A DNA stretch of 64,000 bases from a phage, in sequence record PV805633.1; one strand, 5' to 3'. How positions within the stretch are numbered: position 1 is the first letter of the stretch; the number at the start of each line of letters is the position of its first letter. Both the position numbers and the translations under genes were made by a program. Shown here one piece after another: positions 1 to 64,000 of the stretch. Below the pieces are notes generated by a model. The model saw nothing but the letters and a program-made list of their open reading frames with translations. It was not told the DNA's origin and did not search any database.

Positions 1-87
1 TGACTGGGGCTACACCCTTACACTCAACCATCCCCCCCGGTATGTTGACCCTGTAGCCACTACCCTACCCCACCTTACACGTTACAC

Positions 88-100
88 GTTGCTCCGCAAC
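88..100 (+). promoter_or_regulatory. N4-type virion-RNAP early promoter hairpin (GTTGC-TCC-GCAAC)
   Basis: 5-bp GC-rich inverted repeat with 3-nt loop TCC (template loop GGA), followed by CTATGGA; same architecture recurs at 767 and 4748, all intergenic and upstream of plus-strand genes. Confidence 0.5.
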
Positions 101-143
101 CTATGGACATGTCGTCCTATCATCAACTATTGGAGCTATCATC

Positions 144-467
144 ATGACTACTACCGCTACTGTACGTATGACCGCAGGAACTCTGCTGGGTACTGTTAAC
201 TCAGCTGCTACTACTGTTGCAGATTCCTTCGGTGCTGCAACAAAAGCAGTTGGTATGCTTAATTCTTATGTAAGTACTATGGCAAAGAAACAAGCCATTC
301 GTACTAAATTAGAAATGCATACTTTCGAAAACAAATTAGCTGAAGAAACAGCTATGAACGAGACTCTTCGTAAGAAAAGTATCGAAGAATTCTGCAAAGA
401 TCCAGAAAACGCTCGTATCTACAACGCAGAATATTCAAGAATAATTGACATCCTGTCTAAAGACTAA
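144..467 (+). CDS. hypothetical early protein (107 aa)
   Basis: ORF track; SD-like TGGAG upstream; first gene after promoter hairpin. Confidence 0.6.
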   Translation: MTTTATVRMTAGTLLGTVNSAATTVADSFGAATKAVGMLNSYVSTMAKKQAIRTKLEMHTFENKLAEETAMNETLRKKSIEEFCKDPENARIYNAEYSRIIDILSKD

Positions 468-470
468 ATC

Positions 471-497
471 AATAGGAGGCTCTTCGAGCCTCCTATT
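471..497 (+). terminator. 12-bp perfect hairpin with 3-nt loop directly after ORF stop; no T-tract (possible phage-RNAP terminator or processing site)
   Basis: AATAGGAGGCTC-TTC-GAGCCTCCTATT read from sequence. Confidence 0.3.
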
Positions 498-556
498 AAG
501 GGCATTAGATAGATAGATAGTCAGTTCTGTATAAAAAGATAGGAGAGATACCTACT

Positions 557-703
557 ATGAGCAAACTAAAAAACGCATTCATGCTGATTGTCAGTGTCCT
601 TGCACTTGTTGCTATGGTTTCCGTATACATTGGAAAACCTCTGGTAAACACTGACTATGGTAATGGTCAGAAAGTAAAATCCATCCTGCTAATGGATAAG
701 TAA
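557..703 (+). CDS. small membrane protein (48 aa)
   Basis: ATG preceded by AGGAGAG; hydrophobic core MLIVSVLALVAMVSVYIG; below the 60-aa ORF-track cutoff. Confidence 0.4.
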   Translation: MSKLKNAFMLIVSVLALVAMVSVYIGKPLVNTDYGNGQKVKSILLMDK

Positions 704-766
704 AATGTCCTTGAATCTAAATCACCGTAAGAAATTCTGGATATCTTACATACCCTAAAAGACAAC

Positions 767-779
767 GACGCTCCGCGTC
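767..779 (+). promoter_or_regulatory. N4-type virion-RNAP early promoter hairpin (GACGC-TCC-GCGTC)
   Basis: Same stem-loop architecture and downstream TTATGGA as the hairpins at 88 and 4748. Confidence 0.5.
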
Positions 780-887
780 TTATGGATGATGTAAATGCAT
801 CCACTAATCATTGAAATTTTATCCTTTTGTTTGGGTGTTCTCACCGACGAGTTCACCCGTAATTCACATAAATCTGGAGAGTACAAA

Positions 888-1271
888 ATGTCTATTCAAA
901 AATTCACTTTCGGTCAATCTAACGCTGCTGCTACTTCTACTGCTAAAGCTGATAAACCTAAAGCTCAGTTCTGGCTGAACATTGGTTATGTAGCTAATGA
1001 AGGCTCTGATGATGAGAAATTCATCTCGCTGCCTACTGGTATCCCACTGGATACTCAGGAACCGCTGCCTACTAACAGCAGCAATGCTGACTTCCGTGCT
1101 ATGCGTTGTGCACAGAACGATTTGCTGGAACAGTTAATCGAATATGCTCAGAACCTGAAACCAGGTGAAGAGGGTATCATTAACCTGCAAGTTCAACTTC
1201 GTCGTGTGAAAGCAGAGGCTGCTGACATCCCAGCAGACGAGAATAAATATGCTCGTAAACTGACTTTCTAA
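888..1271 (+). CDS. hypothetical early protein
   Basis: ORF track 795..1271; start moved to internal ATG preceded by GGAGAG because the promoter hairpin lies inside the longer ORF. Confidence 0.5.
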
Positions 1272-1280
1272 TCAACAACT

Positions 1281-1310
1281 GGACTCCCTTCGGGGAGTCC
1301 TTTTATTTTT
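1281..1310 (+). terminator. rho-independent terminator
   Basis: GGACTCCC-TTCG-GGGAGTCC followed by TTTTATTTTT. Confidence 0.7.
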
Positions 1311-1415
1311 AACTCAGCGATAAACTAAGTAGAGTGTAATCCTACTTTTAGACGAAGAGTCACTAAAAGTTAAACGTAAACAGAAGCAGATAACTTAGAG
1401 TAAGGAGTAATCAAG

Positions 1416-1715
1416 ATGCGTACATTATGTAACCGTTATAACTCACAGAAGTTGATTGTTACGTTGCAACCTTGGGGTAGTAAGATGTCATTGGATGCTC
1501 GTTGGCAAGTGTCTGTAGAAGGCAAGAATGGCAAATGTCATGACCACTACTTCGTAGCTAAGCCTACTCGTAAACAAATCCGTAAACTTCACAAAGTACG
1601 TAAGCATTACTTACTAAGTAAATGCTACGAATGTGGCAAAAGGATAGAACTAGGTAAAGAATTTACTTTTGATGATCTCAACTATGCTCACAATAACTGC
1701 TTAGGAACTAAATAA
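1416..1715 (+). CDS. hypothetical Cys-containing protein (possible zinc-binding)
   Basis: ORF track; AAGGAG SD; CHDHY...CYECGK spacing. Confidence 0.55.
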   Translation: MRTLCNRYNSQKLIVTLQPWGSKMSLDARWQVSVEGKNGKCHDHYFVAKPTRKQIRKLHKVRKHYLLSKCYECGKRIELGKEFTFDDLNYAHNNCLGTK

Positions 1716-1817
1716 AATGACTACTCATAAAATTGTAAAAAGCTGGACTACTGAAGCTGGTTTATCTGCTGTAATCCTGCTAGTAATGATGGTTCTCACC
1801 ATTGTGGTTACGTAGCA

Positions 1818-2120
1818 TTGCCTGCTGATTTAGCAGACAAAGACTTTATTAATTATGATCCAGAAGAATCCATTTCTGTTCATGGTGGTGTTACCTATCA
1901 AGATGCACTTCCTCAATTAGAGGATAAAATCGCTATCGGTTTTGATTGTGCTCATCACGGTGACCTCATGAAATGCCCTGAGAAGTACAAAGGTACTCCT
2001 CTGGAAGGACTGCGCATGTATTCAGAAGGTGTATGGCGAGATGAGCAATATTGCACCAATGAGTGTGAGTCTATGGCTAAACAACTAATGGCAATGTTGC
2101 CTAAACAACTAGAAGGATAA
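1818..2120 (+). CDS. hypothetical protein; 5-prime end uncertain
   Basis: ORF track (TTG start, no SD); frame is open upstream to about 1755 and may join the ATG-initiated ORF at 1717 through a 1-nt frame change near a T run. Confidence 0.35.
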   Translation: MPADLADKDFINYDPEESISVHGGVTYQDALPQLEDKIAIGFDCAHHGDLMKCPEKYKGTPLEGLRMYSEGVWRDEQYCTNECESMAKQLMAMLPKQLEG

Positions 2121-2124
2121 TGCT

Positions 2125-2277
2125 ATGAAGCTACTAGCAGAGATTCTGTGTATTTTATTAATGATACTGCTGGTAGCTGCATTTCCGTGGCTATTAGCCG
2201 TAGGCATTATTATTGGTATGCTCGTAGCCGGAGCGAGTGATGCTCGTGGAAGAGATGAGCCAGGTGGGGATGTGTAA
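2125..2277 (+). CDS. small membrane protein (50 aa)
   Basis: ATG after AGAAGGA; hydrophobic LLMILLVAAFPWLLAVGIIIGMLV. Confidence 0.4.
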   Translation: MKLLAEILCILLMILLVAAFPWLLAVGIIIGMLVAGASDARGRDEPGGDV

Positions 2278-2291
2278 ATACTGTCAGAAGA

Positions 2292-2483
2292 GTGTGTACG
2301 GAGGAACCAGTGATATTCACTAACATTGAGGATGCCATTGAAGAATGTATCTTCCGTAGATATCACACTGGAGTGCAGAAAAGACACTATGGTGTTGTAC
2401 AACTCAATGGTTATCAAATGGCTGTAAGAATTGTACGTAACAATAAACCTTTTAACTTTATGTGGAGTACTAAACATGCGTAA
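2292..2483 (+). CDS. hypothetical protein (63 aa)
   Basis: ORF track. Confidence 0.4.
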   Translation: MCTEEPVIFTNIEDAIEECIFRRYHTGVQKRHYGVVQLNGYQMAVRIVRNNKPFNFMWSTKHA

Positions 2484-2607
2484 GTCATTAATCATGGGAA
2501 CCAAAGCTGACGTACAAAAGATGAAAGAGCGTCTGGCTGCTAAGCAACAGACATCTGAACCAGTACGTAAGATTGTTACCTTCAATCATCCGTGCATCAA
2601 ATAGTAA

Positions 2608-2638
2608 GGAGTCCTCCAATAGGAGGCTCCTATTTTTT
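2608..2638 (+). terminator. rho-independent terminator
   Basis: GGAGTCCTCC/AGGAGGCTCC stem followed by TATTTTTT; shares AATAGGAGGCTC with the hairpin at 471. Confidence 0.6.
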
Positions 2639-2681
2639 ATTTTTGAATAGTTAGATATGTATTTAAATAGGAGAAAGAACC

Positions 2682-2990
2682 TTGAATGAAATAGTATGCA
2701 TACTTCCACACTTAGCTAAAGTAGCTGATAGGAATATACGGATACATTTACCCTTCCCATTAAGTAACCCATTCACTCGTAATGAAAGAACCACAGTAGA
2801 GGATATAGAGGTAGCTTATGAAGCTTACCTTCGTAATCGTCTTATTAGTGGTGACAAATTAATTACAGCAGAGATGGAAAGGATTGCTGGCTTTGTCACA
2901 GATAGTACAAAGAAACCTGTTGGTTTAATTGGTACTGAATCTGATGTTAACGTTATTCGTAAAATATTAATGGAGGCATTAAGCCAATGA
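2682..2990 (+). CDS. hypothetical protein (102 aa, TTG start)
   Basis: ORF track; GGAG 8 nt upstream. Confidence 0.45.
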   Translation: MNEIVCILPHLAKVADRNIRIHLPFPLSNPFTRNERTTVEDIEVAYEAYLRNRLISGDKLITAEMERIAGFVTDSTKKPVGLIGTESDVNVIRKILMEALSQ

Positions 2991-3208
2991 TGTACTCAAA
3001 CGATTATGGTATATGCCCAGTCTGTAAGAAAGGACGTGGAGTTGCCAATCATAAGCGTTGTAGTCGTATTTTGCAGAAACAACGGAACCAGGAAGAATGG
3101 TCTAAGGTGTTGGAAAATCAGCATAAAGAAGAGAATCAACAGATGGCTGTTAGGGCATCTACTCAACGTATTCGCCGTATTAACTATATACAAGGATACC
3201 AAAAGTGA
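2987..3208 (+). CDS. hypothetical small protein with CxxC motif
   Basis: ORF track; overlapping start/stop with neighbours. Confidence 0.5.
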   Translation: MMYSNDYGICPVCKKGRGVANHKRCSRILQKQRNQEEWSKVLENQHKEENQQMAVRASTQRIRRINYIQGYQK

Positions 3209-3462
3209 TTATTACATTCCCTGTAACTAAATCATTTAACTATATGGGACAAACTATTGAAGTCCCATTATGGGTTAAATATGTAGCCTTATTGCCTCGA
3301 CCACAGAAGAGTAAGAATGCCTCACTAATTGGATTTAGTAGAAAGCCTAAGCTAACCGAAAACTGTATTTGGAAGTCTAGCGGTAGACAAGAGGAAATTG
3401 GTTTTTGTGACTATGTACCTCAACCGAATACAGTATATCTAACCCTGGAGAAAGTAGAGTGA
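3205..3462 (+). CDS. hypothetical protein
   Basis: ORF track; start/stop coupling. Confidence 0.5.
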   Translation: MIITFPVTKSFNYMGQTIEVPLWVKYVALLPRPQKSKNASLIGFSRKPKLTENCIWKSSGRQEEIGFCDYVPQPNTVYLTLEKVE

Positions 3463-3773
3463 ATAATATTGTAGTAGTACATGATAGTACATTTACTGAT
3501 GTCGATAAGATGATGCGTAATATTGATTATGTATCTCAGACCAGTAAAGCATTTAACGAAGAGTTCACTATCTATTGTGAACCAGAGTCACCACTGGTTC
3601 CTGTATTAAAGGAAGCAGGTCTACCCTTCTCTACAGAGAACTTCCCGGAGGAACCAGAGTATATGATTACATTCATATATGACTTACATGATGGCTCTCC
3701 TGCTAGTGAACTAGCTATGAACCAGTGGAGTAGTAAACGTCCTGTATATGCTTTCCAGGTACTCAAACCATGA
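3459..3773 (+). CDS. hypothetical protein
   Basis: ORF track; start/stop coupling. Confidence 0.5.
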   Translation: MNNIVVVHDSTFTDVDKMMRNIDYVSQTSKAFNEEFTIYCEPESPLVPVLKEAGLPFSTENFPEEPEYMITFIYDLHDGSPASELAMNQWSSKRPVYAFQVLKP

Positions 3774-4012
3774 TCTACGAAGAATATTATGTATTCAAAA
3801 AGGGAGATGATTTTATAGCTATGCCTAATAATTACAGGGGTTGGCATACAACTCCTGTATTAAAGGAAGCATTTTCCGTACCCAACCTGGAAGAGGTTAA
3901 TAAAGTAATGAACGGAGTAATGCTAACAAGAGGTATGGCTTACAAAATAGACGCATTAGAAGGAGCTTCTGTATGCAAAGTAACTACATCCATTGAGGTA
4001 CTTAAACCATGA
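3770..4012 (+). CDS. hypothetical protein
   Basis: ORF track; start/stop coupling. Confidence 0.5.
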   Translation: MIYEEYYVFKKGDDFIAMPNNYRGWHTTPVLKEAFSVPNLEEVNKVMNGVMLTRGMAYKIDALEGASVCKVTTSIEVLKP

Positions 4013-4389
4013 AAACTATCCCATTAGGTGATAACACCAATGCTTTGATGGGTGTATCCGCACGTCCAATTATCATTGTTAATAAACATCACGGTAAATC
4101 CGGTGAGTATATTGGACGTGGCTCACCGTTAGGCAATCCATTCGTCATTGGTAAACATGGAACCAGAGAGCAAGTAATTGCTAAGTATAAAGTCTGGCTA
4201 CAAGAACAGATTGATAAAGGTAATCCAGTTGTACTGGATGAACTTAATCGTCTTGGTAATAAAGCCATAGATGAAAAAGGATTAGCCTTACAGTGCTTCT
4301 GTTATCCAAAACCATGTCATGGTGCGGTTATTAAAGAGAAGCTAGTAAAGGCTATGTATAACTACTTTGTAGAAAATTCAAAAGGATAA
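4009..4389 (+). CDS. DUF4326-like protein
   Basis: EYIGRGSPLGNPF motif recalled from the DUF4326 family. Confidence 0.5.
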   Translation: MKTIPLGDNTNALMGVSARPIIIVNKHHGKSGEYIGRGSPLGNPFVIGKHGTREQVIAKYKVWLQEQIDKGNPVVLDELNRLGNKAIDEKGLALQCFCYPKPCHGAVIKEKLVKAMYNYFVENSKG

Positions 4390-4392
4390 TTC

Positions 4393-4743
4393 ATGAAAGA
4401 AATCTTAGTATTCACTACCAATGTACTTGGGCAGCATACCAATGCTGCTGCCAAGTTAGCTTATAAGAAGCACGGTGCACGTTGGGGCATGGCCTACGGT
4501 CATTATGGTAATAGCTTTGCCATCCCAGTAAGGGATGGCAATGGTAACCGAATTAAAGAGGGTGCTATCTATGGCTTCGTTGAAGGCTTTATTTCCTATG
4601 CATCTACTAATCCACAGTGGGATTTCAAAGTAATGGGAGATGACTATCTGGACCCATACCTGTTCAATAATGTTACTGGCAATGTACTGTTACCAGAAGC
4701 ATGGCGTAAATACTTAGGTGATGCTTACAACTACTGGTCATAA
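4393..4743 (+). CDS. hypothetical protein
   Basis: ORF track. Confidence 0.5.
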   Translation: MKEILVFTTNVLGQHTNAAAKLAYKKHGARWGMAYGHYGNSFAIPVRDGNGNRIKEGAIYGFVEGFISYASTNPQWDFKVMGDDYLDPYLFNNVTGNVLLPEAWRKYLGDAYNYWS

Positions 4744-4747
4744 GAAG

Positions 4748-4760
4748 GGTGCTCCGCACC
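4748..4760 (+). promoter_or_regulatory. N4-type virion-RNAP early promoter hairpin (GGTGC-TCC-GCACC)
   Basis: Same architecture as 88 and 767, followed by TTGTGGT; 32 nt upstream of the RNAP II small-subunit gene. Confidence 0.5.
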
Positions 4761-4791
4761 TTGTGGTAATTAAATAATTGGAGAATATGCG

Positions 4792-5610
4792 ATGTACTCA
4801 TCTATCGAACATCAGAAGCAGCTTGAAGTCCTATTCAATAAAAATCAATTACTGCCTCGCATGAGGAAGGAATTCGAGGACTCCAAAGAAATTGACTTTA
4901 AGGCATTCGCTGCCTATTTGGAAATTGATTATAAGCTGCTCATTGATGCAATGGTACAAATTGCCCTACATAAACGTGCTGACATCCAGACTATGATTGG
5001 CTCTCTCATGAGTCACTCAGATGATGCTCAGTACATCGCTGACTGTCTGTATAAGATGGCAGAGAATGACTGCTTCAACTATGACCCTACCATCGACAAG
5101 TTCGGTGTTATCTATGAGATTAGTGAAGATGTTCAGATGGAACTGGAAGCATTCCAGTATCCATTACCTATCGTAAGTGCTCCTAATCCTGTCAGAACTA
5201 ACAGGGATACTGGTTATTACCAGACTAAAGGAAGCATCATCCTCAAGAAGAACCATCATGAGATGGATGTCTGCCTTGACCACATCAACCGTATGAACAA
5301 TCAACGTCTCTGTATTAACTGGGACGTTGCTAACTATGTAAAAGACTCTCGTCCTAACATGGATAAACCCAAAGAGGGTGAAACCCGTCAGGAATATGAG
5401 AAACGTGTTAAAGCCTTTGAGAAGTACAGTCGTACAGCTAAGGAAGTAATGGAGTTAGTGACCCAAGAAGGTAATAACTTCTCACTAGGCCACAAATACG
5501 ACAAACGTGGGCGTACCTACGCTCAGGGCTATCACATTAACTATCAGGGAACCAGCTACAACAAAGCTGTTCTGGAGTTCGCTGATAAGGAGCTGGTAAA
5601 CGATGATTAA
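4792..5610 (+). CDS. phage RNA polymerase II small subunit (N-terminal part of a T7-like single-subunit RNAP; N4 gp15-like)
   Basis: KYDKRGRTYAQGYHINYQG resembles the T7 RNAP DWRGRVYAV...NPQG region; size 272 aa and position match N4 gp15. Confidence 0.65.
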   Translation: MYSSIEHQKQLEVLFNKNQLLPRMRKEFEDSKEIDFKAFAAYLEIDYKLLIDAMVQIALHKRADIQTMIGSLMSHSDDAQYIADCLYKMAENDCFNYDPTIDKFGVIYEISEDVQMELEAFQYPLPIVSAPNPVRTNRDTGYYQTKGSIILKKNHHEMDVCLDHINRMNNQRLCINWDVANYVKDSRPNMDKPKEGETRQEYEKRVKAFEKYSRTAKEVMELVTQEGNNFSLGHKYDKRGRTYAQGYHINYQGTSYNKAVLEFADKELVNDD

Positions 5611-5736
5611 TAATCGTGCAGTAGAAGACTTCTATGCTCATAGAGAGTTGGTACTGAAACGTATCAATGAAGCAATGAAACGTGAAGCAGAAGCTAAAGC
5701 TAAACGTAACCGTAAATAAATCCAAATGCGAGCCAA

Positions 5737-6185
5737 GTGGCTCAAGACGCTAAGGAATATAAAATGCAACTGTTAACCGCCCGTGAATACCTGAAAGTAG
5801 ATATCGCTAACAACTATGGCTTAGACAAAAAGACATGGGATGAGCGTATTAGCTGGTTCGATGAGAACGAAGCTAACCTGCTCAATCTGGTAGATGAAGC
5901 TGAAGAATCTGCACTGTTCTACGCAGGTGTAAACGCTTGGAAAGATATGAAAGCTGGTAAGCCTATCGGTTATGCCGTAGCTCTGGATGCTACATCATCT
6001 GGCTTGCAGTTACTGGCTTGCTTGACTGGTGATCGTTCTGCTGCTGAATTGTGTAATGTAGTTAACTACATGGGCGAGAATGGTAAGCCATTACGACGTG
6101 ATGCTTATACAGTTATCTATCACAAGATGCTGGACATCCTTGGTGAATCATCCCGTATTAAACGTAGTGATACTAAGCAGGCCGT
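5737..6185 (+). CDS. phage RNA polymerase II large subunit, exon 1 (motif A)
   Basis: LDATSSGLQLLACLTGD matches T7 RNAP motif A; frame ends 2 codons into the insertion; RIKRSDTKQAV is the first half of motif B. Confidence 0.7.
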
Positions 6186-6991
6186 TAACCTATAAGTCAT
6201 GGCGGCCTTTAAACCGGGTGAACTCATGGAACATCCCTAGTGGACAATCATGAGCCAAGTTGGTAACGTAGAAAGCTCAATAAGGAGCATTCTATGTCAG
6301 AATTCAAAACGTGCAGTCGATGTAAAGAATTACTTCCTATCGAAGTATTCCCAGAGACTAAAAAAGCAATCACAGGACTCAAGACTAATTACGAGAATCG
6401 TTGCAGACCTTGCAAGGCTGCTGCTGCTCGTGAATGGCGTAAAAATAATCCCGGTTACACTGGAACTGGGATTCTTAAGGCAATACCGGAAGAGCATCGT
6501 AATGGTATTCAGCAGTCTCACTTAGACTGAGAGATGCAAAGAGCAGATGTAAAAAGCTCGGTAAGCCTATGCCTGATTGCACAGTAGAGTACTTATTTGA
6601 AATCCTTAAATCACAGGAATTCAAATGTGCTTTAACTGGTGCAACCTTAGTAATTGAGTCGGGACATCCCTTGTGTCTATCATTAGACCAGATAGAGCCA
6701 AGCAAGGGATATAGTATTGATAATGTTCAATGGTTAGCTTGGTGTGTAAACCGAGCAAAGGGTGACCTTTCTACCAATGACTTTATTGATATGTGTGATG
6801 CTGTTTTGAATAACCAAAAGGTGCAGAGACTATCGAAAAGCAGCGTAAGCTGAACTTAGTAGAGTAGGCCCAAGTGGGTCGAAGCGCCCGGCTAGACTAA
6901 TAGTCTAGATGATATAGTCCGAACTCACTGGTAACAGTGAGATGCAGGTAAAGCTGCTGGGGAAGATTAACGACCTTCCTTGAACATAATG
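6186..6991 (+). mobile_element. putative group I intron carrying an HNH homing endonuclease
   Basis: Splits motif B; exon 1 ends in T, intron ends in G; GCGGCC guide sequence about 16 nt in pairs with the exon end GGCCGT with U-G at the splice site; P7-like AGACTA/TAGTCC and S-like GATGATATAGTCCG; internal ORF has its own AAGGAG SD. Confidence 0.6.
6294..6853 (+). CDS. HNH-family homing endonuclease, disrupted by a 1-nt frame change near 6500-6510
   Basis: N-terminal CSRCK...CRPCK zinc ribbon (ORF 6294..6530); C-terminal LRLRDAKSRCKKLGKP...CALTG...SLDQIEP..GYSIDNVQW..CVNRAKG in another frame (open from 6503, ORF 6569..6853). Confidence 0.55.
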
Positions 6992-7787
6992 TATGACTGC
7001 ATTCTATGGTTCAGAAGCCAAGCCTAAAGAAGTATTCGGTGAAGGTATTCGTCTCAAGACTTTTGAGAATGTAATGGAAACAGTTGCTAGTGGACCTTGG
7101 GCACTGAACAAGTTCTTACTGCAATGTGGTGACCCGGATGCTAACCGTTACGTATGGATACTGCCTGACAACTTCCATGCTGTCATTAAGGTCATGGTTC
7201 CAGAAGTACAGACTGTTAACTTCTTAGGTAAGCCATTCGACATCACTCGTATGGTTCAGGGTACTGAAGATAAGACTCGTATGCTCTCTGCTAACATCAC
7301 CCACTCTATTGATGGAATGGTGGTACGTGAGATGCTACGTCGTTGTAACTTCAACATGAACCAAGTGAACTATGTTAAGCCCCTCTGTGAAGGAACCAGT
7401 GAGTATATGCTGGGTACTAGCGAGAACTACGACATGGTTAGTCAACTGTGGCATAACTATGAGAAATCAGGATTCCTGTCTACCCGTATCTTTGATTATC
7501 TGGATTCTGACTCAATTAAACTGGTTGATACAGATGTAATCATGGCTATGCTTAATACCATGCCTAAGAAACCATTCCCTGTAATGACCGTACATGACTG
7601 CTTCCGTTGCCACCCTAACTACGGTAATGACTTGCGTCGTCAGTACAATCAGATTCTGTCTGACATTGCTAAGAGTGATCTACTGGGCTTCATCCTGTCT
7701 CAGGTACTGAGACAAGAGTTCTCTGCTGGTAAGCTGGATGACAGCCTCTGGCAGGACATCCTTGAAACGGATTATGCATTAAGTTAA
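6992..7787 (+). CDS. phage RNA polymerase II large subunit, exon 2 (motifs B and C)
   Basis: MTAFYGSEAKPK matches T7 MTLAYGSKEFG; VHDCF matches T7 motif C IHDSFG; exon 1 + exon 2 = about 414 aa, close to N4 gp16. Confidence 0.7.
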
Positions 7788-7794
7788 TAAACTG

Positions 7795-7829
7795 GCCTCA
7801 TACCTTCGGGTATGGGGCTTTTATTTTTT
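7795..7829 (+). terminator. rho-independent terminator
   Basis: GCCTCATACC-TTCG-GGTATGGGGC followed by TTTTATTTTTT. Confidence 0.7.
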
Positions 7830-7831
7830 GC

Positions 7832-8029
7832 TTGGAGGTAGTCAACATGACAGACATCTATGATGTTATTACTAAAACTGTACTGATAGTTTTATCTGCT
7901 ATTGTGGTATTCACTATAGCCAATGTTCATAAATCCAAGTTTTCCTATTGCTACTATGGGGCATATTCTGCCGGATGTTTTGTATTAGCCGGTTGGATAG
8001 CTTACTGGATTTACCACATCAACAACTAG
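7832..8029 (+). CDS. small membrane protein (65 aa)
   Basis: ORF track; two hydrophobic segments. Confidence 0.5.
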   Translation: MEVVNMTDIYDVITKTVLIVLSAIVVFTIANVHKSKFSYCYYGAYSAGCFVLAGWIAYWIYHINN

Positions 8030-8056
8030 CCACCCTCATGGGTGGCTTTCTTTTTA
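8030..8056 (+). terminator. rho-independent terminator
   Basis: GCCACCC-TCAT-GGGTGGC followed by TTTCTTTTT. Confidence 0.65.
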
Positions 8057-8102
8057 TCAGCCTTCATAATGATTAGGCATATTTACCTAAGAGGATACAT
8101 AC

Positions 8103-8924
8103 ATGCCAACCCTAAAGATTGCGTTTAATAAAACAACCAACGTTGCTATCGTGCTTGATTCAGATGGTAGTGTTCCAGATGGTTTTGCGGAAGTAGGTAC
8201 TTTTGTACATCCTGATGCCACTTACCCTGATAGCTTAGTTATCTATCACGGTGTACGTGACCTGTTGTATAAACGTTCTGCTGAAGACCCTGCTGAAGAA
8301 GGTTTCTGGCCTAACAACATCGTGGATATGCAGTCGATCACTATTACCCCACAACTGTCTATTGCTACCGAACTGCCTAATGAAGTCTCTGCCATCGAAG
8401 GTGAAGATATTAACTGGCATATTGATGTAGCAGGTGGTAAAGCACCTTTTACCTATAAGTGGCAATACAAAGCAGGTACTGATGGTGCAGTATTCACTGA
8501 TATTGATTCTAGTGATAACGAATCTGCTGCTACTGCAACATTGACCCTTAATGGCGTAACCACTGCTTCTGCTGGTACTTATAAAGTGATTGTTACTGAT
8601 GCTAATGGAACCACGGTGGAAGATACCTCACTGCTGACTGTAAGCTACCCCGAAGCAAGTTCACTGGTAGCTACCCCTGATTCACTGGAACTGTCTGTTG
8701 CTGACGATGCCACTGATGGTAAGACTGTAACCATTACTGCTATGCCTGTTGGAGCGTCTGTTGGTACTTTATCTATCAAGACTGCTCCAGATTCTGCCCG
8801 TGCTACAGCTACCATTTCTGATAACGTACTGACAGTTAAACCTGTGGCAGAAGGTGAAGCTACTTCTGTAGTAGTTACCAACGGTACTGTCGATGTAACC
8901 ATCGCTATTACTGTTGCAGCATAA
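8103..8924 (+). CDS. Ig-like domain protein (I-set-like plus Big_2-like)
   Basis: GGKAPFTYKWQYK...AGTYKVIVTDANG pattern, then TVKPVAEGEATSVVVTNGTVDVTI. Confidence 0.55.
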   Translation: MPTLKIAFNKTTNVAIVLDSDGSVPDGFAEVGTFVHPDATYPDSLVIYHGVRDLLYKRSAEDPAEEGFWPNNIVDMQSITITPQLSIATELPNEVSAIEGEDINWHIDVAGGKAPFTYKWQYKAGTDGAVFTDIDSSDNESAATATLTLNGVTTASAGTYKVIVTDANGTTVEDTSLLTVSYPEASSLVATPDSLELSVADDATDGKTVTITAMPVGASVGTLSIKTAPDSARATATISDNVLTVKPVAEGEATSVVVTNGTVDVTIAITVAA

Positions 8925-8973
8925 GGGTATCTCTTATTTGGGGTTATAAACCTGAAAGGAATCCCTCTAGTTT

Positions 8974-9010
8974 GACCTCCCTATTGAAGGGAGGTCTTTT
9001 TTTTTTTTTG
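8974..9010 (+). terminator. rho-independent terminator
   Basis: GACCTCCC-loop-GGGAGGTC followed by a T run of more than 10. Confidence 0.75.
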
Positions 9011-9034
9011 ACTTAAACAAACCGGAGCCAGGAA

Positions 9035-9223
9035 ATGTATAAAGAGATTGCATTCTTCTCGTTCTTGTTAGGTGGGTTAATTGGTGCAGGATTTGTAGCC
9101 ATTTCTAATAACTACTTTGGTTCTACTCCAAATTCTGTAACACAAACCCTCAAGCATGAATGTGAATTGAATATCCCTCGTAACCAAAACTGCGTAATGC
9201 AGTTCGTACCGGAGAAGAAATGA
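9035..9223 (+). CDS. small membrane protein
   Basis: ORF track; hydrophobic N-terminus. Confidence 0.45.
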   Translation: MYKEIAFFSFLLGGLIGAGFVAISNNYFGSTPNSVTQTLKHECELNIPRNQNCVMQFVPEKK

Positions 9224-9480
9224 ATATTCATAATCTACGTTTGGTTGAAAGACTGTATGAAGAATACAACGACAACCGACAGCAATTAGCTAGTATAAAA
9301 AAGTCCCCACATATGGTGAAAGTAACCTTCTGTGATACAGATTTGGGGGTACAAGCACGTACAAGCATAATCCCTAAATTGGTAGCATTTTATCAGAAGA
9401 AAGTGGATGACTTAGAGAAACGCCTAAAGCATTTAGGAGTTGACCTATCTTTATTACCTGAAGAAGAGGAAGAAGAGTGA
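9220..9480 (+). CDS. hypothetical protein
   Basis: ORF track; start/stop coupling. Confidence 0.5.
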   Translation: MNIHNLRLVERLYEEYNDNRQQLASIKKSPHMVKVTFCDTDLGVQARTSIIPKLVAFYQKKVDDLEKRLKHLGVDLSLLPEEEEEE

Positions 9481-9662
9481 AACTAACCCAGTCCCAAGCA
9501 ATTTTCCTTCGCATGATTCAAGGTGGTTCTGCCACCAGCAACCGTAATAACAAAACCGCACAGTCTCTTAAGAAGCTGGGCTTAGTACAGTTCAATGCTG
9601 GTCTTGGGTGGTCATTAACCCCTACCGGCGTACTTCAACTCAACGAATTAAAAGGTAACTAA
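9477..9662 (+). CDS. hypothetical protein
   Basis: ORF track. Confidence 0.45.
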   Translation: MKLTQSQAIFLRMIQGGSATSNRNNKTAQSLKKLGLVQFNAGLGWSLTPTGVLQLNELKGN

Positions 9663-9989
9663 ATGAAAACTTTAATTGCTGTTGTTCTAGTAGCTCTATC
9701 AGTTCTGTCATTCGGTGCTCAGGCATCCAGTCGTGCAACCTTGTTGGAATCTGCTGCTGATTACAAAGCCAATAATGCAAACTTTGTGAACCAGGGTTAC
9801 TTCATGGGCATGGTTACTATGGGTGTGGAAGCAGGAAAGAATTGTGTACCTGACGGTATAAAATTAGGGCACATTTTTGACAGAGTGGCCTCTATTATTC
9901 TGTATGACCGAAAGGTTAATGCAGTAAAAGTACCATCAGACATGGTTCTGTTAGCGATTAATACAGCCTATCCCTGCGTTAAATCTTAA
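9663..9989 (+). CDS. secreted/periplasmic small protein with signal peptide
   Basis: MKTLIAVVLVALSVLSFGAQA/SS signal-peptide pattern; two Cys. Confidence 0.5.
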   Translation: MKTLIAVVLVALSVLSFGAQASSRATLLESAADYKANNANFVNQGYFMGMVTMGVEAGKNCVPDGIKLGHIFDRVASIILYDRKVNAVKVPSDMVLLAINTAYPCVKS

Positions 9990-10023
9990 TTAGTAATTCC
10001 ATTAACTTTAGGAGAGTAAGTAA

Positions 10024-11076
10024 ATGGCGAACATTGACTCCTTGACTGTATGTAATACACGGCAAGCCCGTAACTTTATTATCCGTGCCTTGCAAGCAGG
10101 TAACGTACCGTTCCTGACTTCATCACCGGGTATGGGTAAGTCTGCAATTATTCATTCTATTGCAGAAGAATTTGGTATGAAGCTGATTGACCATCGTTTG
10201 TCTACTTCTGCCCCAGAAGACTTATCTGGTCTACCATTCCGTAATGGTGACCGTGCAGAATTTATTCCTTTCGCTGATTTATTCCCTATCGAGGGTGACG
10301 AAGTACCGAAAGGTTATAATGGCTGGCTCCTGTTCCTTGATGAGTTCAACTCAGCTAAAAAGGAAGTAGTAGCTGCTGCATACAAACTGATTCTAGACCG
10401 TATGACCGGACAGAAAAAACTTCACCCTAATGTGATGATTATCTGTGCCGGTAACAAAGCTACTGACCGAGCCATAGTTAACCCACTGGGTACTGCAATG
10501 CAGTCCCGTGTTGTCCACTTCGAAATGGAACTCGACTTCGACATCTTTGTTGAAGACGTTATGATTCCACAAGAATGGGATGAGCGTCTGGTTGCATTCT
10601 TACATGCTAACCCTGGTTATCTGCATGACTTCGACCCTGCCCACAAGAACAAAACATTCTGTTGCCCACGTACCTGGGACTTTGTTAACAAAGACCTCAA
10701 GAACCGACCAGAAGGTGCTTTGCCTGATGAAGATTCTATCTACTATGCAGGCCACGTCACTGCTGGTAAAGCTACAGAGTTTGTTCAGTTCACTCAGGTA
10801 TACAATCGTATGATTACGATTGAGAAGGTAGTCAAAGACCCTTTGGGATGTGCACTACCGGAAGATAATAACCTGTGCTGGGCTACTGTTAACCATCTGG
10901 CTAACAAAACTACTGAAGATAACTTCGCTGATGTTCTTCAGTACATTGAACGCTTTAAAACGTTCACCCATAAGATTCTGTACTTCCGTACAGTAGGCAA
11001 AGCATTACCAGAAATTCAGGCTACCCCTGAATGGCGTAAAGCTGCTGCCAATATCTCTCGTTACATTCACGGATAA
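10024..11076 (+). CDS. MoxR-like AAA+ ATPase
   Basis: Walker A SPGMGKS; Walker B/MoxR motif LFLDEFNSA...AAAYKLILDR. Confidence 0.7.
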   Translation: MANIDSLTVCNTRQARNFIIRALQAGNVPFLTSSPGMGKSAIIHSIAEEFGMKLIDHRLSTSAPEDLSGLPFRNGDRAEFIPFADLFPIEGDEVPKGYNGWLLFLDEFNSAKKEVVAAAYKLILDRMTGQKKLHPNVMIICAGNKATDRAIVNPLGTAMQSRVVHFEMELDFDIFVEDVMIPQEWDERLVAFLHANPGYLHDFDPAHKNKTFCCPRTWDFVNKDLKNRPEGALPDEDSIYYAGHVTAGKATEFVQFTQVYNRMITIEKVVKDPLGCALPEDNNLCWATVNHLANKTTEDNFADVLQYIERFKTFTHKILYFRTVGKALPEIQATPEWRKAAANISRYIHG

Positions 11077-11083
11077 TCACAAC

Positions 11084-12259
11084 ATGAACCAGATACCTCA
11101 GCACACACTTAGTGATGAACAACTCATGCGTGAGTATGACCGTATTCAGGCCCAAGCCTTCCTAGGCAAGTCTGCTGCGTTTTTTGGTTCATTGCTGTGT
11201 AGTCTTAAGTTCTCATGGAAACGTGAGGGTTGTCCCACTGCATGTACCGATGGGATAGAACTCCATTTCAACCCTGACTTCTTTATCTGGATGTGCCCTG
11301 ATGCAAGAGAAACAGTGCTAATGCACGAACTCTGGCATGTGGCATATCTGCATGGCATCCGTTGTGGAAGCCGTGACCCGGAAGTCTGGAACCAGGCATG
11401 TGACCACTTCATTAACCTTCAGTTAGAGGAAGATGGTTACAAGTTCACTGGTATCGACGAAGGTATTTGCAAAGACCCTCAATATAAAGGATGGGTCGAA
11501 GAAGACATCTACGATGACCTGATGAAGAACCCTCAGAAAAGGCAGAAGCCGTCGGGGGGAGCTGGAGCAAGTCTTGCTGGCGACATGAAAGCCCCCTCTT
11601 CGGGGCAGTCCCAGGGTGCTGTTGTCAACAACGTAGTGCGTGCAATGCAAAGCCAGAAGATGGCTGGTGGAACAATGCCCGGTAAAGGTGCTGGTCGTAT
11701 GGAAGAGGTTATTACCCAATTCCTTAAACCAGTAGTTCCATGGCAGGAAGTTCTGATGAACTTCTTTACCGACATTGATGACACACATTATACGTGGGCC
11801 AGACCTAACCGTCGCTTCACTGACGTCTATCTACCTTCTCTGGAAGATGATGAAGGACGCTTACGACACTTAGCCTACTTTGAGGATGTATCCGGTTCTA
11901 TTAGTAGTGCTGACTCTCTGCGTTTTAACTCAGAGGTTGCCTACGTTAAGAGCCAGTTCAATCCTAAGAAGATGACCCTAATTACCTTCGACGATATTAT
12001 CCAAGAAGAAATAGACATCACTGAAGAAGATACTTTTGAAGAGATTAAGATTACTGGTCGTGGTGGTACAAACCTTGAACCAGTGCGCGAATGGATTATT
12101 AAGAATAAACCAACCGCTGCAATCATATTCTCCGATATGTATGTTCGTCCAATGGAAGAATTACCATTTGATATCCCTATCATCTGGTGTGTTCTGAATA
12201 ATCCTAATGCTACCGTACCTTTCGGGGAGGTAGTTCATATCCCTAAAGGAATGAAATAA
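11084..12259 (+). CDS. VWA-like / putative metallopeptidase partner of the MoxR ATPase
   Basis: HELWHVAYLH (HExxH) in the N-terminal half; immediately downstream of the MoxR-like gene. Confidence 0.45.
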   Translation: MNQIPQHTLSDEQLMREYDRIQAQAFLGKSAAFFGSLLCSLKFSWKREGCPTACTDGIELHFNPDFFIWMCPDARETVLMHELWHVAYLHGIRCGSRDPEVWNQACDHFINLQLEEDGYKFTGIDEGICKDPQYKGWVEEDIYDDLMKNPQKRQKPSGGAGASLAGDMKAPSSGQSQGAVVNNVVRAMQSQKMAGGTMPGKGAGRMEEVITQFLKPVVPWQEVLMNFFTDIDDTHYTWARPNRRFTDVYLPSLEDDEGRLRHLAYFEDVSGSISSADSLRFNSEVAYVKSQFNPKKMTLITFDDIIQEEIDITEEDTFEEIKITGRGGTNLEPVREWIIKNKPTAAIIFSDMYVRPMEELPFDIPIIWCVLNNPNATVPFGEVVHIPKGMK

Positions 12260-12765
12260 TGATTGTTAATGGTAATTCTCTATACCGTTCATCTCAATTG
12301 CTGGATGTCCCAGACCGTAAAGTATCCGAGCATGGTGTAAGCTATGGATTAGGTGAAGCTGGTTATGATATTCGTATCAAACAAGACATTACCTTCTATC
12401 GCTTATTTGGATTGATTCCAATGGTGAAAATCGCTGATGGAAAACAAGTATCACGCCACTTCGGTAAGTTTGCATTGGCTTCAGCAATTGAGAAATTCAA
12501 CATGTCCCCGTCCTGTGTAGCTATCGTTCACGATAAGTCCACATGGGCAAGACGTGCATTATCTGTGTTCAATACCGTAATAGAACCAGGATGGAAAGGG
12601 TATCTTACCCTCGAACTGGTCTATCATGGTCGTAAGAAACTGCATATCCCGGCTGGTGCTGGGATAGCTCAAGTATTATTTCATCTGGTTCAAGAGCCTG
12701 CTAACTACAATGGCAAGTATCAGAACCAGGAAAACAAACCAGTTGCTGCAAGAAGCAGCAAATAA
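12259..12765 (+). CDS. dCTP deaminase-like (dUTPase fold)
   Basis: GYDIRIKQD and GWKGYLTLELV...GAGIAQVLF motifs. Confidence 0.55.
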   Translation: MIVNGNSLYRSSQLLDVPDRKVSEHGVSYGLGEAGYDIRIKQDITFYRLFGLIPMVKIADGKQVSRHFGKFALASAIEKFNMSPSCVAIVHDKSTWARRALSVFNTVIEPGWKGYLTLELVYHGRKKLHIPAGAGIAQVLFHLVQEPANYNGKYQNQENKPVAARSSK

Positions 12766-12774
12766 GGAAACAAC

Positions 12775-12975
12775 ATGTCAGTATTTCAAGTATCTCCTGT
12801 TGACAGTACCCAACGTAAAACTATTGTTGCAACTAACGTAGTAGATGTAGATGAAACCCCGACTGGTGCTGTAATTCATCTGATTGATGGACGAACTGTA
12901 ACTGTAAAAGAAAGCTATCGTTCAGTACGTGGATATGTTCGTAAAGCTTTGACTGCTGACTCTGACGCAGAGTAA
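12775..12975 (+). CDS. hypothetical protein
   Basis: ORF track. Confidence 0.45.
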   Translation: MSVFQVSPVDSTQRKTIVATNVVDVDETPTGAVIHLIDGRTVTVKESYRSVRGYVRKALTADSDAE

Positions 12976-12987
12976 GTAGCTGCCTAA

Positions 12988-13015
12988 ATAGCCCAACTAT
13001 GTTGGGCTATTTGTG
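12988..13015 (+). terminator. terminator-like hairpin
   Basis: AGCCCAAC-TAT-GTTGGGCT followed by ATTTGTG. Confidence 0.45.
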
Positions 13016-13309
13016 AAGAAACTATCTCAACCTCACATAGGAACCATCATGGAATCTTTAGCAGCAATCCTCGTTCTGTTATTTGCACTTGCTGTATACC
13101 TTATCCCTACTATTATTGCTTTTGCACGAGGCCATGCCTCTAAGTGGGGCATTGGTGTACTCAATATCGTATTAGGCTGGTCTTTAGTCTTCTGGGTAGT
13201 AGCACTGATTTGGTCACTGTCTAATAAAGAACAGTCTCAGACTACAATCGTTAACGTTGGTAGTGGTAACCAGTACAACGTGTCTCAAACGAGCCTGTCT
13301 GATAAGTAA
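13013..13309 (+). CDS. superinfection-immunity-like membrane protein
   Basis: IPTIIAFARGHASKWGIGVLNIVLGWSLVFWVVALIWSL resembles the Imm_superinfect family. Confidence 0.55.
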   Translation: MKKLSQPHIGTIMESLAAILVLLFALAVYLIPTIIAFARGHASKWGIGVLNIVLGWSLVFWVVALIWSLSNKEQSQTTIVNVGSGNQYNVSQTSLSDK

Positions 13310-13383
13310 CTAACCTAAGCATCATTGTATAGTGGTGCTTGTGGAAGTTACTTCCAGCTCATTACTTATCCATCTCCTAATCC

Positions 13384-13412
13384 AAGCCCACCTAACCCGT
13401 GGGCTTTTTTAA
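13384..13412 (+). terminator. rho-independent terminator
   Basis: AAGCCCAC-loop-GTGGGCTT followed by TTTTTT. Confidence 0.65.
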
Positions 13413-13494
13413 TTACAGGTACTCTTATGTCAAACAGACAAATGGTAAGTCTATCTTATATGGACTGGACTTAAGTAAACTGGAACAAACTGCA

Positions 13495-13806
13495 ATGCTT
13501 ACTTTAGGTATACATGACCAAGTAGAAGTGAATGGAATTGGTCCTGATGTTTGTGCAGCAATGCAAGCTGCTATTCAGAAAGGATGGACTAGTAGATCAT
13601 TTAATGTTTTCCCATACATCCCTCCTGAACCTCATCTGAAATCTAAGGTAGACAGAATCATAGATAAGTTCTGGCTTAGCCCATGCGGGGATGACATGCA
13701 TCTTTACCTGGCTCAAATACAAAAGAATCCGCGTACTAAAGATGTGTTCAAAGGCAAAAGCACTACCCACCATTACCCTTGGTATAGAAGAGGTAGTAAA
13801 TACTAA
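13495..13806 (+). CDS. hypothetical protein
   Basis: ORF track 13399..13806 begins with GTG inside the terminator hairpin; first ATG in frame used instead. Confidence 0.4.
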   Translation: MLTLGIHDQVEVNGIGPDVCAAMQAAIQKGWTSRSFNVFPYIPPEPHLKSKVDRIIDKFWLSPCGDDMHLYLAQIQKNPRTKDVFKGKSTTHHYPWYRRGSKY

Positions 13807-14249
13807 TGCGTATCCCATTCCTAAGAAAAAGGGAACGAAATCCTGTTCTTTATAATAAAGGTATAGAGGATGAGTACGAACTCAACCGTAAAGCCCGTTC
13901 CTACGCAACAAAATTATTCATGGGGACTAGCAACCCTAATAGATTACTGGACTTTGTTTTCGAACAAGTCTTTATCATATACAGCTTAGCTATGTCTGCT
14001 GGTTCACAAGAAGTAAGTGATAAGGCAAGATATGCTCTCTGTATGCTCCGGAAAGAGTATGAAGCCATCATGTATGAAGACTTGTACTCCTTTAAGAAAG
14101 AAACCGCTGTAGCGTGTTCTGTGGCTCTTACTGAAGGTATAGCAGTATTACAAGAACTACCCCGTAGTGAGTTTAAGCTGGTATATGTCCAGGCCAGGAG
14201 AATTACAGAAAACCGAAGTGGTATTACCAACTATCTAAGGTCATTCTAA
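13806..14249 (+). CDS. hypothetical protein
   Basis: ORF track. Confidence 0.5.
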   Translation: MRIPFLRKRERNPVLYNKGIEDEYELNRKARSYATKLFMGTSNPNRLLDFVFEQVFIIYSLAMSAGSQEVSDKARYALCMLRKEYEAIMYEDLYSFKKETAVACSVALTEGIAVLQELPRSEFKLVYVQARRITENRSGITNYLRSF

Positions 14250-15193
14250 TGATTAAGGCAACTGTCATTGCAGATTCCGTTCATCATGTAACGGGTACTC
14301 GTATTACTACCTTTGAATTGGTTTATCCTCGATTCATTCACAGTGAGTTTATGACCCACCGTGTATTCAACCGAAATGCTTCAAGTAGTCGTGCTATCCC
14401 TACTTCTAAGTTCATCGAACAGGTTCGTAATGAACCAGTGATGCCAAGTCACTGGGGCAAGAACCAGAAAGGTATGCAGGCATTTGAAGAATTGTCTGAA
14501 GACCAGTGTAGTGATGCAACCTTTATCTGGGAACAGGCTGCATCCAGTGCTGCTACCTATGCAGAAATGCTACGTCGTGGACAAGTACATAAGCAGATTG
14601 TTAACCGTATTCTGGAGCCATTCACACATATCCGTGTAGTAGTAACTTCAACTAGCTGGGCTAACTTCTACGGCTTGCGTGACCATGAAGATGCTCAACC
14701 AGAGATTCGTGAATTAGCTCAAGCAATGCGTAAGGCTCATAATGAAAGTGTTCCATCTAAGCTGTCCCAAGGTGTGTGGCATCTGCCTTATATTCGCAAG
14801 ATTGATTGTATTAACGCTTACGATCATTGCAAATATCAACGAGTTACTTGTGATAAACCAAGTGATGAAGAAGTTATAGGCTTACTGCTTAAAGTCTCTG
14901 CTGCTCGTTGTGCTCGTGCCTCCTATAACAACTTTGAAGGCAAGCCATCTACTATTAGTGATGACCTTGCTCTCTTTGCTAAGTTGGTAGAGAAACAACC
15001 AATTCATGCATCACCTACTGAGCATCAAGCTACCCCGATGGACTTCAGTACCAAGTTTGTTAACAACCAGAACCCATTAACCTGGGAACAAGGTGTTACT
15101 TCAATGGACCGGGAAGGTAAGCTGTATTCTGGTAACTTAATGGATTTCATCCAATTCCGTAAACTAATCCCCGGAGAAACAATTACAGAATGA
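14249..15193 (+). CDS. ThyX-like (flavin-dependent thymidylate synthase-like) protein, tentative
   Basis: FMTHRVFNRNASSSRAIP resembles the ThyX RHR...S.R signature; next to dCTP deaminase. Confidence 0.35.
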   Translation: MIKATVIADSVHHVTGTRITTFELVYPRFIHSEFMTHRVFNRNASSSRAIPTSKFIEQVRNEPVMPSHWGKNQKGMQAFEELSEDQCSDATFIWEQAASSAATYAEMLRRGQVHKQIVNRILEPFTHIRVVVTSTSWANFYGLRDHEDAQPEIRELAQAMRKAHNESVPSKLSQGVWHLPYIRKIDCINAYDHCKYQRVTCDKPSDEEVIGLLLKVSAARCARASYNNFEGKPSTISDDLALFAKLVEKQPIHASPTEHQATPMDFSTKFVNNQNPLTWEQGVTSMDREGKLYSGNLMDFIQFRKLIPGETITE

Positions 15194-15426
15194 AGCGTTT
15201 AGCTATCCAAGCAATGATTGTAAGCATCATCCTGGTTCTGGAATTTGTATTTGCACTGCATGGTGCACAGAGCCTGGAAGGGATGTTTTTCGTAGTAGCT
15301 CGTTTCTCTGCATGTGTTCTTGGCTTATGGTGTGTGTATTACTATGCACGCGACTATGTAGCTATCAAGGAACATGATGATGCTAAGGAACGTCTACGAC
15401 AATTCGTAGAAGAGAATCGTAAGTAA
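15190..15426 (+). CDS. small membrane protein
   Basis: ORF track; two hydrophobic helices. Confidence 0.5.
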   Translation: MKRLAIQAMIVSIILVLEFVFALHGAQSLEGMFFVVARFSACVLGLWCVYYYARDYVAIKEHDDAKERLRQFVEENRK

Positions 15427-15431
15427 ACCTA

Positions 15432-15458
15432 AGACCTCCTCCGGGAGGTCTTTTTTTG
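15432..15458 (+). terminator. rho-independent terminator
   Basis: AGACCTCC-TCCG-GGAGGTCT followed by TTTTTTT. Confidence 0.75.
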
Positions 15459-15710
15459 GTTTCAATTACTGTCCCAGGAGGACTTATGGCAAGTTGGTAC
15501 GCAACTATGTTGGAGAAAGATTCCAATGGACTATACAGGGAATCCGTCGGTAGTTTTAAAAACATCTGTATAGATGGGCGTTTATGCATGATTAACGCAG
15601 TAGATATTGCAGAAGAAACCCTATCTAAAGAATCAGGTTATGCAGGGTTTAAGCTGGAAAAACTTAATAGAGCCTGGGATTACAGAAATCCTTTTATTTA
15701 TAAAAAATAA
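15456..15710 (+). CDS. hypothetical protein
   Basis: ORF track. Confidence 0.45.
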   Translation: MVSITVPGGLMASWYATMLEKDSNGLYRESVGSFKNICIDGRLCMINAVDIAEETLSKESGYAGFKLEKLNRAWDYRNPFIYKK

Positions 15711-15719
15711 GGAAACAGT

Positions 15720-15932
15720 ATGCCCGCTAAATACCGTATCAAAGACACTCCACTAATGTGTGAGAGTGAGAAGGGTGACATTGTATATGCCTGTATCCAA
15801 GACGATTTCAATGCTGCTCTGATATTAACCCAAATGACAAATACACTGCATGTATCAGTAACACTGGACCCTACCGGTGACTATCCCTGCTTCCCCATTC
15901 CTGCCCATAACCTGGAGCAAATCCGTGATTAA
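15720..15932 (+). CDS. hypothetical protein
   Basis: ORF track. Confidence 0.45.
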   Translation: MPAKYRIKDTPLMCESEKGDIVYACIQDDFNAALILTQMTNTLHVSVTLDPTGDYPCFPIPAHNLEQIRD

Positions 15933-16233
15933 TCCTGAAGTTATTCATAGTAAAACTGGTAAGGCTGTTCCACTTAGTGATATTGCAGTTACCGGTGATA
16001 TTGCTGCTTGCCCAGCTAACGTCGCTTCACTATGTATGTGCATTGCTGCACTGGCAGAGGAACGTAAATTATGGCTGGAACCAAGCAAAGAAATGGTACT
16101 GGCTGGCGTGTCTGAACTGAATGCACTTCTGAAAGAAATGTATGACGAGGATGGACAATTAGTTGAGCCAACCGATGACCAAATTTCTGATGCTGTAGTA
16201 TTCGTACTTCAGGCAATGGCTTCAAAACGCTAA
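15877..16233 (+). CDS. hypothetical protein (GTG start, overlaps upstream ORF)
   Basis: ORF track. Confidence 0.4.
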   Translation: MTIPASPFLPITWSKSVINPEVIHSKTGKAVPLSDIAVTGDIAACPANVASLCMCIAALAEERKLWLEPSKEMVLAGVSELNALLKEMYDEDGQLVEPTDDQISDAVVFVLQAMASKR

Positions 16234-16272
16234 TTAATTCAATAAGCAACATTTAAACTGGAGAGTAAATAA

Positions 16273-18837
16273 ATGTTAGTCGCAGATACCAATCAATCAG
16301 CCACTTCAGCGACACTGGGTGGCAAAGAAGCAATCGCCTTTGGCATCTCTGATGACCCGGCATTCTTTCACGTATTAAGTACTTCCTTATATAACAACCC
16401 TACACTGGCAGTAGTCCGTGAGACTATCTGTAATAGTTGGGATGCTCATATTGAAGCAGGTAAGACTGATACTCCTATCCGTATCACTATTGATACTGAC
16501 AATTTTATTACCTTCCGTGACTTCGGTAACGGGATACCAGATGAACTCATTGGTTCCATTTATGGCGTCTATGGTGCATCTACCAAGAAGTCCAACAGTA
16601 GTGTTACTGGTGGCTTTGGCCTGGGATGTAAATCCCCATTCGCTTATACAGATAGCTTCCAGGTTACTTCATGGAACCAGGGAAAGATGTCGGTATATAA
16701 CGTAGCTAAGGCTGCAATTGAGAATGATGGTAAACCGGGTATTGTTCCTATCGTTACTGGTATTCCTACTAAGGAATCTGGTCTGGAAGTTAAATTCCAG
16801 CTAGGTAAACATGATGTGAATACCTTTGTGCATTACATCACGTCAATTGTATTTAACGGTGAAATTAAGGCTGAGCTTAGTCTTCCCAAACTTGTTCGTG
16901 AAGAAACGGGTAATAGTATTCAGCAGGGTAACTATACTCTACTGAATACACTAGGTATGTCATTTGAACCTGGTTCATATGATATGTCTGATAGATGGTA
17001 TCAAGGATATATGAGTAGCAGTAACATCTTTGTTCGCTACGGTAACGTAATGTACCCAATAGTATCTAGCCCGGCTAGTGAAGAAGCTGTAGGTCTTATT
17101 CTCAACTTCATGAATATCATTGGAGCTGATAATTTAGTAGTTCAGGCTGCACCAAATACACTAGCGATTGCTCCTAGTCGTGAAACTCTGTCTAACCAGA
17201 AGTTAACCGACGACGGCATTACTGCTCTATGTGTAGACTTAGTAGACCGTATGGAGAAAGAGATTAAGGCTAAGATTCCTGAAGCTATTAAGCAGATTGA
17301 AGAATATGCCTCCCAATCTTCTACTCGTTACTGGGAATATCCATCTTTCTTGGGTGCTGTTACATACAGAACTGTTCAACGCTATATGTCCTCTAGCTTG
17401 TGGGCTAAGCAACGTAAGCATCATATTAAGCACTGGCGTAATCTATCCAATAAGGCATTACTAGCTCGCCCTGAATATGCAGGTCTTAAGAGAATGTATG
17501 GTAAGGCTATGCGTGCTCTTAAGGATACCCGTAAAGATAGTACCAACCATTCTTTCCAGGATTTGGTATATCGACATCTGCACTTACCTCAGCTTGCTGC
17601 TTTAAAAGCTACTGGTGTTAAGTGGTCTGGTTACATAATGAACCAGGGTAACAGTGTTGGCCTGGTAAAAGGTAAACTTACTGACTACTTTAAGATGGGC
17701 TATAACTCCCACCTAGGTATCGGTATATTCACTACCAAGAACGTTGTAGTTACCCGACGTTTCTCTGACTGTGCAGACTCTTTCTCATACTTCCCAGAGT
17801 ACAACCGAGGTGACCTGGAGCGTACAGCTTTTGTTCACGTCGTTGGTCCTAAGAAGGGAGAAGCAGAAAAAGCTGTAGCTAAGTTCACTGCTATGGGTTA
17901 TCGGGTAATTGACCTTACTCAATATAATGAGTGGGACAAGCCAACTAACTTCCGCAGGGAACAAGCTAAGTTAGCTGCCGAGAAGCGTGCTAAGACAATA
18001 GCTGCCAATAAAACCAAAGTAAGCGGTAAAACTAATGCACTGGTTTCATTGAATGCAGTACTTGGTACTACTCTTGTACGAGATAAAAGTGGTGATTTGG
18101 TAACTAAACCGGTCATTGACAAGGCTTTTGCTGACCCAGCACGCCATGAGAAGTATGGTTTCGTCGAAGTAGAACAGCCTAAGTACTACGTACCAGCCAG
18201 TCAGGTTGTTTCTGGTAGACCAGAAACTGCCAAGATTGGAACCATGTGGAAATGGTATGAACTGTCTGATGAGATGAAAGCAGGAACTGTTGTCTGTCGT
18301 AATCAAATCGAAGTTAACAAAGCCAAACGTCGTGGGGCTATTCACATTGACGATATTCGTCTTAATGAATTGATGTCTGTTATTACCAGCAAGGGATTCA
18401 AGAAGTACGCCACTGAACAACGTAATGGTGTTCTTGAGTATCTTGATTTAAATGACAAAGAGTACTGTGAAATCCTCGATATTCTTGGACTAACATTCAA
18501 ACCATTACAGAGTCTGGTTCTTAAACCAGAGTATGAATGGGCATGTAACTTCCTAAGAAATCATTCAAGTAACAAAGATAAACTGGTTGAGATGGGCCTC
18601 ATTAAGTCAGTAGATGACTTGGAACCATATGTAAAGATGGTTAATCCTCGTATGCATAAGCATTTCAAAGTACTTAACGAGTACAAAGGGTTATTTAGAT
18701 ATAGCTGGAATGATAATGACATCCTGCAAAGCCTGGATTTGAGTAGATTAATCAAACATCTCAAGAAAAATCCGGAGGATATTCCTGGATTTAAGTCCCT
18801 CTACCGTAATCGTCTAAATAAACTGAAAGGTAACTAA
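16273..18837 (+). CDS. rIIA: rIIA-like protein
   Basis: 854 aa; N-terminal GHKL/HATPase-like motifs (NSWDAH, DFGNGIP, GGFGLGCKS); directly precedes an rIIB-sized gene. Confidence 0.6.
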   Translation: MLVADTNQSATSATLGGKEAIAFGISDDPAFFHVLSTSLYNNPTLAVVRETICNSWDAHIEAGKTDTPIRITIDTDNFITFRDFGNGIPDELIGSIYGVYGASTKKSNSSVTGGFGLGCKSPFAYTDSFQVTSWNQGKMSVYNVAKAAIENDGKPGIVPIVTGIPTKESGLEVKFQLGKHDVNTFVHYITSIVFNGEIKAELSLPKLVREETGNSIQQGNYTLLNTLGMSFEPGSYDMSDRWYQGYMSSSNIFVRYGNVMYPIVSSPASEEAVGLILNFMNIIGADNLVVQAAPNTLAIAPSRETLSNQKLTDDGITALCVDLVDRMEKEIKAKIPEAIKQIEEYASQSSTRYWEYPSFLGAVTYRTVQRYMSSSLWAKQRKHHIKHWRNLSNKALLARPEYAGLKRMYGKAMRALKDTRKDSTNHSFQDLVYRHLHLPQLAALKATGVKWSGYIMNQGNSVGLVKGKLTDYFKMGYNSHLGIGIFTTKNVVVTRRFSDCADSFSYFPEYNRGDLERTAFVHVVGPKKGEAEKAVAKFTAMGYRVIDLTQYNEWDKPTNFRREQAKLAAEKRAKTIAANKTKVSGKTNALVSLNAVLGTTLVRDKSGDLVTKPVIDKAFADPARHEKYGFVEVEQPKYYVPASQVVSGRPETAKIGTMWKWYELSDEMKAGTVVCRNQIEVNKAKRRGAIHIDDIRLNELMSVITSKGFKKYATEQRNGVLEYLDLNDKEYCEILDILGLTFKPLQSLVLKPEYEWACNFLRNHSSNKDKLVEMGLIKSVDDLEPYVKMVNPRMHKHFKVLNEYKGLFRYSWNDNDILQSLDLSRLIKHLKKNPEDIPGFKSLYRNRLNKLKGN

Positions 18838-18841
18838 TCTG

Positions 18842-20893
18842 ATGAAAATCGAACTGATTTCTATCATCGCACTGGCAGTTGACAGTCGTAACCTTACACT
18901 GTGGAAGCCAGATGGCTCTACGGTTGTATACCCTCAGAGCGACCCACGGGTTGCTCGTATTGTATCTGAAGCACAGACTAAAGGTCTGGGCACTACCCAG
19001 GATCAAATAGAAGTAAACATTGCACCAGAAGTAGAACTTCGTACTGAATACCTGGAAGCAGAGAAAAACACCAACGGATTCGTTCGTTTCTTTAAGGTAG
19101 CTAAAGCTAAACTCAAAGAGTTCTTCGAAGATGGTACGGGTGTTTCACCAGCCCGTATCGTCTCAGATATTAAGCTAGGTAATCCTACTAAGACGCTGGT
19201 GTCTAAAGCTATGGATACCTACCTGGCTATTCAGGCTAATGAACCAGAAGTAACAGTAGCAGATGGTTACTACGACAAACGTGACAATCTGATGTGGGTT
19301 ACTGGTTGGGATAAAGACCATAACCATCTTGCACTGGTTCGTTTTATTAACGACGTACTTTGTTGGAGTCATAAGCATACTGATCATATTCTTGCACAGG
19401 AGTGGCCTATTGCAATTCGTGCAGTATCCGATGATGAAATGGGTGAGTTTGCTAAACAAGCCCAATACATCAAAGGTGTACACATTGTATTTACCAACCG
19501 TGGGGAAACACCACTGCCTTATGTGGAAGTGGTTAAAACTACGAACCAGGATAAGCTGGCTGCTGCTTCAGAGAAGCTGGCTGCATTAGGTGCTATCAGT
19601 ACCGATGATGCTAACTTCCATACTGATGTGAAGGAAGACGAGGTGGTTGTTGCTGTTACCAATAGTGGGGTTATCCCTGGAGTTGAGAACCTGCAACGTC
19701 ATCTACGTCAGTCTGCCAAGCTGAAAGACTATAAGGGCTTTACCAAGTTCCTTGAGCGTCTGGCTCCGGTTATCAAAGACCGTCTGCACTCAGTGGAAGA
19801 CCTGATGAAGTTCATGGAAACTGCTGAACTGCCTATCGCTGATGATGGCTCCATCCTGTTTCTGAAACGACTTAAGATCAAAGGCGAAGAAAATGGTAAA
19901 CGTGTATTCGTTGACTGTCACTCAGGCAACATCCGTCAATGGGTAGGCTGTAAAGTACAGGTACGAGAAGACCTGGTAGACCCTGACCGTCGTCGGGACT
20001 GCTCCAATGGCCTGCACGTAGCATCCATGAGCTACATCCGCACCTTCGGTGGTAACGTAACTATCCTAGGTAAAGTAGCACCAGAAGATGTATTTGCTGT
20101 TCCTGAGTACAACACTAATAAGATGCGTGTAGCTGCGTATCACATTATTGCTGAACTACCGGAAGAGGAACGTTGCAACGTTAACAATGGTATCTATCTG
20201 TCTAATACAGAAGTAGGTAAGAAGTTACTTAATGATGCCATCGTTGGGAACCATAGTTCACCTACCACACTTGTTATGGTTGGCGGACATCGTGGCACTA
20301 ACCTCAAATACACCAATCTATCATCTGGTTCCGTAGAACAATTCCGTACAGTTGCTAATAAAGAGGCACTGAATATGGAAGAGTCACTGAATGAAGCTTT
20401 AGCTGCTGAACCAGTGAAGGCTACTGACCTTAAACCTATTGTTAATAAGGCTCCTACCGTGAAAGAACAAATCCAGGAACTGATTAAAGAGTTCCTTAAC
20501 GCAACTACTCCGGAAGATAAATTAGCTGCTGCTGACTTACTTGTGGAAATGCGAGGTAAGGCTCGTAAGCCATGGGCTGCTTTAGGTGTTGGTTCTGATG
20601 TGGTGGCTAAGATTGCTGATGTACGTACAACCTACACAGCTAAACCTATTGGCAAACCAAAACCAGTGAAGCAAGCTAAGGTTCATCGCTCGGCTACTGC
20701 CACTAAGGTAGCACCGTCAGGTAAACACGCTGATAACCTGCGTAGCATCCTGAACGATACGTCCTACTCTGACTATCAGAAAGGTCATGCTCTGCAAGAC
20801 TATAAGCGTCATGCTAAGAAGTCATTCACTGCAATGGGACTGACAGAAGAAGAAGCTAAGTTGGCTACCAAGCTGGTCAAGGCCGTTAAGTAA
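18842..20893 (+). CDS. rIIB: rIIB-like protein
   Basis: 683 aa immediately downstream of rIIA-like gene; assignment by position and size. Confidence 0.45.
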   Translation: MKIELISIIALAVDSRNLTLWKPDGSTVVYPQSDPRVARIVSEAQTKGLGTTQDQIEVNIAPEVELRTEYLEAEKNTNGFVRFFKVAKAKLKEFFEDGTGVSPARIVSDIKLGNPTKTLVSKAMDTYLAIQANEPEVTVADGYYDKRDNLMWVTGWDKDHNHLALVRFINDVLCWSHKHTDHILAQEWPIAIRAVSDDEMGEFAKQAQYIKGVHIVFTNRGETPLPYVEVVKTTNQDKLAAASEKLAALGAISTDDANFHTDVKEDEVVVAVTNSGVIPGVENLQRHLRQSAKLKDYKGFTKFLERLAPVIKDRLHSVEDLMKFMETAELPIADDGSILFLKRLKIKGEENGKRVFVDCHSGNIRQWVGCKVQVREDLVDPDRRRDCSNGLHVASMSYIRTFGGNVTILGKVAPEDVFAVPEYNTNKMRVAAYHIIAELPEEERCNVNNGIYLSNTEVGKKLLNDAIVGNHSSPTTLVMVGGHRGTNLKYTNLSSGSVEQFRTVANKEALNMEESLNEALAAEPVKATDLKPIVNKAPTVKEQIQELIKEFLNATTPEDKLAAADLLVEMRGKARKPWAALGVGSDVVAKIADVRTTYTAKPIGKPKPVKQAKVHRSATATKVAPSGKHADNLRSILNDTSYSDYQKGHALQDYKRHAKKSFTAMGLTEEEAKLATKLVKAVK

Positions 20894-20908
20894 TAGCCTG
20901 TTCAAATG

Positions 20909-20940
20909 CCCTCACTTATAATAAAGTGAGGGTAAATTTG
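20909..20940 (+). terminator. terminator-like hairpin
   Basis: CCCTCACTT-loop-AAGTGAGGG followed by TAAATTT. Confidence 0.4.
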
Positions 20941-20955
20941 AAGAGGAAATGTACT

Positions 20956-21351
20956 ATGAGTTCTGTATACAGAGTTAATCGCAAAGCAACTGATGAAGAC
21001 ATCATTCGTATGAATGCTGTTGGTCTATCCCTCGCAACTATCGCTAAGACGTTGGGGGTTCACCCCACTACGGTTACTTTGCGATTGCGTTCTTTAAACA
21101 TTGAACCAGCCGACACACGTCGGACGTTCATGGAGAATGTACTCCGTCCATTACCAACCCATGTGGTAGATTGGCTATCAGAGCAAGTTGGTCCTGCTTA
21201 TGAGATTCGTTCATATGTAAGGGACTTGATTCTGGAGGCATATAATAATCGCCACCTTAACCAAGAGAGTGAGCATGACAAGTTCATCCGTTTGTACGCT
21301 GGAAAACACACGGCAATGGTTTCTAAAAGCCGTACCAAATCCGACGAGTAA
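20956..21351 (+). CDS. HTH DNA-binding protein
   Basis: GLSLATIAKTLGVHPTTV helix-turn-helix; start set at MSSVY after GAGGAAA. Confidence 0.5.
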   Translation: MSSVYRVNRKATDEDIIRMNAVGLSLATIAKTLGVHPTTVTLRLRSLNIEPADTRRTFMENVLRPLPTHVVDWLSEQVGPAYEIRSYVRDLILEAYNNRHLNQESEHDKFIRLYAGKHTAMVSKSRTKSDE

Positions 21352-21736
21352 GAATATTAGTACCCAGATTGGTTGCCATCTGGAAGAAGTATGTGAAATG
21401 TTAGACGAGTTAACTCCTTCATGCGAAGAAAGTATGCAGGTATTAGCTGAAGCACAATCTGCTTTAAGTAAACTGTCCTTACTCATGAAAACAAATCACA
21501 CAGCTGTTTTCCCAGAAGATGCCAATCGTTTGGCTCTCCTGGATGCACTGGCAGATCAGATTGTTACAGCAACTGGCGTCGGTACTTTTCTTGGGATGAA
21601 TGTCCCTGGAGCATTGGCTGAAGTCAATCGCTCAAACTATTCCAAGTTCGAAGATGGGGAACCTATCTTCAACGAGAATAAGAAAGTCATGAAGGGGAAA
21701 GATTATACTCCCCCTGATTTAACACCTTACATCTAA
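21275..21736 (+). CDS. MazG-like nucleotide pyrophosphohydrolase, tentative
   Basis: QWFLKAVPNPT...HLEEVCEMLDEL resembles the MazG EExxE region; overlaps upstream gene by about 77 nt in another frame. Confidence 0.35.
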   Translation: MTSSSVCTLENTRQWFLKAVPNPTSKNISTQIGCHLEEVCEMLDELTPSCEESMQVLAEAQSALSKLSLLMKTNHTAVFPEDANRLALLDALADQIVTATGVGTFLGMNVPGALAEVNRSNYSKFEDGEPIFNENKKVMKGKDYTPPDLTPYI

Positions 21737-21757
21737 CCCTCTACGGAGGGTTTTTTA
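21737..21757 (+). terminator. rho-independent terminator
   Basis: CCCTC-TACG-GAGGG followed by TTTTTT. Confidence 0.65.
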
Positions 21758-21769
21758 CTGGAGATTTAA

Positions 21770-23080
21770 ATGTTTTCCAAACCTACCAAAGCCCCATTGA
21801 ACCAGGGGCAAGAAGCGGTTGCGAAGGAGTTCTTCGACTTCCTGCTCGACCCTAATGCCACAGAGTTCGGAATCAGTGGACCTGGAGGGACTGGTAAGAC
21901 ATTCCTGATGTCGCACCTAATTGATGACACTATGCCTGCGTATATGGAAACCTGTTCTCTGATGGGAACCAAGCCTCTGTATAACGAAGTTGTCATGACT
22001 GCGACCACGAACAAAGCTGCTGAAGTTCTGGCTCAAGCTACTGGGCGTCCAACGTCTACCTATCACTCCTTCCAGGGACTGATTGTTAAGAATGACTTTA
22101 AGACTGGTGAGGCTAATGTCGTACCGTCTAAGTCATTCTCTATTAAGAAGAACAAAATCATCTTCGTAGACGAAGCATCCATGATTGACCGTCAGTTACT
22201 TAAGTATGCTCGTGAAGGTACTCACCAGTGCAAACTGGTATTCGTAGGTGATGCTTCTCAGCTTCTACCTGTTAAAGAGAGTAAGTCTCCAGTGTACGCA
22301 GGTAATATCCCAACACACTATCTGACTGAACAGATGCGTACCGATTCACCAGAACTCAAAGCGTTGCATCAGCAATTGCGTGATACGGTGGAAGGTAAGA
22401 CAGGCTTCCTGCCTATTAAATGTATTCCAGGCATTATTGACTGGGTGCAAGGAGAAGAGATGGAGAAACTGGTTCTCAGTCACTTCACTCAGCCTACCAA
22501 TAGCCGCATTGTTGCTTACACCAATGACCAGGTTATTAATTACAATAACTACATTCGTGAAGCTAACGGCTACGTAGGTGAATACTCCATTGGTGAGCAG
22601 CTAGTCTCTAACTCAGCTGTTCGCTTGGGCGTGGATGACCGTCTGTCTATCGAGCAGGACGTAAAACTCATCGACCAGGATAGTAGTACTCGAATGATTA
22701 AGGTTACAGGTGACCTGGAACTGGAAGTCCGTGATAGTACTCTAGACCTTGGTTATGGTGGTATTGTTAGTGAAGTACCAGTTCCTACCGACCCAGACTA
22801 CTTCAACCGTTTGGTTAAGTGGTTAGGTAAAGAGAAGAACTGGGAACCTTACTTCCGCCTTAAAGAAACCATTCCAGACCTACGTGCTACTCATGCATGT
22901 ACTGTTCATAAATCACAAGGCTCTACTTATGACACAATCTTCATTGATGCAGATGACCTCTCAAGCTGTCGCCAACCAGATATGGTTGCTCGTCTGCTTT
23001 ACGTCGCTGTGTCTCGTGCCCGTAAGCGAGTAGTGTTCTATGGCAATCTTGCCAGTAAGTACGGTGGCCTAACTTTCTAA
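21770..23080 (+). CDS. SF1 DNA helicase (Dda/RecD-like)
   Basis: Walker A GPGGTGKT; Walker B IFVDEASM; motif VI LLYVAVSRARKRV. Confidence 0.75.
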   Translation: MFSKPTKAPLNQGQEAVAKEFFDFLLDPNATEFGISGPGGTGKTFLMSHLIDDTMPAYMETCSLMGTKPLYNEVVMTATTNKAAEVLAQATGRPTSTYHSFQGLIVKNDFKTGEANVVPSKSFSIKKNKIIFVDEASMIDRQLLKYAREGTHQCKLVFVGDASQLLPVKESKSPVYAGNIPTHYLTEQMRTDSPELKALHQQLRDTVEGKTGFLPIKCIPGIIDWVQGEEMEKLVLSHFTQPTNSRIVAYTNDQVINYNNYIREANGYVGEYSIGEQLVSNSAVRLGVDDRLSIEQDVKLIDQDSSTRMIKVTGDLELEVRDSTLDLGYGGIVSEVPVPTDPDYFNRLVKWLGKEKNWEPYFRLKETIPDLRATHACTVHKSQGSTYDTIFIDADDLSSCRQPDMVARLLYVAVSRARKRVVFYGNLASKYGGLTF

Positions 23081-23090
23081 GGGAGGGTAT

Positions 23091-23621
23091 ATGCCTCAGA
23101 TTGGTTCAGCGACTATTGGTCAGGTTGCCAATAGCAGTGAGATAGTCAAACACCTGTTCTTAGCAGAACTGGTTCGTCTTGATGGTGTGTTAAATGGCAT
23201 TATTGATAAGAATGATCGTATCAATGGCGTAGACGTATCGGCTGGATTCCTTCACCAAGGGGAGTTCTATCAGCGTTCCAATGCTACCAGACCCCCAACC
23301 TACGGTGAGCGATTAACGCTTAATCCAGAACTTTGGCCTGCAATGGACAAGTATCTGAAAGCCTCCAGTCGTCTGATTATGGAAGTACACCTTGTGAACC
23401 AGACTGTATATCGACTGGTTCGTGGTTGTATGTCCTATCAGGATGTACGTGATGCTCTACCTGAATGCCTGGTAGCACAAGACCAGACTGGTCAGTACAA
23501 AGGACTACCACGTACTCGTGAAGCAGCATGGACTCTTGCTGGTGATGCTATGGCAATCAAACAGTATGAGAAGATTCTTCCTTCTATTGAGTACTATGCA
23601 GCTTCACATCTGATCTTCTAA
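23091..23621 (+). CDS. hypothetical protein
   Basis: ORF track. Confidence 0.5.
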   Translation: MPQIGSATIGQVANSSEIVKHLFLAELVRLDGVLNGIIDKNDRINGVDVSAGFLHQGEFYQRSNATRPPTYGERLTLNPELWPAMDKYLKASSRLIMEVHLVNQTVYRLVRGCMSYQDVRDALPECLVAQDQTGQYKGLPRTREAAWTLAGDAMAIKQYEKILPSIEYYAASHLIF

Positions 23622-23630
23622 GGTAAAGCT

Positions 23631-26210
23631 ATGCGTTACATCACCTCTCAGGATACTGGCAAGTATCCTATTGCTATCCTCGGTCATCAAATCCGAAGGG
23701 AGGAGATGATTAAAACCTACCTGCTGCCTTATGACCTAAGCATGGAAGATTTCATCTTCCTTGAACTTCATTCTGCCCCAGGCAAAAAGAAGACCCCTGC
23801 AAGGGAGATTAAGGAGTTCATTCAGCAGGAACTGCAACAAGTACTGGATGATGCAGAGACTCAATACATTATCTGTACCGATTCTGACTACTTTAAAATA
23901 CTGACTAAGGAAGCTAAAGCAGAAGCTAACCTCGGCTATGTTTGTGATTCGGTATGGGGTAAGCAGAAGGTTATCTATACACCCAGCTACAGACAGGTCT
24001 TCTACGACCCACCTGTAGTAAAGGCCAAGATTGCTCAGGGTATGGATGCATTACTTAACCACATCCGGGGACAGTATGCTGAACCAGGGCAGGGAATAAT
24101 TGAGTTTGAAGCCTACCCAGATACACCCGAAAAGATTAAAGCCTGGTTGGACCAGTTGCTTGAGATGAATAAGCCTCTGGCTATAGACATCGAATCGTTC
24201 GGTTTAAAGCACTATAACGCAGGTATAGGAACGATTACATTCTGTTGGAGTAAGACACAAGGCATAGCCTTTAATGTGGACTACGAGCCAATTAAGGGGG
24301 CTACTGAAGCTCCTTATGGGCGTATCAACAGGAATGATGTTGTTCGTAACCTGTTACGTGAGTTCTTCATTAAGTACACTCAACGGCAGATGTATCACAA
24401 CATTAGCTATGACGTGTACATACTTATCTATCAGTTATTCATGGATAACCTGATTGATACAGAAGGCTTACTGCATGGCATGGAAATCATGCTACGTAAC
24501 TGGGACTGTACTAAGTTAATCACCTACCTGGCTACTAACAGTTGTGCCGGTAATCATCTTAGCCTGAAAGATCAGGCTCAGGAATATGCTGGTAACTATG
24601 CTCAGGATGATATTAAAGACATACGTCTTATTCCTAATGAGCAACTGTTACGCTACAACCTCATTGATGGTTTGTGTACGTGGTACACCTACGAGAAGCA
24701 CTGGGATACTCTCATTGCTGATGACCAACTGGATGTTTACAACAACATCTTTAAACCAGCCTGTGAAGACATTATTCAGATGCAGTTAACCGGTATGCCC
24801 ATGAACATGGAAACCGTTAACCAAGTGGCTGAAGAGATGGAAACTGACAGGAACCAGGCTCTGAAAACTATTCGTGAGTCTAAGCTCATGAAGAATTTCA
24901 CCCTGATGCTTCGTCAGGAATGGGTAGACGATAAGAATGCTAAGCTGAAGAAGAAACAAGTAACACTTGCAGATTGTGACATCGAGTTTAATCCTAACTC
25001 CGGTCCTCAATTACAGAAGCTGTTATTTGATTATATTGGCTTACCAGTCCTTGGTCTTACTAAGAGCAAGCAACCTGCTACTGACGGTGACACCATTAAA
25101 GCACTGCGCACACATACGCAGAGTGAAGATGTTAAGGAACTGCTCAATGCACTTATCGACTATAAACTCGTGGATAAGATCATCACTAGTTTTATACCAG
25201 CTTTCAGGAATGCCCAACCGGGGCCGGATGGCTGGCACTATCTGTTCGGAAACCTCAATCTGGGAGGCACAGTCTCCGGTAGGCTATCGGCTTCAGAGCC
25301 AAATCTACAAACAATTCCATCCGGCTCTAAATATGCCAAGAAGATTAAGAAATGCTTCGAAGGCCCTCCTGGCTGGATATTTTGCGGTTTGGACTTCGCC
25401 TCGCTGGAAGACAGAATCTCTGCACTAACCACTAAAGACCCGCAAAAGCTTAAGGTATATACCGATGGCTATGATGGTCATAGTCTCCGCGCATATGCTT
25501 ACTTCGGTGAGCAGATGCCAGACATAGTAGACACAGTTGAGTCAATCAATTCTATTCAGACGAAGTACAAGCACTTGCGTAGTGATTCTAAAGCCCCAAC
25601 CTTCTTGCTTACCTATGGTGGCACGTATATGGGCTTGATGAAAAACTGTGGCTTCTCAGAAGAGAAAGCTAAAACAACAGAGAAACGTTATCACGACCTC
25701 TATGTAGTTAGTGATGCGTGGGTTCAGGCTAAGCTAGATGAAGCTGCCAAGACTGGTTATGTAACTGCTGCATTTGGTTTGAGAGTGCGTACTCCTTTAC
25801 TGGCTCAGGTATTACGTGGGACATGTAAGACTCCATATGAAGCAGAAGCTGAAGGTAGAACTGCTGGTAATGCTTTAGGGCAAAGCTGGTGTCTACTGAA
25901 TAACCGTGCTGGTTCAGAGTTTATGCGTAAAGTCAGAGCCAGTGAGTTCAGATTAGATATACGTCCTAGTATTCACATTCATGATGCCCAGTACTTCATG
26001 ATTCGTGACAATATGGATACCTTGCAATTCACGAACAAGCACTTGGTTGAAGCCGTTAACTGGCAAGACCATCCTGATATTGCTCATCCAGAAGTTGGTT
26101 TGGGTGGGGAACTATCCTTGTTCTACCCAACGTGGGCTAACGAGATTGAGATTCCAAATCACGCTACCCCAGAAGAAGTTCATCAAATAATTCAAAAGGC
26201 ATTCGCATGA
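23631..26210 (+). CDS. family A DNA polymerase with 3-5 exonuclease domain
   Basis: AIDIESFGL (Exo I), LDFASLEDR (motif A), RSDSKAPTFLLTYGG (motif B), IHIHDAQ (motif C). Confidence 0.8.
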   Translation: MRYITSQDTGKYPIAILGHQIRREEMIKTYLLPYDLSMEDFIFLELHSAPGKKKTPAREIKEFIQQELQQVLDDAETQYIICTDSDYFKILTKEAKAEANLGYVCDSVWGKQKVIYTPSYRQVFYDPPVVKAKIAQGMDALLNHIRGQYAEPGQGIIEFEAYPDTPEKIKAWLDQLLEMNKPLAIDIESFGLKHYNAGIGTITFCWSKTQGIAFNVDYEPIKGATEAPYGRINRNDVVRNLLREFFIKYTQRQMYHNISYDVYILIYQLFMDNLIDTEGLLHGMEIMLRNWDCTKLITYLATNSCAGNHLSLKDQAQEYAGNYAQDDIKDIRLIPNEQLLRYNLIDGLCTWYTYEKHWDTLIADDQLDVYNNIFKPACEDIIQMQLTGMPMNMETVNQVAEEMETDRNQALKTIRESKLMKNFTLMLRQEWVDDKNAKLKKKQVTLADCDIEFNPNSGPQLQKLLFDYIGLPVLGLTKSKQPATDGDTIKALRTHTQSEDVKELLNALIDYKLVDKIITSFIPAFRNAQPGPDGWHYLFGNLNLGGTVSGRLSASEPNLQTIPSGSKYAKKIKKCFEGPPGWIFCGLDFASLEDRISALTTKDPQKLKVYTDGYDGHSLRAYAYFGEQMPDIVDTVESINSIQTKYKHLRSDSKAPTFLLTYGGTYMGLMKNCGFSEEKAKTTEKRYHDLYVVSDAWVQAKLDEAAKTGYVTAAFGLRVRTPLLAQVLRGTCKTPYEAEAEGRTAGNALGQSWCLLNNRAGSEFMRKVRASEFRLDIRPSIHIHDAQYFMIRDNMDTLQFTNKHLVEAVNWQDHPDIAHPEVGLGGELSLFYPTWANEIEIPNHATPEEVHQIIQKAFA

Positions 26211-26512
26211 CTAAAAGTACTAAAGAAACCGTCGTCAAAAAATATCATTGGATGGTGGCAGCACAGGTAATCTTCCAGCTTCCTAAAGCCGATGATGGTT
26301 CCCTGCTTACCATGAACACAATGCTGCTCACTGACGAACCTCATGTGACCTATAAAGATTTGGCCCGTGTCAATCACTCCCTGAAGATTAGTCTGGACCA
26401 GCGTTTCGACACCTCAGTTGACCTGAAAGACATTGTTTATCTGTCTATTAACAATCTGGGTCTGATGTCTGAACCAGAGTTCCAGGCAAACATGATTCCC
26501 AAGGGGGAATAA
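26207..26512 (+). CDS. hypothetical protein
   Basis: ORF track; start/stop coupling. Confidence 0.5.
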   Translation: MTKSTKETVVKKYHWMVAAQVIFQLPKADDGSLLTMNTMLLTDEPHVTYKDLARVNHSLKISLDQRFDTSVDLKDIVYLSINNLGLMSEPEFQANMIPKGE

Positions 26513-26796
26513 TGACTAAGCTCTCCGGTGGTCTTAATAACTACTATGTAGTTTTAATTAAAAATCCCCAACGGAAAGAGCAAGAGCCATATCAAGCAGA
26601 GTGTGAAGATATTATCCAAGCACTGGGCATGACCTTCGATGAAGGTTGTGCCTTTAAAGCTCTATGGCGAAATGCTGCTGCCCGTATGGGTAATGGTAAA
26701 CCAGGTAACTCTTCGGTGTACGACTCAGAGAAGATTGTGCATTATGCCAATCGAATATTGAAAAAGGCTTACAATGAAAGTAACCAACAACCATGA
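26512..26796 (+). CDS. hypothetical protein
   Basis: ORF track. Confidence 0.5.
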   Translation: MTKLSGGLNNYYVVLIKNPQRKEQEPYQAECEDIIQALGMTFDEGCAFKALWRNAAARMGNGKPGNSSVYDSEKIVHYANRILKKAYNESNQQP

Positions 26797-37700: not shown

Positions 37701-40700
37701 AAACTCAATATTGTTAGCACCCATGATGGTATCGAACTTCTGCTGTGCATAGTAACGGTCAGCAGGGTTAGTACTATCTGGGTCAGTCATGAATGATTCA
37801 ACAGTCAGGTTCTTAGTAACGTGTGCATAGTATTCCTGTGCACGAGAAAGAGCAGCCGGACTAATAGCAGCTTCAGTAGCGAGTGCAGCAACAATGTTAG
37901 TAAAGAGACGCTGTTCCTGCATATTCATGGTAAAGCCATGAGCCTGAACATCACGGGTTACTTTAGTTGCGTGCTTTTTCGCATCAGAGAACTTACCTTC
38001 ACGGATTACTTGCTGTACTGGTTCTGAACCAATGTAGTTAGTAATCAGCTTATCAAAGGTCTGTCCTAACTCTTCCAGACGGGTATTGTCACCATATGCT
38101 TTGTTATGGAACAAGGTAGTATCTTTGGCTACAGCAGCCGTAGGAGCCTGACCACGCATAACTACTGAAGAGTTAAACAGTAAGCCAGAGAACATATCAT
38201 CTGCATTAGCAGGTGCTTTCTTGCGACCAAATACCAGACGTTTGATTGCTTCATATACTGACTGAACCATGGCTTTCAGTGCAGTGGTCTTCTTCTGCTT
38301 ACTAATTAATTCACGGTTAGTTAAGCCCCAAGCCATGTACTCATTCAGTGCAGCAGCTTTAGCCATTGCTGGTTCAATAAAGCCGTTAGACAAGTGACCA
38401 TTAATGGTATTAAGTGCATCAGCATATGCTTCACGTACTGCCGGAGATTCATCCATAACATCCAGATTACGGAACTGGTTCATCAAGTCTTCAATATTCT
38501 GGACTGCTTCATTAGGAGTACCCTCATAGTGAGCCAGTACAGATTCAAAAGTAGAAGCATGTACTAATTCATGAACCAGAGTCTCTAGGGAAGGGGTAAC
38601 TAAGTAGATGGTTTTATCATCAAAGTTAGTCCAGCCATACGCATTACCAGCTTCGGCAGCTTCAATATCTTCCGGTGCTGGACGAGTAATGTTCTTCTCA
38701 ATAGCATAGGCATCCAGTTGAGCAGGAGTACCGTAAACAACTTTGTAGTCTTTAGCAGCAAGGGATTTCTGTATCTCTTTCAATACTGCTTGCTGTTCTG
38801 GAGACATCTCTTTAGCCAGCTTGGTAATAGCAGTATTAGACAATAGACGTACACCAGACTTAAGTACACGACCAACTTGTTCCATTGCTGGCACTTCTTT
38901 AGTAGGTACTTCTTTCACTGGATCTGCTTTAGCAGCACGTACTGCATCACGACGCTTATTTAATTCAGCATCAAACAGTTCGTTCAGCTTAGCTACTTGC
39001 TGGTCTACAGTCAGTCCCTCAAGAGAAATTTTACCGTTGTTCACATAAGGAGCACCTACAGCAGCCATCTGGTCAACAGTGGTCTGTACCTGGTTCATTA
39101 CTTTGTGGCGAATATCCACACTTAAAGCAATGTTACGCAGGTTACGCTCAATAAGGTTAACACCGGAATTCTTAATCATATCAATCTTATACTGCCTGTC
39201 TCCCTCAACGCGACTGATATGAGAAAGCTGTTCAAAATCTAAAGCGGAACGGGCAATGTCATCAATTGTCTTATCTGACAACTTATCAAAGTCTACATTC
39301 TTCAAGAACTCAGAGAAGGATTCATATACAGCCTTGATAGGATTCCCCTGCCAGGAAGTGTATACAGCCTCGTTTGCTTTACGACTTGCATCAGTGATGT
39401 CACTAATACCAATGTTCATACCATCAAAGATTTTCAGGGTATTCTTCGGAGCACCTTTCATAGTAGAAAGGGTCTGCATCATCATGCCATCACCAGTACC
39501 GATGGTCATAAATGGAATACCTGCAACACCTGCTTGTGAAGGAGCATAGATGCTCATTGGCACACGCATACGGTCATCTAAGTTGGTAGCCAGTACTTGG
39601 TTAGCAACGTCAGTACTCTCACTGCCAGCAAGGTAGAAAGTCTGTGAGCCAGTCTCAATCATTGGAGCCAATGGAGATAATGATTCCTGGATTTCATTCA
39701 GTTCTTTCTGTGTTAAGAAATCACCCTTCTTCCAGGTTGGGTCTTTTTCTTTTTCTGCTAGCTTAGCCTGTACTGCTTGCTGGAACATATCCTGCAATAC
39801 CAGGGACTGAATCTGAGTAGCCTTCTGCAAGTTCTCAGTAGAGTACATCAGACCTTCACCAACAGTATTACGGATACCAGTACGCATTGGTTCAACGAAC
39901 AAATGGAGCATATTCTCTTGTAAGTTCTTCAGAGCATTACCGGATACGGTAAATTTCTGAGGGTCTAACTTACCAGTCAGAGCACCATCTACTTCCTTAA
40001 TAAATAACTTACCCTTACGCTTAGCTGGAATCTTACCGGTCAGTGCTTCCATAGAAGTAAGGAAAGTATCCAGCATAGCCTGAGCATCTGCCTCAGACGC
40101 AGCCTCCTTACCAAACATTGCCATAGCCGGGGAAATGCTAGGGTCAGCAGCACGTGCTTGCAGAACGTCGCTGAAGCGTTCGTAGATGGTGTCAGTAATT
40201 GCACTGACCATCTTGCCAGCAATACCACGAGCACCAGAACCATAGATGGTAATGGTCAGAGGGTTCTTAGCGATACCACGTTTCAGGTCCAGAGTACCAT
40301 CTTCATTCAGGTTAAAGTCTTTAATGAACAGGTCCATTAACTTCTGGAGATGATTTATCTGGTTCATAACTGGAACGTTGTTACGGTAAGTAGTACGTAA
40401 CTCATTCAGTGCTTGTTGTAGACCATTGGTAGATGCTTCATACAAGTCAACATTATCGTCGATAGAACAATGTTCATTCATCGTTTTACCAGCACGACCG
40501 AAAAACAAACCACCTTTAGCAGTGTTCTTAATCCAGTCTGGGGTGAACTTACCACCAGTCATTAATACCATTGCATTGATTGGGCCGTTGGTTACACCAT
40601 CAGCTTCAACGTACAGAGGGGTAGTAAAATTAGCACGGTCATCACTGTTCAGGTAACGGGCATATTCCATCAGAGCCATGAGAGCCACGAAGGATTTGTT

Positions 40701-43700
40701 ATCACCCAGAGAGGTTTTCAGAATATCTACTGCATCAGTAGGTAAGTAGCCAGACTTATCAAACTCGACCATCATATCAACAGCAGGTTTCAGATTACCT
40801 TCCAGGGCTTTGGTCAGATTTTCAGACATAGCTTCACGGGACATTTTATGTACCTTGATGCCCAATGCCTGAGCCAGTCCTAGCTGGAAGTCAGAGAACG
40901 CTTGGCTGTTTTCATTACTCAAGTCGATAGTAGAGAAGGTTGGCAGAATTGCTTCACGAACCAGTTTACTGGATTGTGGGTTATTCTTACCAAGCATCTG
41001 CATACGACCTACACGGGTCATGTTGTAACCGTAGTGGATAGGTGTATCCAGTCCATCCTCTTGTTCTTTTAGCTGATTAATTAAACCAAACAAGGAATCA
41101 TATGCCATAGACACAGACAGGTTTTTACCTTCCAGAGATTTGGCAGTGTTTTCATTCAGCAAATCAGGATTAAGAGAACCAGCACCCATCAGTTCCAGAA
41201 TGCCGTCTCGACCTAATGCTTCATAGAAATTAACCATCGGCATGTGTACACGGAACTCCGTAGCCTGTTCAGCTTTCAGAGCAGCTTTCTGTTCTGGGGT
41301 ATTCCTAACCGCAGGGTTACGTAACTGAGTTTGAGCCACAGAAGGAATGTCGTCACCGAAGTACGTTTTCTCTTCCGGGTTTACCAAAACAGCTTCTTCA
41401 ATTGCTGTAAGGAAATTATTAATAGGGTCTTTATCAGCCAACTTATTAATAGTGTACAAACCAATAGTCTTATTAGAGTCCGGGTCAATCTCAGACACAT
41501 CCAGCATAGTCTCAGTAACTGCACCCATCTCGATGAGGGAAGACAGAATCTCTGTAGCCATTGCCACTGGAATACCCTTGGTATAACCCAGTGGTGCATT
41601 AGGGTTACGGTTTAAACCCCAGTAGGATTCAATCTTTTGAGCCAGTGAGTTAGTAGCCTCAATCAGAGTCTGGGCATTATCAAACTCAGCCAGAATACTT
41701 TCTGGTAACAGAGATGCATCTACACCAGTAATAGCAGCTACGTCTTTCATGTCTTTAATGGCAGCATTCTGTGTAGCAGTCAGTCGCCATTGCAGACCGG
41801 CAAGTACAGCAGTCTCTAACAACTGGTCATTGAACTTAAAGGTATCCCCGTCTTTCTCTACGATGTTAAGTAACTTACCACCTACCCAACGGTTAGCCTC
41901 AGTACCTTCTGCAAAACGTTTACCAACATTTTTATTAGCAAGGAACTTAGCCAGTCGTTCAGACAGAGTAGCCTTCAGAGTTTCCCCAAAGTCCATCAAG
42001 TCCTGATAACGTTCTAACACATCACCTGCGAGAACGTTATTTTCTTTTTGAGTGAACGCTTCAAAGCGAGCAGCAGAAGACAGTGCTTTCTTGATATCAG
42101 CCAAAGGAGATTCAGAGCCAATGGTACGGGACTTAGGTTCTTCCGGTAAGGTAAATGCTTTCAGGAACTGGTTCGGTGTCTTCTCATTGTTATAGACAGG
42201 GAACACTGCTTCCATTCCAGAAAGGGGTTTGCCACCCACTGTATAATCTGCTTTCAGCTGAGCCAGTGATACTTCATCCTTCTCCACGTTGTTAGTGTTA
42301 CGACCAGAGGTATCTACACCAACCAGTATCTGTGCATTATTAGCTTCAACGAAAGACTGAACAGTATTGAATTGTTCAGCAGTCAGCTTCTGATTATCAA
42401 ACAGTTGCAGAGATACGAATGGTTGTTCACTACCTTTATAGAAGGTAGAGCGAATAGCACCTGTATCCAGAGACATATCACGATAACCATCGTGACCAAA
42501 TACATCGGACAGGCTGATATGGTCGCCATTAGAACCAACCACAGTACCATCAGCAAACAGCCATGGACTCTCCCTACGATCACCATACTTATTAAGAGTT
42601 TCCTGTGAAATAGTATTTTCTTTCACATAAGCATCTCTCTCAGATTCAGTAGGTTGTTCGACGGTATCCTCATTAGTGGGGGTAGCCTCATCTACAACCG
42701 GGCTAGTCTTTTCAGACTTAGGTACTTTCTCTTCCTGTACAGGTGTAACTTCTGGCTGGGAGAATGTATTACGTACATAGTTCATAAAATCATTACGTGC
42801 TTGAGAAGGAGAAGACCATACTTCCCGTGTGCTACGTAAACTAAAGATTCGACCTTCAGGAGTCATTACGTAAGGTACATTTGTTTCACCGTACTTAAAT
42901 GAAGTGAGCACGTCTGACTTACCAGTAACAGTGCTTTCCCCTGGAATGACAATAGTCTTACCACCAGTAGAAGGAACAGCACGAACACCCTCAATATCCT
43001 TACCAAGAGAAATATACTCTTTACCGTTGTAATCAAAGTACTGACCTATCTGCATATAGGTAGCTTGTTGCTTACCAGTAAACTCAGCAGTTTTCATCTC
43101 CGGGCCATTAGGTACAGACGTACTTTCAGACTTAGGCTTAGATACTTTCTCTGGTTCTGACTTAGACTCTACAGTGTTAGGAGCAGTTTTATTGTTTACC
43201 ACTGGTTTAGCTTTAGATTGTACAGTAGTAGTGTCCTCTTGCACTGGTGCAGGGGTTTCATCAACCTGATTCACTGGTTCATTAGTCTGTTGAGACTGAG
43301 TGGCATTAAGACCACCTTGACGGAACTCTTTAACTACCTGGGCAGCTGGCTTGTTCAGACGTGAATCCAACGAGGTAACTTTCACATGAGAAACATTAAG
43401 CTCCGGGTAAGCCGTAGCAAGTGCGTTAGCAATATCAGCTACGGTCTTAGCTTCCAGCGCTACTTGCTGGGCAAACTTAACAGACTTGGTATCATAAGGA
43501 TTGACACCGAGGCCAGTACGACTACGTACCCATTCACGGGTAGGCGTGAGAGCCTGATAATGAACAGACTTATTCTTATCCGCATTCCCCGAAATCAGAT
43601 GCTCATTCAACGCTCCGACCTTATTCTGCATGTGCTGGGCGAACTTCATAAAATCGCTCAGATAAGCGGAGGCCAAATCGAAGTTACCAGAGTTATACGC

Positions 43701-46034
43701 AGAACGAATGCGTTTCGCATGTTGCAACGCAGAGTACTGTCCTTCATTAGAACGAGACTCGTCGGTTTTAATCTGTTTACTAACGATGTCTTGACGACGT
43801 AAGCCCAGTTCTTCTGCTTTAGCATCATACTCACGTGCACCCTGTAATAGAGCAGCAGCTGATTGCAGGGCAGCACGTTGACGATTATTCAGTGTAATCT
43901 TACCTTCACTCGCATGCTTCAGAACCATGTTCACTGAATCTGCATCCAGTACTTCTGGAGACATATCAGCAGCCATAGCAATGTTGTTTGCTTGGGCTTG
44001 GTTAGCTTCTTCAGTAGCTTTCAGTTTACCTGCTTCAGCCTGTTCCTGAATCATAGAATGGATGGCACGGAATGCACGAAGTACTTTAGGGGTATTCTGT
44101 ATGTTAGCCATCAGGCCGGAGAACTGGTCTACGATTGCAGCAGCAGGAGAACCTTGTTCCAGATTAGCCAGAGCACCTGGGTCACGGTTAATGAAGCTAT
44201 CCATAGACATGATGTTGTCATACATCTGGATTGCAGCTTCCATTTGAACGTTAGGGTCTTCAGCAGTATTAACCAGGTCAGCCATCTTCTGAATAGCTTC
44301 CACACGGTTAGTGGAACCAGAAACAGCTTCACGGATTACTGGGCTGGCTTGTTCCAATTCTACTGGGTCAAACTTCATTGCCTGGGTTAAGTCAGCAGCA
44401 TACTGGGTAGCAGCAGCCTTCTCTTCTGGAGTGATGTCCATTGCATCTACTGCTTCCTGTACAGTTGCTTGTGCTTGCTCTGCTTGAGCAGCAGCTTCCT
44501 GTGCAGCAGCATTAACCGTAGCATCAGCTACAGGGGATGCTTGTTCATTACGCTTAGCAACTTCTTCACCACGTTGAACCAGGATGTTAGTAAGAGGGGA
44601 TGCAGCTTTAGCTAATGTTTTACCAACCAGAGAAGCACCTGCCAGAGTAGTACGAAGAGCGGGGCCAGCAGCAGCACCGGCAGCTTTAACAGTTGCACCT
44701 GGAGCTTGAGCAACCCCAGCACTACCGAAGCCATAGAGTGCACCAAGACCCGCTTGCTCACCGACACCTTTGAGGGTATCTCGGGATGCATCAACATTTT
44801 CCTTGATTGCACGGTTCTGTGCGAACTGACCAAAGCCTGATTGAGTACCCTCTTCAAAAGTCTGAGCACCAAGGTTAGTAAGGGCTGCCCCAGCAGAACC
44901 AACCCTCATGGGGTTAAGTTCAAACTTAGATACTAACGGACCCATAGCAGCAGCAACTGGAGCAGTTAAGCCAGCAGCAATGATACCTGTTTCGGATGCA
45001 GTCTGACGACGTGCTTCATCAGGAGATAAACCATCAGCAATATGTTGTTGGTAAACAGGAGACTTACTTGCCAGTTCTGGATGGGACATCTTCATGATTT
45101 CAGAAGCAGTCTGTTGGTATGCACCACCAGCTTCCATACCACCGATTGCAATAGCAGGTGCAGCAACACGACCAGTAGACAATGCAACCTGTGCAGGACG
45201 TGAACCTAACCCAGCAGCTAAGGTAATACCCTTAACAGCTTTATCACCACCTACCATTACTTTACCGAGTGCAGATACACCACGGATAAGAGGACCACCA
45301 GTAAAGAGGGAACCAACACCTTCACTCAGTCCATCTGAGGCAGCCATACCATTATCAAGTGTATTAGCAACAGAGTCGAAAGCGTCACGACCAATGCGAG
45401 ACAGGGAGGCAACCAAATCGCTCTCCCCATTTTTGATGTCCTGTTCATAGAGTTTCTGGTTCTTTTGAGCAGAAATCTGGTTCTGATTCTGAACAACTTT
45501 ACGGGTAGCATTCAGTGCATCAGACTGTAGACTATGCACGCCTTCATTCAACCAATCCATCCCGGAAGCAATGGTTGCCCCGGCATTATCATTGACCAGA
45601 CCTGCGCCAAGAGCAGCAATGCCCCCAAGGGTATTAGCAACACCAAGACCAACACCAGAAAGAGTATCGCCAAATGCTTCTGCGTTAGTACGCTGTTTAG
45701 ATAAGTCCTGACGTACAGCATCCGCAGCATTAGCTCGGCTATTAAGAATCTGTAAACCTTGCTCATTACCGTACTTATTAATGATTTCTAAAGGGGAGGC
45801 TTGAGTGAAATCTGCTTGAAGTGAACCTGGTTCGAATGCACCGATTCCAAGATTACCTACTCGTCCAGTCTGGAGATTGTAAGCATTCTCTGGGGTTAAT
45901 TGGAAAGGGTTTTGCCCTTGTGCAGCTTGCTTCTGAGCGGTTGCAGTAGAGACATCGACTTGCTTAGCATTAGTGATGCTGTCTGCGAAACCTGCCAGAC
46001 GGTCAAATGTTGACATAGCATGTTTCCTGTTCAA
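34770..46034 (-). CDS. virion RNA polymerase (N4 gp50-like giant vRNAP), 3754 aa
   Basis: Intact ORF; central T7-like motifs EADGVTNGPINAMVLM (A), LKRGIAKNPLTITIYGSG (B), KIFDGMN (C); AGGAAAC SD. Confidence 0.8.
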   Translation of the reverse strand: MNRKHAMSTFDRLAGFADSITNAKQVDVSTATAQKQAAQGQNPFQLTPENAYNLQTGRVGNLGIGAFEPGSLQADFTQASPLEIINKYGNEQGLQILNSRANAADAVRQDLSKQRTNAEAFGDTLSGVGLGVANTLGGIAALGAGLVNDNAGATIASGMDWLNEGVHSLQSDALNATRKVVQNQNQISAQKNQKLYEQDIKNGESDLVASLSRIGRDAFDSVANTLDNGMAASDGLSEGVGSLFTGGPLIRGVSALGKVMVGGDKAVKGITLAAGLGSRPAQVALSTGRVAAPAIAIGGMEAGGAYQQTASEIMKMSHPELASKSPVYQQHIADGLSPDEARRQTASETGIIAAGLTAPVAAAMGPLVSKFELNPMRVGSAGAALTNLGAQTFEEGTQSGFGQFAQNRAIKENVDASRDTLKGVGEQAGLGALYGFGSAGVAQAPGATVKAAGAAAGPALRTTLAGASLVGKTLAKAASPLTNILVQRGEEVAKRNEQASPVADATVNAAAQEAAAQAEQAQATVQEAVDAMDITPEEKAAATQYAADLTQAMKFDPVELEQASPVIREAVSGSTNRVEAIQKMADLVNTAEDPNVQMEAAIQMYDNIMSMDSFINRDPGALANLEQGSPAAAIVDQFSGLMANIQNTPKVLRAFRAIHSMIQEQAEAGKLKATEEANQAQANNIAMAADMSPEVLDADSVNMVLKHASEGKITLNNRQRAALQSAAALLQGAREYDAKAEELGLRRQDIVSKQIKTDESRSNEGQYSALQHAKRIRSAYNSGNFDLASAYLSDFMKFAQHMQNKVGALNEHLISGNADKNKSVHYQALTPTREWVRSRTGLGVNPYDTKSVKFAQQVALEAKTVADIANALATAYPELNVSHVKVTSLDSRLNKPAAQVVKEFRQGGLNATQSQQTNEPVNQVDETPAPVQEDTTTVQSKAKPVVNNKTAPNTVESKSEPEKVSKPKSESTSVPNGPEMKTAEFTGKQQATYMQIGQYFDYNGKEYISLGKDIEGVRAVPSTGGKTIVIPGESTVTGKSDVLTSFKYGETNVPYVMTPEGRIFSLRSTREVWSSPSQARNDFMNYVRNTFSQPEVTPVQEEKVPKSEKTSPVVDEATPTNEDTVEQPTESERDAYVKENTISQETLNKYGDRRESPWLFADGTVVGSNGDHISLSDVFGHDGYRDMSLDTGAIRSTFYKGSEQPFVSLQLFDNQKLTAEQFNTVQSFVEANNAQILVGVDTSGRNTNNVEKDEVSLAQLKADYTVGGKPLSGMEAVFPVYNNEKTPNQFLKAFTLPEEPKSRTIGSESPLADIKKALSSAARFEAFTQKENNVLAGDVLERYQDLMDFGETLKATLSERLAKFLANKNVGKRFAEGTEANRWVGGKLLNIVEKDGDTFKFNDQLLETAVLAGLQWRLTATQNAAIKDMKDVAAITGVDASLLPESILAEFDNAQTLIEATNSLAQKIESYWGLNRNPNAPLGYTKGIPVAMATEILSSLIEMGAVTETMLDVSEIDPDSNKTIGLYTINKLADKDPINNFLTAIEEAVLVNPEEKTYFGDDIPSVAQTQLRNPAVRNTPEQKAALKAEQATEFRVHMPMVNFYEALGRDGILELMGAGSLNPDLLNENTAKSLEGKNLSVSMAYDSLFGLINQLKEQEDGLDTPIHYGYNMTRVGRMQMLGKNNPQSSKLVREAILPTFSTIDLSNENSQAFSDFQLGLAQALGIKVHKMSREAMSENLTKALEGNLKPAVDMMVEFDKSGYLPTDAVDILKTSLGDNKSFVALMALMEYARYLNSDDRANFTTPLYVEADGVTNGPINAMVLMTGGKFTPDWIKNTAKGGLFFGRAGKTMNEHCSIDDNVDLYEASTNGLQQALNELRTTYRNNVPVMNQINHLQKLMDLFIKDFNLNEDGTLDLKRGIAKNPLTITIYGSGARGIAGKMVSAITDTIYERFSDVLQARAADPSISPAMAMFGKEAASEADAQAMLDTFLTSMEALTGKIPAKRKGKLFIKEVDGALTGKLDPQKFTVSGNALKNLQENMLHLFVEPMRTGIRNTVGEGLMYSTENLQKATQIQSLVLQDMFQQAVQAKLAEKEKDPTWKKGDFLTQKELNEIQESLSPLAPMIETGSQTFYLAGSESTDVANQVLATNLDDRMRVPMSIYAPSQAGVAGIPFMTIGTGDGMMMQTLSTMKGAPKNTLKIFDGMNIGISDITDASRKANEAVYTSWQGNPIKAVYESFSEFLKNVDFDKLSDKTIDDIARSALDFEQLSHISRVEGDRQYKIDMIKNSGVNLIERNLRNIALSVDIRHKVMNQVQTTVDQMAAVGAPYVNNGKISLEGLTVDQQVAKLNELFDAELNKRRDAVRAAKADPVKEVPTKEVPAMEQVGRVLKSGVRLLSNTAITKLAKEMSPEQQAVLKEIQKSLAAKDYKVVYGTPAQLDAYAIEKNITRPAPEDIEAAEAGNAYGWTNFDDKTIYLVTPSLETLVHELVHASTFESVLAHYEGTPNEAVQNIEDLMNQFRNLDVMDESPAVREAYADALNTINGHLSNGFIEPAMAKAAALNEYMAWGLTNRELISKQKKTTALKAMVQSVYEAIKRLVFGRKKAPANADDMFSGLLFNSSVVMRGQAPTAAVAKDTTLFHNKAYGDNTRLEELGQTFDKLITNYIGSEPVQQVIREGKFSDAKKHATKVTRDVQAHGFTMNMQEQRLFTNIVAALATEAAISPAALSRAQEYYAHVTKNLTVESFMTDPDSTNPADRYYAQQKFDTIMGANNIEFDAQGRSSILPTFVGLAMVSEEVRSVLANIPVMKADKKSGNTVDAMLTNIGTAAMASLNARVAGDTKATNVQEGMDALAQTIMQTSLNAQSFYDSVATPSGNAIDRANQYLVDSIDVLSTRVLESAREVAANTKNPLVKGAAHAAQLMAAIATEKNGANVAEGVMVAMNQGKVWQPFHDLVNDLTGRTKSNASVYDLIKAVRAQVQADRQQFREHLPTTIASKFSRKLTKDEWKAMYTGMGKTDLAVLRDTMSLAEIRDLLSDQKIVDREVNKLEADLQKQAGRNWPLINRKSKQLAQYMINGTVGKNLLRNATAISRMLGERKTTRSIVDVAQLDKLITLYALEAMNKSDREMLSSLAQTEVEGMDFATSYLVGQRKDEMAKAKSNMRATLNQYKGYIPSETKQGVSLVVAEDSEFGDLIEKSYVRLGTYQGSSANRGLARSYYFAPVQAQAPFSQGILQNVRNTAGGVDLGTGFTMGSMVAGRITDKPSVDRIAKALARGERGNEPLLPVYNAKGDVVAYEQSINPNMLKHIEGENHLARAIGVWRGRQVEEAKAQRFNDMLIENLYSMYKEDIKMSAANKSQYVNLFGSKLDPVTADALKLMNSETRRKAEKLFGEGELWVRRDMLNDALGYRAASIGDAWSGNSRWSPETLNTFKKAILGLAGNRAYKYLMGGENLVQNLVKDAKTLIVVKSVVVPVVNFLANLYQMVARGVPVKNIAKSIPQKTAEINQYLKSRLRQVDAEAELRAATNPNQIRKLKAEIQSITDSHKRMSIWPLIEAGEFSSIADAGIGRDDILITEGKLHEYMEKLADKLPKSVRAAGRYALITKDTALFQGIQKTVEYSDFIAKAIIYDELTQRKGKTREEALGRVTEEFINYDRLPGRFRGYMESVGLMWFYNFKIRSAKVAVSMIRNNPVHAAMAMLAPTPTMFGNVGLPIQDNIFSIAAKGSLDYSWGFGQGLRAHNLNPWMNLVN

Positions 46035-46081
46035 ACTTATATCGTATATAGGTAACCTACTCTACAGTAAGCCAGTGTAAG

Positions 46082-46100
46082 AAAAAAGCCCCGTAGGGCT
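46082..46100 (-). terminator. rho-independent terminator downstream of the corrected virion-protein stop
   Basis: Minus strand reads AGCCC-TACG-GGGCT followed by TTTTTT. Confidence 0.65.
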
Positions 46101-46119
46101 TTTATTAGTATGAAGTATT

Positions 46120-48074
46120 TTAAGGCATTTTCACATACCCAGGTATGCCTTGGGCTTGGCGTATATACCGTATAGCACGCTCCTGGTTTTCTTTCTCAGC
46201 CTCCCGATCTACGGAAGCCTGTGATCGAAAGTTACGAGGAGCCAGGTTTTGCGGATCAGCCTGTACCTGCCCCTGAGCATTTTTAAGCATTGCAGCAGCT
46301 CTAGCAACAGCCTCCTGTCGTGCAGGTAACAGTGCAGTAAGTGCAGTCTGACCTGTAGCAATCTTATTTGGGTGTTTGACAGTGCAGCTACGGCAGCATC
46401 ATATGCAGTCTGTGCTGCCTGAATATTCTGCATAGCCTGAGCACGACCAAGGTTACGTACACTTGCTTCAAGGGGTTCACCACGTTTTAACCCCTCAATC
46501 ATTTGGTCTACCTGACGGTCATTAAGTCGCAAGCCATTACCGGCTTCTGGGGTTTGCCCTATAGTTAGATAATCAATAAGACGTCCTGTATTACTTTCCG
46601 GTACGTTAGTCATTGCACGTTGAACAACAACACCTGCCATAGCAGGAGATACATTAGCACGCTGAGCAATATCATTGATACGAGCCACAACCCATTGTTT
46701 ATCTGCCCCCTTAAAGTCACCCTCTAGTAATCTGTTAGCAACTTCCCCAACAGTAGAAGTGTCATTTAAGGCAGGTAAATAATCAGGAGCAATACTTCCA
46801 GCATTGTCCTCCATAGAACGAGTACCAATCATACCGGTAGCCAGAGTAGATACTGCCTGATTACCTTGGTTATTCTGAACCATAGCTAGTGGGTCAGCCC
46901 CTACTTCAGCTTGGGCAATAACAGGTTTCATCTCTTCCCAAGTCATATCCTTATAAGCACCTGGAGTAGAGTTAGGCAGAGCAGCCCAAGTATCTTTAAG
47001 GTTACCGTTCTTACGGGCCTCGAAGATAGCCCTACCAATCTTATCCTGGTTCTCAGGAGAAAGAGGCTGGCTTTGCCAATCTGGACCAAGAACTTTAGGA
47101 GCGAAGTCTAGCAGAGTAGCTTGGTTAATCTGGAATGCACCAACAGGAGAAGCACCCTGCTTCGACTTCATACTATCCTGATGCTTAATTACATCACCAA
47201 TACTCATTTGAGTAATAGGAGTAGATGTACCAGCAAACTGGTAAGTAACATCATAAGGAGAACCCTGACGAGTACCAGCAGTACCTGGGGCAGACGTAGC
47301 ACCAACATTGTTACCGTAAACACCCGGATATGCTCGTGCAAGCATTTCCTGCAAACGTGCCTGTGCAACCGGAGACAGATGCTTACTATAAGATTCTGCC
47401 AGAATACGGGCATCGTCAGCATTCTCAGCACCACGAGTAATCAGTGCCATTACCCCCGTAGCAGCCTGACTATCAGCATCATTACGTTGAGCAACACCTA
47501 AATCAAAACGATTCTGTGCCTGATTAATAGCCTGACCACCCTGACCTTGAAGACGACTCAGCATGTCCAATTGCTGGTCAGCAGGGAGTGCAGACAATGC
47601 ATCACGGGTCTGACTTAATGCAGCATTAATACGGTTCTGGTCACCCGACTGATAAGCCTCAGACAGCAAACGAATAGCAGGGGAAGCATTATCTAATGCA
47701 GTGTTAGTATCCCGTAAACGATCAAAGTTATAAGTATTGTAGTCATTGGTTCCCTGCTGACCTTGTTGAGTCAACAGTGTACCTGCTCGCTCATCAAGGT
47801 TTTGGAGGGTACGCTGGTTTATCAATGAAGGGTCAACCCCCTGAAACAGTGCACCAGATGCCAAAGCATTGCGGTACTCAGTAGGGTCTTGGTACTGCAT
47901 AGCATTCATCATGACGGCATTGCCAGCCTCCTGCTTGGCAGCGTTCTGGAAATTACCCAGTGCATCACTTAAGCCGGAGGTGGCGTTACCAATCATGCTA
48001 CCAAATGTGCGAATGCTGTCACCAACTCCAGAGAAGTTAGGTGCATCAACATTTCTCCACGTTATCTGAGCCAT
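46120..48074 (-). CDS. virion structural protein (N4 gp51/52-like), with apparent 1-nt frame change near 46366-46372
   Basis: ORF track 46209..48074 ends in Leu-rich out-of-frame sequence; alternative frame gives a plausible Ala/Gln-rich tail ending at 46120 just before the terminator. Confidence 0.5.
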
Positions 48075-48086
48075 GATGGTTTCCTA

Positions 48087-48551
48087 TTAACGAGTTAATT
48101 TATTAGCTGCAATGTAAGCATCAGCCGAAGACTGGTCACGGTTCTCTGCTGTAGCACGACTACGAGCACGGTCTTCCAGTGCAGTGTTATAAGACTTAAT
48201 CTGATTATTCAGGTTAGTGTTAGTAACACTCTTAGTAAAGTTCAACTGGTCTTTGGCTAACTTGTTAGCCTGGAAACCACTATAGATACCTGCTAAGGAA
48301 CCAAGTGCACCGAGTCCTAGCTGGAAGGTAGGAATGTTCATTCCCAACTGATTAGCTGAACCAGATAAGAAAGAGGTGGGCGTAGTTAATCCTGTACCTG
48401 CATTCATACCAATAGCTGCACCCGGATTGTAGTTCATAGCTGGGGTATTAAAGTTCTGATTGTTATTAGACATCCAAGACATAGCAGCTGGCTGTGGGGT
48501 TTGGTTGCCTGTTAAGAATGACAAATCCATGGGGATTCTCCTGTTAAACAA
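48087..48551 (-). CDS. virion-associated protein
   Basis: ORF track; 8-nt overlap with upstream gene. Confidence 0.5.
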   Translation of the reverse strand: MFNRRIPMDLSFLTGNQTPQPAAMSWMSNNNQNFNTPAMNYNPGAAIGMNAGTGLTTPTSFLSGSANQLGMNIPTFQLGLGALGSLAGIYSGFQANKLAKDQLNFTKSVTNTNLNNQIKSYNTALEDRARSRATAENRDQSSADAYIAANKLTR

Positions 48552-51207
48552 GGTCAGTATTAAGAGTCATATCAGAGTAGCTGCCAACCATGTTTAAGGA
48601 CATGTCAGCTATATCCGAACCAGTCATAAGAGTACGTGAGAGGAAAGAATCCAACGACTCCATTGACACAAATTGCATAGGGTCAATTACACCCTGCCCA
48701 GCAGTACCAAACATTTCTTCATACTGCTTATTGATTGCCATCATATCAGTATTGTACTGCTGCATTACATTCTCTGCTTTCTGAATAGTAGCAGCCGTAG
48801 ATGCATTAATATACTGACTAATGCCGTTACCTACTGAACTAGTAAGCTGCATGATGTTTTGAGCATTCATCATTTCACTAGCTAAGGTAGATAAGGATGT
48901 ACCAGTAGACATAGCAGTACCAACATTCATAGCCACCATTGAAGCAACAGCAGCAATGATAAAGCCTAGCTTATCACCAAATAGTGAAGTAGATACTTTA
49001 GTGATAATAGATACCAGAATCATTGCAGCAATGGCGTTTGCTACAGCACCTACTATTACAGCAGCTAATCCAACAAAGCCAAGTGATGCACCAACTGCAC
49101 CATATGCCCCAAGAATACCTGCACCACCTGCACTACCAGCACCCATAGTAAATACGGATATAACGACAGCAACTACAACAACCACAATCTTAAAGGCAGA
49201 GGACTGATACCACTTTTTCTTAACCTTTTTATATGAGTTCATTACTAAGTAGGAACAAGCAGTAGACAGTTGAGTACTACGAGTCAGTGACATTGAACGG
49301 TAGATGTTAGTGTGTAGCGGAATAATGAATCCACTCTCCTCTGCATCACCCATCGCCTCAGCAACATCAATATTTACTGACTTATTTTTATATACCCTGT
49401 TGCTATGATGAAGGCCCAATACCCTAAGTTTACGGTAGGTGTTATTACCATCCTGCCAAAGCAACTCATATTCTTGCATAGAGTAAAACGTAGGAGTAAC
49501 TTCTAATCTTTTAGTCGAACCAGAGTTACCAGCAGTACGTATGTTCTTACGGGTAAGAGTTATATCTCCTGCATATCTGGCTCGTAGCTGTCCTTGCTTA
49601 GCACCAGACCACGCTTTACCTGAGTGGGTAGTTTCAAATACGTAGTTCCAACTAATAGTCATGTCATACTTATACTGCTTACTACTGTGTACCCTAAACT
49701 CTCGCTTAGGTATGACGGGGTATTCTGGCAGAGGTGGAGGTGTTCCAACAGTTTGACCTTCCTGCCTGTTCCACCATTCTACATACTCATCGACTGCATC
49801 ATTTGCTGCCTGATAGCCTGCAATCACTGCTTCCAGTGTAGGGTAGGTTGGATCAGGTGGGAATGCTTCAGTAGCCATCTGAAAGAAACGGTAGATGTAT
49901 TCCTTAGCAGTATCCTCTGGAGTATTTAGGGATACACCGAATGTGCCATAGATGTATTGAATATCACCTATGTCGTCATTCTTCTTAAGCTCAGTCACTA
50001 CTTTATTAAGCTTACCACCAGTAGCTTTATAGAGTGCCTTCTCACAGTGGGGGTAGATTGGGTCATTCTCTACCCATTGTTTATCATTCCTGATTGGAAT
50101 GAATGGATAGAATCGGTTATCAGTAGCTTCAGTATCAAACAGGGAATCAAGTGCAACGTTACCTGAGTTCTGCTTATAGATAAGCATCTTAGGTGTACCA
50201 ACAGCAGTCATCTCAGTATCAGTACTAGTAGTCTGGGATGAGTACTTACGAACCAGTGTCTCTGTAGTTGTAGTGATTGTATCTGTGCGAGTAACACCAC
50301 CACCTAAATCAACTACATTGGTAGTTACAGTAGTACTGGATTGAACCTCACCAAACTTTGTATGAGTCATTACCCTGTCGGATACAACCACAGTTACATC
50401 ATCAGGTTTCTCAGTGAACCCTCTACGGTAAACCTTAACGTAAGAGTTCCAGCTATCCACACTTGGTTCAGTAACAGTATTGTCTTCATCCGGTCTACCA
50501 TCAGAGTAAACAGAATGAGTCTGTATAGTCTTAGTAAGATTTGTTGTGTTAGCCGTCGTATCACTTGAGATGGTAGTCCATAACAGAGTAGACGGTAAGT
50601 CATCTTCGCTGTTATAGACAGTAGTCGGACCTACTACCGGTGGATTGGTAGCCGGGGACTTATAGAAAGTGTAATCAGCATAGAGATACAAAGCACCTGG
50701 TTCAAAGTTAGTAGGTGTGAATGTAATGGGGGAACCTCCATCTAAGGAGGTCATAGTGATTACATTGGTATCTTCATCAATGTCTACATCGAATCGTTCC
50801 ATGATTCGACTTGGGGCATTCTCATAAAGATACTGGTCACACCATTGCTCAAAGTCAGCAAAGCCAATCTCTGCTGCCTGAACATAGACAGATTCTCCAG
50901 CAGGTGGAGTAATTTGACCCTCTATAACAGTAGGGTCAATCTTAGCCAGTACACCTAACGAAGAACCTGCCATACCAACTTCTGAATCATAGTGGTTCTT
51001 GCTCCAGCTAGAGAACAGTCGCATACGTATACCAGGCCCCTTCAGATAACTATCAGAGATAGTGTCTGCCATAGTGAATCCTGTATCAGCAACAATCTTA
51101 CCAATGACTACAGTCTTCATATAGTTTGGACGTTTGTGTATATCCCCTGCCATGTTATAGACAGAGGATGCTACGTATACTTTGGTCTTACTACTGAATA
51201 AGCCCAT
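48544..51207 (-). CDS. large virion protein (887 aa) with C-terminal Gly/Ala-rich hydrophobic segments
   Basis: ORF track; position between capsid genes and vRNAP. Confidence 0.55.
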   Translation of the reverse strand: MGLFSSKTKVYVASSVYNMAGDIHKRPNYMKTVVIGKIVADTGFTMADTISDSYLKGPGIRMRLFSSWSKNHYDSEVGMAGSSLGVLAKIDPTVIEGQITPPAGESVYVQAAEIGFADFEQWCDQYLYENAPSRIMERFDVDIDEDTNVITMTSLDGGSPITFTPTNFEPGALYLYADYTFYKSPATNPPVVGPTTVYNSEDDLPSTLLWTTISSDTTANTTNLTKTIQTHSVYSDGRPDEDNTVTEPSVDSWNSYVKVYRRGFTEKPDDVTVVVSDRVMTHTKFGEVQSSTTVTTNVVDLGGGVTRTDTITTTTETLVRKYSSQTTSTDTEMTAVGTPKMLIYKQNSGNVALDSLFDTEATDNRFYPFIPIRNDKQWVENDPIYPHCEKALYKATGGKLNKVVTELKKNDDIGDIQYIYGTFGVSLNTPEDTAKEYIYRFFQMATEAFPPDPTYPTLEAVIAGYQAANDAVDEYVEWWNRQEGQTVGTPPPLPEYPVIPKREFRVHSSKQYKYDMTISWNYVFETTHSGKAWSGAKQGQLRARYAGDITLTRKNIRTAGNSGSTKRLEVTPTFYSMQEYELLWQDGNNTYRKLRVLGLHHSNRVYKNKSVNIDVAEAMGDAEESGFIIPLHTNIYRSMSLTRSTQLSTACSYLVMNSYKKVKKKWYQSSAFKIVVVVVAVVISVFTMGAGSAGGAGILGAYGAVGASLGFVGLAAVIVGAVANAIAAMILVSIITKVSTSLFGDKLGFIIAAVASMVAMNVGTAMSTGTSLSTLASEMMNAQNIMQLTSSVGNGISQYINASTAATIQKAENVMQQYNTDMMAINKQYEEMFGTAGQGVIDPMQFVSMESLDSFLSRTLMTGSDIADMSLNMVGSYSDMTLNTDLV

Positions 51208-51208
51208 A

Positions 51209-52051
51209 TTAATTCAGCCCGTTGTTAATCTTCAGCTTGGACAAAATGGTATCAATACTTGCGTTGGTGAATCCATTAGGTGGGTTCAAGCCTTCATCAA
51301 TAGTCTTCTGTGTAATCCATGCATCAGTAAACAACTTAGATGCTTTAACTTCTGCATCACGTTGGTAAGAAGTAATCTGTTGGGAGTACAACTCTTTCTG
51401 TTTACCTACGGAACCCCTAACTGCTGCACCGTCTGTACGAGTATCCAATGTCTGTGCACGTTGTGCCTCAGTCTGCTCAGTAATCAGTTTAAGCTGTTGA
51501 GGTAACATATGGTCAGCATTAAACAATGCAGCACAGTACGTTTCAGACTCAGTAGCAATCTTCATCTTAGTGAGAGCATATTCACTCTTAGCAGATAGTG
51601 CCTGAATCTTAGCCAGCACATACTGAGCTTTAGAAGTAGCCAGTTGCACTCGTGCAGTAACTGCCTGAATCTGTGCCATAGCAGCAGCCCAGTATGCTTG
51701 GTCACGACCGAGTAAGAACTGAACAGCGTTACTCATGCACGATTCCATCATAGCAATGTATGCTTTGGTATATTCACCACCAGTAATACGGTTAGCTTTA
51801 AACTCAGCTTTAAGATGGTTGTGTGCAGATTCCATTAAAGCATCAAACGTACCACTACCACCTACTTCACGGGTAGTAAGCGATTCATTCGTTACTTTAG
51901 TAATAGCATCAAAGATAGGAGAGTCATCACCACCAGGGATATCCCATTCAGGGCCAGACATATCAATGTCAGGGAGGGTAAAGTCATCACCCTTAGTTAA
52001 CTCTTCTAGGAGTCGGTTAGCTTCTACCTCAGCAGAACAAGACATAATCAT
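51209..52051 (-). CDS. virion protein, coiled-coil rich
   Basis: ORF track; start/stop coupling. Confidence 0.5.
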
Positions 52052-52121
52052 TCCTCTTGGTTCAAAAAGAAACGGCCCACGGAGTTACCCCAGTGAGCCG
52101 TGTTGAACTGTAGCTTATACG

Positions 52122-52763
52122 TTAATCGTTCAGGCTACCAGCAGCAATCTGTGCTTGAGCCAGTTGAGCCAATTCTGCTTCAGTCAGCGGAGGCAATACT
52201 TCAATGGAGAACTCACGTGCTTCTGTTGCACGGATATCTGGTAAGCCATTCTTACCTTTACGAGTCGTAATATTGATGAACTTACGCTCTTTAAGGAACT
52301 CGTAGATACAGTACGGAATATGATAACCATTGTCGGTAACTTCACCGAATGGAACAAACTTACGCACAGTACCCATATATTCGTTAGCTACGGTGATAAT
52401 CTCACCCGGCAGGTCTTTCTTCTTAGGGTCAAGGTTCTGGATACGTACACGAATCAGTCGAGTTTGTTCTGCACGAATCTTCTGACCCAGGGTCATCTTC
52501 TTAACACCAGCTTCCTGTTTTTCACCCAAAGGGTTAACAGCAGATTCTTTTACTTCTGGTTCATCTTTTGCTTGTGCAGCTTCAATTTTCTCACGGAGTT
52601 TCTCAACGGAGATGTTGTTAGAGAACTTAATATTCATCAACGTTGCACGTTGCTTAAGAACTTCAAGTTCGCTAGGCATTGCAATATCGTTAACGGTATC
52701 TTCGTTGCCCTGTACGTCCAGTTCTACGCCAGTGGTCGGTTTATCGTTAATGCTCATGTTCAT
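52122..52763 (-). CDS. virion/head protein
   Basis: ORF track; directly downstream of major capsid gene. Confidence 0.5.
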   Translation of the reverse strand: MNMSINDKPTTGVELDVQGNEDTVNDIAMPSELEVLKQRATLMNIKFSNNISVEKLREKIEAAQAKDEPEVKESAVNPLGEKQEAGVKKMTLGQKIRAEQTRLIRVRIQNLDPKKKDLPGEIITVANEYMGTVRKFVPFGEVTDNGYHIPYCIYEFLKERKFINITTRKGKNGLPDIRATEAREFSIEVLPPLTEAELAQLAQAQIAAGSLND

Positions 52764-52794
52764 ATTTCCTGTGGTTCAACTAGTTTTATTAAGA

Positions 52795-52812
52795 GGGGGA
52801 CACTAGTCCCCC
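52795..52812. other. 7-bp GC hairpin between major capsid gene and downstream gene
   Basis: GGGGGAC-ACTA-GTCCCCC; T-rich flank is on the plus strand only. Confidence 0.35.
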
Positions 52813-52830
52813 TTATTTTATTTAGGACTA

Positions 52831-54033
52831 TTACAGAGGAGCAACAGTCTTAATCAGAGCCAGACGTTCCGGACGTTTAACCAGGATACCGTAGTACCAC
52901 TTGATGGAACTGAAACCAGTCTCACCATACGGGTCATTACGGTCAGCAGTTTCACGACCAGGCATCTTAGTCATGATGGAGAACTTAACAGACTTACCAT
53001 CAGTCTGGAAGCCAATGGTAGAGAAGGAGTCATCACCAACTACCAGCATCGGGAACACGTCATAGTGTTCTTCACCACTAACCATAGAAGAACGGTAACC
53101 CGGGTTAGTAGAGACTTGAGCACCAGCACCTGCCCAATGCAGCATCTCAGGAACCTGGATAATACGGAACTTGTCGATACAACCAATCTCACCATTCATC
53201 AGAGTACCAGCATCAGCATAGTGCTGAACCTCGATGAATGCTTTGTTACCGAATAGGTCTTTCATCGCTTTCAGTTCTGGAACAAGTTCAGAACCAACGT
53301 ACATTACACGAGTACCACCAAGTACTTTGGTATCGGTAAGTTTAGAACCAGTGATGATAGTAGTCTGGGTCGGAGTACGGTTCTCAGTAAGAATCTGGTC
53401 AAGACGCATCAGGTTCTTATAAGAAACTACAGATGGGGTAGCACCTTCACCAGTGATGGTAGCATCGGAGGTAGCAGCACCTGCATACAGTACAGTACCA
53501 GCAGCAGCCAACAGATCTTTCTGGAGAACAGCTTCAGTCAGCTGTACAGCACCGTTCATCAGTTCACGAGACAGGTGTTCTTTCAGTTGGTCATCAGAAT
53601 CAAAGTCCAGAGACTCTTGAGTAAATTCGTAGAAGAAACCGAACTTATGAATGGAACCTTCACGAGACAGACGAGTAAAGCCTACACGGTTAACACGACC
53701 ACCGTTCTCTGTCAGCAGAGGCAGTTTAGAAGTGATGTTACCAACGTCTCGGGAAGAACCATACAGGTTACCATTAACAATGGTAGCACCATTAGCATCA
53801 ATACCCTGGTCGTTGATGTTCTTATCGTCAAGCAGTGGAACGTATTCATACACCTTAACAGTCTTACCGTAGTTCTTCGGCATGTTAATGGTGTTAGCCA
53901 GTGGCATGAAGTACTGGTCTTTACGGGACTGAATAATAGCTTTCTTCAGCCAGTAATAGGTATTCATCTGGTCGGAACCAGTACCATCAATGCTAGATTT
54001 CTGGCCGTCAATTGGGGCGTTATAGTTTAACAT
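52831..54033 (-). CDS. major capsid protein (N4 gp56-like)
   Basis: 400 aa; position between portal and virion proteins; size matches N4 MCP. Confidence 0.6.
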
Positions 54034-54049
54034 ATCATCTTATTCCTGT

Positions 54050-55270
54050 TTAAAGACTACCCGGTACTGGGAGTTTAGCGAAATCTTCATCACTCATAGC
54101 GAGTGGGTTTACAATAGGTGTTGCTTTACGTGTAGCAGCCCGATTAAGGGAAGCTGCTTTAGCTTGCTCACTGTTAGCCAGAGTCTGCTTAGGTTGTGCT
54201 ACACGCACTACCGGCTGAACTACTGGTTTAACTGCTTGTACCGGTTCTGGCTTAGCCACTCGGTTAAATGCCCCCTGCTGTGCAAGGAGGTTACCGACGT
54301 GGTTATAAGCCTGAATGAACGGAGTACCTACCGGAATCTGGCCTAACATTTGAAGACGGTTCACTTCGTTTGCAATGGTGTCATAAATACCATTCTCACG
54401 TTGTTCGTGAATAGTCTGGAGTAGGCCACGATTCTGGTAAAGAGCTTCTTTACTGGCAGCATCCCATGTCGAGCCGATAACACCTAATGTAGCTTGTCCT
54501 TCTTGAGTAGACTTTAAGTCGTCAATTTCGGTTGCAAAATCTGCTTCGGTGTCGGTAACACGGTGATTGCCACCCTGGTAGTTAATTTCTTCATCTGGAT
54601 TAAAGTCCAGAGGATCTGTACCAGAGTCTTTGAGCAACTTCTTAATGGCTTCAGGATTCTTTTTATCCAGGTCAATAAGGAAAGAAAGTTTATCCTCATC
54701 CATCAAACCGTTGTTCTGTAACATCAGCATTACCTTACGGTAAGGCTTTAGTTCTTGCATCTTACGAGTATAGTTAGCACCCATCTGCATCAGGCTAATG
54801 GCCTCCTCCGGTGAACGGGGAGTAATTACTTTGCCGTTAGCTTTAAAAGGAGCCATCAACTTCTCGTAACCTTCTTTATAGTTGAAGTCAGCAGGCAGAC
54901 CTTCAGACTGTTTGCCTTCTTCTTTCTGTTCCTGGCCTGGTTCAGTAGTAGAAGGTTCAGCTTTAGTAATCGGCTCGCCGTTACTATCAACTTCTGTGTC
55001 AACAACTTTATCATCAACTTTATCAGAAGTTAAAGGATTTGCTGAATCTTCTTCATCTGGTTCGGCTTCAGGGGAGGTTTCTTCAGTTGGTAGGTCTTCA
55101 ACAGCAGGGGTGTCAACTTCTTCTTCAGGAGTCTGTACGCCGTTGGTTTCTGGGTTGTTCTGAGTGGAAGTATCTTCCTCAGCAATAATTGCTGGGGCTT
55201 CCATATTCAGAATCTCATCATCCGACATTGCGAGAATGTCGGAAGCTGTGGTTGCAGCTTCCGTAGTCAT
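54050..55270 (-). CDS. head assembly protein (possible scaffold), acidic N-terminus
   Basis: 406 aa between portal and MCP. Confidence 0.35.
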   Translation of the reverse strand: MTTEAATTASDILAMSDDEILNMEAPAIIAEEDTSTQNNPETNGVQTPEEEVDTPAVEDLPTEETSPEAEPDEEDSANPLTSDKVDDKVVDTEVDSNGEPITKAEPSTTEPGQEQKEEGKQSEGLPADFNYKEGYEKLMAPFKANGKVITPRSPEEAISLMQMGANYTRKMQELKPYRKVMLMLQNNGLMDEDKLSFLIDLDKKNPEAIKKLLKDSGTDPLDFNPDEEINYQGGNHRVTDTEADFATEIDDLKSTQEGQATLGVIGSTWDAASKEALYQNRGLLQTIHEQRENGIYDTIANEVNRLQMLGQIPVGTPFIQAYNHVGNLLAQQGAFNRVAKPEPVQAVKPVVQPVVRVAQPKQTLANSEQAKAASLNRAATRKATPIVNPLAMSDEDFAKLPVPGSL

Positions 55271-55289
55271 AGGAAATATCTCCGGTTAA

Positions 55290-55634
55290 TTATTCGTCTT
55301 CAGGTTCAGCACGAACTGCGTCGAGTTCTTCTTCTACCTGTAGAATAACGTCAGCTTCGTTTTCGCCCATACGAATGGCAAGATCAAGCCAACGACGTAA
55401 GTGACCAGCAGCTTGAGCCATGTTCAGTGCATCTGCACGGTTATTAGGTTCAAGCAGTGGGTCACCAGACTCTTGCACGTAACGTGCACAATCTTCCGTA
55501 CAGAACTGGCGAAGGATTACTTTACGGAACAGTGGATTCTCCAGAAGTTTACGTACATCTTCTGCATGTGCAACTGCACCTTTAGCAGCTTCCAGTCGAT
55601 GTTCCAGTCCAGCGATTGTTGATTCTTTACTCAT
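55290..55634 (-). CDS. hypothetical head protein
   Basis: ORF track. Confidence 0.45.
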   Translation of the reverse strand: MSKESTIAGLEHRLEAAKGAVAHAEDVRKLLENPLFRKVILRQFCTEDCARYVQESGDPLLEPNNRADALNMAQAAGHLRRWLDLAIRMGENEADVILQVEEELDAVRAEPEDE

Positions 55635-55647
55635 GTGAAGGTCTGCC

Positions 55648-57918
55648 TTACAGGTTCATGCCAAGAGCCGATGCTGGGTCTTGGCTAGGGTCATAGTATT
55701 GGGAACTAAGTGAATAAGACGGGTCTTGCTGAGCAGCTAAATCCCGTTCTGGTATAGAGTTCACGTTAGTCAAAGTATTATATCCAACAGCTGCAGATAT
55801 GTTGGGGGTAGTTTCCCCTTCTTTAATAGGTGTTGTCAATGCCTTAGTTATTTGAAGGTTCTGGTTTCCTTGGGATTGTGCTTTTTGTTTTTCCATATCA
55901 CGAGCATGTTTAGTACCAGATTCCTGTTCCAGATAATCCAGGTCTTTAAGGTCACCACTAGAAGCAGCCTCTTTAGCTTTAGCCATATTGAGTGCAATCT
56001 TACTTTGCAACTCTTCATTCTCAAGCTGTGCTTTCTGAATTGCCAATTGCTTAAGCTGTTCTTCCATAGGGTCTGGTTGTGGTTGCCAAGTACGTAACTC
56101 ATGAGCCAGGTCAGGCATACGTTTAAGCTCTGCAATCTTAGCTACGAGGGATAATGTAATAGTCTGGTCAACCGTATTACCCAATGTTTGAACCATGAAG
56201 CTCAAGTCCTGGGATTTCTGGTTATCAATTTCAGCAGTGTTAATATCAACCTCAATGTCGAAGTTACCTTTAAGATCTTCACGGTTAATCTCTACATACT
56301 GCTCGTTAGTAATACGTACTACTTCCTTCTCAGATAAGAACACAGCATTCATTGCACAAATCTTAGTACCAATGTCTGCCATACCCTTAGCTAATCGACG
56401 AAGGATTGCCATCTCACGCTTGGATGCTGCATCAAGTGCACCACGAATACCAGCAGCCACATCTCCGTATGCTGAACCAGTTACACCACCGGAGAATGCT
56501 TTAACACCAGTTAATGATTCAGCTTCCTGGTTTTGCATCTGGGTCATTATTATTGCCGACTGAGGTAACTCAGGGAACTTATGTTCCATAATGGCTTGAC
56601 TAGGATTACCCTGCATTGGGTTGTATTCATAGTCTTGCCCATCGTCATAACGACGTCGGTTTAGTGTATCCAACATCCCTTTAGGATAACCACGTTGACC
56701 ATTTGCACTTCGACCTAACAGGTCAATCATCCCACGCATAGTTGCACCAAGAATTGCTTGGTTATCCCCCAACAGTTCAGCATCAGCTTCACCAAAGAGT
56801 TCACGTTTACGAGGCATGTAAGGAACAACTACTAAAGGTAATTTGCCGTCAGGGAATGGGTTCCTCTCCATACGAATAAGGGTAGAACCAATCCAGGTAG
56901 CAACAATAGGTTCCAGAGAACCATCATCATTGATGTCGTAGAATCCCCAGTATTCATAAGCAACAACTTTCTTACGTAGTGCATCCTTAAACTGAAAGTC
57001 ACTAGGGGTTTTACTTTCATGGTCTGGGTCAGTCATAGGACTGGAGCTTTCCCAGTCAATCTTATCTAAGTTGTGATATATGTCCTTGTTCTTCATGAGG
57101 TCTGCTTTGCATGTCTCAAACGAGATAACTGCATACAGAGCCTTATCCAAATCACCATTACAGCTTGGGTCAATAACTACGTTATTAGGGTTAAGCATTT
57201 CAACGGTAGGTCTGTTAACTAGTGCCTTCTCTACTTCTACTTCAGTAACTCCCGTTTGAATTGCATAGGTAGCTTCCCCGGTTTCATTGAAGTAGTTAAC
57301 AGCTTCCTTAATATCTTCCGGCATTGTTTCATCATACTCACGAGGATTCTCTGCCTGAAGCTGTAAAGCTTGTTGAAGAACATCAGCTTGTTCCTGGTTC
57401 TCAATTGGATACAACTGGAATACTGGTGTTTCTGTTTTAATCTTAACAGTCTTACGTTCCCAACCAATACGAGCAATACCAGTGCCATCATCTACGACAC
57501 TATGTACATAATCATCTACCAGTTTCACTTTATTAAGCTGAGTACGGAATTGGTAGTTAAGAACTAATTCATTCTGGCGTGCAGCTAACTCATCTTCAAA
57601 AGTAACAGGGGTTACTTTAAAGAGCTTATTAGACGAGAGAAAAGGCTCAGACAATGGAGCATATCGCCATTCTGCCTGACGGCGAACCAGTCTGGGTTGG
57701 ACTTGGGAACGTCCCTTAACCTTTGGGGGTTTAGCTTTACCTTTAACTTCCATCAGGTCATTCCACTCACGAATCTGTGCCATAATTGCATCGTGAGCAG
57801 GTTTAGCTGATTCCAAATCACCCTTCAGTAATTGGATACTTGGTTCCTTCTTCCAGTCCGTTAACTTCTCTGATTGAGCCGGGTCTGGTAAAGGCTTAAA
57901 AGTGTCTTGGTGTTCCAT
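55648..57918 (-). CDS. portal protein (N4 gp59-like)
   Basis: 756 aa; position upstream of MCP. Confidence 0.55.
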
Positions 57919-57926
57919 AGTTAATC

Positions 57927-58427
57927 CTATTCAAAAAGTTTACGGTCAGCCTGAATTTGCTTACCCAACTCAATTAGTTGGTTGTCACGGAGTCTAACAG
58001 TTGCCCGGAGTTCTTCAACCAAACGTCTGCCTTCTTCAAGACTGTTGTCGAGTCTGGCTGCATGGCTTGCAAGACTTCTGCACTCAAGGGTTCCGGCTTC
58101 GGCTTGACGTTTATATACCGATGCTCGTCTTTCAGACTGTTGCATCCGGCTGTCGTAATCACTGCTAACGCGAGCAAGCTCGCTTGCGTAATTACTCTCA
58201 GCCGTCTGCAACCGGGAAGTAAGTAACCCGACTTCATAACTATGGTTTCTTTGGAGAGCATTGTATTTGTCCTGTAGTTTTTGTGTTGCCTTCTGGTCTT
58301 CAACCTTTTGAGCATCCCATCTCTTTTGGACAGTAGACTGTCCATTGGAATTGCCCCAAAAGTAAATGGTGGCCCCGAGGACCACCACCAGAAGATAAGG
58401 CCAACCTTTAGAGATTAGCATCTTCAT
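57927..58427 (-). CDS. i-spanin (Rz-like)
   Basis: N-terminal [17 protein letters not shown] then coiled-coil periplasmic domain; start set at internal Met. Confidence 0.55.
57974..58237 (-). CDS. o-spanin (Rz1-like) lipoprotein embedded in the i-spanin gene
   Basis: Alternate frame inside i-spanin; signal peptide with lipobox-like TAGC; Pro-rich mature region. Confidence 0.5.
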   Translation of the reverse strand: MKSGYLLPGCRRLRVITQASLLALAVITTAGCNSLKDEHRYINVKPKPEPLSAEVLQAMQPDSTTVLKKADVWLKNSGQLLDSVTTN

Positions 58428-59042
58428 TACATGCCTCCAGTGGTACATTACCGATTCGGTTAGCTACCCAACCATACGTAAAGTCTGGCATGTTCAATGA
58501 GGTGTAGTGGTTCAATTGTTTAGCATCAAGCAACTTAATCATTACCTGACATGCTGCAACTTTGCCTCGTTTTTTCTGTAATGCTTTATATGCATTAACA
58601 GTACCTGCACCGACTTTACCATCAACTTGTATTTTAGGGTAGTCTTTGCCATCACGGGACATTTCATTAAGGGATTGCTGCAACCACTTAGCTGGTCTGG
58701 TTACACCGGTATTAACACCAGCATCAACCAGTTTGTGTGTTACAGCAGGAGATATATCAGCGAAGGCTACGAAGTTAGGCTTAATAACGTAGTCATCAAT
58801 GTATATCTCAGCAGCCATTTCTTTCGATAAACCCTTCATGGAACCATCCCAACCATACTCAGTAGCCAGAACTTCTTTGTGAGACTTAGCTACTGATTGG
58901 GTAATACCATGATTGGTTTCCCCACCTGGGTCACGAGGATTGTTTACGTACCCCCTTCCATATAGAACACTGCCCCCAGAATAGCAGCGATAACTCCTCC
59001 CACCGCACCCCCTTTTGCAGCAAGTTTCTGTTTAGCTTTCAT
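58408..59042 (-). CDS. SAR-endolysin, GH108-like N-acetylmuramidase with PG_binding_3-like C-terminus; apparent 1-nt frame change at a G5 run (plus strand C5 at about 58951-58955)
   Basis: ATG-initiated MKAKQKLAAKGGAVGGVIAAILGAVFYMEGG stops 4 codons after the run; downstream frame continues GYVNNPRDPGGETNHGIT...DGKVGAGTVNAYKAL. Confidence 0.55.
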
Positions 59043-59292
59043 GGGAATCTTCCTTTGGATGGAAACGTATTAGTCTGCCCACAATGTTTAAGGCAAACAG
59101 TGCGATTGTAATACTGGAACCATGTGGAATATCTTCAAGGATGTGACGTGGTAGTCCTGTTAGCATTGGTTGGATAATATCTACTGTAGAAAACAGAATT
59201 AATCCAAATGCACTAATCTGAACAGATGCCCACTTCCAGGACTTCTTCCAGTTAGGAACTAGCCCTATTTTTCTTTTTAGCTTGCGAACCAT
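59032..59292 (-). CDS. holin-like two-TM membrane protein
   Basis: ORF track 59032..59358, start set at internal Met; two hydrophobic helices; stop overlaps endolysin start. Confidence 0.4.
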   Translation of the reverse strand: MVRKLKRKIGLVPNWKKSWKWASVQISAFGLILFSTVDIIQPMLTGLPRHILEDIPHGSSITIALFALNIVGRLIRFHPKEDSHES

Positions 59293-59609
59293 GCGAATAT
59301 CTCCCGTCTTGCAGCAGCCAATACACCAATAATTGCACCTGCCCCAGCCCATACCCACTTACCAAAAATCCCAGCACCTGCAACCTTATGTTTGATGGTG
59401 ATGAACTCTTCAATGGTAGGTTCGGACTTAGTGATGCTCTCCTCTACCCGTTTAAGTCGGGTACTGAGGTCACCCATAGACTCGCTTAGCTTTTTAATAG
59501 ACTCTTCCATTTTCTCCCTATCCCTCGATTCACGAGTTTGGTTTTCGAAAATGTTTCTCAGTCTCTCTTCAAGTCTGGCTAGAGTTACGTTATCTGGTTC
59601 ATTTCCCAT
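59277..59609 (-). CDS. coiled-coil protein with C-terminal TM (lysis accessory candidate)
   Basis: ORF track; C-terminal GAGIFGKWVWAGAGAIIGVLAAA. Confidence 0.4.
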   Translation of the reverse strand: MGNEPDNVTLARLEERLRNIFENQTRESRDREKMEESIKKLSESMGDLSTRLKRVEESITKSEPTIEEFITIKHKVAGAGIFGKWVWAGAGAIIGVLAAARREIFAWFAS

Positions 59610-59854
59610 AGGGATTTTCTCAGGTTAGTTAAGTCGTAATTGACTAAAACAGTCTACCTAATGACTTGTTTTTGGTACAACAAAACCCACCCCCGCAACC
59701 TAGTTGGGCTGGTTAAAGCCTGAAATATGGAACAGCAGTCACCAAAACAACAAAGACCATACTTAGGATTGAGACAACCATATGGGTGGCTATATGCGTA
59801 TAATATTTTTAGGGAGCAAGTATACACCTGCTCCCCGGAGCTATCTCAGAGCCA

Positions 59855-62395
59855 TCAGAACACAAAATCCAGTTGCATAAGCTGCTTCAACTGAATCTGC
59901 ACGGTACTATCCTGGGTTACTTCCGGAACAGTTAAGCCAGAAACACCGATTGCAAAGTCCGCAATGAACCCGGTAGTAGGATTCCTTACTATATCCGCCC
60001 CAGTACCCCCAGAACCTGTACTTGCAAACTGAGTCTGCTTAGAACCAAAAGCATTACCTGTACCTGCAATAACTAGTTGCCATACACCCCTGCCGAGCGT
60101 ACCTGGAATACTCAAGCTACCTGAACCAGCAGCACGGAATATCTTGGTATTCTCATAGAACATACACTCTTGCAACGTGCAGGTACTTCTCTGCCCGGTA
60201 CTCAGTACCTGATTACCCTGGAAGCTAAAGTTAGTCTGGTCATTCAGAACGAAGTCGCAGAGCATGGATGCTTGCAACTGCACGTTCATATCCAGAGTGT
60301 TGGCATGTGCAATCAGGGACTTAGGAATGCCTCCAATACGATAACCGGGGGAGCGGTAGTTCAGGTTCAGCGTGTTCAGTTGCTTAATACTGTTACCCAC
60401 CAGCTTAACGGTTTGCCCACGATATACTTCAGTTGCGTTGGTGCCGGCGTTAATCATGACACCTTCTGCTTTATTGCTGGCGGTTAAGCACTTAAGCACT
60501 ACAGTATTATGACTTACGTCAATATCCTGGTACACCTGGTATGCGCTATCGCCACCTCCAGTTGATATAGCTACCCCATCAAAAGCTCTAAGCTCGCAAT
60601 AGTTGTTGTGAATCTTAACAAAGGGGTTCGGATACGTCGCTGCCGTAGCCTCCCCACCCCCACCTACATCGATGCTGCGGGTGTACCTGCCGCCCGCAAG
60701 CGGACCGGTACTGGTACTATCCGGAATATCCCTGGAGCGCACATAGTTGTTAGAGATTATGAGGTTATATGGTTCATAGTTTGGGTGCCAGCCTGAACCA
60801 CATTTAGCGTAGATACCGACTACGCCATGCTCCAGGCAGAAGTTATCAGTGATAATTAACTGACCCCCACCGTGAAAATCGATGCATTTTCTACGGCAGT
60901 TAAAAACGAAATTGCGGCTGGCTGTTATGTTGCGTATTCTCCTGTTTCTACCATGTCCGATGCCATAGCCAGGGTCAAAGGATGCATTCAAATCATCAGC
61001 ACCGTTCGGGTGTCCGATGTTGCTAATTACATTATCAAAGTAGCCCATTTTGTAGCCACACAGAACACCTATACCGTTTGAGTAACAGTTGGTTATTGTG
61101 TTCTTTGAAATAATAATACCTTCTGGAACATCGCTTTCATTTGGGTAGTCCGCCATGTCCGGTGAGGCAATATTTCTTATGCCAATCCCAACACCTGCAT
61201 AGTTAAAGCCAGATATCTTACACCTTTCAACGGTTATATTTTTACAAGCTCTTTGAATCTTAACACCGCAACTCCAGCTGCCAATATACCCGCCAAGAAA
61301 AGTACCCCAACTGCTTTGGTAGCTTCCTGTTGGATTACCCGCACTGTCATAGGATGGGAATTGTCCGGACACCTCATTAAATGCCCCTGTGTTATAACTA
61401 GAGGTATCAACTGAGTTATTTGGTCCCAACACATTAACTCCACCGGCTGTATTGTAGCCAAATCGAGATTCTCCTTTCTCTGCATAACCAGTAGGCGCAT
61501 CTATAGCAGGGAACTTGTTAGGGCCACGCACTGTTACAGACACAGTCACGTTCCGGCAATTTACAAGGGCAAGCCCATCCAGTCCGTGCGTATTCACAAT
61601 TATAGTGCCGTTGGAGATACGAATACCTTCCTTATTTACCAGTGCCAGACACGGACTGTAGTTACGTGTACCGTCGCTGAAGTCAGGCTCAGTAGGGTAC
61701 GTAGAAGCCAGTGCAGGATTTTTCGAACTAAATACGTCTTCCCGCCTAAATCAATATCTCCAGTGGTGGCGTCGAAACATGCCTGCACTGCCAACGTATC
61801 GTCGGCAACGCCATCACCAACCGCCCCCCCATCCACGTGGATCGCCATTATCACGCCAGCGAGCCATTTGTAGTTCGGGGTATTTTGTTGCACCTTCAGG
61901 GTCTGAAATCTGTCCTCGTAGTACCGCATCCCCAACACTCACCCAAGCACCCAGACCAACGCCACCAGAAGTTTCGGGGGTTGAATCAGCAGGAACCTCT
62001 TTAGGTAATGCTCCATCCCAACGGTACTTACCATCAGTGAATACAACCAGTTCATTCTTAGTATTAACTGTTACACCAGTAGCAAATGAACCAGGTAGGG
62101 TTACATACTCTTCACGAGCAACAGCCAGTGCACCTAAGTCCACACTACCAGCAGAATGAACTAATACTCCAGCAGGGCTAAGACTTACAGCAGTAACCCC
62201 TGAACCAATATCAGCAGGTAAGGAATAAGCACGCTGTGACGCTTTGTCATAAATGACTTTGTAACCAGTAAGCAGAGCACCCACTGAGAAGTAAACAACT
62301 TCCGATTGTTTAACCCCAAAGTGACGGGCTACTGCTTGTTTGTTGGTTAATATTCCGGTTGATCCTCTTCCACCTTGTGAGAATAATTCGTTCAT
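59855..62395 (-). CDS. tail spike with pectate-lyase-like beta-helix; apparently one gene split into three ORFs by two frame changes
   Basis: ORFs 61814..62395, 61636..61938 and 59855..61597 overlap in different frames; junctions near the T5 run at about 61719-61723 and in the 61815-61860 region; 59855 ORF frame stays open upstream of its GTG start. Confidence 0.45.
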
Positions 62396-62422
62396 GTAAA
62401 CCTCTTTGTTTTTCTATAAGAA

Positions 62423-62440
62423 ACTGCCCCGAAGGGCAGT
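62423..62440 (-). terminator. rho-independent terminator
   Basis: Minus strand reads ACTGCCC-TTCG-GGGCAGT followed by TTTCTTAT. Confidence 0.5.
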
Positions 62441-62444
62441 CTGT

Positions 62445-64000
62445 TTAGCCAATGGACATACGGGAGTTAGCGAAATCATACGCATCTTGCTTTTTAGCAA
62501 ACTGCGTTACGAAGTAGTCGCTGATACGAATTACACACCCGTTCGTTGACTGCAACTTAAGACGGCAAGTTCCTGCTGTTGCCGCCTGTCCTACACCGAA
62601 AGTATGCACCCATTCTCCTGGTGATGTGTATAGCCCCCCAAGAGGTACAGAATCCGCAATAGATGCCGTAACATCACCACTTACCAGTTTAAGACTGCAC
62701 CCCCATACAATCTGATAATACTGCGCTATGTTAGCCACTGGTTCACTCAAGAATAGGGTATATCCGGCAGGTATTACTAACTGAGCGCAAGTATCGCTTA
62801 ACACACCGTCAGTAACCGATGTGGCGTCTACGGTGCTCGTCCCGACAAACGCCCACGGCCCGCTCCCTGAAAAAGATTGTGAGTTTAGTACCGTACCAGT
62901 ATGTGGGCGCTTTATTCTTCCGTTCAGCTTTGTACCACGAAGTGACAAATCCAGGTTACTGGCCACAGTGGATGAAACACTCGCCACAGATTCAACGTGA
63001 ACCTTATCGCCGACGTAGCCACCTACGATAAGGTCGTGCGCAATAATCTGGCTTCCGTCGTCAACATTGATACTATACACACCAGTCGCGGCATCAAACC
63101 TACAGTTTTTTGCCACCAGGGTAGAGCTTATCAGCTCAATATTGTTAAAATGGCACCCTTCCGCAACAGTTACCGGAACATTCTCTATTTTTAACTGTCT
63201 CGGGGTTTGCGGAACCCCGTCAACAGTTACTGTGTCTGCGGTGGCTACCAATTCGAACCATACGTTGCTGATAGTGGGCGGTACGACAGGAGCCAATCCA
63301 TTGCCTTTAAAATAAATACCGCCACCAGGGCATGCCTCAATGATACAGTCACGAATTGCTATGCCGTCAAGACCACCACCAGGAGCAGGACCTCCGACAG
63401 CGCCATTAAGGTAAATGCTGTACGTATTAATTCCTGCAAAATGGCAATCCCTCCATGTATCAGCCCCGACATGCATGCCTGGGTCTGATACCGCCATATG
63501 GCCGTAATTACACGCCAGATAGCTACAGTGTTGGTACGTGTTGCCGATGTTTCCTTTCGGCTTGTAAAATCCAATATCAAGACCGTCAAAGGCAATATCC
63601 CTAAAGTTCCATCGGCCATCAAGATTAGATGATCCAAAAGCTATGCCTGTACCAACAGGGGTGGTTATGTCCCCTTCGATGAGGAAGTTCTGGGCGTGCC
63701 GATACTGCCACAGGCGGGAAGACTCGGTTAGAGTTAAACTTGTTTCCCCGGAGGATGGTTTAAATTTTACCTGATAACCAGTACCAATTATGTTGGCATT
63801 TCCCGATGTGTATTGCCCCGTGTAAGTACCAGGAGTGACCAGGAGATCATCTCGCCATCCAGTTGCATCAATAGCATCCTGTAAGTCTAAGTAATTACCA
63901 GAATGTTTAATATCATCAAGATTGTCAGCAACAGTTCTCGTCCCATGACCAACGGATGCAGAACCAGTTGTCTGTGAATAGAAGTCCTTAACTTCAGCGA
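62445..64000 (-). CDS. second beta-helix tail fiber/spike protein, 5-prime partial (runs off window)
   Basis: ORF track 62445..63497; frame stays open upstream of that Met for at least about 70 codons. Confidence 0.45.
   Translation of the reverse strand, partial: AEVKDFYSQTTGSASVGHGTRTVADNLDDIKHSGNYLDLQDAIDATGWRDDLLVTPGTYTGQYTSGNANIIGTGYQVKFKPSSGETSLTLTESSRLWQYRHAQNFLIEGDITTPVGTGIAFGSSNLDGRWNFRDIAFDGLDIGFYKPKGNIGNTYQHCSYLACNYGHMAVSDPGMHVGADTWRDCHFAGINTYSIYLNGAVGGPAPGGGLDGIAIRDCIIEACPGGGIYFKGNGLAPVVPPTISNVWFELVATADTVTVDGVPQTPRQLKIENVPVTVAEGCHFNNIELISSTLVAKNCRFDAATGVYSINVDDGSQIIAHDLIVGGYVGDKVHVESVASVSSTVASNLDLSLRGTKLNGRIKRPHTGTVLNSQSFSGSGPWAFVGTSTVDATSVTDGVLSDTCAQLVIPAGYTLFLSEPVANIAQYYQIVWGCSLKLVSGDVTASIADSVPLGGLYTSPGEWVHTFGVGQAATAGTCRLKLQSTNGCVIRISDYFVTQFAKKQDAYDFANSRMSIG

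Follow-up and report, generated by a model that had tools for sequence, protein, structure and literature searches.

In phage N4, cryo-EM placed gp51 around the portal of the full virion, and the protein was gone after ejection; its residues 1–359, which adopt a T7 gp15-like “leg” fold, assemble into a hollow decameric channel (PMC13434306; Nat Commun 2026). The same authors demonstrated that lipid bilayers are pored by N4 gp51, and proposed that gp51 builds the periplasmic tunnel while its C-terminus and the N-terminal domain of the virion RNA polymerase (vRNAP) make up an inner-membrane complex (PMC13434306). For the homologue gp72 from Pseudomonas phage DEV, the disordered C-terminal part was proposed to become ordered upon vRNAP binding, and cysteine depletion was noted in the ejection proteins (PMC11445570). 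N4 gp51 thus travels inside the virion and leaves it at infection; it would then build the decameric tunnel by which the DNA ejectosome crosses the periplasm and which the giant vRNAP and the DNA use afterwards. In phage G7C the homologue (YP_004782181.1, 654 aa) is annotated with a “confirmed presence in G7C virion”.

We analysed a stretch of phage DNA of 64,000 nucleotides (sequence record PV805633.1; its full length is referred to below as the window), which represents a G7C-like (Gamaleyavirus, Schitoviridae, “N4-like”) coliphage. The nearest whole genome is G7C, with 95.9% identity over 57 kb, and no phage record lies above the 95–99% identity band to the window. The ORF list gives a minus-strand frame of 621 aa at 48074..46209, which a preliminary description had taken for an N4-like virion protein. 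This assignment is borne out by the PHROG 6126 profile, PDB entry 11mn_A and synteny, and the ORF is the homologue of N4 gp51, the periplasmic-tunnel ejection protein. Its upstream part comprises the following features:

46370..48074, minus strand: in-frame part of gp51, codons 1–567 and the first two bases of Gln568, starting with the ATG at 48074–48072 (ORF list, PHROG 6126, PDB 11mn_A, synteny)
48080..48085, minus strand: AGGAAA, Shine–Dalgarno-like, located 5 nt before the start codon of gp51 (read from the sequence)

PDB 11mn_A (“66 kDa protein”, 359 aa, ten chains) matches gp51 residues 1–357 at E = 3e-129, and this close relationship to the N4 fragment of known structure predicts the T7 gp15-like “leg” fold for the window protein as well. 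The PHROG 6126 match (E = 4.8e-296) runs over profile positions 1–662 of 667; this span is covered only by the repaired protein, in which one missing base is restored as described below. In the ORF list the gene stands within a minus-strand cassette composed of a gp52-like gene (48551–48087), gp51 (48074–46120) and the gene for the 3754-aa vRNAP (46034/46016–34770). The annotated order is identical in G7C and PhAPEC7, where gp51 is likewise flanked by the gp52 homologue on one side and the gene for the giant vRNAP on the other, and the window gene thus occupies the position of an ejection-cassette member, with all three genes on one strand. N4 gp51 and the window copy are alike in homology, in the order gp53-gp52-gp51-vRNAP on one strand and in the lack of cysteines: neither the 569-aa body of the window protein nor its 82-aa repaired tail contains a single Cys, in line with the cysteine depletion of ejection proteins (PMC11445570). 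Unlike N4 gp51, the window copy belongs to a G7C-like phage and, as recorded, has its last 82 codons scrambled by a one-base deletion.

Pfam gave no match for the whole repaired gp51 or, even at E = 1, for its central 177 aa (residues ~249–425, 46800–47330 on the minus strand). The label “lysozyme containing protein” carried by the relative SP5M found no substantiation. The central motif VGAFQINQATL may loosely resemble lytic-transglycosylase motifs. In the N4 study, no peptidoglycan hydrolase was shown by the ejection proteins (PMC13434306).

Two observations concern the neighbouring vRNAP gene. Its ORF is listed from a TTG at 46034 (3754 aa), while alignment with PhAPEC7 sets the real start at the ATG 46016–46014 (MSTFDRL). 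At 42215–43122 on the minus strand it contains ~900 nt, in frame, which are missing from PhAPEC7; the vRNAP of G7C is of similar length (3748 aa).

DNA alignment with PD205, G7C, PhAPEC7 and Bp4 demonstrates that one base is missing in the window between 46369 and 46368, the window having ACCCA-AATAAG where all four relatives have ACCCAGAATAAG. This gap falls inside the interval 46366–46372, near which the preliminary description had placed a switch of frame. The features around the break are as follows:

46366..46370, minus strand: missing-base site, CAAAT in the window versus CAGAAT (Gln-Asn) in the relatives; the gap is backed by all five whole-genome references
46120..46368, minus strand: true C-terminal 82 codons (NKIATGQ...GYVKMP) and TAA, in the −1 frame relative to the ORF as recorded; conserved in intact homologues; pN/pS 0.13 versus PD205
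46209..46367, minus strand: out-of-frame read-through of 52 codons, rich in Leu, Arg, His and Cys, with the TAG at 46211–46209; pN/pS 1.9

Judging from the sequence, the lost base may be G, or else A (A4 read as A3) if the phage uses CAA for Gln568. A CAA codon here would imply CCCAAAAT as the true sequence and a plain A4-to-A3 under-call, the protein being unchanged either way. The CAGAAT of the relatives is not a pure homopolymer, and a homopolymer under-call holds only with the assumed CAA codon.

Adding one base results in an ORF of 1956 nt encoding 651 aa, collinear and equal in length with the PD205 protein UVK80524.1; the two tails are nearly identical, both ending in ...GIPGYVKMP, and across the junction the repaired protein reads ...ALSNTQNK.... 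The −1 frame is open from ~46398, encodes NKIATGQTALTALLPARQEAVARAAAMLKNAQ...GIPGYVKMP and terminates with the TAA at 46122–46120, which is the stop at 46120 expected from the preliminary description. In contrast, the ORF as recorded has the C-terminus IRLLQVRLHLLHCYLHDRRLLLELLQCLKMLRGRYRLIRKTWLLVTFDHRLP. The implausible Leu-rich ending suspected there is evident from composition: its 52 residues include 32.7% L, 17.3% R, 7.7% H, 3.8% C (2 Cys) and no A, compared to 7.9% L, 13.7% A, 9.0% Q and 0% C in the upstream 569 aa. The proposed Ala/Gln-rich continuation resembling the preceding part was recovered as well, the repaired 82-aa tail having 19.5% A, 12.2% Q and 0% C. Peptides LLQVR and TWLLVTFDHR belong to the tail as recorded, and NFRSQASVDR and IATGQTALTALLPAR to the repaired frame. 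The read-through at 46209..46367 is no real coding frame.

The repaired gene ends just before a terminator:

46082..46103, minus strand: intrinsic terminator between gp51 and the vRNAP gene, with an 8-bp stem AAAAGCCC/GGGCUUUU, loop UACG and a U-run

A simple terminator scan did not include this element among its results; it was recovered by direct folding, in which the hairpin AAAAGCCC-UACG-GGGCUUUU has −12 kcal/mol (z = −2.66). Its extended stem begins 16 nt past the gp51 stop, in agreement with the terminator placed about 15 nt beyond it in the preliminary description, whose coordinates all proved correct. The terminator sequence is kept in the relatives, and PhAPEC7 has a terminator annotated at the equivalent place.

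Among the 69 phage records matched by the flagged region, PD205 ranks first (92.2%), followed by G7C and PhAPEC7 (~88%). In tblastn, the 136 aa spanning the repaired junction were found in one place with at least 80% coverage in 69/69 related phage records; in the 60 records listed, they form single pieces with 99–100% coverage, the most distant being ~40% identical. With PD205 the identity of this segment is 93.4% (E = 3e-63, single piece), and the most N4-like relative aligned (L011) has 62% identity in its best segment. Eight full-length IMG/VR relatives are also continuous through the junction. Hence the alignment of homologues, suggested earlier as a check, supports the frame switch: all those examined read through in one frame, and none end where the ORF as recorded ends. 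The gp51 homologues of G7C (654 aa), PhAPEC7 (654 aa) and PD205 (651 aa), which have 88–92% DNA identity across the gene and are followed by the same terminator, are continuous ORFs, whereas the window is one base short in the CAG-AAT pair. When viral, metagenome and genome contigs were searched, the deletion-bearing DNA pattern had no matches, while the intact pattern was matched in three viral contigs. No exact-protein record was found for the 621-aa product as recorded or for the neighbouring 887-aa product.

Substitutions separating the window from PD205 indicate which frame has been under selection. Among the 30 differences in the 246-nt tail, 21.5 are synonymous and 8.5 non-synonymous when read in the repaired frame (pN/pS 0.13), while the frame as recorded gives pN/pS 1.9. 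This difference means that the tail has been coding in the repaired frame for as long as these phages have been diverging. With this substitution pattern, the deletion would be either extremely recent or absent from the phage itself.

A second break of the same kind occurs in the endolysin gene:

58951..58955, minus strand: G-run in the EGGY motif of the endolysin, one base short in alignment with KKP3715 and G7C (gene 58408–59042)

At this site the window has GAAGGGGGTAC, KKP3715 has GAAGGGGGGTAC and G7C has GAAGGAGGGTAC. The break splits the endolysin (N4 gp61-type, GH108 + PG_binding_3) into ORFs of 32 aa and 143 aa. When repaired, the protein, with an expected length of 211 aa, matches PF05838 from residue 24 (E = 1e-19), and the break is located in EGGY (Glu-Gly-Gly-Tyr) at the start of the GH108 domain, the motif with the catalytic glutamate of GH108. 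Of the 40 records listed for this site, every one apart from the two U1G entries has one base more than the window. Comparison of the translated PhAPEC7 genes with the window gave the endolysin as one further isolated frame break besides the split RNAP2 gene. A plaque-forming phage without an endolysin is implausible.

The phage U1G (MZ394712) is instructive because its record is annotated with the same 32-aa and 143-aa endolysin pair, and its gp51 is split into 84 and 571 aa. Its sequence comes from MinION reads alone, assembled by Canu (PMC10754912). Since U1G is a plaque-forming lytic phage, these endolysin and gp51 breaks must be mistakes of the record. When five genomes were compared, U1G had 11 unique 1-nt indels, all of them contractions, some of which remove a single base that separates two runs of another base (AAAA[G]A, AAA[C]AAA, CC[T]CC); the A[G]AA and GG[A]GGG losses of the window are of the same type. 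In Bp4 (NC_024142), gp51 is cut into three ORFs by C-run contractions. Both U1G and Bp4 therefore resemble the window in having gp51 broken by one-base contractions, although only U1G also has the endolysin G-run break. Their gp51 breaks are elsewhere in the gene than that of the window, and U1G has ~6 breaks and 11 unique contractions versus 2 breaks in the window. The fragmented gp51 of U1G, Bp4 and the window suggests that frameshift-split gp51 is a recurrent database artefact in this phage group.

The multi-reference frameshift scan, with break totals representing our own count, revealed 2 well-supported frame breaks in the window, ~6 in U1G (including gp25, gp51 and the endolysin) and 1 in PhAPEC7; in Bas96, G7C and PD205, the scan sites came only from the window or U1G breaks or appeared against a single reference. 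Compared to PhAPEC7, Bas96 and G7C, the window has 6 unique 1-nt contractions and 1 expansion (at 33686), while for these three short-read-era genomes taken together the numbers are 0 and 4, respectively (Fisher p = 0.015 versus the window), the numbers being small and the window tally of 6 including 46369, which was entered by hand. The following intergenic one-base contractions in the window are unique with respect to all covering references:

8051: T6 to T5
8951: contraction in a C-run
13440: A4 to A3, just before a start codon
33732: A6 to A5
34064: T6 to T5, in a terminator tail

Some of these intergenic contractions may be real, the window being on its own branch (95.9% to G7C).

The preliminary description gave no view on the biological origin of the frame switch; our data favour an artefact of the sequence over recoding. 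The apparent gp51 frameshift is most probably a single-base deletion from sequencing or assembly, and we infer that it arose in the data rather than in the phage. The loss is an isolated one of 1 nt relative to all relatives, the frame downstream of it is still under purifying selection, and errors of the same type are present elsewhere in the window, including an indispensable gene (the endolysin). In nature the gene would be an ordinary intact homologue of N4 gp51 of 651 aa, with its TAA at 46122–46120 just before the terminator. The loss itself may represent an under-call in or between short homopolymer runs, such as long-read or flow-based platforms produce. The protein as recorded is doubtful because its scrambled tail loses the conserved C-terminal end and gains two cysteines.

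If the deletion was a genuine and very recent frameshift in the sequenced stock, the phage would have a 621-aa gp51 with the last 82 residues replaced by 52 unrelated ones, and this change would be either tolerated or impairing. The deletion is indeed present in the sequence as given, and the low pN/pS of the repaired frame is equally compatible with an artefact and with an event of very recent date. Moreover, the N4 construct of residues 1–359 still makes the decameric channel in vitro (PMC13434306), which means that assembly of the tunnel core is independent of the C-terminus. However, all relatives have retained the tail, even the most distant records with their ~40% identity across the junction, and the C-terminal region is the part proposed to be located at the inner membrane and to contact vRNAP (PMC13434306; PMC11445570). 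The shifted tail would also bring 2 Cys into a Cys-free ejection protein. The second break in the window would abolish the endolysin, and fixation of two disabling mutations in one lytic phage is unlikely; the same endolysin break is moreover present in the nanopore-only record of the plaque-forming U1G. We therefore consider a genuine mutation in the stock to be unlikely, and it is quite improbable that the deletion is real and that the phage propagates with the conserved 82-residue gp51 C-terminus replaced by an unrelated sequence. If this was nevertheless true, the gp51 end proposed to contact the inner membrane and vRNAP would be dispensable, or it would be rescued by low-level spontaneous frameshifting. 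The window would then present a natural C-terminal truncation experiment on an N4-type periplasmic tunnel protein, and the evidence is against this.

A full-length protein, perhaps together with a shorter form, might also be produced by programmed −1 ribosomal frameshifting or transcriptional slippage at 46366–46372, since both frames are open over the junction and the conserved tail is in the −1 frame. Some phage structural genes do yield two products by frameshifting, as in the tail-chaperone G/GT pairs. The window shares with lambda G/GT the two overlapping frames and the location of the downstream part in the −1 frame; unlike that system, it is devoid of a slippery site, a stimulatory structure and a conserved two-frame layout, and it neither functions in this way nor belongs to this class. 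The X XXY YYZ heptamer is absent from the overlap and from the whole ORF, and the longest homopolymer of the overlap (A5 at 46284) is situated 85 nt downstream of the junction. With −25.6 kcal/mol, the 106 nt at 46375–46270 show no more structure than shuffled sequences, which average −27.5 (z = +0.57). As a two-frame layout is absent from all relatives, such a device would need a de novo origin in one genome, and recoding at this site is very improbable. Equally improbable is a split gene, in which a truncated gp51 would act together with a separate 56-aa product of the ORF 46290–46120 (starting MLKNAQ...). This ORF is ATG-initiated and stands in the repaired frame, but its Met is internal to the conserved tail in all relatives (AAAMLKNAQ / AAAMLQAAQ), and sequence inspection revealed no evident ribosome-binding motif upstream. 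In addition, 27 conserved residues that lie after the break and ahead of this Met would be lost, and no relative is split at that point. Taken together, recoding and a truly split gene have a very slight probability, and the preferred explanation remains a base lost during sequencing or assembly.

The analysis contains no new biology; its outcome is a corrected gene model and a sequence-quality warning. For gp51, the appropriate annotation is one gp51-type ejection protein of 651 aa, or else a frameshift flag until resequencing, in place of a 621-aa product whose Leu-rich end is spurious. The endolysin at 58408–59042 calls for a similar correction. Two breaks in 64 kb warn of possible further one-base errors, such as in promoters and terminators between genes.

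The split gene for RNAP2, a subunit of the RNA polymerase of the middle genes (N4 gp16 homologue, 5737–7787, plus strand), consists of a 152-aa N-part (5737–6195) and a 264-aa C-part with its own ATG (6993–7787), which are ~800 nt apart. Among the coliphage records of the collection, none extends across this insert; at most 20% of a 1-kb query was covered, with matches restricted to the flanks. Rfam at the gathering threshold gave nothing in the whole window, including no intron model at the insert. The insert may be an intron, or the gene may be truly split. The same layout of RNAP2-N, endonuclease and RNAP2-C is found in Achromobacter phage JWAlpha, where the endonuclease is intact (186 aa), while in the window the endonuclease ORF of the insert is in two frames (6294–6530 and 6569–6853). 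At ~6500–6509 (plus strand) about 8 nt are present where 9 are expected, which might reflect a third error of one base or else a homing endonuclease in natural decay. Elsewhere on the plus strand, at ~25303 and ~30293, the DNA polymerase and gp44 genes of the window are uninterrupted, and PhAPEC7 has intron/HNH insertions at these places.

Follow-up and report, generated by a model that had tools for sequence, protein, structure and literature searches.

The lysis cassette of a G7C-like phage in record PV805633.1: roles of its genes by orthology with N4, and a broken endolysin frame

Introduction

The 64,000-nucleotide stretch of record PV805633.1 analysed here (the window) covers the initial 64 kb of the genome of a G7C-like, N4-like coliphage (Gamaleyavirus, Schitoviridae). 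Between its tail spike gene (59855-62395) and its portal gene (55648-57918), five genes lie on the minus strand with tight overlaps, which an initial annotation had read as a complete lysis cassette. This locus raises two questions, namely, which of its two small membrane proteins would set the time of lysis, and what is to be made of an endolysin whose reading frame is broken in the sequence as given. The cassette is already known, since it is annotated in G7C and in dozens of related phages, and a genetic dissection of the orthologous N4 cassette is available (Awuah et al., 10.1101/2025.11.12.688109). As developed below, it is very likely that the region represents the lysis cassette among the late genes of a G7C-like phage and that the frameshift in its endolysin gene is an error of sequencing or assembly.

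Gene order and relatives of the cassette

Collinearity of the window with the genome of vB_EcoP_G7C starts at base 1, and positions 57900-59660 are 97.8% identical to G7C at the nucleotide level; in a nucleotide search, at least 80% of these positions was covered by 59 phage records. Read on the minus strand, the genes are orthologues of the N4 genes in the order gp63-gp62-gp61-gp60/gp60a, with amino acid identities to N4 of 60% for gp63, 54% for gp62, 67% for gp61 and 56% for gp60. Gene order, coordinates, strand and placement between tail spike and portal were all found in the list of open reading frames as they had initially been proposed. Gene order, orthology, domains, hydrophobic segments, lipobox, embedding and the indel were observed directly, transmembrane (TM) segments being called by Kyte-Doolittle windows and the lipobox by the PROSITE pattern.

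The window and the N4 cassette share the gene order and the place between tail genes and portal, as well as matching protein lengths (110, 86-87, 208-211 and 166-167 aa, with a mature o-spanin of 56 aa), the Gly/Ala SAR domain, the EGGY motif, the gp63 Receiver/TMD region and the embedded +1-frame o-spanin. However, the N-terminal half of gp63 and the N-termini of the spanins have diverged, the alternative start Met17 of N4 gp63 is a Leu in the window, the upstream neighbour of the cassette is the tail spike in the window and gp64/gp65 in N4, and the endolysin frame of the window is broken. In G7C (NC_015933), gp63, holin gp62, endolysin gp61, Rz-like gp60 and an embedded gp60' are annotated in the same arrangement, and the proteins are 94-99% identical to those of the window, whereas G7C carries a different tail spike module upstream of the cassette, and has GGAGGG and an intact 211-aa endolysin where the window is frameshifted.

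A scan for promoters and terminators over 57700-60000 gave nothing relevant to the cassette that exceeded shuffled expectation, and CCCCGCCGAAGCGGGG, the hairpin repeat flanking the tail-fibre genes of G7C, is absent from the window. A T13 run was also considered as the N4-type terminal-repeat pyrimidine tract and was rejected, since its position, 8997-9009, is downstream of gp17 and outside the terminal repeat.

Predicted pinholin and accessory regulator

The first gene (59277..59609, minus strand) encodes a protein of 110 aa, recognized as the gp63 orthologue by its identity to N4 gp63 and its match to phrog_5211 (3e-49). The two proteins have 66 of 110 residues in common, with near-identity over residues 62-110, and T65 and T71, two positions altered in rapid-lysis mutants of N4, are both conserved. 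The layout comprises a long N-terminal cytoplasmic helix, the 'Receiver' region and a Gly/Ala-rich C-terminal TMD. In an AF2 single-sequence model, helices extend over residues 10-61, 66-78 and 83-109 (pLDDT >90 at residues 11-50), and the Kyte-Doolittle hydrophobic segment covers residues 80-101. The initial description of a coiled-coil protein with a C-terminal TM segment is accurate as regards the helices and the TM segment, but it misses the role of the protein, as N4 gp63 is a pinholin, able to complement the S21 pinholin defect and not the lambda S105 holin defect, which shows that it makes small lethal holes letting out SAR endolysins but not soluble ones (10.1101/2025.11.12.688109). 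By orthology, the pinholin would be this helical gp63-type protein with a C-terminal TM, and not the two-TM protein encoded next to it. In many records and in UniRef, gp63-type proteins are mislabelled as 'tail length tape-measure protein' or 'hypothetical'.

The second gene (59032..59292, minus strand; 86 aa) shares 16 nt with the end of gp63 and 11 nt with the beginning of gp61, and its ATG at 59292 is preceded by a GGGAG Shine-Dalgarno sequence. It is the gp62 orthologue according to its Pfam domain DUF7940 (PF25612; 1.8e-14, 54.5 bits against a cutoff of 27), its match to phrog_1356 'holin' (1e-29) and its identity to N4 gp62, and it has two hydrophobic segments by Kyte-Doolittle, at about residues 21-47 and 58-77. 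These segments and the phrog_1356 match agree with the two-TM holin-like protein that had been annotated; nevertheless, N4 gp62 is a non-essential lysis regulator whose holin-like activity is late, weak and gradual (10.1101/2025.11.12.688109), and the N4 data suggest an accessory regulator rather than a holin for the window as well.

The converse assignment, with the gp62 orthologue as the true lysis-timing holin and the helical C-terminal-TM protein as an accessory factor or antiholin, would be in line with the phrog_1356 match and with the label 'holin' that this type of protein bears in G7C, Bas96 and other relatives, and N4 gp62 is in fact lethal after CCCP and slowly releases SAR and soluble endolysins alike (10.1101/2025.11.12.688109). 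It is nonetheless unlikely, given that in N4 the deletion of gp62 left plasmid-driven lysis unchanged and the gp62-less phage was viable, that gp63 alone complemented the pinholin defect, that rapid-lysis mutations fell in gp63 and gp61 (in gp62, 0 of >60 isolates), and that a gp63 deletion was recovered only alongside compensating mutations in the SAR domain (10.1101/2025.11.12.688109). Moreover, the TMD and Receiver region of gp63 are almost identical between the window and N4. For annotation, this amounts to a correction of roles, by which the gp63-type protein would be the pinholin and the protein labelled 'holin' the accessory regulator.

The same logic is found in phage 21 (S21/R21), in which a small-hole holin depolarises the membrane and a membrane-tethered SAR endolysin is thereby freed. 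There is, however, no sequence relationship: gp63 combines one C-terminal TMD with a long cytoplasmic helix, whereas S21 has two TMDs, the first of which (TMD1) is itself SAR-like, and R21 is an enzyme of the T4-lysozyme type, not of GH108.

Endolysin

The endolysin gene spans 58408-59042 on the minus strand, with an N-terminal Gly/Ala-rich TM segment followed by GH108 and PG_binding_3 domains. From the ATG at 59042, only 32 codons can be read before a stop, the sequence past the catalytic Glu being Gly-Gly-Thr-stop. The endolysin is split into two ORFs, of 32 and 143 aa, because of a 1-nt deletion in a G5 run (58951..58955, minus strand), which was located by alignment to relatives two codons past the catalytic Glu. 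The 5' fragment (58944..59042, minus strand) holds the SAR domain and, in its EGGY motif, the catalytic Glu29, while the 3' part (58408..58950, minus strand; residues 32-211 after repair), with the rest of GH108 and PG_binding_3, is recovered by slipping back one base (-1). An alternative start for the catalytic domain was rejected, as no ATG, GTG or TTG precedes Met69 in the frame of residues 32-211, so that the catalytic Glu cannot be included in this way.

The SAR segment, residues 11-28 (GGAVGGVIAAILGAVFYM), has Gly or Ala at 10 of 18 positions and a KD17 peak of 2.02, with K2, K4, K6 and K10 before it and E29 after it. The N-terminus aligns to the SAR domain of N4 gp61, including a Gly which matches N4 G12, the site of the rapid-lysis mutation G12E (10.1101/2025.11.12.688109). 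Once repaired, the 211-aa endolysin matches PF05838 (Glyco_hydro_108) over residues 24-113 at 1.1e-19 (71.1 bits; cutoff, 21.2), PF09374 at 6.5e-8, phrog_315 endolysin at 1e-41 and PDB 6v3z, the Sen1395 muramidase, at 3.9e-27; its identity is 67% to N4 gp61 and 99.5% to the endolysin of KKP 3715. E29 is aligned with the Glu of KEGGY in Sen1395. The sole statement on the GH108 catalytic residue that a literature search returned calls E14 of TtsA the catalytic residue, and we infer that E29 is its equivalent. TtsA and Sen1395 (PDB 6v40, 6v3z) share the GH108 and PG_binding_3 domains with the endolysin, but are bacterial secretion-associated proteins serving toxin export and not lysis, and their solved chains have no counterpart of the SAR segment. 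As for N4 gp61, it is a SAR endolysin shown to be tethered to the membrane in a Sec-dependent manner, to leak out slowly even without a holin and to be freed when a pinholin triggers, and it complements the corresponding phage 21 defect (10.1101/2025.11.12.688109); its muramidase activity is credited to Stojkovic & Rothman-Denes 2007, as cited in 10.1101/2025.11.12.688109.

The SAR GH108 endolysin of the initial annotation was hence well identified by its Gly/Ala-rich, basic-flanked N-terminal segment, by the adjoining muralytic GH108 and PG_binding_3 domains and by its orthology to N4 gp61, but it does not lie in a single intact frame here. For the same reason, although all five genes are present, the cassette is complete only after the repair of one base, because the lysin is not one ORF in the sequence as given.

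Spanins

The last gene (57927..58427, minus strand; the longest ORF extends to 58448) overlaps the endolysin stop by 20 nt at its start, and its ATG at 58427 has a GGAGG Shine-Dalgarno sequence 6 nt before it. It encodes an i-spanin of 166 aa, the gp60 orthologue, as identified by a match to the Rz-like spanins of phrog_6197 (3.5e-77) and by its identity to N4 gp60, the only Pfam match being a sub-threshold one to DUF2514. An N-terminal TMD (hydrophobic segment at residues 7-27 by Kyte-Doolittle) is followed by a helical periplasmic domain with one Cys (C116). The exact 166-aa sequence was found on an ENA metagenome contig.

Wholly within this gene (57927-58427), in the +1 frame (offset 1), lies the ORF of an 87-aa precursor (57974..58237, minus strand) which is identified as the putative o-spanin, the gp60a orthologue, from its lipobox, its embedding and its homology to N4 gp60a; searches of Pfam and PHROGs gave no match for it. 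The lipobox is of the PROSITE PS51257 type, with Cys32 as the residue predicted to be lipidated and K2 near the N-terminus, and the mature form would have 56 aa, as does N4 gp60a, being Pro-rich and containing KPKPEP. G7C, Bas96, N4 and the ENA contig all retain the ORF with its lipobox, and in Bas96 an o-spanin is annotated at the homologous place. Nucleotide identity between the window and N4 is 84% in the overlap with the mature o-spanin and 46% in the 5' stretch of the i-spanin gene that lies outside the overlap. Coordinates, +1 offset, lipobox pattern and conservation thus concur with the i-spanin and fully embedded o-spanin in another frame that had been annotated. In N4, gp60 and gp60a are functional spanins which complement lambda RzRz1 amber mutants (10.1101/2025.11.12.688109).

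In lambda Rz/Rz1, likewise, a type II protein of the inner membrane has a helical periplasmic domain, and a small, Pro-rich outer-membrane lipoprotein is fully embedded in its gene in the +1 frame, but the spanins of the window belong to a different sequence family (phrog_6197). In addition, the only Cys of the mature o-spanin is the one predicted to be lipidated, and the i-spanin contains just one; therefore, the disulfide pattern must differ from that known for lambda.

Proposed course of lysis

Activities, membrane topology and timing are proposed here by orthology with N4. The endolysin would be exported by Sec and held inactive in the inner membrane by its weakly hydrophobic, Gly/Ala-rich SAR domain, the catalytic Glu of the tethered enzyme directly adjoining the membrane. 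The gp63 pinholin would build up and trigger, its small holes depolarising the membrane, after which the SAR domain would exit the bilayer and the GH108 N-acetylmuramidase would degrade the peptidoglycan. The gp60 i-spanin in the inner membrane and the gp60a o-spanin, as an outer-membrane lipoprotein, would then disrupt the outer membrane, and gp62, with its two TM segments and slow holin-like activity, would have an accessory, regulatory part. The pinholin-type timing that the presence of a SAR lysin had initially suggested is right by orthology, because the orthologous N4 cassette has been experimentally shown to work in this manner. In N4, the inhibition of gp63 has also been proposed as the basis of lysis inhibition (10.1101/2025.11.12.688109). 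With identities of 54-67% to N4, G7C-like phages may depart from it in functional detail, for instance in lysis inhibition or in what gp62 does.

Origin of the frameshift

At the site of the deletion, the window reads GAAGGGGG-TAC (5 G), KKP 3715, the closest relative, has GAAGGGGGGTAC, with G6 and an intact frame, G7C and Bas96 have GAAGGAGGGTAC and the ENA contig L009 has GAAGGGGGTTAT. The endolysin frame is uninterrupted in about 55 close relatives, mostly with GGAGGG, that is, not a run, and the site is crossed in one tblastn piece by all 60 listed relatives except U1G. The latter reads GAAGGGG-TTAT and its frame is also broken, its G-run being independently one base short in a different sequence background (92.7% nucleotide identity to the window here). 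U1G is a plaque-forming phage which was sequenced by MinION only and assembled with Canu, and its lesion is explained by this platform. Three further single-base homopolymer indels, at 46367-46369, 61719-61723 and 61824-61830 and absent from the relatives compared, break gp51 and the tail spike gene of the window, and downstream of every indel the original frame is still conserved. Since relatives are intact, KKP 3715 has G6, U1G was sequenced by nanopore only, similar indels occur elsewhere in the window and frames are conserved downstream, the endolysin frameshift is read as an artefact, most probably a homopolymer-length error of sequencing or assembly, and the true run would probably be G6, as in KKP 3715, rather than G5.

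The four frame-breaking indels are confined to the final 18 kb of the window, the preceding 46 kb or so having yielded none, a clustering which is uneven for random errors and counts against their being errors. An exact-pattern scan of IMG/VR for an identical frameshifted contig gave no match. Among the cassette and neighbouring products, exact matches exist only for the i-spanin and gp63, on an ENA contig (95.8% nucleotide identity) and a short Logan contig (97.6%), and the ENA contig carrying the exact i-spanin has an intact endolysin.

Were the frameshift real, the inactivated endolysin, together with the truncation of gp51 and the disruption of the tail spike, would describe a defective or decaying genome, originating, for example, from a metagenome or a bacterial assembly. 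The sequence as given does hold four frame-breaking indels in late genes, neither the truncated lysin nor the portal product has an exact match on record, and N4-size contigs in bacterial assemblies have been noted (10.1101/2025.11.12.688109). However, N4-like phages are strictly lytic and are not known to enter any dormant state that would allow genes to decay; each of the four lesions alters the length of a short homopolymer by a single base, and there are no substitutions, stop mutations or larger deletions among them; the other genes compared with G7C, about 60, are intact; and U1G, viable and sequenced by nanopore only, has the same type of lesion at the same G-run. Genome decay is accordingly improbable, somewhat more so than the exchange of roles between gp62 and gp63.

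It is far less probable still that the short G-run after the SAR domain in the window and U1G is a real hypermutable or recoding tract through which endolysin production would be reduced or switched and a free SAR peptide of 32 aa made, with a possible contribution to the lysis delay of N4-like phages. Scarcely credible, finally, is a site of ribosomal -1 frameshifting, transcriptional slippage or reversible run length which tunes full-length endolysin against the free peptide, perhaps in connection with lysis inhibition: although the window and U1G each lack one G at the same position, immediately past the SAR domain, with a stop codon two codons past the shortened run, a programmed frameshift was rejected in view of the uninterrupted frames of the close relatives and the lack of a canonical X XXY YYZ slippery heptamer at the site, the U1G lesion is accounted for by its platform, and comparable lesions occur in unrelated genes of the window. 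Known transcriptional-slippage tracts are, moreover, far longer than G5.

With the frameshift regarded as a homopolymer-length error, the other apparent split genes or pseudogenes in the late region of the window (gp51 and the tail spike) likewise call for caution in their interpretation, and those who annotate phage genomes or mine them for endolysins should beware of the homopolymer indels that split this gene in the window and in U1G. In the RefSeq record of U1G, such an indel divides the endolysin into two 'hypothetical proteins'.

Gene content and organization of the lysis cassette

In a megablast search of 50,697 phage records, region 57900-59660 gave 93 matches, the best being Escherichia phage vB_EcoP_G7C (97.8% identity over the full length) and the next best other Gamaleyavirus (N4-like, Schitoviridae) coliphages. 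Whole-genome blastn places the window in collinear alignment with G7C (94-97% identity), starting at base 1 and continuing to about 61.1 kb of G7C, and it thus constitutes the left 64 kb in the genome of a G7C-like phage. The cassette lies on the minus strand and starts with the orthologue of N4 gp63 (59609-59277, 110 aa), followed by the gp62 orthologue (59292-59032, 86 aa from a conserved ATG preceded by GGGAG; longest ORF 108 aa from GTG), the lysin or gp61 orthologue (59042-58408) and the i-spanin (58427-57927, 166 aa from the ATG after GGAGG; longest ORF 173 aa), within whose gene the o-spanin is embedded in the +1 frame (58237-57974, 87 aa; longest ORF 123 aa). Consecutive genes overlap by 16, 11 and 20 nt. 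Upstream, 62395-59855 aligns over its full length to a tail spike protein, and downstream the portal gene, 98% identical to G7C gp59, starts 8 nt past the spanin stop; the ORF list, the sequence and these neighbour alignments thus agree with the coordinates, gene order and flanks of the initial annotation. Its description of the cassette as complete is true only once the lysin frame has been mended by one base, a defect which had been overlooked.

The cassette itself is already known, since all five genes, embedded spanin included, are annotated in the GenBank and RefSeq records of G7C, the o-spanin is also annotated in Bas96 and Mimir124, and the mechanism has been supplied by work on N4. As a side observation, UniRef and a number of GenBank records (ST4, F22, phi G17, IME11 and others) list the pinholin orthologue (59277-59609, minus strand) as 'tail length tape-measure protein', which is a propagated misannotation.

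Features of the encoded proteins

The lysin, once repaired, matches Glyco_hydro_108 (1.1e-19) and PG_binding_3 (6.5e-8), as well as endolysin in PHROGs (1e-41), while the two-TM gp62 orthologue matches DUF7940 (1.8e-14) and holin phrog_1356 (1e-30), the i-spanin matches Rz-like spanin (3.5e-77) and the gp63 orthologue falls in an unnamed family (phrog_5211, 3e-49). Hydrophobic segments were called by Kyte-Doolittle windows: one C-terminal segment in the gp63 orthologue (80-101), two in the gp62 orthologue and an N-terminal one in both the i-spanin and the lysin, the latter being Gly/Ala-rich (core GGAVGGVIAAILGAVFYM, Gly or Ala at 10/18), with four Lys before it and Glu29 after it. AlphaFold, run in single-sequence mode on the 110-aa protein, predicts a long helix with confidence (10-61, pLDDT >90 at residues 11-50), then a short one (66-78) and, at low confidence, a C-terminal one (83-109), in agreement with a helical or coiled-coil protein that has a C-terminal TM.

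The embedded ORF matches a PROSITE-type lipobox pattern with Cys32, leaving a mature part of 56 residues. It is clearly homologous to the embedded ORF of N4, and both the +1-frame ORF and its lipobox are kept in N4, G7C, Bas96 and a metagenome contig from ENA. Moreover, window and N4 share 46% nucleotide identity in the i-spanin gene ahead of the overlap but 84% over the mature o-spanin coding part, an increase expected under dual coding; this conservation indicates that the ORF is not there by mere chance.

Proposed lysis mechanism, by orthology with N4

Window and N4 proteins are 60% (gp63), 54% (gp62), 67% (gp61) and 56% (gp60) identical. In a 2025-26 preprint on N4, E. coli with the cloned gp60-63 cassette is reported to lyse in about 25 min; gp61 complements soluble-endolysin and SAR-endolysin defects and produces slow lysis without holin, and is therefore a SAR endolysin, while gp63 complements an S21 pinholin defect, not lambda S105, and kills on triggering, and is therefore a pinholin (10.1101/2025.11.12.688109). 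Since gp62 is dispensable and its holin-like activity late and gradual, it has been considered a lysis regulator, and gp60/gp60a complement lambda Rz/Rz1 (10.1101/2025.11.12.688109). The positions of the N4 rapid-lysis mutants, in the gp63 'Receiver' region (e.g. T65I, T71A) and the gp61 SAR domain (G12E) (10.1101/2025.11.12.688109), are all conserved in the window (T65, T71 and the Gly that corresponds to N4 G12). By this orthology, the GH108 muramidase would be held membrane-tethered and inactive until the gp63 pinholin depolarised the membrane; the released muramidase would then degrade peptidoglycan and the spanin complex would, last, disrupt the outer membrane. The initial annotation is borne out as a whole, its deduction of a pinholin from the signal-anchor lysin included; its holin-like label for the second gene functionally fits the first.

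The frameshift in the endolysin gene

Read from its ATG, the lysin ends at a stop after MKAKQKLAAKGGAVGGVIAAILGAVFYMEGGT; the rest of the protein, from YVNNPRDPGGETNHGITQ... up to the C-terminus, lies in a different frame, which is entered via a one-base slip back (-1) and has no start codon ahead of Met69. One base is absent in the alignment with G7C and Bas96 (GAAGGAGGGTAC against GAAGG-GGGTAC). The closest relative at the protein level, KKP 3715 (99.5%), reads GAAGGGGGGTAC in an intact 636-nt gene, with G6 against the G5 of the window (58951-58955), and the ENA contig reads GAAGGGGGTTAT, also with the frame intact. The break falls two codons past the Glu in EGGY, a conserved motif, and alignment pairs this residue with the Glu of KEGGY in Sen1395, a GH108 muramidase of solved structure; E14 is the catalytic residue according to the TtsA paper, and E29 of the lysin may be its equivalent.

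In addition, comparison of all G7C proteins and one tail spike protein with the window revealed three further single-base homopolymer indels, which disrupt late genes. The orthologue of gp51, a virion structural gene (46209-48074, minus strand), carries a 1-nt deletion at 46367-46369 (ACCCA-AATAAG vs ACCCAGAATAAG in G7C and PD205) and ends prematurely at 46209 (621 aa vs 654), with the original frame conserved as far as the usual stop; a homopolymer error is the probable cause. In the tail spike gene (59855-62395, minus strand) one G is in excess at a G7 run (61824-61830) and one A is missing from an A5 run (61719-61723) some 105 nt away, which splits the gene into three ORFs (61814-62395, 61636-61938 and 59855-61597) with stops between the indels; once repaired it reads ...RGWGAVGDGVADDT... 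and ...YLVRKNPALASTYP... Past every one of the four indels the original-frame sequence remains conserved. Breaks in endolysin, tail spike and virion protein would keep a strictly lytic phage from propagating; for this reason we take all four indels to be errors of sequencing or assembly, and that in the endolysin is very probably so, with the caveat that all four lie within the last 18 kb and, in the G7C protein comparison, none in the preceding ~46 kb.

By tblastn, the repaired lysin aligns across the site without interruption in all of the 60 phage records listed but U1G (NC_070872.1 / MZ394712.1; 60460-61094), whose RefSeq record annotates it as two 'hypothetical proteins' of 32 and 143 aa, a split identical to that in the window. 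Identity between U1G and the window is no more than 92.7% in this region, and the local sequence differs (GAAGGGG-TTAT vs intact GAAGGGGGTTAT), so its lesion arose independently, by loss of one base from the same G-run. Such recurrence in two genomes could be taken for real recoding or a hypervariable site, a reading which we consider highly improbable; MinION-only sequencing with Canu assembly is a classic setting for homopolymer undercalls. U1G, a plaque-forming lytic phage, was sequenced and assembled in just this way (PMC10754912).

Tail spike module and RNAP2 gene

As a module, the tail spike differs from G7C gp63.1, which it matches only over the N-terminal ~174 aa (68%). Its receptor-binding part resembles that of the Ackermannviridae Salmonella phage P46FS4 tail spike (65% amino acid identity) and tail-fibre regions of Enterobacter cloacae phages (83-88% nucleotide identity), a likeness which points to a horizontal swap of the receptor-binding module. 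Those Enterobacter records, being annotated as many small ORFs, probably carry indel errors too. The 245-bp intergenic region between tail spike and cassette (59610-59854) contains neither the hairpin repeat that flanks the G7C tail-fibre genes (CCCCGCCGAAGCGGGG) nor any sigma-70-like promoter that could be found; a different hairpin, GGGAGCA...TGCTCCC, stands immediately past the tail spike stop.

All five HNH endonuclease genes of G7C (gp2.1, ST15.1, gp24.1, gp41.1 and gp47.1) have no counterpart in the whole window, and the match of the gp41 orthologue is limited to residues 1-85 of 156. The RNAP2 (gp16) orthologue (5764-7787, plus strand) is interrupted, with residues 1-156 at 5764-6228 and 142-405 at 6993-7784, about 765 bp apart. 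Unlike G7C, where ST15.1 lies upstream of gp16, the insertion (about 6229-6992) is within the gene; its two small ORFs (6294-6530 and 6569-6853) resemble an HNH-type homing endonuclease, possibly frameshifted, and it could represent an intron or reflect splitting of the gene by such an endonuclease.

Follow-up and report, generated by a model that had tools for sequence, protein, structure and literature searches.

A gp63.1-type tail spike gene in the record of a G7C-like podophage, probably split into three reading frames by homopolymer miscalls

Described spikes and the genomic setting of the locus

In phage G7C the tail spike gp63.1 (YP_004782195, PDB 4QNL) is trimeric and is docked onto gp66 by its attachment module, and its C-terminal part is an O-antigen deacetylase (esterase). 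A second type of gp63.1, in which a depolymerase-type beta-helix follows the conserved N-terminus instead of the G7C esterase, has been described for the phages Alt63, N4G2 and Sz33 (bioRxiv 10.1101/542787; review PMC10743462), and in these papers it appears as a normal full-length protein with no split mentioned. Recombinant full-length Alt63 gp63.1 degrades the O-polysaccharide of E. coli 4s, N4G2 and Sz33 carry the Alt63-type gp63.1 (bioRxiv 10.1101/542787), and the hosts of the latter two, E. coli 4s and 4sI, both bear an O-antigen. Infection by Alt63 is strictly O-antigen dependent.

The window, i.e. the whole stretch of 64,000 nucleotides analyzed here, belongs to a G7C-like podophage of the N4 type (Gamaleyavirus), of whose genome it covers the left 64 kb. 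It shares 95.6% nucleotide identity with phage G7C over 24 kb, is collinear with it from base 1 on, and the G7C proteins correspond to it gene by gene. Between the homologue of gp63 (59280–59609) and the homologue of gp66 (ending at 62445), in the position of the G7C tail spike gene 63.1, lies a locus on the minus strand (59855–62395, 2541 nt as written) which is occupied by three overlapping open reading frames (ORFs). On the evidence set out below it is one gp63.1-type tail spike gene of a G7C-like N4-type podophage. The gp66 homologue itself (62445–64000, minus strand) is listed by the ORF finder with 350 aa from 63497; no stop closes its frame before the window ends, and the gene therefore runs past base 64000. 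Elsewhere the window lacks the HNH endonuclease genes gp15.1, gp24.1, gp41.1 and gp47.1 of G7C, and of gp41 only the first 85 of 156 residues are present (site 26757–26773 versus 26781–27571 in G7C); these differences are clean cases of presence or absence and not frameshifts.

In length (846 aa after the repair described below versus 851 aa) and gene position the window spike resembles G7C gp63.1, and the N-terminal ~170 residues are 68% identical. Past residue ~174, however, no sequence similarity between the two proteins was found, the deacetylase of G7C being replaced by an unrelated beta-helix. Linker, cap and the complete beta-helix body are instead shared with the spike of the Kayfunavirus Peacock (QEG09711, 900 aa), an intact single ORF whose N-terminus is a T7 gp17-type tail adaptor, whereas that of the window spike is a module of the gp63.1/TSP type. 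With TSP1 of CBA120 (PDB 4OJ5) and the Kuttervirus tailspikes the window spike shares the N-terminal domains including Tail_spike_N, while those spikes carry other catalytic bodies and belong to myovirus branched-spike complexes with four TSPs. The likeness to Alt63, N4G2 and Sz33, i.e. a conserved N-terminus followed by a depolymerase-type beta-helix, is drawn from the published descriptions; by analogy, the window spike may be an allele of Alt63 gp63.1 with its activity.

Upstream of the gene, between the gp66 homologue and the tail spike, a terminator-like hairpin (ACTGCCC-TTCG-GGGCAGT followed by TTCTTAT; 62423–62440, minus strand) was found, and an equivalent hairpin between genes 66 and 63.1 belongs to the published G7C set (bioRxiv 10.1101/542787). 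A further hairpin (GGGAGCA...TGCTCCC, 59812–59835, minus strand) without a T tract lies directly 3' of the tail spike stop codon, and the G7C annotation places 16-bp repeats on either side of its gene 63.1. By analogy, such hairpin or repeat elements may delimit an exchangeable module.

Reading frames, intact homologues and repair

ORF prediction and three-frame translation of the minus strand revealed three ORFs which carry consecutive parts of one tail spike, as the earlier note had proposed. The first of them, ORF A (62395–61814, 193 aa), terminates in ...ISDPEGATKYPELQMARWRDNGDPRGWGGGW*. ORF B (61938–61636, 100 aa) is one base out of phase and includes ...HVDGGAVGDGVADDTLAVQACFDATTGDIDLGGKTYLVRK..., and ORF C was listed with 580 aa from a GTG at 61597 to 59855, its frame being open already from 61750. 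In the three-frame translation the first frame could be followed from the ATG at 62395 as far as ...DPRGWGGGW*. After a run of G the conserved reading is shifted by one base and goes on as GAVGDGVADDTLAVQACFDATTGDIDLGGKTYLVRK, and after a run of A the first frame resumes as NPALASTYPTEPDFSDG... and is kept down to the stop codon at 59855. The earlier note had placed the junctions near a T5 run and in a region with a C7 run of the plus strand; the frame changes indeed coincide exactly with these runs, G7 (61824–61830) and A5 (61719–61723) in the sense of the gene.

According to these borders the gene as written comprises an N-terminal virion-attachment region (piece A, 61831–62395), the G7 run with one G more than the G6 of intact homologues, a middle piece of ~35 codons (61724–61823, AVGDGVADDTLAVQACFDATTGDIDLGGKTYLVR(K)) forming the cap at the beta-helix start, the A5 run with one A fewer than the A6 of the homologues, and a 622-residue body (piece C, 59855–61723) with the beta-helix and a C-terminal beta domain, ending at TGA 59855–59857. 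The G7 run shifts the frame by one base and the unshifted frame meets a TGA (61814–61816) 4 codons further on; the A5 run, separated from the G7 run by 100 bases, restores the original frame. Thereby the middle piece is conserved solely in a frame that differs by one base from that of pieces A and C. The ORF borders are misleading at two places: the sequence HVDG preceding GAVGDG in ORF B is an out-of-frame translation of the end of piece A and is absent from the real protein, and the conserved reading of piece C begins as early as position 61723 in the A run, the GTG selected by the ORF finder lying ~125 nt further downstream. Within any gene of the 64-kb window the G7 run is the sole G/C run of at least 7.

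The alignment with intact tail spike homologues suggested in the earlier note was carried out and set G6 and A6 in the homologues against G7 and A5 in the window. G6 and A6 were found in all four intact homologues which were read as DNA, namely the tail spike gene of Escherichia phage Peacock (annotated, 900 aa), a metagenomic gene with an 89% identical product (L006), and two copies of another gene with a full-length, 78% identical product (L007, L008). Three further viral contigs (L009, L010, L011) run through both junctions in a single frame, and more than 20 full-length database proteins of 800–950 aa span both of them (for example P0002, 78% identity at 100% coverage). Since the three pieces correspond in order to successive stretches of intact tail spikes, a chance pattern is ruled out. 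The search for an independent copy of the exact allele, i.e. window-type flanks with either G6 or G7, gave no hit among viral, metagenome and genome contigs.

Removal of one G and addition of one A resulted in a single ORF of 846 codons plus stop without internal stop codons. The earlier note had expected a product of about 90 kDa, and the computed mass of the repaired protein is 89.7 kDa. Together with the homologues, the 846-aa repair bears out the assignment of the three ORFs to one tail spike. Compared with the Peacock spike the repaired protein gave 1041 bits and 67% identity over 746 aa, the alignment being gap-free at both junctions. Peptides spanning the junctions in the repaired protein are GWGAVGDGVADDTLAVQ... 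and TYLVRKNPALASTYPTEPDFSDGTR, and furthermore GWGAVGDGVADDTLAVQACFDATTGDIDLGGK and KNPALASTYPTEPDFSDGTR. As written, attachment module and receptor-binding body are not united in a single polypeptide; after the repair they are, and we judge the broken chain to be an artefact of the record.

Codon comparison with the closest homologue, the metagenomic gene L006, revealed 18 identical, 14 synonymous and 4 non-synonymous codons among the 36 between the two runs, and 99 synonymous against 44 non-synonymous changes in the body. Change between the runs is thus mostly synonymous, and selection has therefore maintained the very frame that the record shows shifted. Beyond the two indels the gene shows no sign of decay.

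Expression signals were found at the first start codon. A Shine-Dalgarno-like AAGAGG (62401–62406, minus strand) lies 5 nt upstream of the ATG at 62395, and the calculated duplex with the 3' end of the 16S rRNA amounts to -6.5 kcal/mol at this ATG versus -1.7 kcal/mol at the GTG of piece C (61597). Among the three pieces only the first ATG has a good ribosome-binding site; none was found where pieces B and C might start, and the first start codon of piece C would drop ~40 conserved residues. Promoter and terminator matches within the gene were not in excess over shuffled sequence.

Origin of the two indels

We consider it most likely that homopolymer miscalls, i.e. sequencing or assembly errors and not mutations, have split one ordinary tail spike gene. 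The part which we infer is that the indels are errors and not real. In favor of miscalls are the intact homologues with G6 and A6 and the clean repair, as well as the lack of any decay besides the two indels and the lack of translation signals for pieces B and C. Further evidence comes from the behavior of the G run in other records, from other 1-nt frameshifts in the window including that of the essential endolysin, and from the literature on N4G2- and Sz33-like phages, which suggests a flow-sequenced source.

With respect to the first of these, four near-identical Enterobacter phage records (L001, L018, L019 and L020), all of them heavily frameshifted, give the length of the G run as G5, G5, G5 and G6, and the run is demonstrably a site which error-prone sequencing miscalls. 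These public Kayfunavirus records belong to the Enterobacter phages MII_004, 03/02_vB_Eclo_IJM and MII_002, and in them the tail spike homologue is broken into 6–10 'hypothetical proteins' by many 1–2 nt indels, so that they look like uncorrected error-prone assemblies. As intact references these Kenyan records were dropped, being full of frameshifts themselves, and were kept only for the miscalls of the G run.

Comparison with the relatives unveiled three more 1-nt frameshifts at short base runs in the window. The homologue of the endolysin gp61, an N-acetylmuramidase of 211 aa in G7C, is distributed over 58944–59042 and 58408–58974 (minus strand) by a 1-nt deletion at a G5 run (58950–58954) where G7C has GGAGGG. 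Residues 1–31 are found in one frame and residues 23–211 in another, so that the N-terminal membrane anchor and the EGGY catalytic motif come apart; the earliest in-frame start is the Met at 58839. Since a viable lytic phage cannot lack its endolysin, at least this frameshift almost certainly arose in the record and not in the phage. In St11Ph5, an Ion-sequenced relative whose gene 63.1 differs (1908 nt), the endolysin is intact, and this phage was rejected as the source of the window. The homologue of the virion protein gp51 (46129–48074, minus strand) is frameshifted at ~46369, leaving ~80 C-terminal residues out of frame; the window reads CCCAAATAAG where G7C has CCCAGAATAAG, and the G7C-like C-terminus continues in another frame down to 46129.

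The third frameshift lies within an insertion of ~804 nt (6188–6991) in gene 16 (RNAP2, gp16; 5764–7787, plus strand). If the insertion is removed, gene 16 encodes a 405-aa protein with QAVMTAFYGSEAK, and in this respect the window matches N4G2 and Sz33, for which a spliced group I-like intron of ~800 bp in g16 with the same junction peptide, QAVMTAFYGSEAK, was described (bioRxiv 10.1101/542787). The 3' part of the insertion is 75% identical to a region of the Achromobacter phages JWAlpha and JWDelta, which likewise carry an endonuclease between two halves of the RNAP2 gene. Compared with the 186-aa JWAlpha protein YP_009004717, the endonuclease ORF of the window is divided into two halves (6250–6525 and 6569–6853, plus strand) by a 1-nt frameshift at ~6505, which could reflect decay of a homing endonuclease or another miscall. 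A search of the whole window against Rfam gave no match at gathering score, neither to a known recoding element nor to a gene-16 intron family.

We infer from this circumstantial likeness that the window derives from a phage like N4G2 or Sz33. The genomes of these two phages were assembled with Newbler from Ion Torrent PGM reads, a method known for errors in homopolymer length. Most likely the two indels stem from errors of a flow-type sequencer (Ion Torrent or 454) in base calling or assembly, and virions of the phage would in that case bear a normal tail spike of 89.7 kDa.

Several points speak against miscalls. The 11.2-kb virion RNA polymerase gene and most of the other genes are intact, so that the record is not generally poor, and the frameshifts in structural and lysis genes all fall within the late region at 46–62 kb. 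Furthermore, one over-call and one under-call are required, whose compensating signs would be coincidental. The link to N4G2 and Sz33 is circumstantial.

The main rival to miscalls is that both indels are real mutations and that the tail spike is a recent pseudogene, having arisen for example after passage on a host where the spike is dispensable. Only the 193-aa (20 kDa) N-terminal fragment would then be made and the phage would rely on its gp66 homologue. Both indels are, after all, present in the sequence as given, and homopolymers are natural hot spots of slippage as well. The pseudogene would nevertheless need two independent indels 100 bases apart in a gene of 846 codons which is otherwise undamaged and shows a strong synonymous bias, and the second indel would bring no benefit because a TGA follows within 4 codons of the first. 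For the same reason, i.e. the TGA met within 4 codons of the G run in the unshifted frame, a compensated frameshift yielding a functional variant was rejected. As to the spike being dispensable, St11Ph5 infects rough mutants at low efficiency, indicating that recognition of the O-antigen is not always obligatory in the group, whereas Alt63 strictly depends on it and the closest described phages share its gp63.1 type. Moreover, the broken essential endolysin would be intolerable to a viable phage, which makes an error extending over the record the simpler explanation. Taken together we regard the pseudogene as unlikely.

Much less probable still is that the indels are real and are bypassed, either by recoding (+1 at the G run and -1 at the A run, by slippage of the ribosome or the RNA polymerase) or by variation of the run lengths within the population, which would switch the spike on and off. 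In the receptor-binding genes of Campylobacter phages, polyG tracts do switch expression on and off, and no gene of the window contains a longer G/C run than this G7. Recoding would also give the right protein: skipping one G leads to ...GWGAVGDG..., and a tRNA-Lys moving back by one base on CGA-AAA-A leads to exactly the homologous ...VRKNPAL.... However, the incoming frame at the A run is GTT CGA AAA ATC and offers no X XXY YYZ heptamer in register, each message would require two separate low-efficiency events, and the arrangement is not conserved, all seven of the independent homologous loci of good quality being in frame. The runs are also far below the length of known tracts for transcriptional slippage or phase variation; a phase-variable polyG would be represented by a G7 tract only and would additionally need the indel in the A run to restore the frame. 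Programmed recoding is therefore very unlikely. That G7 and A5 are real in the phage stock, with the spike made conditional by double recoding or by run-length variation within the population, is scarcely to be expected; if true, the phage would toggle its O-antigen depolymerase on and off, and the host range of an N4-type coliphage would be controlled in a manner resembling phase variation.

Finally, three independent products (e.g. an adaptor, a small protein and a separate enzyme) can practically be dismissed: the ORF finder does offer a possible start codon for each of the three ORFs, but pieces B and C have no ribosome-binding site, internal promoter and terminator matches are not in excess, all homologues unite the three parts in one chain, and piece B covers the first turn of the beta-helix, for which no independent fold is expected.

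Architecture of the repaired spike and its meaning

The repaired protein was analyzed with respect to its domains. Residues 91–156 were assigned by Pfam to Tail_spike_N (PF18668; E 3.5e-25, 88.3 bits at a cut-off of 25). The PDB sequence search matched the N-terminus to G7C gp63.1 (4qnl, residues 1–165, E 1e-71) and to CBA120 TSP1 (4oj5, residues 1–204 to 1–206, E 3e-82), while in the body it gave no match, the N-terminal region alone being recognized. The N-terminal ~165 residues represent the conserved attachment module of a gp63.1-type spike, and the remaining ~680 residues a swapped-in beta-helix module, presumably for receptor binding and depolymerization.

For the body an AlphaFold2 model of the 622 residues of piece C was obtained (pLDDT 81, pTM 0.86), which displays a right-handed parallel beta-helix with all-beta coils followed by a C-terminal beta domain; the right-handed beta-helix is the fold associated with polysaccharide depolymerases (PF12708/PF13229). 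The best PDB matches in the fold search were phage tailspikes, namely Dettilon gp208, Sf6, HK620, LKA1 gp49 and APK14 gp49, all of them weak matches with E values of 1e-5 to 1e-3 and TM scores of 0.3–0.4. These tailspikes cleave O-antigens or capsules. The earlier description of the spike as pectate-lyase-like holds at the level of the fold, as judged by AlphaFold2 and the fold search; at the level of sequence families it does not, no Pfam pectate-lyase or beta-helix model exceeding its cut-off on the protein (PF12218, the only model listed besides Tail_spike_N, reached 18.9 bits at a cut-off of 26.3). Some of the homologues have a weak precomputed match to PF13229. According to the model, piece C is presumed to be the O-antigen depolymerase and receptor-binding part, and piece B alone, as the first turn of the beta-helix, would not fold by itself. 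The body module is common to T7-like Kayfunavirus phages of E. coli and Enterobacter and also occurs in a Salmonella Kuttervirus.

The consequences concern mainly the annotation, which should combine the three ORFs as a single tail spike gene or mark them as frameshifted, and corrections of the record are due at the tail spike, the endolysin (58950–58954) and gp51 (~46369). Since this gene determines the host range of the phage, its listing as three hypothetical proteins would hide the receptor-binding protein. The split is most probably not a biological feature, and the gene belongs to an ordinary, well-described class. What the locus does offer is a clear case of tail spike module exchange among N4-type, T7-type and Kuttervirus phages, a process already well documented for this group.

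Follow-up and report, generated by a model that had tools for sequence, protein, structure and literature searches.

A G7C-like tailspike pair with a beta-helix gp63.1-type gene interrupted by two single-nucleotide indels, most likely sequence errors

Does the right end of this phage DNA encode two host-range tailspikes, and why does one of them not read as a single gene? The window analysed here (the whole stretch of 64,000 nucleotides) had been described in a first-pass annotation as ending in two tail genes, and two such genes were indeed found there, both on the minus strand: gene A, of the gp66 type (RBP1), and gene B, of the gp63.1 type (RBP2) (Table 1). Judged by its sequence, the window belongs to a G7C-like (N4-related) coliphage, a podophage of genus Gamaleyavirus, and its core was 94.8% identical to G7C. 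As in G7C, PD38 and St11Ph5, the tailspike locus is bounded by the gene 63 homolog on one side and by the window end on the other. In the direction of transcription, gene B immediately follows the gp66-type gene and precedes the gene 63 homolog; it shares their strand and is preceded by a ribosome-binding site of its own. Gamaleyavirus phages as a rule carry two tailspikes, whose pectin-lyase-like domains sit on variable anchors (PMC11990801). Gp63.1 and gp66 assemble into a branched structure (PMC6393563), and lyase-domain alleles of gp63.1, e.g. Alt63, are known (PMC10743462). The tailspike pair itself is ordinary for the genus; the exception is the frame-broken gene B.

Table 1. Coordinates and basis of the features of the tailspike locus (window positions).
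Feature	Position	Strand	Basis
Gene A, C-terminal 517 codons and TAA; gp66-type tailspike (RBP1)	62445..64000	-	Frame translation
Gene A right-handed beta-helix body, about fragment residues 47-345	62964..63860	-	AF2 and Foldseek
Gene A C-terminal beta-sandwich, about residues 350-517, carbohydrate-binding-module-like	62448..62951	-	AF2 secondary structure
GC-rich hairpin CTGCCC-TTCG-GGGCAG followed by TTTCTT, between A and B	62424..62439	-	Sequence read; unique match
Gene B, gp63.1-type tailspike (RBP2), 2541 nt, 846 aa after repair	59855..62395	-	Homology
Gene B N-terminal anchor, aa 1-156	61928..62395	-	phmmer, PF18668, DNA identity
Anchor-end joint, 47 nt	61841..61887	-	Alignment with three relatives
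G7 homopolymer, one G extra compared with G6 in intact relatives; first frame break	61824..61830	-	
Out-of-frame piece of about 100 nt encoding AVGDGVADDTLAVQACFDATTGDIDLGGKTYLVR, the beta-helix N-terminal cap	61724..61823	-	
A5 homopolymer, one A short compared with A6 in relatives; second break, original frame restored	61719..61723	-	
Gene B beta-helix body, repaired residues about 226-719	60239..61718	-	
Gene B C-terminal beta-rich domain, about residues 720-846	59858..60238	-	AF2 secondary structure

Gene A was incomplete, its 5' end lying past position 64000, and comparison with phage PD38 indicated that about 390 codons are missing. The available part was 77% identical to the 906-aa 'tail fiber protein' of PD38 over aa 387-906, a homology to the RBP1 of another genus member that occurs at the equivalent locus position. 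It also matched phrog_27367 'tail fiber protein' (1e-138) and had 48 homologs, among them P22-type prophage tailspikes displaying 85-89% identity; among complete E. coli genomes, prophage-tailspike matches to its receptor-binding domain were limited to three, all listed without a serotype. The AF2 model (mf60ca78f91d9, pLDDT 90.5) displayed a beta-helix for which Foldseek recovered Klebsiella phage Kp7 gp52, the K2-2 tailspike (5e-10), CBA120 TSP4 and the Sf6 tailspike, while the C-terminal beta-sandwich resembled CBM22 and CBM4 modules in local Foldseek comparisons (target TM-score about 0.5). The hairpin separating both genes precedes the gene B ribosome-binding site (AAAGAGG) and occupies the position of an annotated 16-nt hairpin repeat between G7C gp66 and gp63.1. 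The 16-nt repeats flanking gp63.1 in G7C were also sought here; the exact repeat was absent and a different hairpin stood at that place, which a consensus terminator scan did not flag.

As written, gene B did not provide a single uninterrupted frame from anchor to C-terminus. Because of one extra G and one missing A, it reads as three ORFs instead of one gene: a 193-aa ORF (62395..61814), an orphan 100-aa ORF and a 580-aa ORF starting with GTG (61597..59855). After the G7 break, in-frame reading ends at TGA 61816..61814, 193 codons in. This affects the motif GDGVADDT, which had been attributed to both genes. It belongs to gene B and is absent from gene A, with one occurrence in the six frames of the whole window (61795..61818, minus strand), and the piece of about 100 nt bearing it lies in a different frame from the sequence on either side, so that the initial treatment of gene B as one gene did not hold for the sequence as given. 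Automatic gene calling would fragment gene B and miss this conserved cap motif.

Alignment with three intact relatives displayed G6 and A6 at the sites where the window reads G7 and A5. Substitutions between the shifted piece and these relatives numbered 5-7, 0 and 15-19 at codon positions 1, 2 and 3, respectively, a pattern indicating that, during its evolution, the piece was translated in its own frame. Two stops occur within it, both TGA. UGA read-through or recoding was considered for this reason and ruled out by the codon-position pattern and by the gene B stop codon, which is itself TGA. Repair of both 1-nt indels restored a single open frame whose product, over its full length, was 65% identical to the tailspike of Agtrevirus P46FS4 and 63% to that of Kayfunavirus Peacock. 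Intact homologs measured 813-844 aa (76-93% identity), and the receptor-binding part was 93% identical to that of intact protein P0001. The exact truncated 193-aa product had no record in public collections, hence no independent read-out of this allele; likewise, an exact-pattern scan for the G-run junction, with G6 or G7 allowed, gave zero matches in IMG/VR and JGI metagenome contigs. A similar break had been suspected in St11Ph5 gp63.1, due to a 295-nt gap upstream of the annotated gene, which is really a shorter intact gene starting MNEMFSQGG.

At the domain level, the gene B anchor was recognised by phmmer as related to CBA120 TSP1 (4oj5, 2.8e-82) and to G7C gp63.1 (4qnl, 1.1e-71, aligned with the N-terminal 165 residues), and it matched PF18668 Tail_spike_N (4.7e-26, 91 bits for a cut-off of 25). 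Its DNA was 89-91% identical to that of PhAPEC7 and Bas96. The anchor would dock RBP2 onto the branched spike complex. The joint at its end was near-invariant from ATGGCTCGC onward across phage genera (12-37 of the 47 nt sampled in three relatives) and is likely a recombination joint for swaps of receptor-binding domains; it fits the conserved anchor-end motif of PMC10408124 as broadly described rather than base by base. The receptor-binding domain of gene B had no match in complete E. coli genomes and was recorded in no other Gamaleyavirus of the phage collection searched. The C-terminal domain of gene B was conserved throughout a 38-sequence alignment. Repaired gene B is a known module type with a new domain combination, a G7C/CBA120-type anchor being joined to a receptor-binding domain that also occurs in Enterobacter, Agtrevirus and Kayfunavirus phages. 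Since this domain links the phage pools of E. coli, Enterobacter, Shigella and Salmonella, it is a further case of cassette exchange at a conserved joint.

Both proteins had also been called pectate-lyase-like and rich in Asn and Gly. AF2 and Foldseek, i.e. the structure prediction proposed as a check, predicted a right-handed parallel beta-helix matching solved members, and the label is thus appropriate for the general pectin-lyase-like fold; membership of a lyase family was not found. Pfam pectate-lyase families (Pectate_lyase_3 PF12708 and relatives) gave no match at E<=1 for either protein, and NCBIfam gave nothing for pectate-lyase membership. PF13229 Beta_helix stayed below its gathering score of 25.9 (23.4 bits for A, 13.8-17.1 bits for B), and no Pfam, NCBIfam or PDB sequence family rose above threshold over either beta-helix. 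Gly enrichment was confirmed for both (11.8-12.9% versus 6.8% in six other large window proteins), while Asn enrichment concerned only the receptor-binding part of gene B (8.2% versus 5.7%) and not gene A (4.8%). The GDGxxDDT cap also aligned with GH55 glucanases, mannuronan epimerases, the PfbA adhesin, Phi92 colanidase and endosialidase; being common to hydrolases, epimerases and adhesins, it is no indicator of lyase chemistry. Likewise, structural neighbours at similar scores included lyases, hydrolases, epimerases and one non-enzymatic adhesin. Lyase and hydrolase chemistry would both fit such a generic beta-helix cap.

What these spikes do to their glycan has to be weighed against the type phage. 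In G7C, the position homologous to gene B is occupied by a deacetylase and not by a depolymerase (PMC10743462), and depolymerase activity of the spikes is therefore presented as plausible and putative. That the spikes bind or modify glycan without depolymerising it, as deacetylases or pure adhesins, is a reading that we judge to be rather unlikely. Known esterase spikes display an SGNH domain and no beta-helix, and 4qnl matches gene B in the anchor only. Moreover, the nearest phage matches of both helices (HK620, Sf6, CBA120 TSPs and Klebsiella depolymerases) cleave glycans, and the acidic and basic residues E306, D506, H462, H508 and R502 of gene B as well as E249 and D302 of gene A were invariant across homologs of 21-30% identity. 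Position, homology, predicted fold and the genus literature support the initial functional reading of genes A and B as host-range-determining tailspikes that bind, and probably process, surface polysaccharide.

For the two homopolymer indels of gene B, error in the assembled sequence is the most likely source. The window contains two further unique 1-nt deletions, one destroying the EGGY catalytic motif of the endolysin and the other truncating gp51. A viable phage requires the endolysin catalytic motif. Together with G6 and A6 in the relatives, these deletions make assembly error the likeliest cause, in which case the real phage would probably make an intact 846-aa RBP2. The four frame-breaking indels are confined to the final 18 kb of the window, and two with opposite signs are separated by only about 107 nt; by a rough estimate, the chance of any pair among four uniformly scattered indels falling so close is about 2%. 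Given this clustering, a real biological event in gene B keeps a small probability. Gene B would then have been recently inactivated, leaving a 193-aa anchor stub, perhaps accompanied by a C-terminal fragment that starts internally and stays unattached, and infection would proceed through RBP1 alone. We find this improbable, even if both indels do stand in the sequence as given, independent random errors would seldom place two opposite-sign changes in one gene within 107 nt of each other, and some G7C-like phages can do without one spike (St11Ph5 infection is independent of O-antigen recognition, PMC6393563). The second indel brings no benefit, and due to the two TGA stops in the shifted piece, selection for compensation cannot account for the pair. 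In addition, the 2.5 kb of gene B carried no other accumulated defect, and the endolysin deletion, hard to square with a viable phage, suggests that the sequence is error-prone overall.

Since both breaks fall within homopolymers, G7 and A5 might also be regarded as functional slippery sites, through programmed frameshifting (+1, then -1) or slippage during transcription, yielding a short anchor-only protein and little full-length spike. By reasoning, +1 on the G run and -1 on A AAA A would give the exact ancestral protein sequence, and apart from G7 the 64-kb window contains a single G/C run of at least 7. Yet two independent events of low efficiency would have to follow one another, both runs are short and the intact relatives have G6 and A6, which makes this explanation highly improbable. 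Its variant, a phase-variation switch of the G run, is unworkable in simple form, as reversion of that run alone leaves the A5 break. A cap held out of frame between slippery homopolymers, by which a lytic podophage would switch its host range stochastically, appears equally far-fetched; if true, the 193-aa anchor stub would normally be displayed and full-length RBP2 would arise only via rare slippage.

The reading that we hold to be probable is a standard branched G7C-like adsorption module in which the gene B indels are artefacts. RBP1 would attach to the tail through its N-terminal part, outside the window, and RBP2 would join the complex via its conserved anchor, each spike being expected to form a homotrimer. 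The beta-helix would bind, and most likely cleave, a specific O-antigen or capsule repeat; such processing would let the tail reach the outer membrane and set the host range. Both receptor-binding domains are horizontally exchanged cassettes, that of gene A common to Bp4/PD38 and P22-type E. coli prophages, that of gene B to Enterobacter T7-like, Agtrevirus/Ackermannviridae and Kayfunavirus phages. These two domains would decide which O-antigen or capsule types the phage attacks. The findings are of modest practical value: before the genome is used, e.g. in phage therapy or spike engineering, the sequences of gene B, the endolysin and gp51 need a read-level check.

Among known systems, the TSP1-4 of CBA120 (Kuttervirus) and the O-antigen-cleaving tailspikes of the HK620/Sf6/P22 type share the layout of anchor, beta-helix and C-terminal domain. 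The helices of genes A and B superpose on theirs, with a sequence identity of only 9-14%, and the catalytic residues of these spikes cannot be transferred to A or B. Over about 620 aa, the gene B helix domain is shared with tailspikes of P46FS4 (75% identity), Peacock/LS2 (65%), T7-like phages of Enterobacter cloacae (61-75%) and Hf4s (46%), for which no solved structure or published enzymatic assay was found. E. coli 4s was the isolation strain of Peacock (Kayfunavirus) and Hf4s (Lederbergvirus), which use the O22-like O-antigen of this host. The anchors of these domain relatives differ from that of gene B, being of T7 gp17 type, P22 head-binding or Ackermannviridae. As to gene A, the RBP1 of Bp4/PD38 shares its C-terminus (...FANSRMSIG) and locus position. 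Yet this 'tail fiber protein' is a diverged allele, and the gene A domain is closer to the E. coli P22-type prophage tailspikes, which carry a head-binding domain. Compared with the branched gp63.1/gp66 complex of G7C (PDB 4QNL; Prokhorov et al. 2017, cited in PMC6393563 and PMC10743462), gene order and position are equal from gene 63 to gene 67, and the remaining virion module of G7C is 93-100% identical in protein to that of the window. The receptor-binding parts differ: gp66 had a single match in the window, weak (36% identity) and located in the anchor-like region of gene B, the receptor-binding part of gp66 is different from that of gene A, and where G7C gp63.1 bears an SGNH esterase domain, gene B bears a beta-helix domain.

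Both tail genes placed by the first-pass annotation at the right end of the window were located by three-frame translation on the minus strand, which carries every gene in 55-64 kb: gene A, a gp66-type tailspike (RBP1) whose 5' end lies beyond the window, and gene B, of the gp63.1 type (RBP2). Their description as pectate-lyase-like held at the level of fold. Structure prediction, which had been proposed as a check, returned a beta-helix in A (pLDDT 90.5) and in B (pLDDT 83.3), and according to these models both are pectin-lyase-like beta-helices. At family level, searches indicated that neither is a pectate lyase, as no Pfam pectate-lyase family was found for A or B even at E<=1 and an NCBIfam search of both yielded nothing. 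PF13229 Beta_helix scored 23.4 bits with A and 13.8-17.1 bits with B, below its gathering score of 25.9.

Coordinates of tailspike features and of two further single-nucleotide deletions (window positions)
Feature	Position	Strand	Remarks
Gene A	63998 (window edge) to TAA at 62445	-	open frame, 517 codons, ends ...FANSRMSIG; three-frame translation
GC hairpin	62424-62439	-	5' of gene B start
Gene B	ATG 62395 to TGA 59855	-	three-frame translation; AAAGAGG 5' of start
47-nt stretch, end of RBP2 anchor	61841-61887	-	directly upstream of G7 run
Endolysin (gp61 homolog), 1-nt deletion	58947-58959, within 58411-59042	-	GGAAGG-GGGTACG; G7C protein mapping
gp51 virion-protein homolog, 1-nt deletion	46360-46373, gene 46129-48074	-	ACCCA-AATAAG

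The GDGVADDT motif had been attributed to both genes. A six-frame scan of the 64-kb window revealed exactly one occurrence (61795..61818), inside a frame-shifted piece of gene B, and gene A lacks it. The sole Pfam match of this piece was a sub-threshold one to the endosialidase N-terminal extension. In a profile search with the B family, the N-terminal beta-helix cap that holds the motif was the only region found in GH55 glucanases, mannuronan C5-epimerases, PfbA, Phi92 colanidase, an exopolygalacturonase and endosialidases. Since the cap is common to such varied proteins, GDGVADDT is a generic beta-helix N-cap and uninformative on lyase chemistry. The supposed Asn and Gly richness was borne out for Gly in both proteins (~12-13% vs 6.8% in other large proteins) and for Asn in B only. 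Charged residues invariant in homologs down to 21-30% identity (R129, H176, E249, R300 and D302 in A; E306, K307, H462, R502, D506 and H508 in B) are compatible with an active site, whose type they do not in themselves identify. Broadly, the first-pass interpretation was right in outline, 'pectate lyase' being too specific and the frame break of gene B having been overlooked.

The gene A fragment displayed 77% identity to residues 387-906 of PD38/Bp4 RBP1 and 85-89% to P22-type E. coli prophage tailspikes with a head-binding domain; remoter relatives were spikes with T7-type or Tail_spike_N anchors. As it occurs on differing anchors, this domain is another mobile receptor-binding cassette. Its predicted beta-helix is followed by a beta-sandwich. 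Foldseek matched the model to Klebsiella phage Kp7 gp52 and the K2-2 spike (about 5e-10), as well as to CBA120 TSP4, KP32gp38 and the Sf6 and Fri1 spikes, and its final ~160 residues to CBM22 and CBM4 modules.

Residues 1-204 of B matched the solved N-terminal domains of CBA120 TSP1 (2.8e-82) and G7C gp63.1 (1.1e-71), together with Shigella phage B2 Gp48, CBA120 TSP3 and CBA120 TSP4; Pfam Tail_spike_N was also matched by the N-terminus. These similarities mark the region as the conserved anchor known from branched-spike systems. For the other ~650 residues there was no sequence relative in the PDB, but 40 homologs in a large protein collection, the closest of them intact (813-844 aa, 76-93% identity). 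Among sequenced phages, the domain occurred in Enterobacter cloacae T7-like phages (61-75% identity), Agtrevirus P46FS4 (75%), Shigella boydii Ackermannviridae (65-67%), Kayfunavirus Peacock and LS2 (65%) and P22-like Hf4s (46%); no other Gamaleyavirus in that collection carries it. E. coli 4s was the isolation host of both Peacock and Hf4s, and its O22-like O-antigen is the Hf4s receptor. The AlphaFold model of B, repaired by undoing two 1-nt indels (38-sequence alignment, pTM 0.75), displayed small N-terminal beta domains, a helical linker, a long beta-helix (about residue 191-700) and a C-terminal beta domain.

Gamaleyavirus belongs to the N4-related Schitoviridae; in this genus, homologs of N4 genes 63 and 67 flank the adsorption locus. 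Tailspike pairs are common in the genus (PMC11990801). DNA identity to G7C, PhAPEC7, ST4, Bas96 and other Gamaleyavirus phages was 93-95% over the structural and lysis region (46000-59800). G7C proteins mapped onto the window were collinear with it, mostly at 95-100% identity, and the virion RNA polymerase (3748 aa) is intact. The homolog of gp16, a subunit of the middle-transcription RNA polymerase (whole region 5764-7787), is split into residues 1-156 (5764-6228) and a C-terminal ORF of residues 142-405 (6993-7787). The ~760 intervening nt (about 6229-6992) hold two short Cys-rich or HNH-like ORFs (6294-6530 and 6569-6853) that matched no G7C HNH gene, and may represent a homing endonuclease interrupting the gene. 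Five HNH endonuclease genes of G7C were searched for (gp2.1, ST15.1, gp24.1, gp41.1 and gp47.1) and none had a counterpart in the window, and the match of the gp41 homolog (26512-26766) covered only the first 85 of 156 G7C residues. Downstream of the homolog of gp17, a decoration protein, a GC hairpin, GACCTCCC...GGGAGGTC, is followed by 13 T (8967-9009) and resembles a strong intrinsic terminator of the ordinary kind.

From its start codon, the frame of gene B halts at a TGA (61816..61814) after 193 codons. The following 34 conserved residues (AVGDGVADDTLAVQACFDATTGDIDLGGKTYLVR) lie in a different frame, and the first frame is resumed from ...KNPALASTYPTEPDF... onward. DNA alignment with the Peacock tailspike gene and two metagenomic contigs encoding intact homologs located the indels in GGGGGGG (61830..61824) and AAAAA (61723..61719), vs six G and six A in these three relatives. 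With one G deleted and one A inserted, gene B became a single 2541-nt ORF (846 aa) with no further defect. Over the shifted 101 nt, differences from the three relatives at codon positions 1, 2 and 3 of the GDGVADDT frame numbered 5-7, 0 and 15-19, a pattern typical of purifying selection acting on the frame now out of register. Public look-ups found no independent copy of this allele. In Enterobacter phage vB_Ecl_MII_004 (PQ039555.1, 1447-4115), a homologous tailspike is annotated as at least seven small 'hypothetical protein' pieces and displays G5 at the homologous G run; that record appears to contain many homopolymer indel errors.

Four findings speak for an artefact, or else a very recent change, behind the gene B breaks: G6 and A6 are present in all three of the closest intact relatives examined, the shifted piece bears the mark of purifying selection, no other defect occurs elsewhere in the gene, and the second indel is not a selected compensation, since two TGA stops lie within the shifted piece. 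It is very unlikely that the G7 and A5 runs are functional slippage sites. A true and recent inactivation of RBP2 seems unlikely. In its favour, all four indels fall in the last 18 kb of the window and the gene B pair, opposite in sign, lies 107 nt apart, a pattern that uniformly scattered errors would seldom produce. Gene B is not the only broken gene, since the endolysin and gp51 each carry a 1-nt deletion. The endolysin site reads GGAAGGAGGG in G7C and PhAPEC7 and GGAAGGGGGT in St11Ph5, all three having an intact 636-nt gene, vs one base less in the window. The deletion falls within ...YMEGGYVNNP..., a motif that we take to hold the GH108 catalytic Glu, and severs the muramidase domain from the membrane-anchor segment; residues 1-31 consequently stand in one frame and 23-211 in another. 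The gp51 site reads ACCCAGAATAAG in G7C and ACTCAGAATAAG in PhAPEC7; in the window the last ~80 residues are shifted out of frame, and gene calling yields an ORF of 621 aa vs 654 aa. Both deletions were unique to the window among the relatives examined. A lytic phage whose endolysin is dead is not expected to be propagated, so indel errors are very probably present in the sequence, and for gene B, too, this is then the most economical explanation.

The DNA of the locus is mosaic: 61932-62416 is 89-91% like PhAPEC7 and Bas96, and 59847-62026 is 83-88% like Enterobacter phages. The 47-nt stretch ending the RBP2 anchor, sampled over its last 12 to 37 nt, was almost unchanged across phages belonging to different genera, namely a Kayfunavirus and two metagenomic phages whose anchors differ, and is probably a recombination joint for swapping receptor-binding domains. 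Together with PMC10408124, this mosaic supports cassette exchange as the origin of the present combination.

Homology and fold are observed here; the remaining steps of adsorption we infer from G7C and CBA120. RBP1 trimers would sit on the tail via the N-terminal part beyond the window, and RBP2 trimers would dock via their anchor domain. Each beta-helix groove would bind a specific O-antigen or capsule repeat and cleave it processively (mere binding or modification of the glycan being less likely), bringing the tail to the outer membrane, and two spikes may provide alternative or sequential specificities. The tailspike pair is a real but ordinary finding, since descriptions of Gamaleyavirus already cover the module and its architecture, as well as beta-helix receptor-binding domains and the horizontal exchange of these. 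The particular pairing of domains is new, and the phage is the first Gamaleyavirus with this B-type domain in the collection searched.
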